From NCBI GenBank assembly GCA_000934665.2, contig KZ538090.1:1-64000 (forward strand): a DNA stretch of 64,000 nucleotides. Direction: 5' to 3'. This document shows, piece after piece, positions 1 to 64,000 of the stretch. A model generated the notes under the pieces. It did no database searches and was not told where the DNA came from. It was given only the letters and a program-made list of their open reading frames with translations. Source of the DNA: Catajapyx aquilonaris (taxonomy: Eukaryota). Both the position numbers and the translations under genes were made by a program. Position 1 is the first letter of the stretch. Each line of letters starts with the position of its first letter.

Positions 1-1040
1 GCACAGCGAGATTCCATTGTTTTACTAGCGCCGCTGCGGGGAGGAATAACGGATCGGCCTTTTCTATTGCGCTGGGATAGAAGTGTCCATGGGCTGGTCA
101 TAATCAAGACTACACATAACAACAAGACAGTACTTTATGTAATTGTTACATGAACTTACAACACCATGACATTCAATATTATTGACTAATGAAGTCAGCT
201 TTCGTAAACATTGCAAGGAAAATATCGCTCTCTCGCGCAACTTTCATGAATTATAACGAATGATTGGCGCGATAAATAATTCCTCCGAATTCCTGGACAA
301 ACTATTTTGGGGTACGTCACCGCTCGCTTTCATGCCAACAAAAATAATAAGTTAGTCAACCTCCCTTCCCCATTTTCTCGGAAACGCCGCCTTGACACGC
401 ATTGATCCCAGCACCGGCTTCGACCAAAAACCCCTTGCTGCATTCAACCAACTTGAAGGAAACGGACAGAAAAAACCCCAAGATTTTCTGCCAAACCCCC
501 GATTGACGTACCCCGCACAAAATGAGCGGCCAAGGACCAAATAATTAGACAGGAACACGCCAACCACCAATTTTCAAATTTGGCATTTCCCTCCCTCCCC
601 CCAACTGCAGACTTTGAAACTGTCATTTGCACCCGTGTTTCCCCCCGCGTTTAAATTAAGCCAGCACAATTAATGCTTGCCGCAATTAAAATCCCTCAAT
701 TAATAATCCAACGCTAATGCAACCCTGCATTTTGTCGCCATCTATCAACCAGTTTCCCCAACCCTCCGCTTTCGCCATGACGCCCAGAGCCATCTGCCGG
801 CATCCATCTGAACCACAATTGGCGAATTCAGCCAGGGGGCAACTTTTCGCCATTTTTTTTTGGCGAATTGAGCTTGGATGATTCAAGCATCGTGGCAAAC
901 TGGGCGGGAGTGACGTAAGAATACACTCACCGGTTTCCACGTCACGTTGGGTGGCTTCTTCCACAAATCTAACGGGGCTTATTCGCATTCAAGTAGTGCA
1001 GGAACCATGCAAATGATGCAATGGGTTGATCCCAGTGGAC

Positions 1041-1070
1041 ACTTACCTGAAATAGAAGGAAAGGAAAAAT
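1041..1070 (-). other. Candidate recursive (ratchet-point) splice site in the long kcc intron
   Basis: The minus strand reads ATTTTTCCTTTCCTTCTATTTCAG|GTAAGT: a polypyrimidine tract and CAG acceptor directly abutting a perfect GTAAGT donor, with the junction at 1047/1046. Confidence 0.6.
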
Positions 1071-4000
1071 AAGTTTTGTTAGATATGTATTGGAAAAGTA
1101 CTCTCTGGATATAGAGCGAGTGGGACTGGCCTACATTTTGGCAGCTCATCTCGCATCGAGGGTAGTGTCATTGGGGGGTTAGTGCTTTTCACTGTCAACT
1201 AGTGTTTCCATCAGCGTGGCACCGAAACAAATGTGCCGAACGTTGGTGGTACGATTAATAGCCGCCAAAAATTGGTTCCGACATATCAATTACACTTTTT
1301 GGGGGTACAACACGTCATTTTCGGTAGTTATGGCAAAAGCAAGCCTGTCCAAAACGTAAAAGTCAACAACGCGGAACGCAAACCTAAAGCGTGTTTATTC
1401 AAAATTAAATTTATATGCCGCATCAAGCTAAAATCCATCCTATACGCACATTTGACGCAATTAGTGCTGATAAATAATTACTAATTAGGCATAAATAATT
1501 AGCAGCTCAATTCTGCCACTCTGTTTTATGTATAATCCGTGTATTTGAATCAAAAAATAAAATCCATGCCAGTAGCTATTTTTGTTTAAAAAAAGCAGCT
1601 AAAAAGCCATCAGTTGTGCACACATCTGCAGGTTCACCTCCATACGAATCCCTATGATATTGTTATATCAAAAGCAGGTTGAATAAACAGCATCACAGCG
1701 CTTCACCATGATCCATAGCGGCCTTATTAGCAAGCACTTGCAGTGCATACATAGGCACACAAGAAAGCCAAGCTGCGGATGTGCTTTTAATCAACACATA
1801 GAACCCAGCCACTAACCAACCCTGGCTCAAAAGCCCCCGATGAGAAAGTATTTTGTGTGGATCCCGCTACTACCAACAATCCAGCTTTTCCCCAGACTAT
1901 GCAACGAGCTTAAGGTAAACAAGGCCCACGGACAACGAATCGAGTTCAATACTCGACACTAAATTAGGGACTGTGCTAGGGGGATAATATCGATCCAAAA
2001 AATCTGGCATGGGAAGAGGGGGGAACCTGGGGGCTGCCATTTCGAATTCCTCTCCAATTCCCCTTTGCCTCATTTGCCATCCACTTCCACCGCCATCATG
2101 CATCTTGGGATGTGCCATTCTGCATTTTTGTCAAAACTACAGTGTGTTTCGACAAACTTCATGATGAATCGGTTGTCCCTTGAGGATTAAAATATTCAGA
2201 TGTCAGCTTGGCTACAGAGTAATGTGCTTCAAACACAATATGCAAATGTCAATTTCGTTAATTAATGCAGATAGTCCTAGCATCCTATACATATAGGACA
2301 CCTGTACAATAAAACAATCAAAAAATTATTTGCAGCTCCTGTACCTCGCCCACAATCCTTGAACTTCCCTGGTCAGCACCAGACGCATGTAATATACCCG
2401 TTTAAAAATTAATAAGTATCGACGCATGTACAGCAACACCAAGTGTGCCAAGATCAATGGGTTTCGCCCAAGAATCCTTGCTATTTCGCTCAAATACCCA
2501 GTGTTGTCTTAAGGAATCGTGCTAATTGCATGCCGGCATGAGCAGCTTCGGAAAATGCCTTAGCAGCCGACACGATCTAATCCAAAACTTTGCATACACA
2601 GGGAACTAGGGAGGGGTTGAGGAGCTCATCAGAAACGGGCTTGAAAAGCAGGGATTGCAGCAAAGTGGATTATCGCCATTGCAAAGTCACTCGCGAACTT
2701 CTCTCGCGGCGAAAAGGCGAAGAGTGACGAAAAATCGATTAATGGGCCCAGCACTTAATTGAAATCCCGGCCAACTGTAATCAGCCTCAACACACAAAAA
2801 ACTATAAAAAAACGTATCTTGTCTCCCACTTTATTTTTAGATGCCTTTTCTCTTATCTGGCTTCTACAATCCAACCCATTCAATATTCATACCAGTTTTC
2901 CAAGTTTCTCCTACACAGTATATTGGACTTTTCTGTCCGATATCTCTACCCCCGCTATAATTATACAGTATCTTCCATTTCCGGGCTGGCGAACTTTAAC
3001 GAACGGCTCAGTAACTCTTGCCGGTCATTAGGCCCCTCGGTTAGCTCATCAGCCGTCCAAAAATATTGGGAGCAACTTGCACCAGCCAACGGGTCGCGAT
3101 GGTTCAGCTCATCTCCACCGAGTTATTCCAGCAAATTTCGGTCGAAAAAATAAATTCTTCGGACACCACCTCTCTAGCAAGTTTCGGCCGAAAAAATATT
3201 TCGGCGGAGATTACCTTTCTAGCAGGTTTGAACCAACATCATCAGGATTCCGAGCTCCTTTGTGCCAAACTTAAAACTCGGCACAACTAGCGTCATTTCG
3301 TTTACACAAGCCTGAAAGGGAACATGGGGAAGCTTCATTGCGGCCACTGGAGCGAGCTTATAGTCTCCTTTCTCCCTCTTTTTTTTTGTCCCTCTGAAAG
3401 GCTATAGGTGGATGATAGGTTCTCTCCAACAAAAGAGGCTGCAGCTGGAATGATTTCCTCCAGACTGTAGAGAGAAGTGGGAAAAAATTCGATTCCAGAC
3501 CTTATAGTAATGACTATCTCCACCGCAGAAGCCCACAAACCATTTCACCTGTAGACACCATTTTTCCCGATGAAAAAGTCCATTTTATAGCACCTATAAA
3601 TCAGACGCCGCTTTATATCGCCGTAAACTGCTGAACACAGGTGGTAATACCGAAGACGCGACTAGTCATCCTCAAAAAAAAGTGGGCATTTTGCGTCAAT
3701 TTTTGATGTCATGATCAGAAACAGTGGGGATGGGCCAGTTTCCTCCGACTTTATGACTCACCCTGTGTGTAGATGACGTCCAAGGATTAGCCGGGACACT
3801 TTCCTCGTTTCAATAAGTCCTGGTGTCCCAACCAAGTCCCGAAGGTCCCGGTATGATATAACGTTGGATCGTGACTAGGGATCAAAATTGCTAGGAGGTG
3901 CATGCAAATATTGTGCTCGCGGGAATCTGGGTATTTTCTTCCCCTGGAAGCTCAACATATCCCAGCGGAAATGAGGCCATAACGTGAAGATGTTATCGTT

Positions 4001-7000
4001 GCGTATAAGTGAAACTTATGCGATCCTGTCCCTAACTCGACCCCAATTTACTGGAGTGCATAATGAGAATATGTCCCTTCCTCACAATGATAGGCACGAC
4101 AAATTAGATTTTTTTCTCCCTCACCAATTAATACGGTTCTTCCATTATGCGTCCATTCCACCCACACATGGACATGTTAAACCCATTAGAGTGGGCATTA
4201 CCTCCATGAATGGACTCTCCTCGACTCCTATACAGAGAATATAAAATGGGCGCAATATAAAGCATTGTGCCTGATAATCGCTTCACATTTGTTTCTTCTA
4301 ATAACTGTGCTTGGCTTAACGAGGAAATCATAACTTCCATATCATTAATAAATAAGCCGTAGAGTGGAAAACGCAACCGAAATAATCTCCGGAGCAGCAG
4401 TAATGTGATGTCACAAAGCTAATATGGGCTACCTATACGCGTAATGATGTGGTTTACCCTTATCACCGCAATGGACTGGGCTGCGTAATCTGGTTACGTT
4501 GATCAGAGGATTGGCCGCTCATGATATATAGTAATTTTCGTCCTTTAGACCATCACAGCTGGTATTGGACAGCTAGATTTTCGCGATCCCATATAATTGT
4601 CGCAATGGAGCTCGAGGCACGTACTTAATTATTCTAGAATTCTTGTCTTAAAAACAATATTTCGACTATATATACCTATTCATCCACATGAACCTGAGAT
4701 GCTGGAAAATGCAGTACTGTAATAAAGCACGATAATTGATTACGACCTCAGGTGAGTTCAGCAACTCCACATCAGCATGTGCACGATTATGCCTATAATC
4801 GCATATGACTAATATTAAAGCAGTAATTTTTTGATAGTTCATTCATTGATCTCTGCCTCCTGCCTCTCTCTTCCTCTCTTCCCATCCCCTTCAAATCCTC
4901 CCTTAATTTGAATTTCAAACAAGTGCAAATGGCGTAAGGGAAATCGAACAGCAGCAGAGTCAACCGATAGGCAGGAGCGACACAGTGAATACCAATAGCA
5001 GCTCAATATTATGACTATTACAATAACAGTAGATATTCCCTCAAATTATTTTCAATGCCTTATTTCAGGATACGCCCCAAGAATTCTGCCCGTTCAATTG
5101 AGTATGTCGTCCTTCGGTGAAAAGTTACGTCAATCCGTCTCGCCCAAGTAAGAAAAAAGGCAAGCGCATATCAACAAAAAGTAATGCAGCAAAAATGTCA
5201 GGCGATATTCCTTCAAGGCTTGTGCCACTTGGATGCCGTTGTTTTTGAATCTATCCAAGAAGGCAGAAGTTCTGAGTATTTGTGTCCGTAGGGCGGGTAA
5301 ATCCATTCATGTAATCAGATGCAAATTTTGCTGTGTCATCAAACAATCACGAGTATAGACTCCAATGCTTCCTTACAGATAATGATTGCGCATAGTCACG
5401 TGTACACTTCACAGACAAATGGACAACTCGTCACATCGGTACAGTACCTGCACGCTCTGAACCTCATATATCACTGACGTACTCCAGTCAAATCGTGACA
5501 TAACTTACACTCGGGTTTCACTACGGTTCACTGCAAATTTATGAACGCAACCTTACCTAACTAGCATGAGTAACCGATTAGCGAGTGCCAGGCGGATATC
5601 CCAGGATTTATGCCTATAATACTGCATATGCAACGTAACAAAAACACATCTCGAGAACAAGTACTCGGAACTCCAGTCCACAAACTCCATACTAAAAAAA
5701 TAATACCCAATCCACATAACAACCCTATGTGTGCAACGCATTAGCGAAATGGTCCATCTATCCTATATTTTAATGAAATTTCGGCTGTAACTACAGTAAC
5801 TTATTACAACCCCGTTCCTGATTACCATATATACACGCCCAAACTTCCGCTGCAATCTTGCATTAGACACCTTAAACTATCCGCTGCCTGCACCAACAGA
5901 GAGGGTGTGCACTGGAATGCATCTGAAACCCAATCTCACGTGCCAGACAGCACATACTGTACCACTCTCCCTTGAAATCATATAACACCACCGAACTTTC
6001 GCTCTTCCTAATGACGAAAACTCCGCAGCATGTCCTGTACCTTCAGCTGCGTAAAAGTGGCGGAAATTGAATCAACCCTGATTTTTAATTCACTTTATGA
6101 TGGTTCTATACCTGGCGCTATTTTAGGTCCAGAAAATATTTCCCTCCTGAGAGAGGAGACCCAGTAATTAGCCCGCCATAATTAGAAGTTGATAGCAACT
6201 CAGCAGAAGGGGAAATGGCGAATGTCGCTTTTCCTCTCTTTCCCACTAGGAGAGTTCGCAATCCTCGCGCCAATTTACCCTAAAATTTTCGCTACAACCC
6301 AGACATCCCCCTTAAATAAATTTTTTTACAGCTTGCAATTACACCCCAGGCTCAGCTGACCCTGCAACTCCATTACAGGAACATGAAAGCGATCCGTATA
6401 AACCGCAGGGCCAATCCGGGATAATTCGGTGCAGCGTCACACATCGCGGGTGTGAAAGTGAATCCGGAATATTCCCAGAGAACAAGGTTTCTCCTGGCGC
6501 CTAAATGAACCCAGTGCCTGTATAAATCCGGACTATGGACGGTTTAACAGGCACCGGATTTTGCCCTGTTAAGAAGTTTCAGAGGTAGGCCCAGGTTTCC
6601 ACGCTGCTGTATCCTGGCTGGAATCGATTGAAGCTGCTGGAGTCTCTACCTGGAGGCTGGCTGGAAAAGCACACGGCTCTAAAAATATATTTTCCCTACT
6701 TTGGAAGCCTGACTTGTCACAGGCCGGTATGACATTTATGGAATGTTTCCGGCCCTCATTATTGCTCCAGCGCGCGTCTTCTCACCTGCGGAAAATTGCC
6801 ATTGTGTTTTCCTCCAGTTTCGGATTGCCTGGGTTGAGCGTGCCGGAATGTATGCAAATTGTGGTGTGCGCTATTACAAGGCGCCCGACAAAGACGGAGC
6901 TGTCGGGCTTAATTTTGCGAGACGTGACGGATAGTCATGAGGCTGGACAACAGGACAAAGGGTGTAACGCAGTCGTTTCTAGCCGAGTTAATTATTCCTG

Positions 7001-10000
7001 TTTTCTTAATGCTGTTTAGAAACACCGACTGGACTGGCCTGTTTACTCTGGGGGATAAGCTTGGTATGCATCTGAACAATCGATATTTGCAGTTACTGCT
7101 TGGTAGCCCAAAATAATTTGGTTAGGGTGGTCCCTCAAGGACGTCATCATGTTGGTGTGACAAACTTGGACGCGAAGGAGGCTGCTTTGTCCACGCCCTT
7201 TTTTTTCATGTCAAGTTTTTTTCGAAGTACTGCACTAGGAAAATAAAGCCGCATAAATAGCTGGAGAAAATGGCGTACTTTTCCCTGGGGAAGGTGGTAC
7301 AAACCTTCAGAGACCTGGGCAAAGGAGGGTCGTAAAAGTCAAATGTCATGTTCTTTACGGTCGGTCCCTTTGTCCTCAAGTCCAACGCATTCTTGCAACA
7401 GTCTATACAGTATATAGGGAGCCACTTCTGCAGAGGATTAGGAAATTACAAAGTTCGTTCAGTGTAACCCGCAATTCAATGGCAGCTTAATCATTATGCA
7501 TAAAATATCGAGCCCTACTTGACTTAATACCCTATTAACTTGCTAAGTTTAAAGAGCAGTTGCCTACTTCCTAAATCCTCGCCGTTTCTAGAGATTATCC
7601 GCGTTACAAGTGCCCGAAAGTGTTTGTACAAAATTGAGTCGCATGTATAACAATGATTTGAGCTGACGTTTGATGGCCCACACCGGAGACTCTTGTCAAT
7701 ACCGACAATGTAAAGCAATGTGGCAACGCCTGAAGCCATTTAGGTTCCAGCCAAATCGGCCGTTTGATATTCTCGTCGCATAATAAGCAATATCGACGTT
7801 TACCGCCACCTTCAGTACCGACAGTATAGGCCCTACAGCACAGCAAAGCCACCGCTAAAAGAGCAGGGTTTCACGTGTACAATTTTAACAGGACATGCCA
7901 TACAGCCACAATGTTAATGCTGGTCGCGGTTTACTAAAACACGCTCTAATCCAGAGAAGGAATCCTGCGGCACTGCCGGTGTGAAACATATCGCAATAAC
8001 ACCATGCACCATTTGCCACACAATTAATTAGCCTTCAGGCCACTCGTACTCCCACTGCAGAATTTGCGGTTTCTGCGGTCTTATTACACCGAATAAGACA
8101 TGATTATGGCGTCTCAGAAGTGCAAGTTGTACAACACTCCGGTAATGAAATATAGAACGTCTGACTTCCCCTTAGAAAAAAAGTAATGTCAGCTATAAGT
8201 TACATTGGAATGACAAAGAAAATGAGATTTCTACAAGGAAGTTACCCCCATATTATGAGAACCGCGAGTTCCTCGTAGCTTATTCCATTATGGGACAGAA
8301 ATGGTAACACTCCAGGCCATCCCCAATGATTTATATCCCGCAGAAGTTTTGCGGATTACGAGGTTCGCCACGCCCTGTCATACACTCGCAATTTCATCGT
8401 TTGTTAAACCAACTCTGACCAGGTCGATGGACAACTTTTTCAACGACCTGCAGACCTACTAGTCAAAATATCCTAGTTTTTAAACTCCTCTCCGGAAGTG
8501 GGCCTGAACTATTCGGTCTTCTCCTTATGTCCAACTTTTGTATCACACTCTATTTGTTCAGGCTTTTTGGGCCTTCTCATGCTGTGCAGTTTTACTGTGT
8601 GGAACTGGTGCTATATTTCGGATCAACGAAGTCACGTCCTGGCTTTAGGACCAGGTCAGGCCATTTTTATTGCCCAAAACACGTCAATTCGCGAATAGTA
8701 ACTTTTTTATCACAAAAATTGCTGCCTGGAATTCATTTCGCCTGTCAAACCTATAACCACACGAGGTCAAAATGTGTTGCACATTACAATGTATTTTACA
8801 GATTACCATTCTCTGCATTGAATATCTCCGATCTGTTGATGCTGCAACGAACAATCGAAAGTATGTGACGCCATCAAAATGATTCGTTTAGAGCAATAAA
8901 ATTGCCCAGCGTGAAACAGGTTCACGAAATATAGTCCGACCAGGACTTCGCCAAAATTGCGTCAAACATGCAAAAACTGCACTCCCGGAAGGTCAGCTGC
9001 AACTCCGCATCACACGAAGTGCTTTGCATGTCAATGGACGCAGGTTTCATCACGAAAAGAAATGTCTTCGGCGCAGGAAATTACGATGGAAATGAGGTAA
9101 TGGCTCTGCCCCAGGAATCCTTCAGAATAAAAAAAATTGAACTGGACCTTTCAGGAGCAGGCAGATCGTTACAAGGGCGCCGTTGAGCAGCTGTGCCAGG
9201 TTCCCACGTTATGTCACAGTGATGCAGTGTGGACGAACACCGGAGGGATAATAACAAAAAAGAAAAGAAAAAAGGATCCGCTGCACAGCATCTCTTTCGG
9301 CCTTTCAGAAATGATGTCGAAGTGAGACGAACCTTCCGAAACACACGTAGAGTTTCTTCACTACACAGCAGGTGACGAAAAGTACGCCCTGTAGGATCCA
9401 TATTGCCATATTTTACCTCTAAAACACCCCCGTGGTGCCAATGCTAAGAGGTTGATTCTACAAAGTGTTTCACTGAGATAACGACAAACTTCTAGAGCAA
9501 AATACTGCAATCATTTGCGTAATACCGAATCAAAACATGTGGAGCACAAGTACGGTAATTAATAGTGATTCTTAATTGAATCATGCCTCATTACTGGTAA
9601 CTGCTCCAAACATATGGCTTGGAATATCTTGGCACACCAAGTCTGTTTATTCCAGGAAAAATATGGGAATAAGCTGTGGCTTTAAATTTAATTTGCATAT
9701 CAAGTACAAAGTGAGTCGCTACTAAGACAATCAGATTCCAGCTCCAAGGGACATGCTGTGCTGTACTTTCTAATTATGGCTAAGTATCTGAGTAACCTGA
9801 CGACGCCCACCGAATTACCATTTATACATAAAATTATCCCCTAGTGACCAGGAATTCAATCTCTCAGCATCATTACCTGAAAAGCCTGCATACGTTTCTC
9901 GGCTGATTAGTGTTTGCAACCTCTTCATATTCCGCTGCTATTCCTTAGATTATCGTCTTCTTAAATGACTCTCTCATGGGATTATTTGCCTGTCAGACAA

Positions 10001-13000
10001 TCTAAGTTGTGACATGATAAACGAGCCCCATTCCTCCCAAATCTGGGAGTGAAATTAGTGGAAGTCTGCCCTGCCCCTGCTGATTGCTGCTGATTGTGTC
10101 GCATTGATCCATGTTTTTCTATTCTTGTGGAGAGGGAATGGTGGTGGCGCCCAGTTGCATGTCAATCGAAATCTGCAGCCTTTTGTTACCACCCCCGTTC
10201 TGTTCAATCCGGTGAACAATCTGTGTGCAAAAACGGTCCAACAGATAACCAACAAAGGCAACTGTGTTGTCACCGTTTGTTCCAAACGTGGATTACACTG
10301 TGTTGTATAGATCTCATTTGGAAGCATTGTCTCTTTCTCTCTCTCTCTCCTCAGCGAGCTGAATCTAGATGGAATATTGATTTCAAAGTTTAAAAAAAGA
10401 TCTGATATTAAAGTAGTTTCCATTCCAGATGACTAATAGGCAGTCATAGAATGCTGCTGAATACTCTCATCAATTTGGAACGTTTCCGTATTTTTGCCTG
10501 TCAGTGTTTCCATATTTCACTTCAATGGTTCAAGTCATATCCAGAACTTAATTTCTGTGAATAATATGGTTTGGAGGGTCAATAATTTGCTCAAGTATAG
10601 TCTATAAAGTAATAATTCATATATTTCTCGGACATGTCAAGATCCCCAAAACTTCAATGAGACGTTAGCCTACATTCAATGTGATAACAGCTTCCAAATC
10701 ATATTATAACTTCTGCATGAAGTGATATTACATAATATTCCTTCGCATCTTGCACTCTAACCAACCGAGATTAGCTTGCATTTCTGAGCACCTTTACATT
10801 TCCCTCTGCAGGAACTAATGTAAGACTCGTGTCCAGTGTGGTGGAATACTCTTGGCTCTCCTCCAGGATATTCCACTACAGTGGACACACGGTAAGACCA
10901 AGATCTATATGACAAACCCCACTTGTGGATCTTGAGTGAGGCAGTCATAAAATTCCCTTCGAAATTCTTCAAGAAACTCTGCACCGAGTGCAAACTATGT
11001 AAAATAAATTCTTCCACCGGAATTTCAGTACCCTGGATAATTATTTCAACAGAGGAACAGTATACGAACATGCCAAAGTTTGAGTAACTAGTTTGTAAGT
11101 AGACGTGTACAGTAAAGCTTATCAAGAACATACCCGCCGCAGTCCAGTAATATTGAAACAATGCAGTTTAGCATATAAAATAAAGGAGCAAAGGCCCAGG
11201 CTACCTGCATCTTCCATGTTCATTCCAACATTCCAAAAATAGTTTTGACGGGCGTTACCTCAATTAGACTGTAAGGGCATTCCTGCAGCTTCTAATTATA
11301 TACGGGTTAAATGTCGTACTGTCAGTACCAGTACCGTACTTCTCGCATTCAAATGCATATTCACCTGTATATCAAGTATCATCAGTTTCACATGTATGAT
11401 ACAGACACAACAGGGGCCTGCCGTCACTTTTAAAACTAGCACTATCGCTTCCTATTGTACAACTCGTCCATTAACATATGCCGCAAATGTGAATAATTGC
11501 GGGTGATCATAAACAATCCCCGTGATTACGACCTACTGCGTTTGTGAATATAACAAACTAATTACACTGTGCAGCATGGTGCCATATACTAGGGACAATA
11601 CAGCGCAGCGGTGCACAAAAGGTCCGCAGGGTCCTCTTTTGTTTCATTCCAAGTGGCCAACATTAGCTGCTCCTGTTGCCACCTCCCACATAAATAATCA
11701 TCGCTGGCATTTAATCGGAATAAGTGGCCCTCCCAGAAAAGGTCAGTCATAATTGTAAGATTTACATGACCAATTACGAAAAAGCTGCCGTACATCACCC
11801 TAAAAATACCCTCTCCTTTGAGCTGACTTACGAAAACCATCAATTCCAAAGATCTGAGAGAAAAGCGATCGATCCTTGTTAGTCCAGGTACTCTGCTGTG
11901 GGCTATGTCCACGTGGTACTGCCAGTTCATTTGTGGGCCCGGGGCGGGCCCCTATTCGACTGAAAGGTCCTTTTCAGAGATGGTGAGGAGGTCCAAATTA
12001 AACTGCCTCTAGCAGACTGTGTATCAAACAAGTCGCTCAGGAAAGGTCTCACCATGACCAGAGTCAATAAAACTTCCTTTTGCTTCATGAGCTGCCATGC
12101 TATTGGATTACATTCGCTTTGTTTGCTGCTGTCTCCTCGCTGCACCCACCCAGTATAAGAGGATCGGACCAAATCGAATTCGGACAGTTTTGGGCACCGT
12201 GCTAGTGCTAACGAATTTCAGCGACTATTGCGCCAGATGCAATTACGGCTCGGAGGATTTAATCCGCTTGTATAGTGGTCGGAGGTGTCGGAAAATATTA
12301 ACTGATGTGCATTGTCATATTTTATGAACTTTCAGAGTATGTGGTGTGAAATGATGAAAATGCGCGTGGAAATAATAAATTAACGACAAATTTCCATATT
12401 GTTTTCAGGGTAATGGCCGAATGTATATAGGAGTAATCTAGAAGGTTCATACCGTTGGTTCATATCTGCAACTTGATGGGTGTTAATTACGTCGCACCTA
12501 CGTCACAGGAAATGTGAGGCTCATCTGGTGGTTTATCAATGCTATTCTGTATTGTATTGTGCTAACAAGAGTGCTTAGCTTACTACAGTCACAGTATGTC
12601 TCAGAATGAGAAAACTAGAAAAGTAAAATATGGCCCCCCCCCTCCCCCCCCAATAAAAACAAACGAAAACTACAAAATATTCATGATATAGTGCGTAGAT
12701 TTATTTTTTATATTGCAGTTCTACTTGAATGGATGCCAAAGTGTCACCGTCATTCAGTAAACTACGCAAGGAGACTGCGTAATAAGCTGCCAGTTCCATG
12801 ACCTGCAGCACTTTTTATCGTAAGGTCCATCAGAATCTAGCAGTAAACAGCTGAAAATGGATGGCTGAAACCTGCACTCGTGCAAGGTCAAGTGTCCTTT
12901 CCCATGTTGCCCTACTTTCCCGGCAGACTGGCTGGCTGTTACTGTTACTGGACTGGTTACAACACTGGCCTCACAAACATATTGTTTTCCATGTCTATAT

Positions 13001-14084
13001 CACAACATCCATTGCCATTGGTCTGACATCATAACACTACAGGCCAGGGGTATTGTACTCGACATGCACATTAATGTGATCGGTATACATGATGCATGAC
13101 ACTTGAATGCAAAGACTTCAGCCATTTTAAAGCATTTTATTGACATGCAATATTGCACCTTGTGCTGTCAGTTGGCTCTGTGAAGAATGACGGCTTGTGC
13201 TCTTCAATGCCATGCCCTAAGCTCATTAGCCTGATCGTCTCTTCTCTGTTAATTACACTGCAGGCAGCTGATTGATCCGTGATTTCACAGTATAAGCCTC
13301 TTTGACTTTTCACCACCACAAGTCACCCCATGATTGGTCAAGATTGTCACACCTGTTGACACTCACTTGTTACACTTTCCTCGCTTCTCTAGAAACTTCT
13401 GATATGTCTATATAGTTATAGTGTCAATGAAATCTTTGGCTGCAATTAGTGAGGAATTGCCAAAACATGTGAAATCATCATGCCTATGTTGTTTACCTAC
13501 AGCATATATGCAATGTGTAATGCAGTATGCAGTTTCATAACATGAAATTGTTACTAAAATAGAATTGTTTTAGTCCCACAGGAATATATCCCACTTTAAA
13601 ATAACTTTCCATTTCATAAATTGTTACAATATTAAATGTATAGCCTCATGATAACACTCCTGCTAATATGACAGCCCCAGGGTAAACAGCTCCACACAAC
13701 CATGCTTTTATGCATTATTAAACTATATCTGCCCACTAACACGAAGGAAGGAGCAGTGCACCATGCACTGCCCCACCTATAAATAAAACACCAGGAATAC
13801 ATAAATCGCCAAGTTGCAAATATACTGATACATATTTAATTGTTACATGCCCATATGAATGTTCTATCCAAATGACATTATCTTGGTTATTTTTGTCACT
13901 GCAGCTTGCATAGTAATATCAACAAGGACCACAGCTGCAGAGCAACATGTGCACTATTGCTCTGTAAATGTATCTTGGTTTCCAGTGTATGACTTGAACA
14001 CACACAGCCTGATGCACCGCATGGCCTGTCATCCCCACACCATGCCCTCCTTATCCCCCCATGCATCCACACACACTGTCTTAC

Positions 14085-14211
14085 CGTCATACTCGTCTCC
14101 TCCAGCCCCTCCGCCTCCTCCAGCAGTGGTGGACCCATAGTTAGGGAAGGTCCCTCCGTCCCCTGCCATGGGCTCCTCCTGGGCCCTGGTCACCTTAAAC
14201 CTCTCCGGCAT
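14085..14211 (-). CDS. kcc: First coding exon of a K-Cl cotransporter (kcc / SLC12A4-7-like). The remaining exons presumably lie beyond the left edge of the window.
   Basis: ATG at 14211 gives MPERFKVTRAQEEPMAGDGGTFPNYGSTTAGGGGGAGGDEYD, ending at a strong donor G|GTAAGA (phase 1). The N-terminus resembles the arthropod KCC start (recalled as MPDRFQVTKA) and carries an RFxV SPAK/OSR1 docking motif. No transmembrane exons were recognised in 1-14084. Confidence 0.65.
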
Positions 14212-14884
14212 GGCTGTGTACGACCCACCGACCGACCAGCCACGCACGCACCACCTGTCTATCTATACACACGCTCTGTGTCTTCTTCTTCTTCTTCTTC
14301 TTCTCTCTGTCTGCGCCCACTAAGCCGTCGTCGTCGTCCCTCCCTCGCAGGCAGCCAGCGAGCGACTCCTCCACTCACTCTTCTTCCCACCTGGGTTTAG
14401 CCCGCTTTGTTGGCCCCACACAGATGGTGCCAAGCGCAACAAGCACTTCGCCGGTCCAGTCAGCTCTTTGCCACTAGGGGACATGCGCACGGTTTACATC
14501 CCACACATTTTATCCAGTCCTTTTTCACGACTGTCCGACACGTGGACACTCAGGAATTAATTGGTTTATTGCCTCTCAGGTTAATTTCCAGTGTAATTGA
14601 TGCCGGTAGTGATGGTCGGTGGTATCGGGCTGGCGGACTGTTCAAATCAGGGTAGTGGTCAAATGTGGGGAATGGTCCGGGTTGGGGTTGGTTTGGCGGG
14701 TGACTTCGCGGGTCTGTACCGGTCGGGTTGATACGGTGGCGGTGTTGGCACTGGGCCCAATCAGATTTGCGACGCTTATCTTCATCGGGAGTGATTGGAG
14801 GCAGGCTGCGGGAGGGAAGTCATCCGCGTGGCCGTTTGTGTCAATTTGGGTCGCGTGTCCTGGCGTGTCCAGGGGCGGATGCTG

Positions 14885-15107
14885 CTATTGTTGTTGTTGT
14901 TGTAATACAGCGGTATTGTAGAAGGCATATAGTAGCAACGAACATCATTGCGGATACAGACAGATTTCATTTTTCGTGTTTGTCGCGGATGAGAAGGTAG
15001 CTGTAGTATGGCAAGGAAAACAATCGCGACAGGGCGAGGCGGAGATCGAACGCAGGGCCTTACATTTGCAAGGTAGTAGCGTAAACCACTGCGCTACCAT
15101 GCTGCCC
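14885..15107 (-). mobile_element. tRNA-derived SINE, about 220 bp
   Basis: The minus-strand head GGGCAGCATGGTAGCGCAGTGGTTTACG...GCGTTCGATCTCCGCC has an A box (TAGCGCAGTGG) and a B box (GTTCGATCTC), and the element ends in a (CAA)n tail at about 14885-14902. No TSD was seen. Confidence 0.6.
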
Positions 15108-18070
15108 GTTTCAATCGGTAATGAATGACTGAATTAGTAGCAGTGAGTTCGTTTCGGCCAATTAGAGTATTTTTGTTGCACTTGACTCTTCATTGGTGTC
15201 AGACAGTAAGAGTTACCAAGCAAGGAGAGATCAGGAAGGTCACCCAAAGGGGAAGAGAGAGTTTTTGGATCGAGGGAGGAAACGCAGAAATTCCGTACTT
15301 CCCAGATGTAATCCAGCAGAAACTCGATTGCCAATAAATTGGATTGGCTGTGAATCGTTTTATTGACGGCTGAAAAACACAGCTTCAAAAGCACTGAAAT
15401 ATTGCCGCAACCCAAGGAACAATCAAACAACGATTTTCTCAAATGACTACCTTGAATAGACACTCGGTTAAGCCAAAATTGGGTCACGTAAGCTAACTCC
15501 ACGTGTTAACTATTTATCCGGACTGAAATTGGTATATTCAATGATTATACCGCGAGTTAAGTGATTACTGATTCTTGATTTTAGGTGATACTTTAAACTA
15601 CTATTTTGGAGATATACTAAGGTGCCTATTCCTGTTCACTTACAATTAGTTCAAGTCAATGTGATTGTTGTGATTGTAGTAACGCATCTGGTGATAATAA
15701 CGATGAAAACAGTGATGTTCGAAGCTTGCAGAGAGCGCTGTTTCCCAGCTCCCTCCCGTATTTTCTTTGCACCAACCTGATGCTGCAGGCCTACCACTGC
15801 AGTTAAAGTAATCACCCCTTCTCTTTACCCACTATCTCCTTTTACTAGTAACACAATTCCCATAGATGTCGCATGGAAGGGTAATGAAAACAAATCCCAG
15901 AAGTATCCCTAAGAATGGCTATTAAAAGGAGCATAAAACTTGATTTGAACCAGAGTTTTCCCCGACGGGGTAATGATCGCCCTCCTAACAGCGTCGTGGT
16001 CTTCTCCTGGTCATCGTGCAAATCAGTATAATGCTACATTACATTTCACATTTTCAGGAGGTCAAAGTGGCTCAAATATAATATGGCAAAATAACTTTTG
16101 GTTTTTGTCGGGGACTTTGCGAGGCTAAGTTTAGGACATATGCAACGTCGTGGTCCAACTAAAGTGTTGGCTAGAGTCGACAATTTTCTCGCATTAACCT
16201 TATCATTAATCATGAGGATTCCGCAGGAAGATCTGATATGGAAAAAAGGTCCAGTCACTGCAACTGATCGTAGAGGACAATATATCAAAATGGGTTACTC
16301 GAAATGTCTTTAGTTCTGAAAATAGTTGCGATTCAGGTGAATTCAGTAAATGAACGTTTCCCCTCAACCAAAACTGCAGGCTTCGTTAGCGTCTCTACCT
16401 AAAATTGACTGTTGGAAATGAACTATACGGATTGAATATGAAACAACCAGTGCGGAAAAATAGCTAACTAAAAAGAATGTTCAATTATTATTATTGGAAC
16501 ACGCTGTGTAGGCCTACTTCAGTATAGCCTATACGTAACTTACATTTCTTTGAAGATCTTAATGATCTTCACTTTCATCAATGCGGACGTGAGTTCCTCT
16601 TTGTTACGTGTGTCTGTAGCCCACTGTCGCCTATGTCGCTTCCTCAGACATCCTACGAGTTCACTACATGCCACTCATTCCTGATGTGATGTAGAAAATG
16701 GCAATAAAATGCGCCAGAGGTAGCCTACAGCGACACTCATACGATATACCATGATGGTTGTCCGCACTCAAGTTATGATAATAGAGCTGTCTGGTACACA
16801 ATTGGTGATTTCATTCGAATATGTTTCTTATAAGCTTTGTAGAATAACATGCAGTGTTATTTCCTTGCAATTACTTACAGTATGTTGTTGTGATCATATA
16901 CTCATTAGTCATTATTATAGGTTACTTCTGCCATAAACGGTAAATGTAAATGGCAGGGCCCCAATGTGAATGAGATACAAACATTTTTTTCTAAAAGAGC
17001 ACCTAAATTTATTTTTTTCTGTTGTGTTCCGAGGATAGAGTTCAAACTATAAGCTACCAAATGTGGGTTACTAAGCTTCGAACATCCTTCAAAACCTTTA
17101 AATATGGGAGACGGGAGTGGAGGTAATCAAATTACTTGAGCTCGAAACTGTTTTAAAAGCTTCGGTAGTCCAGAAGATTAGACTACCTGAAGCTATAAAC
17201 AACAATTTCCTTCTAGAGAATCCAGGCTTAACCGATTTATGGCCAGCCCTACATTACTGTATATACCCAAACTGCTTCTGCACATTATATTCCCCCACAA
17301 AGGCTAAGATATAAAGAGACTTTATTTGATATCGACCCGGAAGCCTATCGACTGTAAATGTCACTGAGGTATATGTTAGAGGAGGACATTCGTATTATTG
17401 TACTTTCTTTGTACGACTTCACGGAAATTATTTCGCGCAAAACCTGCCCTTTTTACGGTGAAAAGCGACCTAGCCCTTTTGGATTACATCATACTGATGT
17501 ATACTGTATATATTTCTGGGCAATATTAGACTAACTTAAGACCTCAATATACTCTTTTCCCCATCATTACCTGATGGCATTCGAACCCTGATTAAAAAAT
17601 TCTTATTGCTGTCTTACACACAGTAGTATGAAATGTTGCTGAAATTGCACTCCTGTTCAATATGCAGGGTGGTGGACAGTCCAACATTACACTTCAAGGG
17701 CTGGGAGGGGGGAGGGACAATAACGGATTGTTTACTCCAGCAACAATGAGGGCATCAAATACTTGCTCGTTATTGTTGCTTCACTTTAAACTGGTTGCTG
17801 GCGTCTAGCATCTTTCCTTCCACACTACTAACTTTTCTCTTAATTTGGGCACACAGGGCATGCCCCTGTAAATGAAATACTTGCCGATTAGCTGACATCT
17901 CTGATAATATGATCTCGCTGCCATCATATAGGCACCAGGCAAAATCCGTGTGACATTTAAAATTAGCCTCGTTAATATGGGGTTCGTCTCTGGGAGAGGC
18001 GCAACGACGTGAACTGTGCCTGTACGTGCAGAAGCGACCGGCAACGATGCAAATTAGGGGCTTTCGCCCC

Positions 18071-18112
18071 NNNNNNNNNNNNNNNNNNCTCTCTCTCTCT
18101 CTCTCTCTCTCT
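18071..18112. repeat. Assembly gap (N run) followed by a (CT)n microsatellite
   Basis: Ns at 18071-18088, then CT repeats to about 18112. Confidence 0.95.
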
Positions 18113-18500
18113 CGCTTTCAATAGTCTGAGGGCTGCTGCATTCTTCCCCTGGAGGTGTCCGGTGTGATATGAGTTTAATGTACTGAACCGACTTTTTTGA
18201 CGACAATGTGACGTAAATATTGGTTTAGGTGATGGAGTCATTTATGAGGGTAAGGTTTATGACAGTGTGAAATTATAAGCCTGATTAGCTTTTAGCCTCA
18301 GTATAATCCTGTCCTGCTACGTGACTGGAAAGCTCAAATTATTATATTATCTAGCTGCTGGAAGCGTTGCACCAGTAGTCTATAAGTTATTCGGGAATTA
18401 AATAGTGTACTACCAGTAAAAAGATGTTTCGACCAAATGTACTTTCACTGTATTGGCGCTACCCATCCATCGGCATTCTATCAATTTAAAACACGACACT

Positions 18501-18575
18501 GTTTTTTTCGTCGCGTTTTTTCTTCAAAAAAAATCCATTGAATGGATTTTGAAGAAAAAACGCGACGAAAAAAAC
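18501..18575. repeat. Near-perfect 75-bp palindrome
   Basis: GTTTTTTTCGTCGCGTTTTTTCTTCAAAA(AAAA)TCCATT-G-AATGGATTTTGAAGAAAAAACGCGACGAAAAAAAC. The arms are complementary except for 4 extra A on the left, around a single-base centre at 18540. Confidence 0.9.
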
Positions 18576-18719
18576 TATTTTTGTATAGCGACAAACTAAA
18601 CTTTTTAATGGCAGAAAGGACGTGCAATTAATCAGTATATCATTACCGTCTTCGAACTGCAGTATAATTTCATTGAAAATTATTGCTAAAATTGTGTACC
18701 GTATAATTATGTTCGGCTG

Positions 18720-19088
18720 AAACCCCGAAAACTGCCATAGGCCGAAAAAAACCACCAGCCGCAGGTTTGGTCGCCTCCAAAATACCAGACCTAGGTGTGG
18801 GTGTTTCAAAACAGCCACACAGCTAGTTCTGGTCGTGTACTGCTTATTCATATACATTACATATGGATATGGAGGTGATTGGGAAATGGATGGGGCTCTT
18901 TGTGTTGGTGTGGCTGTGGGGCTTCGCGGTGACCGCACCAGGTCTGTCCTTTCTTGTGGCCCTGCCAGGCACTGTCCCTCGCAGTAACGACCAGAACTAG
19001 CTGTGGCTGTTTTAAAACGATCGCGGTTAGGTCTAGGCCTTTATTTTATTTTTATTTTTTGAATATACAATGGCCGTTTTCGGGGTTT
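18720..19088. mobile_element. Foldback/MITE-like element with long imperfect inverted arms
   Basis: 18720-18738 (AAACCCCGAAAACTGCCAT) pairs with 19070-19088, and 18803-18843 (GTTTCAAAACAGCCACACAGCTAGTTCTGGTCGTGTACTGC) pairs with 18981-19018. The true ends and TSD were not resolved. Confidence 0.6.
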
Positions 19089-20437
19089 GGGAGAGCCTAA
19101 TATATACCGGTGTCCTACACTTACCCCACTAAATAAATTTTTCTTCGATATAAGAAGGAAGCAAATATATCTTTCATTTGTATGAAAACGTATCGACTCT
19201 AAAGTACTCAAGGTTCACGTTTTATCCTATTACTCACCCTCATTTGGCACTAATGTGTACATCGTAGGTATAGCTCCAACTAAAGGAATTAGGCCAGTAG
19301 AGTATTCGGGATCAGAACACCTGCACCACTTTGCCACTTAATGTGTGACTATTTCTAAATTGCAGGTGACAAACATACTTGTCCGTATAATCATCATAAT
19401 TTTGTAAGTATGAAATGAGATTGTTATTCATCAGACCTGGCAACAATTGAGTTATGAATTCAGTAATGTATCTGCCTATTTTCAGGTGATGTCTTGAACT
19501 CCCTGGTAAAAGCCACAAAAATATTACAACGAATATGACAAACGTACAAATTCTAATTTAGCTGCACTTGGCTGTACTTTTACCAGCTTGTCCATTAACA
19601 AAGCACATGCATTACATAACTTTTATACGAGATAACATAATAATAAAAGTATAAGTCAAATAACTCCGTCGCTTTTCTTTATTTGCAACAGAGGACGTCT
19701 CGATAAGCATTTCATCGACCATGTAGTTGACGCACCTGCCTGCAGATGGAACAACACTTGCTCCTTCCAGTCTTCCACGGGCTGCTGGTTACGTTAGTTT
19801 TTTATTGCCAATAAACAACAGTAGAATATTGCACTGCAGAATGTACTCAATAAAGCAATATGGCAAACATGACCCCAATAAACATCAAGGTTTAATTGAT
19901 TTACAATGATGTTTGTTTACTAATGTTTGCAGTCTATCTGCTCTGTAAAGAGAAGAATGCCGCAAAGTATGCGGAAATTCCAATCGACATTTCCAAGAGT
20001 GCAAAATGGGTCACATAAACCAAATCAAATGATGCTGCACTCCCTATTTACTGTATGTGCAGGTGTCAATATGTAGATCACATCCTTTTTTTTCCTCTAT
20101 AGGAACTGTTATGTATCGGCACACCGGCACTGAAAATGGTGCAAGCTGTCACACCAGTTGAGAAGTAAGATAAGAACCTGTCGGCATCCAACGCCCACAT
20201 CATCATTACGCAGAATGAGAAGAAGAAAAATCGTTCATTCATCTTACTTCACATATGGGCCAGGTCAACGCTCCAACACACTTTTCACCAAAAATCTCGC
20301 CGCAATTTAATCGAACCATCCCTGAGGTCAAGGCAAACAATTATAACCGAACAGACTTCCACATATGCTCCTGGGAATGTAACCATTAGCCTATATTTCC
20401 GCAATGCACATGAATTGTTGGGTGCGTCTGGCACATA

Positions 20438-20623
20438 CAGGGTGGATCACTGCTCAAGCCCCCCAAGTGATTACGTTACTAATTGTTCGCTCCTGCAATA
20501 CTTCCAGATAAGTGACACTGGGTCCTTCAACAACTTGATTGCCATTAAAATTGTTTCTGGGGTAAACAATTTCCAACTTTTTCCCTCACTTACTGGGGAT
20601 AATTTGGGTAGTGCACCGCCCTG
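20438..20623. mobile_element. Tc1/mariner-type MITE (186 bp) upstream of the Mcr-like gene
   Basis: TA-flanked imperfect TIRs: CAGGGTGGATCACTGCTCAA versus the reverse complement CAGGGCGGTGCACTACCCAA (15/20 match). Confidence 0.5.
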
Positions 20624-21049
20624 TATGCGGCAGGTTGTTGTGTATGGTTAGTGCGGGTTAGTGTATCCTCTATGTGGCAGTAGTGCTTCGGCCTGCACGA
20701 CGTGCACTCTATGCACCCATCACAGTGCAGCTGTGGACTCGAAGGAGTACAGTCAGGGCAGCCACGTGGGGAAGACCTCCGCAGACGAGCGTCTCAAGTG
20801 CGCCGGTGCACTGGCCCATTCAGTCTGCTGAAACCAGCCGAGGAGATCACTTCTGCTTGTGTGTTGCTTCTTTCCTTACCTTACTTACAATAAACCCCCA
20901 AGGCAAATCGGACACAATGGAATTCTCGCCTCGGTGACGGATAATAACTTCGTGATATGTCCCTTTCTTACGCGCTCATACGTCACCTCGACATGTCGGA
21001 TGTGCAGCATGGGATCTCTCGATGCGTGTGATATCGAGTGTCATCAGTG

Positions 21050-24000
21050 ATGGCTGTGATGGTGATGGTGTGCGGTCAGAGACGCCTCTTGCTCTGGACT
21101 TTGGTCATGTTCGGAGTGGTCACCGGACAGCAGCAGGACTTCAACGAGGTCCCGGTGGTCACCTCCTACGACCCGTACTTTCAGAGGGCGAATAATCCCA
21201 ACCAGATTTTCTTTCATTCTTTCACCGAGGCTCCGTAAGTATGCCGAATGTTTGCGATACCGCGAGATAAGCAGTTTTATATAGTGCGGATGCCGATGTT
21301 GACAAACACTCATTCCGAATGTGTATGTGCAACACATTACAATTGAAGAACAAGTGCCGTTTTGTTACCCGCAACAAATGTTGCAGAATGCATTACCTCA
21401 TAATAGTAACTGATTATTACAAGCCTTTACATGTTCCGCGAATTTTTTGACATTGTGGACAGTCATTACATGGCCAATAAGTTGCATCATTGCAAAACCG
21501 CATCCTGAGTCTAATTTTAAGATGGGTATATCAAGGACGGGGCAGATAGTAATCTGACTGCACGAAGCCAATTAATAGGACAGATTTGATCTATCCGGCC
21601 AAGAAAAGGCCTCCACAAATAGGTTCGTGCAGACTAGTATAAATGAAACATTTTCACGCTTGTGCATATCACGAAAAGAGATGAGTTGTAACCGTCTATT
21701 GTGACAACACGAAACCTTTTCAGAGCAAAAAAAGCCGAAAAATGGCACTTTTGTGTCTGCACTTCCTAACAACAACCTATGGTAACAGGAAAGAGGCTAT
21801 GAACTAGAAACCGGTAAAAGGGTCGGGATCTACTTTTTTAAGTGGGTAAGCTCGACCAATGAAGGGCCAGGAAGTGCATCTTTCTGCAGGGTCTTATAAA
21901 AAGAAAATACAGAGTAACGACCACGGTTGAGTGACCTCCATGGTAGGGCAGTGAACAGTAAAAGCCTATTTCATACCCACTATAGTAATCCATCATTACT
22001 GGGTTTTTTTATTGAATAATAGAGTACCGAGTCGAGCCTGAGGTTTTAAAAACCATGCTTTAAAAAACCAGTCTCCTGCAAAGATACAACCAGACCGTGA
22101 AGAAGCGGCAAAAAGAGGTTGATGGCCCTCACACTTCTACAAAAAACGTCTAATGCAAAACTAACAGGTATCTGATCACTATGACGTAGATGTTGATGTA
22201 TAGAGTCGACTAGCATATAATTTACGTATGTATTACAATATAGTGGTACAGGTATAGCCGACCGGTTTTAAGATCCAGCAGCCCAAATGCAAAGGGTGTG
22301 GTCATACGCCTGTTAGAACACACCTAGAGCTTATGGCATAGCCTACTTTTTCTCTCAAATCTGGAGGGTAAACCCACCACACTTCTTGGAGACTGTAGGA
22401 AATTGTTGTTTCCGGGCAAAGTCTTGGATTTCATTGTGAGACAGACACGCGTGGGATCGTATGTGCATGGTCGTTACCACATTTTCCCATCATCTGACAT
22501 GAAACTCATCCTTGACTCGCTTCTTCGCCGGAATAGAGTCCTTGATGACCTTAGTTCACAAGAATAAATTACTGTCGCTCCCTCTGCTTAATTAAAGACC
22601 ACAATTTATTTCGCAATGTATTAAACCGCTGCATACGAATCAATTTACTGCAGTTTGTCCAGGTAGAAGGAAGTTGCAATGTGAAAAACAATTTTGCAAT
22701 CTCTATATGATTTTAAATAGTGCATTAAGCGACGATAATTGCAGTAGGGCAATGTACAGGAAGGGAGTCTTCCCAGACAAGTTTCTCTTCAGCTCCTTGT
22801 TCATCATCCACTTATAATTTCACAGCCTGAGGGGCATCACGTTTGCTAAACCTCTCAAGGGCAAAACGAATAATTGGCAAAGAGACACATAAGGTGGGTG
22901 GTGTACCTCTATTGGGTGGCACGCTTGAAAAGGTGCATGTCCACTTCGGCACTCCCTCGTCTCTTATGCCATCTTAGGAAAAAAATTGCCTCGGGACAAT
23001 CCGAAGAAACTTTCTCGGCAATGACATACATCCATCAAAATACAGCACCAATCACACTATACGCTGTAATTAAATCGGTATAAACCGACATCATTTGCCA
23101 GAAGCCTGTCGAATTAATGTCCCAGAAACAATGAGCCCGTGCTTTAAGAGGCAGGTAAATAGCAGGTGAGCTCCGTTGTGGTGTCAGGTTGATGATCTGA
23201 GGCCACCAGCCTGGAATTGATCAGAGTCCCAGTGGTATACGTGGGAGACTTTAATATTCGAGAGATTTTTTTGCATACAAGCCGACAACAGGCTAAAGAC
23301 ACGTCAATCATGTTGGGCTGCTTACATTAATTTTTGAGGAATTTTAAGCAGGCTTGCCATTTATATGCTAATGCGGATGAACTCGTGGCAGATGGCTCGT
23401 GCATTGGGGGCCTATTTGGATTAAAATTTAGTTTCAACAGCTTCCTGCAAAATGTTTCCTGCGTTTAGTTCCACTTCCTGCCATATTTTCCTTGTAACAA
23501 TTTTGCACGTAAAATGAAACTAATTTTTAAAATAAAAGTCAAGAACCTGCATAATACACCAGAGGACGTTGTAACGTCGTACAATAATGTATAATGGACT
23601 CCCTTAATATTAATATGTACTGGGTACATACTGCAAAATTGCTTGTTCATTTCTCTTTAATGACTCCTGTAATTGCAGTATTTAGAATAACTCCAACCAG
23701 GTTGCCCCTAAGGATTACAAGCAACATTCCTTTCTTAGCTGCTGCTCCACCTTTTTACCTGAAGGCCTTTCATGACTGCAATGCATTACAGTACTAGTCT
23801 CGCTACCTACTTGCATTTTCCAGACCCTACTTATTCCTTTTTGTCCGACGCCACATAGGTCATTTCCGCGTTTGTTCTTTCCGTGCAGAACAACCCAAGG
23901 TTATAATCATGTAAGATGTGTCGATTACATCCGAGCAGACCACCACTCAATTAATGCTATATAATCTTATTTGGCTCCGTGTGTTGACGGAAGTGTCGGT

Positions 24001-27000
24001 TATTTTCTACACACACAGAACACATCACGCTGAGTGGGTGCAATTTAATTCAAAAAGCTATTTCGAAAATAAAGAGCTCGGCACAGATTTTAGCAAAATT
24101 GCAATACCGTGCGTGCTAACTTTTTGAAACTTATCGGGAAAAGTTGCTTAACCGAACTATAAATAAGGCACGATACCCATCAGGTTATTCACCTGTACTT
24201 AGCCCAAGACTTTCTACTGCCCGACTATAACAGGCCCCGTTGCAAAAACTTAGCGACGACTAGACACCTTTATTGACCCCGGACATGCAAGGGTGACTAT
24301 ACCTTTGACCTGATTCCATAGATAACTCGGCACTGCAACTTTCATTGATTTAATGCAGGAGGTACCTGGTGGTGGCCCCTGCAGTGGTACGACCTTCCAC
24401 CGTTTACAAGGTGGTGGTGTCCCTTCTTCGAGAGCTGCAAGAGACGTCGATCGTGGACATCAGGACATACCTGTCCAGAGATGGGGTCGAAATGGCCTCT
24501 GCCATCAAGTCCATGACAGCCGGTCACACCGAAACTCTTCTACTCAAGGTACCACCAGTTGTCGCAGAAACTCCATTTATTTATTTATTTTATTTCGTTA
24601 AAGAAATGCAATAAATAATACCTCCATAAATTTTTTTGTCAGGTTCCTCCGACCAGCATACCTGGACAGTACCGTCTTCGCATAGAGGGCAACCATCCTG
24701 GCCTGGTCGGCGGCACAGTGTTCCTCAATGAGACGGACCTGTCCTTCTCGGGTCGCTTCCTGACCATCGTGGTTCAGACAAATCGTCACGTATACAACGG
24801 AGATCAGATGGGTATGCGCATATCCGCTTTACGGCCCTTTAAATCGGCAATATTTATTCCGCAAACACAGTCCATTTCTCCTACATTGTACACAAATTCT
24901 CATGGGCTCGATGTCACCTTTAGACTCTTTAACGAGTGCCACACTCATAAAGGCGGCGCAATGCACCAGTCGATATTGACTTATCCCATTATATGGGGAA
25001 GTCCAAAGATATGGTATCTTAAGTGCGAGTGTAACTTTCGCTAGAGGGTAAAAAAATGTGCAGCACGCAAATCCGTCACGCTATTTTTTTATCTCGCGTG
25101 AATTGTGGGATTCATCCCCATTTGGGCGGTGCTGTCTATTATTTGCCCAAGGTTTCCTCAACTTGCTTTTTTCCCCTTTGCAAACTTAGGCCCGTAATTA
25201 AGCTTAATTAAACAGCTTTATTTTGTCCTTTCGCAGTTCGATTCAGAGCCGTGATCCTGACCACGGAAATGAAGCCATTCGATGACCCGGTCACCGTTTA
25301 CATCTTGGTGAGTGTTTCGTGACGTGTTAATATTGGGCAAAAATCAGGCCAATGATCCACATTCTGATTTTTCTTATCTGGAGCGCCCCCCTCGTATATA
25401 CATATAGAGATAATCCTTGAAGCGCCCACTATTAGGGCGTGCCAAAATTAGAAATCGGGGAAGGGCGGCCCCTTGATTGATACGCAAGTGGGTTCAAATC
25501 GCTTCCTGCGGATACGTGTGATGGAATCCATCCCAGTGAAGGTATGATGCAGAGCTGGACCTCATTATGTGCATCAAAAGGACACCGGAACTGCGCATCC
25601 TCTCGGAGAGGCAAAGAAATTAGTCGCCATTTTGTCCACTGTACCGTTGCTGAGATAATAACTGGCGGGGTCAACATTTTTCGCATTTGTCCTAGTAGGG
25701 CCTGAATTTTCTATTTATTGTGCCTACCACTGTCGGATGTTATGCCAGACCTATGGAGTACCGGCACTTATAAGCTGTAGCTTGATAGCCTTGATTGAAA
25801 GTGAAGTTTTGCATACAGGGTGGGTCTATGGCTGGCTATAAGTCAGGGCCGATGTTTTATTTCCGCATTGTCATCGACTGAAATGTAGTGAGAAAACAAC
25901 ATTGAAAACCAAAATATTGTCTAGACAAAAAAATCAAGAAAAATCAAATTACGGACCCTCATTATAGACTAAGCGATCATTTGTTTGACGGCTGCTCAGT
26001 AAAAGTGACTCACATATGTAACGAATTGTTCCATTGTGTTAAATGACTAAGCATAAATGTTAGGTATTTTCACGTCAATCAATGGCACGTAGACCAGAAA
26101 ATTTGTTGCCATTTCAGGGCCAATAATGAGCTCCTTCTTTCGTATTGGCCGTATGTTGTCCGTAACACTTCAAGCTAAAAGTGCCGTTTGGTAATTCCAC
26201 TAAACTTTACAGGATCCCAGAGGATTTGTAATGAGGAGATGGCCTTCTGTAGAAACAACTTATGGTAAGTGTCTCCATTTACGACTTACACTCTTATTTG
26301 CTTAAGGTGTAACTCTAAAATTACTTGAGGGTTAAGTATGGTGTGACACTATAGCATTTGCACAATCTCTTAGGAGGAAAATGGTTACGCAGATTCTCGT
26401 GCCCTTGGGCAGTGCCTATACTTATACTGCAATGTCTCAGTATCGACAAGGTCGCTTTTTCCCAAGATTAATTATCCACTCTGTCGCTTACAAAATATTT
26501 CCTGTCAGAAACAAGGATTCATTGGAGTGAGCCCCTACTGAATTAACATGTACATCGTCCCGTTCTTAGGTGTGGTCAGCCTGCAGTACAAACTGCCAGA
26601 ATTGGCCAAAGTTGGCCACTGGAGAATACGTATAGAAGCTCGAAGCCAAATAGAAGACACGTTCATGAAAGTAGAAACTTATTATCAGCCTCAATTTGAG
26701 GTAGGGAATTTACTATCCGGTAGTTTTTTTAAAATGGCCAGAGCTAAGACTAAAATTAATCCTGCAGGTATTCATAGCAATGCCAACTTTTTACCTGGAC
26801 TCGGCTGACAACGTGGATGCCACGGTGTCAGCCCTGTACGGAACTGAAAAGACAGTCAGAGGTAACGTAACAGTACGCTTATATGCAAAACAGATGGAAC
26901 CATATGAAGAATACGAGCTTCTCTGGATACACTACATAACTATGGTACGATCAATCCGGGTTCAACTGAGAAAATACCTATACCCTACATTCTAAAGGTA

Positions 27001-30000
27001 ATTCGTCGCATATACAGCCCAGGTGCTGATTGGTTTCAGCTACTTTTTTCATATCCTGAATCAAGATAATGTGAGTTGGGAACGTTCTCGGTTGAACCTT
27101 TCTCTATTTTTTGCAAACCGTGTCGTATTGGCATCAATGGCGGAACAATTTTCTTTTTCACTAGATGGAAGGTAGTGTGGACGTGTCGTATCCTATGTGG
27201 AAGGTCAGATCCACGATTGGACGCTTGGACAGAGTCCAGTTGAGAATGGAAGCGGACGTCAAAGAGTTTTTTCTGGAGGAAACAAGGATGGGATTCACAG
27301 AATCGCGAATCATTAACAGTTCTTTACACCTCCGCTTTCTTGGATCCTCTCCCGCAGTGTTCAAGCCAGGAATGCCCTTCGAGAATTACGTGAGTTCCTA
27401 ACCTCAAAATAAATTCAATTTTCAGACAAGCACATCATACACTAAACAATAATCAGTTTGACACTTCAGGTTGAGGATGTCACCATCTCATTGAAGGGAA
27501 TTGTCCGAAACGAGTTACTAGAGTAATCAAATTCGATAGTGCTGGAAATGATTTGTTAGGATTTAGTTAAGCATGAAACTGTATTACTCAAGTTTCGTGT
27601 GCAGGACAATTGTTTCCACTATCGATCTACTTCCAGTCATCTGCGCTATTCTTAGCTGCATTCCATAGACTAGAACAGGGGTTCTAATTGCTTCAAGTCA
27701 TAACGAGTGAATGGTCGTTAATTTTCCGTGAGTTTTCCAGCCTCATTATCACGTTTGCGTAATCCACGTGACACTATAAAACGAAACAATAAGCACTACC
27801 AATTTTGTTGCCTGTAAAAACAAAAATTAAAAATCTCACCGCCTGTTCCCATCACACTGACTAATATATTGAGTCCGATGTTTCTCGCAGGTTGCGGTGT
27901 CCTATCACGACCAGGAGCCAATAGCGAAGGAGACACTAGAAAATTCGAACATACGAGTCGAGATTTACGCAACTGTGGATTCAGGAGGCGCGGTTCAAAT
28001 CCCTGAAATATTCGTGCCCAGCAAAAGAGACTCGTATGGGTTCCATCAGCCATTCGAGACCTGGAACGAGTTTGATGTTCATCGAGGGTGGGAAAAGTAC
28101 CTGCAGGATCAGGTGCACATGAAGTACAGGTCCGAAGGTATTCTGCGAGTCAAATTCGATGTTCCTCCAAGAGCTAGTCAGCTGATTCTTCGAGCGTATT
28201 ATTTCGACGATGAGGGCAACAGAGCTCAGACTGAGATGACGGCCTACGCGTACTATTCACCCAGGAGAAAGTACCTGGGAGTAACTACCAGCACTAAGAA
28301 CGCCCAAATTGGCGAGTACGTCATCTTCCATGTGAAAATCAACTATCCCGTGGAGTCTTTTCACTATTTGGTAACTATATACATGTCTGCAATATCAGGT
28401 CGAATCTTCTTCTAATTGGTGCTCTTTTTTGCAGATTGTATCCAAAGATATCCTGCTGTACGCTGACGAACAGGTGGTAGATGACACTTGGCAAACGATC
28501 ACAACCTTTTCGCTGCCGGTGTCACCCGAAATGGCTCCAAGCTTTCGGATTGTCGTGTATCATGTGACTAGAGAGGGAGAAGTGATTTCTGACAGCCTGT
28601 TTATCCCTGTCAATGGGATCAACCGTCACAAGGTAAGCTTGCCAAACGGGGGAGGTCCCCAAATTATGGTTGTCGCAGTGAATGGGTACGACAATAAGCT
28701 TTCTGCTACAGAGGCTGGGTATAAGGTAGTCACGCTTGACATAAGCACTTTTCCTTTGTGCCATCTACTTCCGCTGAAAGCCTCAATTACACATGCATTC
28801 GCTTTTTGCACTCATCACGCAAAAAAGAGCCTTAATTTGAAGCACTGAATGGTCAAATGTGATGTTGGTGGGCTATTGTTACTGCTAAATAACATACTTC
28901 GTGGGAGAGCATTGTGCCTTTGTGCAGCAAGCTTGTCCCTCAGCTCATTTTGGTATAAACATTGTGCACATCATTGTTCATTATTAATTTCTGCTTCCCC
29001 ATTCACACTGCTGCACCTTATATTGACGCTATTATTTGATCGTCTTCATTACCAGATGAACCTAAGCCTGAACCAAGCCAAGGACAAATCCAAAGACAGC
29101 GTGGAGTTCAAATGCGAGGCCGACGCCGGTGCATTCTACGCAACTTCGGTCCAAAGACTTGTCCGGCACACAATGCAAGCCGGTAACGAGATCAGCAAGG
29201 CCAGTGTGATGGAAGCCCTTCATACATTCGAAAACTACAGCCGTTCGGTGCATAAGGTGATATGGAGGTCTCGCGATGGGAGTTTACCAGACAGAAGCGA
29301 GTACTTCGAGTCCATGAACTACGGCATCGACAGCAACAGGACCTTCACTTTTGCAGGACTGATTGTCCTGACGGATGCGGTTGTGCCTCTGGTGCCCCAC
29401 ACGGGTGAGTGACAGTGACGGTGGACAAGTGGCGATGATGATGGTGACTTGACAGAACTTCGCCCACAGATTACTGCAACGTGTCCAGGGGACTGTATCC
29501 GTGTCTCACGCAGGGATGCTACATTATCGAGAAGAAGTGCGACGGGTTTCCAGACTGCGTTGACGGGTACGATGAGGCCGAATGCCCACCCCCTCACGAC
29601 GATATTATTGAGTTTAGAGAGAATCGGATCAACAGATTTGCGGTATGGCATGAATCTTCTTGACATTGGTTCTTCATATTGTACAAGGAGTCATGAAACG
29701 ATTGTGAATTACAGGATTTCTATGATATTCCTGATGGCGACTGGGCTTGGATGGATGTCCACATTGGACACAGCGCTGTAGAGTGGTACAACATTCCAGT
29801 CCCCAGAATTACTGACAGTTGGTGGGTCAATGGGTTCAGTATCAGCAAGGACCGCGGGTTTGGTATAATCGAAGCTCCAATTCAGGTACAGAACACCCGA
29901 AATGCTGCGTTTCGTTCAGTGCAATGACAACTTGTTTTGTTCACAGTACGACAGCTTCAGGCAATTTATGATGGTTGTGGACGTGCCTCCAGCAATAAGG

Positions 30001-33000
30001 CGAGGTGAAACTTTGGGCATAAGAACCATTTTGTTCAACAGACTGGACAATGAAGTGCTTGTAGTGCTCACTTTGCACGGGTCCGACGACTACAAATTCG
30101 TACGGGCGGGATACGACGGCAGCACTAACAGTTATAACCCAACACTATCAGGAGGTGATCAGCAGCATTTAGTGTGGGTAAGGTCATCCTTTCTGGATAT
30201 CTCGTGAAAAATATGTCAACTATCGTATATGTTATAGATCAGAGGTCAAAGCGAGGAGGAAGTTCGCATACCAATTGCACCTCAAGTAGATCTCGGAACT
30301 ATCGACGTGACAGTATCCGCCTCGACACAAGTCGCACATGACGTCAACACATTCCAAGTTGAAATTCTGGTAAGGCACAAGCATTATGCAAATGAGGTGT
30401 AAACGGCAGTTAAGAAAGACAACGTACTGTACATGCTATCATGACTGATCATTTTGTAGTGCTCACGTAATCACATACTGATCCACTCGTATTACAGTCA
30501 TGATGTGTAACGGAAACTGGCTACATTTAATTTTAAATCAAAAATGGTTTTACGATTTTTATTGCAATTAGACTTTTCAATTATATTATTACACTCGGAC
30601 ATTTTGTTAGGATTCACTAGCTCCTCCTTGCCTATTTCAGCCCGAAGGTGCCACAGTAGCCAAACACACGTCCGTATTTCTGGACCTCAAAAACCGAGCA
30701 ACAGTCCTCCGATTTATGGACATCTTTGTGGAGGAAACACCCATTATTCCGTACAACTACTGGAGGAGATACATCTACGGAAGCCCTATTGCATCAGTCA
30801 CGCTCTGCGGTAAGTCACTTTACATGAAAAGTCATACATACTACAGTCAGTCAGGAGTGGGTGGGCTTGTAGTACTTACAACACGTACCATACAACAATA
30901 GTCTCATTGTCTTTACAGGGGATGTGCTTGGACCGGTGTTTCCAACAACTCCAGTGACAATGGACACACTTCTAGGACGGTCTGGTCGCGGTACCGAGTC
31001 TCGTGTTTTCGACTTGGCTGGAAATCTTTGGATGCTTCATTACCTTCGTCTGACAAATCAGCTCAAGTGGAGCAAAGCTAGGGAAGTGTTCAACTACATG
31101 AACAGCATATTTGCCAACATCATGAAGAGGTACAGTTCACGAGGATGGTTCAAGATGTGGAACATTTCAAAGCCAAGTGTTTGGCTGACTGCATGGGTGA
31201 TACACACATTCAAGCATGCGACCTTTCAAGACTGGGAGAACTATTTCTATATCGAGCCTCAGATATTCAGCCGCAGCATAAGGTGGCTCCTGAATTACCA
31301 GACTGAAAATGGAACTTTCACGGAGACACCATGGTACTCTGTCTACCCACTCAACAAAAAAATGGACCAACGGGTATGCTGCTTACTTTGCCAGTATTAT
31401 AAAAAATGAGCCAATATGGTTTCTGCAGTCCCCCAGGCCACATTATGATGACCCCAACTACAGAGAGCATGACCGCTTCCACAGGCCACATGACCATATC
31501 AAATATCGCAATATCTCACTGACAGCGCAAGTACTCATCACAGTGCATGAAACTATTGAAATGTTAGATGGAAACCTGCGAAGTGAAGCCATTACAGCAA
31601 GGCTTCTTGCGACAAGGTTACAATATCAGCCAATTGAAGACATCACTTGCCAAAGGGCCCAAGTCCCAAATCTTAAAAAACCTTTTTATTGCAAATTCCT
31701 AATCTTGGGAGTCGGGCCTCACAGCCCTGGTGAAGATGCAGGGCCTGTCAACCAGAACTGCCTTAAAATTCAATCATAAACTGTGAAACTCCATATGGAG
31801 CAATGAAGCATACGTGCAGGTTTTTGTCTCTCCTGAAAACTCGCACCTCATGGACTTGAGCCCTTTGGCAAGTGATGTCTTCAATTGTTTTATATACTGT
31901 ATGACTATGACCCACAATAGAATACTTTCATTGCAGGTATCTGGAGCAACAACTCCCACAACTGACAGATGCTTATGAAATTGCAATAACCACATATGCC
32001 TTATGGCTTTGCGACAGTACAGAGAAGGAGACTGCCTTTCAACTGTTAAATTCTGTAAAGCGTGAAGAAGGTATGAATACATGGCTTGTCACTAATCAAA
32101 GGAATTACCAATGATAAAGACACTGGATGGAAAGTAATGTATGGATTTAAATCAGTACATATTCAGTTTCCTCAAATGTAACATATTCACATAAGTTACC
32201 TTTTCTCACTTTGTGTGAGATACAAATCTATGCCACCATTCCACATATACACTGTATATAGCTTCTGCATTTTAATCTCTTACATCCAAAACAGTGTACC
32301 TAATTATGTAACATCACTTCATTACATCTGCTTTGTTTTCAGAGGGCTTAATCTATTGGTCACCCGGCCAAGTTCCCTTCAGCGGCTTCAAACTGGAGAA
32401 CCAAAGACCATTCCTTCTGCCAAAAGACAACCAGTATTGGGACAGTGTGGCAGTGGAGGCTACAGCCTATGCCCTTCTGGTCTACCTCATGCGGGATGGT
32501 GTCACCATTCCTGCTGAGAAGATGGTGTACTGGATGAATTCTGTGCGCCTGAATGATGGAGCTTTCATATCTACACTGGTATTGCAATGTTATAAAAATG
32601 AACAAGCAGATGTGATTTTCAATCCTAAAATGTTGAAAAATCCACTTGCAGGACACAGTGATCGCCTGGCAAGCACTGACTGAGTATGCTTTCCGAGCCA
32701 GACTACGAGATATTACAGACATGAGGGTCACTGTTGAGTCATCCAGTACAGCAAATTTCAGTGAAACCTTACTTATTGGTAACACCAGTTTGGCAACACC
32801 TCAAAGCATGGAGGTAAATCCCTTTCTGCTAAGTCTGTTCTCTTCAAAGAAATATGGAAAACTAAAACTACAGTATATCCAAAAAGTGAAATAGGATGCA
32901 AACATGTCAAATCAATAACACATTTCTTATATCCCAGTTATATCTTCTTGGGTTATTTATGCACACATTGAGAAACTTTAGATAAATTATTGGACTGTTA

Positions 33001-34166
33001 TCATTGGACTGTTACACACTGTTTTAATAATGGGAAAACATGGAAACCTTTGAACTTCAGCCTTTTGCAAGCAACATATCAATTAAAATAAGTTCACATA
33101 AAAAGTTTACCCTACAACATAAAAGTGTAACTAAGCTCATTAACATCATTAAAATTCTAATTACTGCATTTAAAACTGTCACACCAAGCACTTGTGATGT
33201 ATTGACACAATGCAGGTCCAATCACTTCATCCACTTATTCTTAGTCTACCTAATAATTTTAAAATTTACTAATTCACAACTACAAGTAACTTATGCAGTA
33301 CATGTTCATTATTTATTTTCAGATCCCCAATGTTTGGGGCCATATTAATGTAGTAGCCCGTGGAGCAGGGCAAGCCTTGATCCAGATGCACGTCACATTC
33401 GGAGTGGACTATGATGAAATGAAGGACACCCCTCCAAAAGACTGCTTTGAGTTGAAAATCAAAGAGACCTATCACCAGATTCGGAACAGGTCTGCAGTCA
33501 CAATCCAGAGTTGCATGAGGTGGACCCTCTTTGAGGAGTCTGAAGTCAGTGGCGCTGCAGTGCTGGAGATTGAGATACCCACTGGTTACGGACTTTTGCA
33601 GACAGATGCTATCAGGCTAGTTGCAGAGGGGGTTCATCCCACTCTCATGGATGCAAAAACTATGCCAGGAAAAACGATGTGGTTCTTTGAATATGTGAGT
33701 TACTCCCATAAAACTTCAAGCCACTGTACTTTTATTTTGCTACTTCGCACTGGAAACTTGAAAATTTGAAGTAGATTTTTATTTAACTGAGATAATTCAA
33801 ACCCAACAGATACCAGGGAACTGGACCTGTTTCAACCACACGGTTAAGAGATGGCATCCTGTTGCAAACTTGACACAATACAAAGGGGCCTACCTTTATG
33901 AAGCCTATGCTCCAGGTACACTTACCTTACTGTCACAAAATACCTAATTATTATAGTCAAAGTAAATGGTGTTGATGCTCTTTTCAGAACGCTTTGTGAT
34001 GGAAGTCACCCGAGCAGTCCCACTGAATGCCCTCGGCATATGTGAAGTGTGCGCATCATACCAGTGCCCTTATTGCCCCTACTACAGTGTGGCAACTTCA
34101 ATTGTGGCCAGTTTTGGAACAATCCTTGCTTCTCTGATTGCACTGCATTTCAGATGGACCTCTTAG
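21050..34166 (+). CDS. Mcr: Macroglobulin complement-related (Mcr/TEP6)-like, CD109-like thioester-protein family member; 24 exons, 1644 aa, no thioester motif
   Basis: Phase-consistent GT-AG exons: 21050-21234, 24359-24548, 24643-24811, 25237-25307, 26213-26264, 26570-26700, 26768-26944, 27165-27389, 27891-28370, 28435-28632, 29056-29404, 29470-29642, 29715-29885, 29947-30177, 30238-30369, 30641-30809, 30919-31373, 31429-31616, 31937-32070, 32343-32578, 32652-32813, 33323-33694, 33810-33915, 33988-34166 (4935 nt). It has a signal peptide, A2M motifs (YLVVAPAVVRP, FKPGMPF, EMAPSFRIVVY, SVWLTAWV, VEATAYALL, STLDTVIAWQALTEYA), an LDLa module (CDGFPDCVDGYDEAEC), the Mcr-type C-terminal ICEVCASYQCPYCPYY and a hydrophobic tail. 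AATAAA lies at 34243-34248. It may be an Mcr-like paralog rather than the strict ortholog. Confidence 0.92.
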
Positions 34167-34348
34167 CATTTACTGCAATGAAACGCTTACCGCATAATGT
34201 TATGTGACTTCCCCACTACACCTTGAGTTTTAGTACCTTGACAATAAATGAAAGACTTTTTTAAAGGGTGGTCCTATCACTATGCATATATTCCAATATC
34301 ACTTGTACTTTTACAGCATAAAACAAAATTAAGTACCTGGCCAATACC

Positions 34349-35286
34349 TCATCTGCGAGCAAAGTTTTTATCCATAGCAGAACTGGAGCGTTGAATGTTG
34401 TATCGGTTAGACTTGATTCGACCTTCAATGGACCCTTTTGCTGCAGCTTCAGAGAGTTGCTTCCTGAAAAGATAGGTAACAAGCATGATATAATAAATTA
34501 AACATAATCTAACATCTTGCAACATTTGGTCCCTCTCCATGATTTTGGAGAGCGGGCAATTTATGACCTCCAAACGTTGGAGAGGAAAGAACATGAGGGT
34601 AGATTGGGTCAAGATCTCTGAAATAGCTCAGTTAAACTGAGCAAAGACACGTGTGAAAGGAGATGTGGTGGAGGGAAGGAGAGAGTGGTTTGTTTGGAAA
34701 AGTTGGTCAGTGGGAGAGCAGCCTGGCCTTGTGATTATTGGTTGCTTTCTACCACACTCTTCTCCGTTCTCCATACAATTTCAGTGAAGCATAGTGGAGG
34801 GAAAGAATTTCAAGAGTCCTGCCCTCTTCCCACATTTATCTCCAAAATCTCCCAAGAACAAAAAAGTTCCTCTTTCATAAAAAACAAAACCAAAAATGTC
34901 ACCATGACTTACCGAATGAAGGAAGGATCTAAATCCTTCTTGTGGTGCTCCTCCTCCTTTTTCTCTTCCTCTGTCAGGTGTTTCACATTCTTCACTCTCT
35001 GTTCATCTCTCCATTTCGCATTATCCATCATTTCCTTCCTTTTCCTCTCCATCTCTTCCTTGCTCATTCTTGGCCTCTCAGGTTTCTTCCACTGGCTACT
35101 AGACGATGAACTTGATGGTCTGTCATCTCTACTGTCCTTACCACTGATCTTTTTCTTCAAGTTTGTGATTTTGGCAGCCAATAGGCGATCCAAGTCCTTC
35201 TCACTTGAACTCTTTTTCTTCTCTCTCATTCTTGCCTCCTTCTTCCGTGCTTCTTCACTGTTTTGGCTTATCTGCAAGCAAAAAAA

Positions 35287-35330
<44 letters not shown>

Positions 35331-37390
35331 AGCTAGTGTAATGCTTTCAATTTTTTTAAATTATGAGGGTAGGTTAACTCAATAATTTTACCATTTGCTT
35401 GAGGTGTTTCATTTTGACTGGATTACTTAGGATGCGTTTAAGACTCTCCTTTTCTTTCTTTTTGATCTCAAGCAACGGGTCCTCCTGAATTTTGCGCATC
35501 AAGTCAACTTGTTCAGTACCCTTTGAAGCAAAGATAGATGTTGGAGTGCAGTCTGAAATGAAACCAAATATGTATCACTCATATCACTTTTAAATTACTG
35601 CACATTAAGCACACTGTCATGTCACTAACACATTGTAAGGCATCAACTCTTACTAACCAAGGTAATTATATGGTCTCATCAATGTGCTAACATTTGTATT
35701 TAAAAAAAAACTAATGGCAAATGCTTACAGTTTTAACTTTCATGTCAATACATAAATATAATATGTAACAATTATTATTCACTGACTTATCATAAGAAAG
35801 ATATGATATGAAAAGTTTTGCATAAAGGTTGCCTTCACATCAAAGTTTGAGTTTTATGCAAGGCATGCCCAGCCTGAGACAACAGTCACCATAACAACAA
35901 TGACAACACTGATGTACCCTCTGACCCAGGATCCTCCACATGAGAGAAATATGCCGATACTGCCAATGGCATTGAGAAAATAGACAGCTAGGGGGAGGCA
36001 CGGTGGCCGAGATGGTAACGTCTCGGCTTGCTACGGGAAAGGTCCCGGGTTCAAATCCCCACCTGGGAGCAAACCTTTCGCTTGCGTCATTGGGTCGTGA
36101 CCCGCGCCTAAGGAGGCGTCTTGGCAACCTGACCTCCTGGGGGACTGCACCTGGCCCACCGCTGGACAATGCACCTGCACATGTGTCCCCTCCCCAAAAC
36201 CCCCAACCCTTACCCTATTTCCTAGTATTCGTTGCGCCGAAGTTCAAAGTAAATACAATCAGAAAACTGTATGGTGGTCTGCCACCCACCTATAACGACC
36301 AAGTAGTTGTATCACGGGGTAAGGACAAAAAACAAAAAACAAAAAAAAAGACAGCTCAACCAGCGGCCATGACAGTAAAGAGAAAGAATTGCGGGAAATG
36401 TCTCAAATAAGTTTAAAACGAGGCTTTGCTGGGTCAGCAAGTTCATACGAAGATTATATTCAACAAAATATTTAACAAACAGTTTTAGGATCCGGATTTA
36501 GCGTGTCAAAATAGGTTCCAAGGTCAACTTCCGGTACATGCTACTTCCGGTTTCGTGGGCTCTCTACTTGTACAAGCGGGTAACTGTATGATTTAGATTT
36601 TGAAATTAGTTTCCTGAAATAACTACCACAATAACTATCAAAAACCCTCAATTCTGCCAAGTACAAGCAACCACCCAAGAAAACCGCATTTGGAACGTGC
36701 TTTGATTTATGCTGTATTTCCCTCTACCATCATGGTAGCCAAAGGTTTTTTTTCGGCTTTAGGATGATGGTTCTGGCGGAATTGGGTTAAGTGGTCTATT
36801 TTCTCAATGTCATTAGTTACTGCATGCATATTATCTAGGTACTGTACAGTGTTTCAAGTTGGGAGGTTGGCCTTTTCCTGGGATATACAAGGATAAGATA
36901 ATTATGTACATATTGTAATACCATTCCGATGCGTGAAAAATTCAGAATTCAGGAACATGTTTCTCGCGAGAATTTTGGAACTGAAAGATTGTGTACCTAT
37001 CAAAGCTAAACATTTACCAAATTGAATCATACTGTCCCACCCAAAAATAATGCAACCATGTAATCAATCAGAACACCCACCATACTCCACCGAGTTGGAG
37101 AAAGTGGGAACCCCTTTCTCCGCCTGCTGGATCATCTCGAAGGTCTTGTCCACAGGCCTTCCCAGAAGGTACTCCTCTCTGTCCACCAAGGCCGTCGGGC
37201 CCTTGTACATCCACTCCAAGTTGCCCCCATCCTTCTTCCTGAAACGACACTCCCATCAGCACACATGCAAACCACACTGCAAGAGAGTCACCACGACGCA
37301 TAATCTCTGAACCATTCCCGGTACCCATCACATCAGAACTCACTCTCCACTGCCCTCTCCGCCTTCCTTTCTCCCTTTCTCCTCACTCAT
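34349..37390 (-). CDS. CWC25: Pre-mRNA splicing factor CWC25 homolog; 5 exons, 279 aa
   Basis: Exons 37390-37344, 37238-37081, 35552-35392, 35271-34913 and 34463-34349 (840 nt, phases consistent). The motifs LEWMYKGP..VDREEYLLGRPVDK, KIQEDPLLEIKKKE, ILSNPVKMK, EMMDNAKWRDEQR and C-terminal SIEGRIKSNRYNIQRSSSAMDKNFARR match CWC25. Confidence 0.9.
35280..35326. repeat. A11(CA)18 microsatellite, read as (UG)18U11 at the CWC25 intron 3 acceptor
   Basis: Directly visible. The transcript strand reads (TG)18 T11 GCTTGCAG|exon 4. Confidence 0.95.
35990..36348 (+). mobile_element. tRNA-derived SINE with A-rich tail and TSD, antisense within CWC25 intron 2
   Basis: A box TGGCCGAGATGG (about 36004), B box GGTTCAAATCC (about 36048), tail AAAAAACAAAAAACAAAAAAAA, and the direct repeat AGACAGCT at 35982-35989 and 36349-36356. 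Confidence 0.8.
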
Positions 37391-37477
37391 TTCGGCTACT
37401 TCGAAGACAGGAAGGGATGGAAACGGGCTCAAATCGAATGAAACAGGCAAGAGTCAACCAGCTTCCTCAGAAAACAG

Positions 37478-37489
37478 ACGCCATCTTGA
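37478..37489 (-). promoter_or_regulatory. YY1/Pho-type motif CAAGATGGCG near the probable CWC25 transcription start
   Basis: Plus strand GACGCCATCTTG, about 90 nt upstream of the CWC25 ATG. Its ATG opens a short uORF, MASVF*. Confidence 0.4.
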
Positions 37490-37946
37490 AGCAGGGTAGC
37501 CAGCCCCTAAAGATTGTAATGCCCTTCGATAGGATCGTATCCCGCCTTGTTACACAAACAAACAAACAAACAAACAAACAAACAATGGCAACCCCGGAAT
37601 TTAGAACCAAACCCGCGATGGTTTCAAACTACCAAAGGCATTTTGCAGCACAAGTGCTTGCTTCAAATTCAGGGAGCAATAACAATTCATGCAGAATACG
37701 GCAAGGCCGTCAGTATATTGTCATTATAATTATGGAGTAAATCAGTTACGTCAAGGTTACGTACATGTAAATTAATACGTTTGAATTAATTTGCAACAGA
37801 GTGAAGGCTACTTGGCGATGTTACAAGTTGATAGTAGGAGCAGTCAAGTGTGGTCTTGAATTCCTGATAATTTTAATTTGTGTTACATGTCATTTATTGT
37901 TGGCTATAGAGTAAAAATGGTAAAAACTGCTGTTTTAAATCCAGTG

Positions 37947-40020
37947 TTATGTAGGACCATCCTTGCTGTTGTTCTCGCAGGGGCAGCTGGCAACGTCTTT
38001 CTTTTCAGCTCCATAACCGGGTAGCCTGTGGCATGTCAGATCTGGAATGGTGGCTCCGTACATTGATAAAGGGTAAGTGGGCAAGACGCATATGTGGTCA
38101 ATGCGGGGCGGTGCATGCCGTTCCACCCTCAAGTACTGGTCTTTTGGGAACGCCCTGTTGAAATATACAGTATGAAGTGATGATGTAGTTACAGAATGCA
38201 AATATAATAAAATACATTCTATGTGTGCTTATACTGTACTACCAAAATTGTCCTAATACTTAAATCCATATTCTTATACAAGTTCCTGATCATAAAGAAT
38301 GTGTACATGATATTTTGTTAGCACTCTATTAATTTGAGCCTCTCAATTATTATCGGTTGATTGAATATTGTCACCATGACAACCCCTTTATCACAATTCC
38401 CTTCTCCAAACACAACTTTCACTATTTTACTGATTGAATCAATTGCTAATTGCAGTTTCAGCCTAGTCTAATATTGCAACAAAATGAGAGATTACCTGTG
38501 ACCAAGGTGGGTAGTTGACAAGTACACATCATCAGGGTCAAAGTCTTTCTTTCTTATTTGTCCATGCACGACATCTCTTGGGCGATAGCCTTTGTAGCTA
38601 AGGGGCCACACATCATACGGTCCTGCCAGTTTACCCTCTGCGATAACTGTCTCTGTCTCACAGGTCAAACCTGGCGTCCTATTCTCATATGCATCGCTGC
38701 CAATGATATGCAAACATTAATGTACTTTTTCTTCTCTGCACTGCTCTTATATTCAAGCACGATTTATAATTATCATTCTCTTTTAACATAATGCAAATTA
38801 AATAATATTTCAGACTGACACCTACTAATGCAAGTGTACAGTGGGATTAGATCACTCCCCTTTTGACACCAGCCTGCTTGTTCCCATACCCACTTTTCAA
38901 ATCTTTGCTACTATATTGTAAATTGCCATAGCATGTACCAGTAAGTCATTCTTTGAGGTCCTGATTTGATTGGACCCCACTTCAGCCAGTCAACCTTTTG
39001 GCCTGTAGTACGCATCTGGCGGTGTTCCCATTCTGTGCCCACCTGTTGCCACAATTCTGGACGGAGCCTGTACCTAGGTTCCCTCACTGTCACCTGTCAG
39101 GAGTCGTTGATTTAAAAAAAAAAAAAGTCAACGCAGACCTGATTTAAATGTGGAATGTCATACTTGTGGTGCAAAGTATTCCTGAGCCAATGCCTTGACA
39201 GGAGGTAAAACTGGACGGCTATGCAAGTGACCAGCATTATCAGTCATATACTGATATGAAGTGGTCCATTGGTGGGTCTTGACTGGGTCTTTGGGACACA
39301 CACATATCTTGGATTCAGGTGGGCAGCGTGAGTCTAGAGCACATTTCAGTTTAGCAATGCGGTCCAAGTACTATAAAAATAGGAAGATGGTCAGATGCAA
39401 TCACTGAACGGGAAACTCTTGATAAAATTTATTGCCACTATTTAACACATGACTTGACAAAATTTAACCAGACAAAAGCAACTTGCATCTAGGTACAAAG
39501 GTGGAACAGAGTGCAATGTAAACTGGTATAAAATTGCATTCTGCCCAAATCTTAAAATATCAGTACCAAAAATATGTAGTATAATAGGGGAAAATTTGTG
39601 TAATCAGTCGAATATCATGAACCTTGTTATTTGCCACAAACTCATTGGCTTATCATAGCAATCAAATTCTCACTCATCTGTATACAATATTACTAACTAC
39701 ATCTGCTGATAGGATAGGAATTGCTTAGTTTACAGGAAGAATATCCCAACCCAACAGCAGTACTGTACCTCCTGGTCAAGAGGCTCAAAGCAGCATGGAT
39801 TCTCAGGGCGAAACTCATCTATTTCCTCACACGGAAAGACCACAGCTGCCTGGTTGCAGTCAAAGTTTTGCGCAAGATCAGTTACTGTTGGAGGCTTGGG
39901 TAGTGGGGCGTCCCCTAGTGGTTCAGGCCCATGATCACAAATGCTCTGATTAATTTCTCTGGCTTGTTGACATTCCCCCAATTTTTCAGGTGAAGCCTCC
40001 TCACACAAGCCTCCTTCCAT
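37947..40020 (-). CDS. Uncharacterized 340-aa protein, 5 exons, with remote resemblance to SPATA48/SPMIP7 (sperm microtubule inner protein)
   Basis: Exons 40020-39769, 39370-39164, 39093-38939, 38696-38496 and 38154-37947 join in frame through GT-AG sites (1023 nt). AATAAA lies at 37898-37893. Segments include PRYRLRPELWQQVGTEWEHRQMR, PLSYKGYRP and STTHLGHRAFPKDQYLRVERHAPP. The gene model is solid; the family assignment is from memory only. Confidence 0.75.
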
Positions 40021-40070
40021 CTTCCTGAGCGTAGCAGTGTCCCTCCAACCACTGTTGACTATATGGTTGC

Positions 40071-42104
40071 CTAGTCTACGTTCAACACTGAATATTTGTT
40101 GCCAATAGGGCCAGCCCTTTCAGCCTTCTTTTTCTGGTTGGCTACACTGTTCTCCTTCATACTTTTTTCACACTTCTGCTGTATTTTTGGGGCAAGATTA
40201 GCGACAAATGTGTAAAGCCTCACAAAAATACTGTGGAGGCAAGAGGATTTACCCAGTAGACCCTCAATGTGTTTGTTAAAGTCCTTACATTTGTTTAAGG
40301 ATTCCACTGCATTGTAGAGGAAAGTTCCACTAAAAAATGCAGCTGGAGTTTGACTTTGAAATGGGTGACCCAGAAGCGAGTTAAGATATTCTGTTACTAG
40401 ATAGCATGTTTGAAACTGCGACATTTGGTGAGTGATGCTTGCATCAAATGGTGAGTGTATGGAGCGCATCATGCTCTGGATTTGCTGCAGTGGCCGTAGT
40501 TGTGATGCTGCAGCAAGACAATGCATTTCACATCCAACAAGCTGCAACCCATCTTGGGAGCACACTGACTTTTTTGAGGAACACACAACTGAACGCCAAA
40601 TGAGGCAGAGCAATAAAGCAGCCACCTCACAGCGAGTCACAAGGGGATCTGCATATCTTGCATAATAAAGCAGTGTACACAAAAATAAGCGTGATTCAGA
40701 GGAAAACTTGCCCAGGCACTGATATTCATGACTACTCATTCGCACTGAGGTGCAAAAAATTTGACTCCTCTCCTCATCACTGATCAACCTCAATTGGCTC
40801 AAATTAGCAAGTTTACACTCAGACTTAAGAAATAGTATGTGCTTTATCATGCCCATACCTTTGCGTAGGTAACATGTGACTACGCGCTTTTCAGCTGGCA
40901 AAAGAAGACCACAAAGTGACTCTAACAATGGTAAAACACCAGTATAGGCTGTGGGCATATTTCGAGATTCAACCTGGAGGCTGAGGATGGCCTTTTGGTG
41001 ACGCAAAATATCAAGCAGGGTGTGTTTCAATTGACCATGCATAAACTCCAAAAGAAACCAGTCAGGCACATCAGTTGCTGTGGAAGGAGGTGCACTGGCA
41101 TTCAAGCCCAGAATGGGAAGCAGTGGAGATGATTCCCTGTCGAAAGTCTCAGTGGCAGCCTTCACAAGTGAAAGTAAAAGCTTCTTATCTAGCACATATC
41201 TTGAAACCTGAAAGGAGAAACGAATAATTATTAAGGCCTTTCAGCATGGTGTCTAGTGACCAAGTGCAGACTTGCCTCTTCTAGTCATTCAGAATACCAG
41301 AATACTAACCTCCCTCACAGCTGAACCACTGGAGTGACTTGAGATCCATTTCATAGTCCCTCGAATCCGCCCCTGTGAACTGCATGATTCTGAAGAGTTT
41401 AAGATGTAAGCGTAAAACCTAGCAAACTCTTCTGGGCGTATGTAGTCATTTCCCAGAACAACACTAAGCACTGGCACCACCTTCAAGTCCATTTTGAACA
41501 TTGCCAACAGTTGACCAATTCGGAAAATTTGACAGTTAATCCCATTTTCTGATGGGATTATGCCGCGTACACTGAGTGTGTCCAGTGGGATGACATCAAC
41601 TCCAGCCAAGAAGAAATCTGAGTCATTGCTGAGAACAGGGCAGTTGAGGTACCGGGCCACTGCTGCAATTTCTTGGTCGGCTTCATTTTCACTCTGGGCA
41701 TATTTTATCCCCATATCATCCATAACCTTCATCAAGGTCATTTTAGCCAATGGAGGAGCAAATCCAGGCATGGTCCGGTTCTCCGGATGAGCACGGACAC
41801 TTGTTCGGATGCGCTCCTCAGTCCTCCTCAGCATAGTGGCCAACTTACGAAGTTCAAATGCACCATCAAAAATCACATAGCACTCAACATTACATGACTT
41901 GAAGCGGGTGAAGATGTCCCGTGAAATGCAACTGTATGCGTCATAGTCACCTCCAAACGCAGCATTGAGTGTCTCAGACCAAGGTAGGAGAACATGAAGG
42001 AAATTGAGGCCATCAATGATGCAGCTGCTGTCACGTAGAGTGTAGTTAGTCAGTAATGATTGCGAATGGCTCTGGACGAATGTGGTCAAGCCTGGGACTC
42101 CCAT
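40071..42104 (-). CDS. ASTE1: Asteroid homolog (ASTE1; XPG/FEN1-like PIN nuclease), paralog B; 2 coding exons, 643 aa
   Basis: Exons 42104-41310 and 41207-40071 (phase 0 intron). Motifs MGVPGLTTFV, IIDGLN, GGDYDAY, VIFDG, EADQEIAAVA..LNCPVLSNDSDF and LGNDY, plus C-terminal HQMSQFQ..LNSLLGHPF..FFSGTFLYN. An acceptor TTTTACAG just before the ATG implies a 5'UTR intron (candidate donor at 42902). Confidence 0.9.
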
Positions 42105-42193
42105 TTCTGTAAAAGGAAGCAAAATGTATAAAAACATGCCACCGTTCAGGCAACTATAATTGGCACATACCTCAGCAATGTCAATAAAATCTA

Positions 42194-42446
42194 CGAGGGG
42201 TTAGTCACTCGGGGAACACCGTGTACACTGCGAGTAGAGCACCACTACGGCGTTCCCCCGGTGTTCCAGAGGATTCTGGACTAATTATTGTGGGACAAGG
42301 GGGGTGCCGGCAACACACGGGAAATTACGACAGAAATTACCGGGGAGCACCTGCGGGAACACCGACAGAACACCTGAGAACACCAGGTAGTTGGAACACC
42401 AGTGTACACTTTTTGGTCTAGTGACTAACCTTGGACTAACCCCTCG
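42194..42446. mobile_element. MITE (253 bp) with 13-bp TIRs and 8-bp TSD
   Basis: TIR CGAGGGGTTAGTC / GACTAACCCCTCG; TSD AAAATCTA at 42186-42193 and 42447-42454; internal GAACACC repeats. Confidence 0.85.
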
Positions 42447-42981
42447 AAAATCTAATTCCAGACAATTACAATGCTGCCAATACCAGTGATATCACTAACT
42501 GCAGTAGAACATTTATATATTATTCTTATCAAATCAATTTCTTATCAGCTCCATGTAGTGATATAGCTACTTTATAAACATTAATTTTCCTGTTAGTGGG
42601 TTTTCCCCACTCCATGGGGAATCCCCCCACAAATAATGGCAAGCGTTTGTCATCACCACATCTCAGTGCCCACAAGTTTGCCTTCATTAGGCCTTGGAGT
42701 TCCCTTTATTCAGCATTACTTCAAAAATTGCAAATATCAAAATACTCAAACTTTTCATTATCATCTGGGTACAGTCAAACCCGAGCAGCGTTGCCAACCT
42801 ATACGGTAATTTACGCCTCTGTACGGTATACGGTAAAATCCCTTTTGTGTACTCAAAATAAAATAAAAATTAATATAATAAAATGATATCTGACGTGCTT
42901 ACAGTACAGGAGGATTCCGCTGTTTGTCAGTTACATTCACCCAAGCTTGTGCGACCTTGAACCAATTGTTTTTGTTTTTTT

Positions 42982-43733
42982 TTGCACCAACCAAAATTAC
43001 AGATCTGATAGCTCCTAATACCTAATGGATCATTAGCCCTTAACCACCAACGTGAATCTGCCATACATTGGCTACGACGTGGAGTATTTCAGGACTCCAC
43101 GCAGTTTTCATTGGTTAAAAAAATTTGACTTAGTAGCACTAAAGCCATTCTTCCCCTCTAAATTCGGCCTGTATTCTCATCCGTAAGTGTAAAAAAAATC
43201 GATCTCCTGTGACCATTAGTTGAGTCATAAGGGACCTGAGACTCCGTTATCGCACCTTCTTAGCCTTCCAGTTCAATGCCATAAGTAATGGCTTATAACG
43301 TAAACATTCCCAGCTGCAGGGTCTGCAAGATTTTAGTTCCGAGCATTATTGCTGGATAACAACACTTACACTTTATAAAATATAATTTTGCTGTGATGTG
43401 TTCTCTAAAAAATTATGCGCATCGGCTACGACGTGGGGTATATCTGGACCCCACAGGGACGCTTAGCAGCATAAAGGTACCAGTAACTCTGCAAAAAAAA
43501 AATCTACTGATGTAAAAAAAAATCCTTGGATCGAAGAAAGTGTGTCGGAGGAATATAGGCCTGCCATTTTTCATTTCACACAAAATTTATTAATCGTGAT
43601 GGTATTAGCTACACTGTGGGGTACAAAAATACCCCACGTTGGTGGTTACGGGTTAGGAACCCTTTTAATGTGTGCTAACAATCCATCAGGAGCTATGGAA
43701 TCAGTAATTTCATTAGTGCAAACAGGCATAGGA
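42982..43733. mobile_element. Palindromic MITE of about 130 bp, split by the piggyBac-like insertion
   Basis: 42982-43036 joined to 43657-43733 aligns to the reverse complement of the uninterrupted copy at 46128-46266 (TTGCACCAACCAAAATTA..GATCTGATAGCTC ... GGAGCTAT.GAATC.GTAATTTCATT.GTGCAA). Confidence 0.75.
43037..43652. mobile_element. Non-autonomous piggyBac-like element (616 bp) with TTAG TSDs
   Basis: TIRs CCCTTAACCACCAACGTG / CACGTTGGTGGTTACGGG (17/18 match), flanked by TTAG at 43033-43036 and 43653-43656. CCC...GGG termini are typical of piggyBac. Confidence 0.8.
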
Positions 43734-44097
43734 ATAGAAGCAGTTTGCAGTACACACATGCTAAGAACAAAATGACACAATAAATGCAGCATCATTTAAT
43801 GTCTTTATTACAATACTCCAAAAACTATGCACTGCATTAAGTGGCTTGACAAATGCACAAGGCTGAATGCAAATTACCACCTCAAAATTGATTTCACCCA
43901 GGAATTGTACAATGTATTCTCGAGTGCATGCCTTCATTGCTTAGAATATTATTTTCGCAATTTTTGAACACATTTAACACATTAAACTGAGAAAAATGCA
44001 ATCATCTTCATTAAAATCATTACCTATATTTAGAGTAAGAAAGTGAGTTCCCCTTATTTTTCCCAGTGATCTGATAGAGAGTAAATGTGACTTTTTT

Positions 44098-44362
44098 CAC
44101 TGTCAAAAGGTTGTGGAGGGGAACGTTATAAAAACTAATATTTTCACTTGAATAACAAGAATCACAAACACTGCACATACCAGATCTAAACAAGTAGCCT
44201 TCCAAACTATCTCCCATCAGCTGTAATTTATAGTCATAAGTTACAGCTGATGTGACATTTTTGGAAGGCTATTTTTTTAGATCTGCAAATGTTTGTGATT
44301 TATGTTATTAAGTGAAATTATTTGTTTTTTACAATGTTCCCACCCACTACCTTTTGACAGTG
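44098..44362. repeat. Long imperfect inverted repeat / hairpin MITE (265 bp) with CACTG termini
   Basis: CACTGTCAAAAGG...CATCAGCTGTAA(TTTATAGTCATAAG)TTACAGCTGATG...CCTTTTGACAGTG; the arms match along nearly their whole length. Confidence 0.85.
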
Positions 44363-44565
44363 TGTTGGAAAGCACCAATACTTAATGTGCTTCTACATGA
44401 CTCCGATCCCTTTTAAATTCCTGTTATTATTTGTTATTATTTGGTAAATGGAACCAGTTTCAGACACAAAAAAGATTACCATACCACACTTTTTTTAAAG
44501 GTGGCCAGACATTCCCAAACATATTAAGGTAAACAACCTGAAAAATTGTCACAATTTACATAACC

Positions 44566-47247
44566 CTACTGTGCCCTTGCCAAAACTGAAAAACGATTGG
44601 ACTCTTCTTCATATTCCAGTTCTTCGCTTGAACTTATCTCCACCTCATTGATTTCAACTGGCACTTCTTTTTTCTGCACCCTCTTCTTTTTCTTTCTATG
44701 CTTCATTTTCATTTTGTCCAGATCATCAGGACTCAAATCTTTTACACACTGCACAAAATACGAATGCAACTCTGTTCCCTTCCCAAGAAGATGCTCTATG
44801 TATGCATGTGGATTAGGCCTACGCAACAACTCACAGATCAGCCTGTAATATAAGGAGCCATGAAACACACACGTAGGGTCGGTGTTCAAATATGGGCATC
44901 CTAAGAGTAAGTTCAAGTTGTGTAGGTGGTAAAATGTGGCTTGTAGTTGTGAATACGCATGGAAGGCGGTTATGTTTATGACTGAGTGATTCCTGTCCCA
45001 CTTGTTTTCCACTTGAAATAAAGGCTGAAGATTTTTTAGAGCATTCTGAGACTCAGTTCGCGCACACTGTGTGTTTCTAAGGACAGATCTATGTTTCCTT
45101 ACTGCTTGTTGTGAAAACATGCAAAATACAGCTGCAACAAGTTGATATTCATTTGGCTTAGTAGTACTTAACCAATGTAACAACGAGACTGCAAACATTT
45201 GGAGATCATCACAAAGTGACCTGATCAAATGCAGATTTTCTGGGCTTAGATGAAGCACTGACTCAAGAAACCCCCTTCTCTCCTTAACTGTCATTCTTCT
45301 CATGGCATGCAAACCTGGAACACTTCCAAATTCTGGCACATGGTCAGATGGCATCAGTTTTATACACATGTATGATCTTTGCTTGCGGACATAGCATTTA
45401 ACTTGTGATGAATCAAGTATTCCACAAGTAACCCGCAAGACTGGCAGACAATGAGTGTGAGAACTTTGCCAAGATACCTCCTCAATTTGACACAGTAAAA
45501 GTATGAATCCACGATGCAACACATCCATGCAGATTGATGGGATTTTGAATTGATGAAGTTCTTCCCAAAACCATTCCGGCAATGATGTATCACACACACT
45601 GCCTTCACACTCCGATTCAGCTTCATCATCCTCACTATCAGATGATTCAGACTCAGAAGCCTCTCCTTCTTCAAGGTCTTCTACATCTTCGCCCTCAGTT
45701 TCAACACCACCATCATCACTCCTATCTTCTTCCTCACATGTTTCAAGGGTGTCAGTCAAATCCTCCGGTACCGTCACATACTCGGTGTCAATCTTGACTC
45801 CCAAATATGGTGCCAAATTTGTGTGGGAGCTAAGATACCACTTGACTGAACTGTAGATCAATGCAGCTATGCTTTTCCTCTGCTCTTTCTTGGCACATCG
45901 TAATATCTGTGGAAAAACAAAATTTCAAATGTATCAACTGCGGTGTTCCAATTGAAGTTTGCATAGTGGTTCACAATGCTTGCATTAAGCTGCTTATTTT
46001 CATGCAGCTACTTTTGGGGATAACAAAAACCTGTTAAGATTTGACTGAATTAATAAATTTTTTCAAACAAATGCAGGGTTTAATAAGTACCGTAACGTTA
46101 GGTGCCAATTGGTTACAGTCGGCACACTCTAATGCCCGATTGCACCAATGAAATTACCGATTCTATAGCTCCTAACAGATCATTAGCACATGTTAAAAGA
46201 TCCATGTTAATAATCCATTATGAGCTATCAGATCGATAATTTTGGTTGGTGCAATCAAGCATAAGAATAGCAACTGGGGTGGAGATGAATTTCCCCCAGC
46301 TTCTCCACAACTCCCACCATTACGCGTACACTTATATGATCTTGCCTATCCCCACCAACTGGACAATCTTCCCATATCTTAAAAATATACAGCCAGGTGG
46401 TGGTAAAACAATGCTGCACGAGACTTTCATCACTATCCTTACAGTGAGCCAACTGTATACATGCAGGCAAATAAGATATCCTCAATGGATAGGAACATAA
46501 TTGAAATCTGTGGTCTGGACCAATTCTTCCATTATAACTATCCCAGCTGTTTTGATAACCACAACGACTGACTCCTAAATCATGAGCAGCTTACTGCAAA
46601 AAATCGCTAACAACAAACAATTCCATAGAACATGCTAGGTTGCATTTAAAGTCTGTAGCTAGGTCAATTGCCATTAATTTCCTTTCCTTATTGTTAAGCA
46701 AGTCAAAACAAAATCATAATTAAGTGACACGAATACAGGCCAATGTTCATTTTTCCTGAAGCGGTATTTTGCGTAGTGCAAGGAACTACATGAAAATAAC
46801 AGCTTCTGGTGAAAGTTCTAATTATAAGGTTTGTAAGACTTGGAATACACTGCATTTGTTGCATGTCACAGCTGTCAAAGTTGAAAACCCATCTCTTTAA
46901 TTCCACAAATAAAATAAAACCTTTTGATGCTAACTCTTGAAAACATTACATCCCTTAATACCATAGTCTAGGAACATGTTTTGTTTTGGTGAATAGAGCA
47001 AACTATTCATGTTGCAGATGCATTCTAAATGAACACATGCAAGGTTTTTGTCTTCCTCCAGTAATAAAGCTTATGGGCAATCACAACTTTTCTGATTTGT
47101 GTGCTTTGTTCCCATGAATGACGTAATACCTTCATCACCAATGGCACAATCTGAGAAGAACATGTGCCAAAGCAGTATGACTCTTAATTCAATAACCAAA
47201 ATTCTTTGGTGACAATTAGGATTGGCAACAGAATATCCTTATATGAG

Positions 47248-47303
<56 letters not shown>

Positions 47304-48298
47304 GTTGTTGTTATTATTATTATTGCAACTTTAAAATGTGCATTGTGTTTCAGATATTAACATGGCCTCACGATGGAAACGTAATAGTGATTTCTCTACT
47401 CATTGACAGATGACACCCAATTTTTTAAAAATGGAAGTCGGGTGAAAATATGAAAACCCATTCCTAGTTATGATTGCAACTGCTTTTTTCCAAATAAGAT
47501 ATGTAATGCTCTTACCAATTTGACTGCAGATGCTAGCGTCCTGTTCTGAAAACACCGGAACAACCCTATAATCCTTCTGTGCTGCTCATTCAGGGCATGT
47601 AGTCCTCTCTTGGGCACATTGCGGTACAACGTCTGACATATTTCACGTGGCATCTGATCATTTCCTGCCATGGTGGCCACCAGTGGCAGAAGCGAGGCAT
47701 CCACGCCACCAAAGTAGTCCAGCAGGCGCTTCATGCGGTACACTTCACACTTCAGAAAGGTAGAGCCATCTTCTCTCTGACTGACTTGACGATCAAGGCT
47801 CTTCAGCAGGATAACTTCTACATTGAAGATGCAGAAGTCCGAGTCATTGCTCATTACAGCACAGTTCAACCCCCGTGCAAGTGCCACAATTTCTCTGTCT
47901 GCATCTAGGCTGCACTGGGCCACTGGCACTTTCATCTCTTTCAGTGTATCCACAAAGACAATCCGAGTCAACAATGGCATGACATAGCGAACCTTTCCCT
48001 TTGACTTTGATTTCGTCACACACACGAGCTTTTTCCTAAGCCTCTGCCTCTTGATCTGTGTGGATCCATCCATCACAACATAAGGAGTGACTCCACACTC
48101 CTTCAAGCGGGTAAAGAACTTTTTGACTTTGGAAGCGTAGACGTGGTAGTCACCTCCACATGCAGCAACGGGTGTGTTGCACAGCTGATACATCAGGTTG
48201 GATCCATCTATTACGACACTGCAGTTGCAGAGAGAATGACGGCAGAGGAGCCTCTTGCGATACCGCTTGATTAGACTTGACAGACCCAACACCCCCAT
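44566..48298 (-). CDS. ASTE1: Asteroid homolog (ASTE1; PIN nuclease), paralog A; 2 coding exons, 707 aa
   Basis: Exons 48298-47516 and 45906-44566 (phase 0, same position as in paralog B). Motifs MGVLGLSSLI, VVIDGSN, GGDYHVY, VVMDG, DADREIVALA..LNCAVMSNDSDF and AGNDQ, an acidic linker, and HAYSQLQ..LNLLLGCPY..VFHGSLYY. Confidence 0.9.
46128..46266. mobile_element. Palindromic MITE, intact copy, in the asteroid-A intron
   Basis: Self-complementary ends ATGCCCGATTGCACCAATGAAATTA / TAATTTTGGTTGGTGCAATCAAGCAT; a second copy lies at 42982-43733. Confidence 0.7.
47250..47324. repeat. (TAT)n/(TGT)n microsatellite
   Basis: Directly visible trinucleotide run in the asteroid-A intron. Confidence 0.95.
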
Positions 48299-48970
48299 CC
48301 TCAGTTTGTGACCTTACGACGGCAGCTGCAACAAAGCAGGCCCCTGCTTTCGCATGGCGAGGGGCACTGAAGAGATTGTGCACATGTACTACAAACAGCA
48401 TATCAAATTCACAGAACACATGTTCCCAGCACATTACACCAGAAATAATGACCACAACTAAACTACGTTTCATGATTATCAGTAGCCTACATCGGAGGTG
48501 AACACGTTTCATACCTACGCATAGATGGTCTGGTAGCTTCTCAAGGGCCAGGGGCGGATCCAGAAGGAGCCCTAGCCGGCCACGCCGCTGAATATAGCCT
48601 AGGTAGCGGCTACAACCAGAGAGGCTTGCCACCCACTAGCCACTACCACACGAAAGAGAAAAAGAAAGAAGGTCGTGAAAGGGGCGTAGCAAGGTGGAAG
48701 GAGGCGCGTCCGAAAAGAACTGGCTGGAGTCCCCCTGGCGGAGATTGTTGCGCAATTCGGACGCGCCTTCCATCTCCATCTCAACAGAGGCGCAACATAC
48801 GAAGGAAACGCGCCGCTTATTTTTCTTCGGGGTTCCTCGCCGAGACGAGGACCTCTGCCTTCCCGTGCTTTAAGGGAAGGTCGGTCGGCAGGAGAGGATT
48901 TATTCTGGGTAGGTCCCCCCTGAGACGTGGCTCTGACCTTAAGAGAGTTGGGCGGGGCTAAAGTCACGGC

Positions 48971-49302
48971 CAGGGCCGGCCCTAGGTGGGTGCGGGGCCT
49001 AGGGCAAGAACTAAATGCGGGGCCTATTCTCAGTGAGTGAATTTCTGTACAACACGAATTGCGTATCCAACAATTTTGTTTGTTGGCTGACTTTCTATAA
49101 TAACGTACAACTGAGGGGCGTAGACAGAAAATTTTAGGGTGCGGGCCCATAAGCAGTAGAGGGAGGAGAGCAAGCCCGCCGCAGGCGGAATTTTTGTTGA
49201 AGTTCAAGGTCACACGAGCTTAGTTGAATGTAGTAGATTTGAATGGGTGTGTATTGATGAAATACTCGTTCAAAATGTCATTAACTCTTGACTTATTTTA
49301 TG

Positions 49303-49349
<47 letters not shown>

Positions 49350-49418
49350 CGCGGGGCCCCCCACAAGCGCGGGGCTCCGGGCGGTCGCCCGGACTGCCCA
49401 CCCCTAAGGCCGGCTCTG
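48971..49418. mobile_element. hAT-type MITE (448 bp) with 8-bp TSD, containing (CT)n
   Basis: TIRs CAGGGCCGGCCCTAGG / CCTAAGGCCGGCTCTG; TSD GTCACGGC at 48963-48970 and 49419-49426; repeated GCGGGGCC subterminal motifs. Confidence 0.88.
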
Positions 49419-49624
49419 GTCACGGCACTCGTTAGCGCCCTTTGCCCCGAGGCTCTGGATGACCCATCTGTGGATAGAAATGCTTGTAATATTCCTTCGT
49501 GTGACCTCGTAGGGCAGTGTAATTAGCCGCGGCGGGTAAGGACACGGGAAGGGCAGACCAAACTCGCTTTAGAAAGAATGAGTAGTAACGCAATGGTCTC
49601 TATATGGTCTATTGTAGATGCAAG

Positions 49625-51311
49625 ATGAACTCAGGTGAGCACTATTTCTTTGGCCTCTGCAATGCGTGCAAGCAGCCCCCTCCACGGAACACCACCCTGA
49701 AGGGGTGTGACAAGTGCCAGATGGTGTTCTATTGCAACCGTGAACACCAAGATCAGGACAGGAGCAAGCATGAACAACTGTGCAACTTCATCGTTAAATC
49801 TGGAGGGCAGGAGGGTCTGAGGCTGTGTCGCATTGAAGGGGATTGCAACTTGTCAAACTGGCAGCAGGTCAGGATGGAATCCATGCAAAAGGCAGAAGCC
49901 GCACTCAAGAGGCCCCTCAGCACAGCAGAGAGAGAAATATTCCTCTTCCCACCAATCTGTGAAGTGTGTGGGACGCATGGGGAGGACCTGAGGACATGCA
50001 ATAGTTGTCAAAGCACTGCCTTCTGCTGCCGGGCACATTTGGAGATAATATTTGATACGCATCTCCGGTGAGTATCGTACTCAGAAAGTCAGCATTTCTG
50101 CGCGAGCATAATATATTGCTTGGGAAATGGGGCTGGATTTGCCCAACTGACTTGACATGTCATTTTCTAGCAGCTCTGTGCATAATTGCATTGTTACTTA
50201 CATTATGACACATTCACAGTATGTTTATACCTTGTGATCATGGAAAGTTACTCCTTGTTATTGGTTTACCAGTATACCAGTATAGTTGTACAAGTAACAC
50301 ATACAATGTAGACAATGTGTACCTCTTAACAGGTGGTGTCCATGGCTGAAGAATGCTATTGACTGCATTGGATGTTCAATCCCAGATTCATCCAGGCCTG
50401 CCATCCCACTGAATCATGTACCCCCACATGTTCCCATGAGCCCTCAGGAACCTTTGGTAGCTTTTCCCAAATCCATGGTGTCACTGCTAACTGGCAAGAA
50501 TGGATGTGGGCCTGTGGATCCTCAACTGGCCTTGATAAGTGAAGGCCTGTCCTTCTCTCTGACACTCTTGCATGTACTTCATAAGACAGGAGTGAACCAG
50601 GGTAAAGCTCTGGTCAAAGCAGAAGAACTGACAGTACATGTAATTGGAGCAGAGGATCCCACAGAGTGTGGGGTGAATGTGAGATGGGAAGATACATTCC
50701 ATTATCTCCCCTGCCTCAAAACGCTTAACCTGATCTTTATAGGACCAACGCTTCACAGTGACCTCCCCTTGAAAATGGAGATTCCCATGGGTACAATATG
50801 CAAAGAATGCTACCAGGAAGGACGGGAACTCAACATGGAGTTTTTGAGAATGCCATACCATGCATACGTGCAAGGGGGAAAGCAAGAAGAATCCCTCAAA
50901 GCCAACAACAAAGTTAGCCCTTCCACCAGCAATGAAGAATCACAAGACCTGGGTGAACCAGAAGTGAAAGGAGATAGCCCTGTTGAAAATAACTGGAAGG
51001 TCCATACCCCTGATGTGCTGGTGGCTTACAACTGTGGTTTTAGTGACAGGGACAGTCCCTGGGGCCCCACTCTCCCACTCCTGCTTGGTTGGAACTCAAC
51101 GCCACTGATTCTAACTGGATACTCTATAGGCGAGATGATGCAAGACTTGATTGGGCTTCAGCGACACTGTCAGGGAGAAGTTCAAGTGTTGATCACACCT
51201 CATCAAAACCCATTCAGGAGCCTCAGGCCAGTTCGAGACTGGCTCAAAGAAGATGGAATCCCTGTGTTTTTTCTAAATAGCCACTATGCAGTGGTGTGCA
51301 AGCCTCAATGA
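49625..51311 (+). CDS. Double MYND zinc-finger protein with an MSS51/ZMYND15-like C-terminal domain; 2 exons, 473 aa
   Basis: Exons 49625-50067 and 50333-51311 (phase 2, GTGAGT/AACAG). First finger CNAC..LKGCDKCQMVFYCNREHQDQDRSKHEQLC; second finger CEVC..CNSCQSTAFCCRAH..HLRWC. The C-domain reads SEGLSFSLTL, LTVHVIGAE, LNLIFIGP, PDVLVAYNCGF, PLILTGYS, NPFRSLRP. Confidence 0.85.
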
Positions 51312-51592
51312 TCAAAAGTCAATCAAAATTTGTACATGATATAATATATTTTTTTACCTATGGAATGTTCTCACAAATTTGCAATGAAATGTACAAATCT
51401 GATTTTAGCCGCACCGGATAAATGTACGTGTGACACAACTGGTGTGCGAGATTCAACCAATTTCATATCGCAGGACTAGAACCCAAAATCTTTAACACGT
51501 ACCCATCAACAAAAATCATAATGTGATGCAGTAAATATACATACTGACTCTATAAAATACATATGTAGCCTTTGCTTTCTACAGTGGTAATA

Positions 51593-54500
51593 TCAGCCAA
51601 AGAGAAAACTAGTGGCTTCTGCAGCTTTGACCCTAACTTCCTTGCTTGGGTCCTTCAAGAGTAGTGCCAATCCAGTGCAGACTTGTTGCAGGTCAATGTC
51701 AATCCGATCATCCTCATTTACGTTCCCATACAGCAGGCCTGGAAATGTTAATTAATGTTACTAAAGGAAGAGTGGCTATAAAAAAATATAAAAATAAGCA
51801 CAGACCTATAAGAACAGCTGCATTTCCTTTCATTATTGGCTGGCTGGACTTGAAGTACTGAATAGAGCTGCGGATGTATAAAGATATTTTGTCTGCCAGT
51901 TCAACAACCTGCAAAACAAAAATATCACTAATGTACAAATGAAAGTACAAATTCCTTGAGCAAAGGAGTGAGCACGAGGAAGACAGAGAGAAATAAAGGT
52001 TGAATTATTGCAGAGCAGGAAACTCGAAATATTTTCAGTGGAGGGTGTTCCTAATTTTTATGTCGGACGAAAAAGGTCAAGTTTTGCATTTTCTTTTTGA
52101 TTCTGGAATCGCAGAAATAGGAGATACTGGGTCACAAATTTTACACTTTAAAACTGCTTTATTTGTACTCTAAATTTCCCAGCAACATGAGATGCTGACA
52201 AATTTTTCAGCAGTGACAGTTCAAATAAACAGTACACTGTAATGACAGGAGAACTAAAATATAATGACAGAGTTCATTGAACTTCTGCAAGGTGAATATG
52301 AGGGGTTGGACAATCAGGTGAATGACTGGTAAATCTGGTACATTTTTGTGAGAATGCCCTTTGGCTGTATGCCCTGTGACCTTTTCCTGTCGCACTGGTA
52401 ATAACATAATCACAAGTGTTATGACTTCACATTTCGGAGCCAACACCACAACCATTTTTACCAATTAAAATGCATTATTTGAATATTTGCCCAATTGTTG
52501 TTAAAAGTTACTCCACTGCCACAATCCTTTCTTGCGTTAATGGGTAACAGTAATTGCATTTTTACCAGTTTGTAGATGTGAGTGCAATAATCTCTACAGC
52601 ATACTAGTTATATGAGTTATTACCAAAATCTATACGTCAAAGAAATGTATGATTAATAATAAATAATAATGTGATTGCATGAATTAATCAAGTTGTCACT
52701 TTTTGTATTTAAAAATACAACCAAAATCTTGGCCAAAAGTGTTTATGTAGGAGCCAGCCTTGGCTTACCTTGAATAGTTTGGTGCTAATAAATATTCTCT
52801 TTTCTACAGTTACCTTGCATTCTATTAGAAGTATGTTACATCCTTACCCGCGTCCAATAAGTAAACATTCATTAGGTTCCTAGCCTTCAGAGGAGAAAAC
52901 CTTTTGACCTGCAATCTGCATTACAAAACTCACCATGATTTTGGCCAGACTGGTGATGAACCCAGCATAGTTGAGCTGTGCTTCATCAATAAGGTGCCTC
53001 TGCAACATAGCATTGGTCTGTTTGGCCTCTATGAGTACTCCAATCTGCCTCAGGCTGTGCTTGCAGGCCTTTACCACTTGTGGGCTCTGGTCATTGAGAT
53101 GCAGCAGGAGGGGCACCATGTTGCCATGCACCTGCTCCACAAATCCCTCTGATGGCTCTCCACCACATCCACCCCATCCAAAGAGGGCAAGGTCTCCAAA
53201 CAACCTGAAAGTGGCAGCTCTGACGCCATCATACTCCTTCTCCTGGTATGGCTTGATCCGCAGGGAGACATTTACAGCTATCTCCTGCACGGTTGGACGC
53301 TCCACTAGGGAAAGGATGCGTGACAGGCCCACCATCGCTTCTACAGTCACCAGGAATCCTGGGTCCTCCCGATCACCCAAGCCATTAAGCATGGCAGACA
53401 GTACTGTTTTGGAGCAGCGCTCAACCTGGTTGAAACAGAGATGCAAGGTGAGAGACAATGATTGGAATGTCTAAAATGCCTAGATCTTAACATTTTTTCT
53501 TTCTTCCTGTTCCATCATCATGTTTGTGGGAGGAAGGGTGGTGAGTTTTTTTTAAGATCAGCCTTATGCAGGATATTTGGCATGCAGAGTGGAAAATGTG
53601 CCTAATGCAAACATGCCTACTGTTTGACGGCAGGGTTGGGAACTTGCCCAATTTCAGATAAGTAATCTAGGATATGCACAAAAGTGTAAACGGGACATGT
53701 CAAGTTTTTATCACAATTCAACTGGGTCCTGACCACACCTTTCACCATGGTGTAAAAGCAACTACCAAAAAGCACTGATAACTTCATCGCTAGAACATGG
53801 AAAACAGTTCACCACAATCTTGTTAGACTACTTGCACACATACCTCAACCTCATTCAATGTCACTACAAGCATGGCAACAAAGTTCGCATTGCCACAACA
53901 AAAACTTCCAAAATATTTTCTCATTACTCCAAAACTCACACATTTAACAATCTGACAGAAAGAGTGAAAGTGTCATTTATTCCAAACCAACAATCTATAC
54001 ACAAAGCATGCATTTGTTGGTTGGGAATAAAGCATAATGTTCCAGAAGTCAACCCATACTTTTATTGCTGGAACTCATATGAACTCTTAAGTTGACATAC
54101 TGCGTAAAAAGCACGACAGCGGATGGTATAAGTAATCATGCAATCTGCATGGTTCTTTTCCATGATTCGACTTGAGTTGGCTTGGCAACTTGGACTCTCA
54201 TGATGCTAAGAGCTGACTTTTGGAAACATGATATGTGTGATGAATGTGTTTCTCCAACACTTGGGAAAAGTTAGATTAAAGGTACAGCTTTAGCCCATCA
54301 ATTTCAAATCAAACCACCACACCACCAGTTAAAAGTGACTCACCCCAATCCATTCCAGAACAGTTTGCTGCTAAGAATTTCAAGACTCAATTACTGTCAC
54401 TCCTATTGTCATTCGGAAGCATTGCAGAATTCCCCAGTTTAATAAATAATCACCTGTTCTTTTCCTAGTTCACCAACATATCCTAGCCCTCTTATGGACA

Positions 54501-57500
54501 GTCTTCTGACAGTGGGGGATCCATCTGCTAGGCACGCAATAAGACTATTCAGGATGCTTTCAGTAAGGGTGTAGTCCCCATTGCACTGGACCCTTATCAG
54601 CTCCGAATAGAAGGCAGCAGCTGCAATTCGATGAGCCTCTACACTGCTGCCAAGAGCCTGCCCCAGAGCTGGCACAAGCTTTGGAAGGACATATGTAGCA
54701 CTGCTGCACACATTCCTGTGATATTATTTATTGCATAATTAGAAGTTAATTTTTTAACAAAAGAAGCCTTGCATTGTTCACAGCTCTTAAATATTCACAC
54801 ACCTGGCAAGTAAAGAAACAGCATCGACGAAGCAGCTCATATCTTCATTAACTTCCACCTGCCTGCAGTGGACCAAACCTTCAGCAACAGCTTCAAACTT
54901 GGCACACATCAGAAAAGCCTTGAACCCCTCCAAGACAACTCTGCAATGACATTAAACCCTCGTTGGAAGCACATATTCTTCTTAAAGCAACAATTAAAGC
55001 AGCCTGACCTGACAGGATTGATTTTGTATGCTCCTCTGTTAGGAACAAATGAAAACTTGCTGTCTCCCTTCCTGTCTCCCTGCTGTGGGTTGTATATGGG
55101 AGGACTTGCTCCCACATAGCTACCCAAAGCAAGGAGAAACACGCAGAATAACTTGGGAAACTCAAACTTGCTAAGCTCTTCCATCTCGGCCCGAAGAAAC
55201 ATCTCTTTCATAGCGCTCAGTGCCTGAAAAATTTCCATTCAGTCCAGACAGAATTCCACGCTAAAAGAGATACTCACAGAGAAAGGCAACAGGACAACAA
55301 CTTTGGCAACACACTTGTTGTATGAATCTCTTTGCTCCTCATATGGTGGGGTGTGATTAATCAAATCCACAAAGTGATCCACTATACTTCTAGAAAGGGT
55401 TTTATCTTCTGCCAGGACTCTCCAACAGCCAGTAACAAACCTGAAAGTGGTACACAATTAGGCATTATGATAAAAATTGCAGTTAAGAAGAATTGAGCCT
55501 TACTCATCAAAAGGAAGAGGGTAGTTGAGCAGGGTAGAGACAACTGCCTTGAGGTGATGAGAAGCCAGGTTTCGCACTGACCTTACTGTGCCCACTTTGG
55601 TTTTCAGGCAACTTATTACTTGTGCTTTCTGATGCAGAAATGCTGAAGTCAAAATTAATATTATTAACAAATTCGTCACTTTGCCAAACCCAATTCAGGA
55701 TCCTTAATTTTTAAAATAGACTGGGCATGAATGGGTGAGGTAATTCAGGCTTCAAATTCTTGGTGTCTCTTGGCGCTATTCAGCAAAAATGCATACAACA
55801 ATAGTGCTACAACTATGAATTTGTATTCTTGCGAAGATTTCTGCAAACTTATGTACAAGCACAAAGTGGATATGAGCAGGTGTCTCAGATCTTTCTGCAG
55901 ATAATGTTGCCTTTCCTCAGGCGTAATATTACCCTTCAAATAGCAGAAATTAACTTTTTTACCAATCATAAATATAAGACACATGCTGTAAAGAAAGAGT
56001 AAGCAAATGGACTTTTAGATACTGACAATTTCCTTATTGATCAGAGCTATTTAGTCCAAAACAAGTTGTTTAATTAACCTTGCCACCCGTATAATTTCTC
56101 AGGAATGCAGCAAAATACTAGAAAAGTTTTCCGAAACTTCCTGGTTGAACCAATAACATTTAGAATATAGTTTGAGAAATGCTGAATTTGGTTTCACATA
56201 ATGTCCTGGTTTATCGTGACTACCTCTTCTTATGGAAATGTTGATGGGACACCACTCAATGCTAATGCATTTATTAATGGACAGACACCCTGCAGGCAGT
56301 TTCTTACCTATAATTTCAGGCACATGCTGATGCAGATCTGCTCCTCTGTGCTTAAGGAGATAGTTAAGCACCACAAGAGTGCCATTTGAGCTTAGGGTGT
56401 GTGGATCCAACAAACCCTCCAGCAGGCACTGTAGGAAAGCCATCAGCTGGTACTGAGGAACTTTACCACTCAACACCTGGCAGAAAAATTGTCAGTGAAA
56501 TTATGTAATGCATCTGTAGAAGTGTGCACCACTATATCACTGTCAACTGACTGCAGGCCAACATAACTGATATTTTCATTGGCGCAAATAGCATTGACAG
56601 TGAAGCATAATTTACCACAAGGTGCCCCAGCAAATAGACATGGTGCCACAAATTTATCCAAAAGAAAGCCTGCAGTACTACCCTTCCACATGCACTGATT
56701 ATGCTTCCAACACGAGTCAAAATTGAACTTACAGTTAGTGCCAATGTGACTGATGAAATTCCTTCAGGGCACACTTCGTGAACCAAGTAAAGAAATCAAA
56801 CCTTTGCAATGCTCTCAGTAACTTGGAAGAGAGCCTGGGGACTCTCGACATTGATTTCAGCTTGCACCTGCAGTAGAGAATCAACCAAAAGATCCTCATG
56901 GTCAACGGAATGTCCATCATAGCGGGCAGCTATCTTGAGCACCAGCCACACGCAATACACAGCCACTCCTCTTACAGGTAGGTGTGGGTCAGTGCAGCGA
57001 GGCACTAACAAGGCTAGCAGCACACAACTCTGCTTAAATGTGTCCGGGGTCTAACAGAAGGCAGAGAAAATACAAGTGAAACCTACAGACATAATACAAA
57101 TTGACAATTTAAAAATAAACTATCTCCATAAAGACAGTTACAATACTGCTACCACAGACGGCTCTCTCCATGCCACCTACTCTAATTATTATTTGTTAAG
57201 AACTTGCTCTGCTGTAATTTTTCAAATCCGAGGGTCATTTTAAAATTAAGTTCCGATGAGCTGTTAATGAAAAACTGGAGTGACTTTAAAAAAATTCAAT
57301 ACTTACAAAAGTTAGCTACATTCTTATACTATTTTTCCGCCTAGTCACCATCCCGATTGAATCACCTTTCATACCGCAGCAGCATCTCTTGTATGCCTGC
57401 CCAATAGAAGGTTGCTGCCTGGCTGCTGAGTCAACCTATCACACTTTTTCAGCTCTTCCTTGTTCTTGAACCCACTACATGCACAACGCTTGTGATAGCA

Positions 57501-60500
57501 TAGCTTTCCTGTGACAATTTCATAAAGAGCTGAACTCAAAATTTGGGAAAAATCATCAGACAGGTCCGAAATTGTGACGTGGTGGGCTCTAAACCAACTG
57601 TTGACTTTTCAACAACTTGTCAGTCGCCACAGACTTTCTCTCATGACCTTCCTCATTATGGGCATCATTTCGTCCTTCTTGAAAATTCCCATTCAGAAAC
57701 GTCACTCATGCACTTTTCTCCATATTACATTACACGATCTCCTATGAATTTTGGCTGCAATATGTCCTTCAGCTTGGAGAAATCTAATTACAGGGCGAAC
57801 ATAGTATTTGGCGGGAGAGTCGATTGTATTAAGGTTAGAAAAGATGGTGCCACGTTATGACAAGTGACTCAATAGGGAAGGTGACTATGTGGAAAAGTGG
57901 CAGAAGGATTACTCTAACTTTTGTAAGTATTAAAATATTTTTCATTGCTCTTGTTCTGATTTTACAGCTCATCGGAACTTAGTTAAAAAATAGCCCTCAT
58001 ATTTAATCATAAGACATTATTATTAATCCATAAAGACCTAAAATTAATTTTCTCATGGGAACCTCTTTTTCTGGGAATGGATTTAGGTGGAACCTCAAAT
58101 AATTGTGCTGATGATACACATGTGAAATTACAAAAAGAAATGAGATATCCAGTTAACTCAGAGTAAATTTAAGAAAGTCCTCTCCAAGAAATCCATTGAC
58201 ATTCTGGGATAATAATTGTAGAATGACTGAATCAATACCTAAAATAGGTATCCCCAGAACCTTTCACTTACTGTTAGAGGTATGCAGATGGCATGATAAT
58301 ACTAACCCCTATCCCAAATTGTGCACTGTATTGAAAGCATTCTAGGGCACATTGCATGCTGGCCACTGCCAACTCTCTGTGCTGCGATACATCACATCGC
58401 ATCCAGTAGGCAGCAGCCACCACAAAGTCATTTAAGACACGAGGATCCCCTGCCTGGAAGACCATCTCCTGCAGCAAGCCATTGAATGAATCCAGGACAT
58501 TCTTGCGTCTAGCTGACTCTTGCTCAGACTCATTCAGGAGAGGAAACACAACATCCAAACAAAGCTTCATGGTGCGGATCCTTTCTTCCTCTGATTGTTT
58601 TGGTGGAAGTTTACTGTGCAATCATTAAGGAAGGCACTGTATGAGGTAAAAGTTACGGACCATTCAAAAAGGATACAGAAGACTTGTGAGTGTGTCCAGA
58701 AGAAGGCAGTACATGTGGGACTCATTCCCAACTTCCAGAAATGAGGTCACATACTTGAGAAGATCATCTCTGCGCTGAAGAACAACTGTCGCTTTCTCTG
58801 TGTGTACTGAATCAGCAATGGATCGCGTTGCTCGGACTGCTGCCTCTCGCAGCTGCAGCTGTGACAAGTTGTTCTGAAATTGTGACCATTAGCACAATTG
58901 CAACATTTAAAAAGTGACTTTTCATTTTACCTTAGCAATCTGTAGTTGTGGAATAATAAACCCAGAGAGGATGAAATCAACATGAGCAATGAACTCCATG
59001 CTGGGAGAATCTGAGGCCACGTGAGAGTAGCAGAGCATGAGAAATATCCTGACCCTGTCTTGCTCTGCATCAGCTTTGGAATCTTTCATAAATCCCAGGA
59101 TACCACTTGACTTCTTGCTCAGGTCACTCTTTGCTGTTGCCTCTAGTCTGGCCAGCACTATGTCCAAATGTACTCCTGCACACATTCCCATAGCCACAGC
59201 ACATGCCTACAATAATTACAAGGAGTAAGTGAAATCACACTTCATTGTGCAATGTTACAGGAAACAACCAACCTCTTGTTCCACTGAATTTGAGTGGCGA
59301 ACAGAATGGACAATGGAATCCACCAGCTGCTTGGCAAACTGCTTCTCATCTGACTTGCAGGCTATGTAAGCCAGGCATTTCATCATAAATGCCCTGTCTT
59401 CAGGCCAATCATCATATAGGCTGATCTGATCCAAAATAGCTGCACTCAATGCGGCATTCCAACTCTGTTGATCCAGCTCAGTCAGGGTCTCGCCAAGGAA
59501 ATTCAGCACTTGGGACTGCCATTTCAAAATTTCCAGATTATTGGATGAATCTACACATGAAGAATACAATAATTATTTAGAACAGTGTGTGCCATATTTG
59601 TACACTGTCAGCACACCTTCCAAGATCTGGATGAGCTTTGGTACTTTTTGGTCCCACAGGTAGCACAACTGCTTCCCAATATTGGGGGCAAAATGCTTCA
59701 GGAATGTAAGCACATGGACACCTCTGCTGGACACCACTGGATTACCAAGGAGAACCAACAGCCTTGCAAACAGAGCCTCATTGCTCTTGATATCTGTAGT
59801 TCATTTTAAAATATCTCTTGTAAGGCACTGACTGTGAACACATGGTTTGATAATTATTGGATACTCATGCAACAGTTAGGTAATAAACCTAACACCCAGG
59901 GCAAAATGCAGCCCCACAAATTTAATCGAGATCATAGCCGTAACCATGCTTTGTTGCAAAGCATTTGCCACCACATCATGTGCAAAATTAATATTAGAAT
60001 AACATGCATATACACTAGGTTCCATGTATAAATTAACCTAGCATATCATGCCATATTGTCAAGAAATAAGAAACACTGAAGAGCGACAGAAAGGGCAAAA
60101 AACATAGCAGCAAGAAATATCTCTTTGTTAACGAGAAATACACAATGTCTATGGAATTAATTTCTCAGCTTTTTGAAAGCAACTTACATTAAACTTACAT
60201 TAATTAACATGTGTACATTAGCCTGCTTCACACATTACTACATTTCAGCCCTTAATTACTCGCTCATCCTAATTCATAACATTACAGTGCAATGCTGAAA
60301 CAAAATAGAACCACCCCTTATTATTGACAAAATATGCTGCAAAACATAAAGAGAAGGCTATTTGACGTGATGAAAACTAAAAATTGCTACAATCCCCTCC
60401 CAGAAGAAGCACTGTTCAGCCAACACTCACTGACAAACTGGAAATCCATGCGAAAGAGCATGTCTCCACCTTCCTCCTGCCTCTTTGCAGCCAGATGTCC

Positions 60501-63500
60501 CAGGCTCTTGAGGATAGCTGGAGCAGCTGGTGTATACTCAGCCACCATGACATACTCCAGAAGGTGGGGCCAGAGCATCTTCTCAGCCTTGCCACCAGCC
60601 ATGCTGAGAAGGTGCAATGCAGACTCACATATGTGGCGGACAGACTCATTGCTGACTTCGGCATCTCCTGCTGCAGATCGCTTCCCATGCGACGGAACTG
60701 AGTCCCCAAGGCAGCACTGCTTCACTATGAACTCCATGAAGTCCTTGCCTTCTGGCTGGTCCAGGTGGCCATGATGGGCCAATGCTACCACTATCTGGAC
60801 CAGCACTTGCTTCACCTGGTAATTAGAAACACTTAATTTCCTATTCCAGTCAATGGAGTGTTACCTATGCAATTCCCTCTTGTCAAGGGAACCTAAAGAA
60901 AGCTCAATTCTACAGAGTAAAAACTTGATGTACAATGTGATTGGAAGCATATTAACACACCTTGTTATTCCCATCTGTTAACAATGAATGAAGGGTGGTG
61001 ACAATGGTCTGAATATGCAAGTTGAGATTGGCTGCTGATGAATTTACTAAATGTTTCAGTATGTACAAGGCTCCGGTTCTCATTTTTTCATTTCCACTTT
61101 CCAGGCGCTGGACAATGAAACAAACCACTCGGTCAGAATGGCTACAAACTGAAAAGAAGTGGAATCACAGTTTACAAAGAGGCACACTGAACACAATGAA
61201 TTTACTATCACTCTGCTCTCCAATACGTAGAATAACCCAAAATGAAAACTGCTTTGCTAAATTATTTAATGATACAACTTTAAATGCCTGCATATGAAAT
61301 ATGCATAACTTACTATAGGCTACAGATCATGAATACTGCTTTTACTCTAGCATCGAGGATTAATATTCTCTAATTGTACTGTATTAAATGCAACTTATCG
61401 GCTTCTCATCAAAAAAAAACATGCAACATTTTAAAGCACATCATCATTTGCTCACCTAAAATATCAAAGCATCGCAAGACTTCACAATGATTCTTGACTG
61501 TCATTGGTTGCGAATAGTCTGGAGCAGCTGACACCTTAAAAAGTCAAAGTAAACCATAAATAAGTTCCTATAGTCATAAATTACTGCATTTGAAGGCATA
61601 TAAAATGCATGGGCATATAAGACGCACCTTCACTTCAACATATCATATTCAGGGGGGAAAAAAAAGTTCTTGGTGTATTTTCGCATGTAAGATGCATGGT
61701 GATTTTTTGAGCAAATTGGTTTTTGTTGTTTTGGTTTGTTTGTTTTGGGTTGTTTTTTNNNNNNNNNNNGGGGGGGGGGGGGGTAGTGTGTCTTATTTGC
61801 CATCAAATACAGCAAATGAAATTTCATTCATACCTGTGAAAAGAGGGTATTCAGTAAAACATCTAATGTTGAATCCAGAGCTTCAGGATTCATTTTCCCC
61901 ACTGCATCTAGGACCATTGCCATACACAGAGTAATGTGATATGGCTCTGAATGTCTACGATAAAGAGACAACAATCCAGGGATCAATTTTGGAACATCTT
62001 CCATCAATTTCTGGGTGCTCATCAAATAGCTCATCTGTCCGATTGCTTCCAACACACTTTGTCGCACCTAAAAATGAAATTTCCATATCATTGAAAATTA
62101 ATTGTTCAAATAAATAAGAAAAAAATCTAATCAGGAATGTTAAAAATTGTAGCAACCTTTGGTTCCCTGCTGTTCAGCCATACACTGAAAAGTATGTCAT
62201 ATGCTACGTCAATTTCAGTGCAAAAAAACTCCCTCTTGACAGACTTGTCAGGAGCACTGTCAATGTTCACCAGGTAGTCAGAAATGGCTTCGCTGAATTT
62301 GGCAAATGCTACAAAATACATAAAGGAATCACAATATTAACAGGATTGCATGCAAGAAATGTACACTTTACACCTTATGCTAACAAAGCATCATCTTGTC
62401 AGTTACCAATAAGTATAATTCATAGTTCTGCAAATGCCTGGGTAAAACAGAGTTCCTCTTGCTTTCACTTATCTCAACCATAAATTACAACTCCTGTCAC
62501 ATGACTGATAACCAAAATAAAGTACCCTGACATTTTAAGTGACCATCGATCAGGAAGTTCCTAGACATAGCAGCATCATAAACTGGCCATGAACTGGGCA
62601 AGAAACACATGGGGATGACCTTTGCCATGGATCGGAAGAGATGACTAGTATATGTATCTCAGTTTCAGGCCAAGCCTCCTAGAGAGCAACACGTTTGCTA
62701 GTGAATATGCTGCACCTGTCAAGTGGATAGTTCACGTTCGAATGTTCCATCTGTTACTAATAAATGAAGAATGCATTCCATATGAAAAATTATATTATTG
62801 ATTTATAAATATATTGCGGCACTCTTAGCAGCTTAGATTAAGATATGGATTTGATTTCATATCTGAAAATCATACTGAGTCATACATTCACATGGCAGAC
62901 GTATACTTCAAGCATGATGCACACCAGTGCAGTGGTGGCAGGAAAACACAAAATTTCATGTCCACAAATTTCTCTGCTCATCCATTTTCTTGCCCAGGGG
63001 AAAAAACAAAACGTGTATCCCAGCCACAAAGGCCCAAAGGCTGCCATAGTGGGCATTCCAATTGAAATGTTCCTGTCAGCAATTTTGTTCTAAACTACTT
63101 TTTTAAAAACAGTTACTGAAGTAGTTGCTTTAGCAGGTTCATTGAAGTCTTAACTCATAATATTAAGCTGAACTGAATGGTGTGTCCAAGCCCTAAATCA
63201 CAGTGAATGAACAATGGGCATCGAATTTCAGGTGTAACCGATATTTTTACAGGGCACACCCCTTTCTAGGCATAAAAAATACGGGTCAACAAAATATTAT
63301 ATTACCACATTTTGACAACCACTGAGAGTATTAATAAAAAGTAAGTGTTTGAAAAAAGGACCCTAGTGCCAAAAAATTGCTAACCAAAATGGTTATTTTA
63401 CTTGGAACATCATGTATGTAGAATCATGTATGTAGAAGAAGGCCTAGAGATGAAGTGCTTCTAAACCTATTTCTGACACAAAAATAAATTGATTCAACAA

Positions 63501-63896
63501 ACCATATGAGAAGATCCACTTCATATTGTCGTACTTGAGCATCCCCATCATTGGGAGCATGGTCCCTAGGATGGCCTTCAAGAAGGGAACTATACCAAAC
63601 ACATTGACAGAGGCCAGAGTAGCCATTGTCTGCACCAAGAAAAACTGTGGCACCACTCCCGGCTGAAATTTAAGCAAAAGTCCCTCCATGACTTCATGGC
63701 AAAATCGCTGGCCCAAAGCCACAAGTATTCCTGAGGCCGGCTTCTGGTAGTCTGGAATAACATCGCCAGTTATGGTGATTTCATTCACAGCTAGGGTTAC
63801 TAGAGCTGGCACTTCATTTGGGTCTATAAAGTCCACTTCTTCTTTGCAGATGGACTCCAAGGCACAGAGGAAGACTACTCTCTGTTGCACTGCCAG
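51593..63896 (-). CDS. MROH1: Maestro HEAT-like repeat protein 1 (MROH1/HEATR7A), multi-exon; the 5' end lies beyond the right edge of the window
   Basis: Many in-phase exons, for example 63896-63503 (FGIVPFLKAILGTMLPMMG), 62308-62157 (KFSEAISDYLVN), KNHCEVLRCFDIL, MLWPHLLEY, HLDIVLARLE, LLVPRCTDP, LLLHLNDQSPQVVKACK, 51908-51806, and last exon 51738-51593 (LLKDPSKEVRVKAAEA..FG*). Confidence 0.92.
57229..57999 (+). mobile_element. Degenerate, internally deleted mariner transposon in an MROH1 intron
   Basis: Long imperfect TIRs GAGGGTCATTTTAAAATTAAGTTCCGATGAGCTGT versus the reverse complement GAGGGCTATTTTTTAACTAAGTTCCGATGAGCTGT. A relic transposase C-terminus KMVPRYDK*LNREGDYVEK lies at about 57840-57900, and a decayed YSPDL-like FSHDL at about 57635. 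Confidence 0.8.
58614..58676 (-). other. U12-type (minor spliceosome) GT-AG intron in MROH1, 63 nt
   Basis: Donor GTATCCTTT, branch site TTCCTTAAT (58632-58624) close to the 3' end, no polypyrimidine tract. The phase 2 join restores LDTLTSLL-KLPPKQ. Confidence 0.88.
61582..61813. mobile_element. pogo/Tigger-type MITE relic, spanning an N gap at 61759-61769
   Basis: Imperfect TIRs TACTGCATTTGAAGGCATATAAAATGCA versus the reverse complement TGCTGTATTTGATGGCAAATAAGACACA; internal TATAAGACGCAC-like repeats. Confidence 0.5.
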
Positions 63897-64000
63897 CTGA
63901 AAATTAATAAGAACGCAAGGATTAAAGCCACCTATCACATACCCAGAAAAGTCAAGCAATAAAATTATAATTGAGGAAACAGACTGCCATTTTAATGACC

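Follow-up and report, generated by a model that had tools for sequence, protein, structure and literature searches.

The Adh-Adhr locus is a Drosophila dicistronic pair with a long first cistron, and the ChAT/VAChT locus is a pair of genes that share a promoter and a 5' non-coding exon. Choices between splicing and polyadenylation within one gene are exemplified by the immunoglobulin mu membrane/secreted switch and by intronic polyadenylation. An account of Drosophila annotation with the FlyBase catalogue of dicistronic pairs (Crosby et al. 2015, PMC4528330), which cites Brogna and Ashburner 1997 for Adh-Adhr, puts the gap between the cistrons of polycistronic-only pairs at -34 to 319 nt. It states that a polyA site farther upstream usually terminates the monocistronic form of the 5' gene, and that scanning fails to account for most pairs, so that IRES use may be common. 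The same account counts 130 Drosophila genes in pairs with a shared promoter and 5' non-coding exon, and describes same-strand overlaps between a 3' UTR and a 5' UTR as so common that FlyBase leaves them unflagged (PMC4528330).

In this study, we analysed a locus in which a nuclease-family gene, asteroid-B, is followed on the same strand by a plausible, lineage-restricted five-exon gene, which we refer to as the orphan. The first coding exon of the orphan model lies within RNA that is continuous with the asteroid-B coding sequence, and the first canonical polyA signal after the asteroid-B stop lies within the first intron of the orphan model. Tandem overlap of this kind is already known in insects.

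Sequence anatomy of asteroid-B and the orphan model

The window is the whole stretch of 64,000 nucleotides that was analysed. The features of the locus are given below in the order of transcription; they were read from the DNA itself except where RNA or protein matches are named.

42107..42170, minus: candidate leader intron of asteroid-B, 64 nt, GAG/gtatgt ... ttttacag/AA ATG
41310..42104, minus: asteroid-B coding exon 1, XPG/PIN-like N-terminal part, ATG at 42104-42102; open frame, exon end from an RNA joint
41208..41309, minus: asteroid-B intron, 102 nt, GAG/gttagt ... cctttcag/; contig joint 41204->41307 (cut +3) with CT..AC ends
40071..41207, minus: last coding exon of asteroid-B, including the TAG at 40073-40071; open frame and protein matches
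39512..40740, strand not given: RNA-type contig assembled from run X1, 1229 nt, spanning without a break the stop of asteroid-B, the gap, all of E1 and 257 nt of intron 1 from its donor on
40021..40070, minus: 50-nt gap from the asteroid-B stop to the orphan ATG, free of ATGs and polyA hexamers
40025..40026, minus: AG of a weak acceptor-like ctcag/ in the gap, 4 nt before the orphan ATG
39769..40020, minus: putative exon E1, 84 codons, acidic, Cys/Pro-rich, GC 0.50, ending GAG/gtacag (donor GT at 39768-39767)
39371..39768, minus: proposed intron 1, 398 nt, GC 0.34, GAG/gtacag ... tatttttatag/
39428..39433, minus: AATAAA, first canonical polyA signal after the asteroid-B stop, putatively used
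39390..39394, minus: CTGAC, branch-like site in intron 1
39164..39370, minus: putative exon E2, 69 codons, phase 0 at both ends, with an in-frame TAG directly before its acceptor
38939..39093, minus: putative exon E3, 155 nt, Trp-rich, basic
38496..38696, minus: putative exon E4, 201 nt
37947..38154, minus: putative exon E5, 208 nt, TAA at 37949-37947
37872..37898, minus: AATAAA (37898-37893) and ATTAAA (37877-37872), 49 and 70 nt past the orphan stop, where the orphan unit probably ends

On the evidence of its predicted protein, asteroid-B is a DNA-repair-type gene of the asteroid/ASTE1 kind (XPG-PIN-like nuclease family). Its coding exon 1 matches XPG_I_2, PIN_2, XPG_N, XPG_I and PIN in Pfam, all weakly and below cut-off, with XPG_I_2 the best (E 3.8e-4, 20.5 bits against a cut-off of 24.2), and its paralogue asteroid-A clears the XPG_N cut-off with 25.3 bits against 22. 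Among 8000 scored candidates, three proteins of 629-641 aa matched the last exon with E<=0.001; all three carry PF00752 and PF27698, and one is 'protein asteroid [Acyrthosiphon pisum]' (21% identity, E 9.5e-8). The last exons of asteroid-B and asteroid-A are 25% identical (E 3e-21). The asteroid-B model, which comprises 643 codons and is rich in AUGs, has both the C-terminal homology and the length of about 640 aa of asteroid proteins. The donor of its candidate leader intron could also serve a shared-leader route to the orphan.

An earlier note on this DNA had placed the end of the asteroid-B TAG at 40071 and an ATG in good context at 40020, and both are found there on the minus strand. Its further claim, that this ATG opens an 84-codon exon splicing in phase into four more, holds at the level of sequence: E1 to E5 join into 1023 nt, or 340 codons plus TAA, across four introns that are all GT-AG and whose phases fit. 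The span of 39164-40140 given in that note needs correction, as it covers only E1 and E2, whereas the unit reaches the stop at 37947 and the AATAAA at 37898-37893. The ATG at 40020 is the first one behind the asteroid-B TAG (context ggaagATGg, with A at -3 and G at +4). When a trivial 2-codon ATG exon at 39488 is set aside, it is also the only ATG from the asteroid stop to E2 with a phase-0 donor (39886 or 39769). The model has a start, a stop, canonical splice sites, a polyA signal and an intact spliced frame, and its predicted protein of 340 aa is hydrophilic, rich in Pro and Cys, and lacks both a signal peptide and membrane segments. Read unspliced, E1 gives a 96-codon frame.

A minus-strand hexamer scan found neither AATAAA nor ATTAAA in the 50-nt gap or in E1. 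It agrees with the earlier reading that the first AATAAA past the asteroid stop lies at 39433-39428, inside the proposed intron 1, 57 nt ahead of the E2 acceptor. The only variant hexamer ahead of it is an AATAGA at 39823.

RNA continuity from the asteroid-B coding sequence into the proposed intron 1

The RNA-type contigs came from a single public run, X1, which is not recorded as RNA and which matched a fraction of 0.39 of the words. The run acts like spliced RNA, with seven joints that have GT..AG or CT..AC ends and fall at exon borders of four other genes. One of its contigs, 39512-40740, follows the genome in unbroken order from 40740, a position within the asteroid-B coding exon, over the unspliced 39768 donor, to 39512. 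It aligns over its full length with four letter differences, no gaps and no loose ends; as an assembled contig, it gives no strand and does not prove a single molecule. Its recorded depth is 11.1, compared with about 5 farther upstream; as depth is one figure per contig, these values were left out of account.

The unbroken passage of this contig from asteroid-B coding sequence over the stop and all of E1 places exon 1 within the asteroid-B 3' UTR, and so bears out the earlier proposal that exon 1 doubles as the asteroid 3' UTR. The contig ends 79 nt short of the AATAAA at 39433, without a tail. Since no variant hexamer lies between 39823 and this AATAAA, the simplest reading is that asteroid-B would end at about 39.4 kb. 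The resulting UTR of about 660 nt would be in keeping with that of asteroid-A, which is also long, being covered by RNA over at least 766 nt (44565 down to 43800, GC 0.33).

The joint 39769/39370 is not among the seven X1 joints listed, and X1 cover is absent over 37508-39511, which holds E2 to E5 and the AATAAA; it is also absent over 42017-42517, such gaps in cover being uninformative on expression. All four differences between contig and genome lie in E1, where two are synonymous, two are non-synonymous and none creates a stop, and the frame stays open. With half of them non-synonymous, these differences fit weak constraint. Processing of a spliced-leader operon was rejected, as there was no leader sign in the contig ends or in Rfam, which gave no matches over the whole 64-kb window.

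The proposed orphan gene and its alternatives

We favour, tentatively and with somewhat less than even confidence, a real lineage-restricted five-exon gene in tandem overlap with asteroid-B, with the orphan transcribed from its own start site. The asteroid-B message continues well past its TAG, over the first coding exon of the orphan and the unspliced 39768 donor, and most likely has its end at the AATAAA at 39433, some 40 nt ahead of the branch region of intron 1. As the message runs past E1, this exon is 3' UTR in the asteroid mRNA, with a silent 96-codon downstream frame. The orphan itself would most likely be expressed in a different tissue or stage, with its start site either in the final part of the last asteroid-B exon or right at its end; from there, the E1 donor would be joined to E2, and the asteroid polyA site would be removed. 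A promoter inside the asteroid coding sequence is at least as likely as a dicistronic switch.

The evidence that E1 to E5 may be true exons is compositional. Their GC content is 0.500 (range 0.47-0.53), compared with 0.332 (0.31-0.35) in the introns, and when the exon mask was shifted circularly, a difference as large as the observed 0.168 arose in no more than 6 of 2073 shifts. The stop-free codon score is above zero in four of the five exons (E1 0.099, E3 0.084, E4 0.040, E5 0.033; E2 -0.035), the true asteroid exons scoring -0.02 to 0.05, and the value of E1 would place it 12th of 334 open frames of at least 60 codons. Taken by itself, the length of the spliced frame carries little weight, since a chain of at least 1023 nt was possible in 5 of 300 shuffles and in 44 of 115 real 2.2-kb tiles. 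A first-ATG frame of at least 84 codons arose in 50/5000 and 16/5000 dinucleotide shuffles (0.3-1%), and a frame of that length was found at 875 of 20000 random positions in the 64-kb window. The orphan donors (gtacag, gtatga, gtacat and gtaatc) are weaker than the RNA-confirmed ones, which are gtgagt, gtaagt, gtgggt, gttagt or gtaaga in six of seven introns and gtacac in the seventh.

An unlikely alternative is a switch between splicing and polyadenylation, in which cleavage at about 39.4 kb gives asteroid-B alone and use of the 39768 donor gives a dicistronic asteroid-B plus orphan mRNA, the second cistron being translated through internal entry or re-initiation. The polyA signal and the E2 acceptor could physically compete, since the AATAAA is only 57 nt before the acceptor, and RNA is continuous from the asteroid coding sequence into E1. 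However, it links that coding sequence to E1 only and not the two whole coding regions, and the sole contig over the 39768 donor is unspliced. In eukaryotic translation, an AUG-rich first cistron of 643 codons excludes leaky scanning and makes re-initiation unlikely; scanning ribosomes could not reach the second cistron, because the 643 codons of asteroid-B are full of AUGs. Nevertheless, the ATG-free gap of 50 nt falls inside the Drosophila polycistronic-only range, an end of the 5' gene at an upstream polyA site is usual there, and the misfit of most pairs to scanning leaves room for IRES use (PMC4528330).

Likewise unlikely is a reading that assigns E2 to E5 to a real gene and takes E1 as no more than part of the asteroid-B 3' UTR, its open frame having arisen by chance. 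In that case the gene would begin past the asteroid polyA site or at an unseen leader, and its translation at the internal ATG of E2 (codon 128). In make-up, E1 does differ from E2-E5, with a pI of 4.05 and no Trp or Tyr, compared with 21 Trp+Tyr in the remainder. It also holds all four contig differences, has a weak donor and is unspliced in the RNA at hand, and open frames of at least 110 codons are common, numbering 54 in 64 kb. In contrast, the GC of E1 (0.50) is exon-like, set against 0.33 in the local UTR and introns, with the drop just past the donor, and its codon score is the highest of the five exons. The E2 frame is open for 43 codons ahead of the internal ATG and closes exactly at the acceptor, and Cys/Pro richness spans the E1/E2 join, all of which favours E1 as part of the orphan.

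That there is no gene, and that a chance chain of open frames lies in GC-richer blocks behind asteroid-B, for instance an old mobile-element remnant, we consider very unlikely. It gains from the lack of homologues of the orphan exons in the databases searched, from the equally long chains in 5/300 shuffles and 44/115 real tiles, and from ESM recognition of E4 and E1 below 2300. It is opposed by the agreement of the exon mask with the GC blocks (6/2073 shifts as good), by the fit of all phases with a polyA signal 49 nt past the stop, and by the absence of a repeat or second copy from the window.

Searched exon by exon, E1-E5 had no detected relatives in Pfam, PDB, a 1.84-billion-protein library, the ESM Atlas or metagenome contigs, at a sensitivity that was low, as the queries were single exons of 51-84 aa and the libraries were without close relatives. 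None of the five exons had a Pfam match at E<=1, the best E among PDB sequences for E2, E3, E4 and E5 was 0.16, E3 and E4 had no match in metagenome contigs, and a word-indexed search of longer proteins found none for E4. In the ESM Atlas, the best score for E4 was 0.86 and E1 had no usable match; ESM recognition reached 1744 for E4 and 1394 for E1, values that are undecisive on gene reality, with most known families reaching 2300. An exhaustive HMMER search of 1.84 billion representatives gave one match to E5 (E 1.2e-4, a 640-aa protein), which was judged spurious because the aligned part is a tandem Pro/Val-rich repeat.

Within the window, tblastn of the spliced orphan protein found only itself (next best E 2.0) and no paralogue, and blastn of 37300-40100 against the rest gave one 32-nt match (E 0.55) and no repeat or second copy. 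Since that was the only match, the region downstream of asteroid-A contains no orphan remnant. As a control, a 337-aa exon that matches Pfam MSS51_C at 5e-31 was also unmatched in the word-indexed search, so that negative results of this search carry little weight in this genome. The case for orphan status is weak, as conserved neighbours too get few or no relatives in the same libraries.

More improbable still is a shared leader, in which transcripts from the asteroid-B promoter begin with a non-coding leader exon that ends at 42171. Splicing would join this exon to the acceptor that precedes the asteroid ATG by 3 nt or, skipping asteroid-B altogether, to the ctcag/ at 40025, and the second route would give a monocistronic orphan mRNA. 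An AG does stand directly ahead of both ATGs and the candidate donor GAG/gtatgt is strong, but the pyrimidine tract of the 40025 acceptor is poor compared with the seven RNA-confirmed acceptors, the X1 contig crosses this acceptor uninterrupted, and the leader intron is a candidate known from the bare sequence. We rejected a plus-strand gene at the locus (best chain 819 nt, frame scores about 0.02 to -0.18), E2-E5 as an alternative asteroid-B C-terminus (asteroid-B matches the full length of its relatives without them, and the frame of E1 is a different one), and, as expected by chance, a TCAGT about 70 nt upstream of the orphan ATG as a core-promoter motif.

Meaning and comparison with known systems

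If the orphan is real, the locus would be a compact case of a whole first coding exon lying within the 3' UTR of another gene, and would add a candidate lineage-restricted gene of unknown role. The upstream polyA site would then occupy the very region in which the downstream gene has to splice, so that one could test directly, in an arthropod, how cleavage and splicing interact between neighbours. That each primary transcript chooses between cleavage and splicing, making the locus a naturally occurring splice-versus-polyA switch that involves two genes, the first of them with a long cistron, is decidedly unlikely. Were it true, cleavage would give a nuclease-family mRNA with an 84-codon exon hidden in its 3' UTR, and splicing would delete the polyA site and add a second coding region that is specific to the lineage. 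No more than about 60 nt would separate the asteroid-B polyA site from the branch/acceptor region of intron 1, E1 would be UTR and coding exon at once, and extension of an old 3' UTR could have given rise to the orphan. If only the overlap holds, it would be an ordinary feature of compact arthropod genomes.

Like taxonomically restricted arthropod genes, the orphan model has a spliced frame with coding-like composition and undetected relatives. As in the same-strand tandem overlaps of FlyBase (PMC4528330), the asteroid-B transcript reaches over the start of the next gene model. Unlike in those cases, the overlap extends beyond a 5' UTR, taking in a whole 84-codon first coding exon and at least 257 nt of intron 1. 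With pairs that share a leader, the locus has in common a candidate leader donor upstream of the asteroid-B ATG and an AG 4 nt before the orphan ATG; it differs in its weak acceptor and in a leader-to-orphan join that is hypothetical.

A further comparison is with the dicistronic pairs of Drosophila melanogaster. In both, two unrelated coding regions lie on one strand, the gap (50 nt here) is within -34 to 319 nt, and the upstream gene can end at its own polyA site (PMC4528330); the animal is arthropod-like as well. In contrast to those pairs, the present locus is known from its sequence and from a contig that reaches E1 only, and its downstream gene is without known relatives. The first coding intron of this downstream gene also contains the upstream polyA signal, which would make splicing and cleavage mutually exclusive. 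In this respect the locus resembles the immunoglobulin mu switch, where a polyA signal in an intron competes with the removal of that intron. However, the choice there determines which C-terminus a single protein receives, whereas here it would determine whether another coding region, unrelated to the first, is attached.

The orphan gene model and its neighbours

Re-reading of the minus strand upheld every coordinate of the earlier note, which had proposed a five-exon orphan gene directly behind the asteroid-B stop. The asteroid-B TAG ends at 40071, and the next same-strand ATG, at 40020 (A(-3)/G(+4)), follows a 50-nt gap that is ATG-free. From this ATG 84 codons are open up to GAG/gtacag, and four further exons join the first (E1) in phase, separated by GT-AG introns that measure 398, 70, 242 and 341 nt, giving a frame of 340 codons that ends in TAA, with AATAAA 49 nt and ATTAAA 70 nt past the stop. 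The first AATAAA past the asteroid-B stop lies at 39433-39428, within intron 1, where 57 nt separate it from the E2 acceptor; the sole hexamer variant ahead of it is a rare AATAGA at 39823.

Minus-strand features, from high to low coordinates
44566-48290, minus: asteroid-A gene (last exon 45906-44566)
42107-42170, minus: candidate asteroid-B leader intron of 64 nt, read from sequence only; strong donor GAG/gtatgt, acceptor ttttacag/ 3 nt before the ATG at 42104
40071-42104, minus: asteroid-B gene (coding exons 42104-41310 and 41207-40071)
40020-39769, minus: E1 of the orphan model
39370-39164, minus: E2
39093-38939, minus: E3
38696-38496, minus: E4
38154-37947, minus: E5
34464-37476, minus: CWC25 splicing-factor gene (PF12542), three RNA-confirmed introns

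The order is thus asteroid-A, asteroid-B, the proposed orphan and CWC25, and as the first CWC25 exon begins less than 500 nt past the orphan stop, the four genes are packed tightly. We assign asteroid-B to the asteroid/ASTE1 type because of its distant matches, the weak XPG/PIN matches of its N-terminal exon (every one below the cut-off) and its similarity to the neighbouring paralogue asteroid-A, in which the N-terminal exon clears the XPG_N cut-off. The three distant matches, 21-23% identical with E from 1.8e-8 to 2.8e-7, all carry PF00752 and PF27698, and one, from the pea aphid, bears the name protein asteroid. Since the paralogues are just 25% identical in the C-terminal exon (E 3e-21), the tandem duplication is old; a search within the window found no counterpart of the orphan region behind asteroid-A. 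Asteroid-A contains a long acidic Ser/Glu/Asp insert, and its RNA-covered 3' UTR measures at least 766 nt. A non-coding leader exon, with the putative donor GAG/gtatgt at 42170, apparently precedes the asteroid-B coding exons.

Other genes in the window are an alpha-2-macroglobulin/TEP-like gene (about 24000-34214, plus; TED domain 3.8e-22) in which RNA confirms two short introns (33695-33809 and 33916-33987), an MSS51/ZMYND17-like gene (49589-51308, plus; zf-MYND 6e-12, MSS51_C 5e-31), and a Maestro-type HEAT-repeat gene (52880-63998, minus; HEAT_Maestro_2 3e-30) that extends beyond the window end. Runs of N at 18071-18088 (18 bases) and 61759-61769 (11 bases) are assembly gaps or masked stretches.

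Chance, composition and homology

Spliced-frame length by itself is poor evidence for the orphan gene. A dynamic-programming search permitting any four GT..AG introns found a longest chain of 1131 nt at the locus; at least 1023 nt was reached by 5 of 300 shuffled versions of the locus and by 44 of 115 real 2.2-kb tiles from across the window, and many of these 44 contain genes or sit antisense to them. The window also holds 54 open frames of at least 110 codons. Better evidence comes from composition. GC content is 0.47-0.53 in the five exons, 0.31-0.35 in the four introns and 0.33 in the RNA-covered asteroid-A 3' UTR, and circular shifts of the exon mask over the 2074-nt unit attain the observed contrast (0.500 vs 0.332) in 6 of 2073 cases. 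A stop-free codon score trained on other genes of the window was positive for all orphan exons but E2, where it fell slightly below zero; genuine asteroid exons scored no better, so codon bias is weak in the C. aquilonaris genome.

E1 begins at the first ATG past the asteroid-B stop, and first-ATG frames of at least 84 codons occurred in 50/5000 and 16/5000 shuffles; 875 of 20000 randomly chosen positions in the genomic sequence gave such a frame as well. Of the other ATGs between that stop codon and E2, the only one to run into a phase-0 donor opens a trivial 2-codon exon at 39488. Against the model, of the seven donors in the window that RNA confirms, six are stronger than those of the orphan, and E1 is acidic and lacks Trp and Tyr, whereas E2-E5 are basic and aromatic-rich.

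The predicted 340-aa product is hydrophilic (GRAVY -0.73; pI 5.7; 37 Pro, 17 Cys), and no hydrophobic segment, signal-like N-terminus or internal repeat was found in it. The orphan exons used as queries had no relative in Pfam, PDB sequences, the ESM Atlas or JGI metagenome contigs, and a word-indexed search through 5.8 billion proteins likewise found none; exhaustive HMMER searching against 1.84 billion representatives gave a single match, which was dismissed as a repeat artefact. These negatives are of limited weight, because the queries were single exons of 51-84 aa, the asteroid-B relatives are themselves so distant, and the 337-aa neighbour exon bearing MSS51_C also went unmatched in the word-indexed search, a warning about the reach of that search for this genome. 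We apply "lineage-restricted" to the predicted protein as a cautious label.

RNA over asteroid-B and the proposed first orphan exon

The RNA data come from one public run (X1) of unrecorded type. Seven introns, bounded by GT..AG or CT..AC at exon borders in asteroid-A, asteroid-B (whose 102-nt intron between the coding exons is skipped exactly), CWC25 and the macroglobulin-like gene, are absent from its contigs, and X1 therefore behaves as assembled RNA. At 42923, 43045 and 43191, between asteroid-A and asteroid-B, contigs fit partly and continue into unlike sequence; these are probably transcribed repeats or mobile-element copies.

An unbroken 1229-nt contig on 39512-40740 leads from asteroid-B coding sequence across the TAG and the 50-nt gap into E1, which it covers completely, and then passes the 39768 donor to end 257 nt into intron 1. 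Although contigs give neither strand, ends nor molecule identity, this directly supports, for at least one transcript form, the earlier proposal that E1 doubles as asteroid 3' UTR; in that form the 39768 donor is unused. The contig stops, without a tail, 79 nt short of the AATAAA at 39433, with no other hexamer in between, and we infer the asteroid-B polyA site there. All four differences from the genome fall inside the 252-nt E1, whereas the 667 nt of covered asteroid-B coding sequence (40074-40740) and the 257 nt of intron 1 show no mismatch. Read in the E1 frame, they comprise two synonymous and two non-synonymous changes; as none creates a stop, the frame is open in a second haplotype, and E1 does not look strongly constrained.

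Routes of expression and known arrangements

The orphan could be expressed by three candidate routes: its own start site, a read-through dicistronic mRNA or a shared leader. We rank first, as most likely, a start site at or within the end of the last asteroid-B exon, giving a tandem overlap, since it calls for nothing unusual in translation and the RNA seen is simply asteroid-B mRNA with a long UTR. Tandem UTR overlaps are too common for FlyBase to flag, according to PMC4528330 (section 8). The read-through of the earlier note, in which E1-E2 splicing would remove the asteroid polyA site and yield a dicistronic mRNA, is unlikely: the ATG-free gap lies within the -34 to 319 nt found in Drosophila, where the 5' gene usually ends at a polyA site upstream (both from PMC4528330), but with 643 codons in the first cistron, translation of the second would depend on internal entry. 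Less probable still is a leader that skips asteroid-B entirely to join the orphan, for which the apparent leader exon offers its strong donor and a weak acceptor-like ctcag/ is present 4 nt ahead of the orphan start codon, promoters and 5' exons being shared by 130 Drosophila genes in PMC4528330.

Under all three routes, including the preferred separate start site, the AATAAA at 39433 could compete on read-through transcripts with a CTGAC branch-like site at 39394-39390, as the two are close together.

The locus fits the known compact organisation of arthropod genes, with its same-strand overlaps, dicistronic pairs and shared leaders. Unlike the tandem UTR overlaps of FlyBase, the overlap here takes in an entire predicted coding exon, E1, and the inferred asteroid-B polyA signal would sit within the predicted first coding intron of the orphan.
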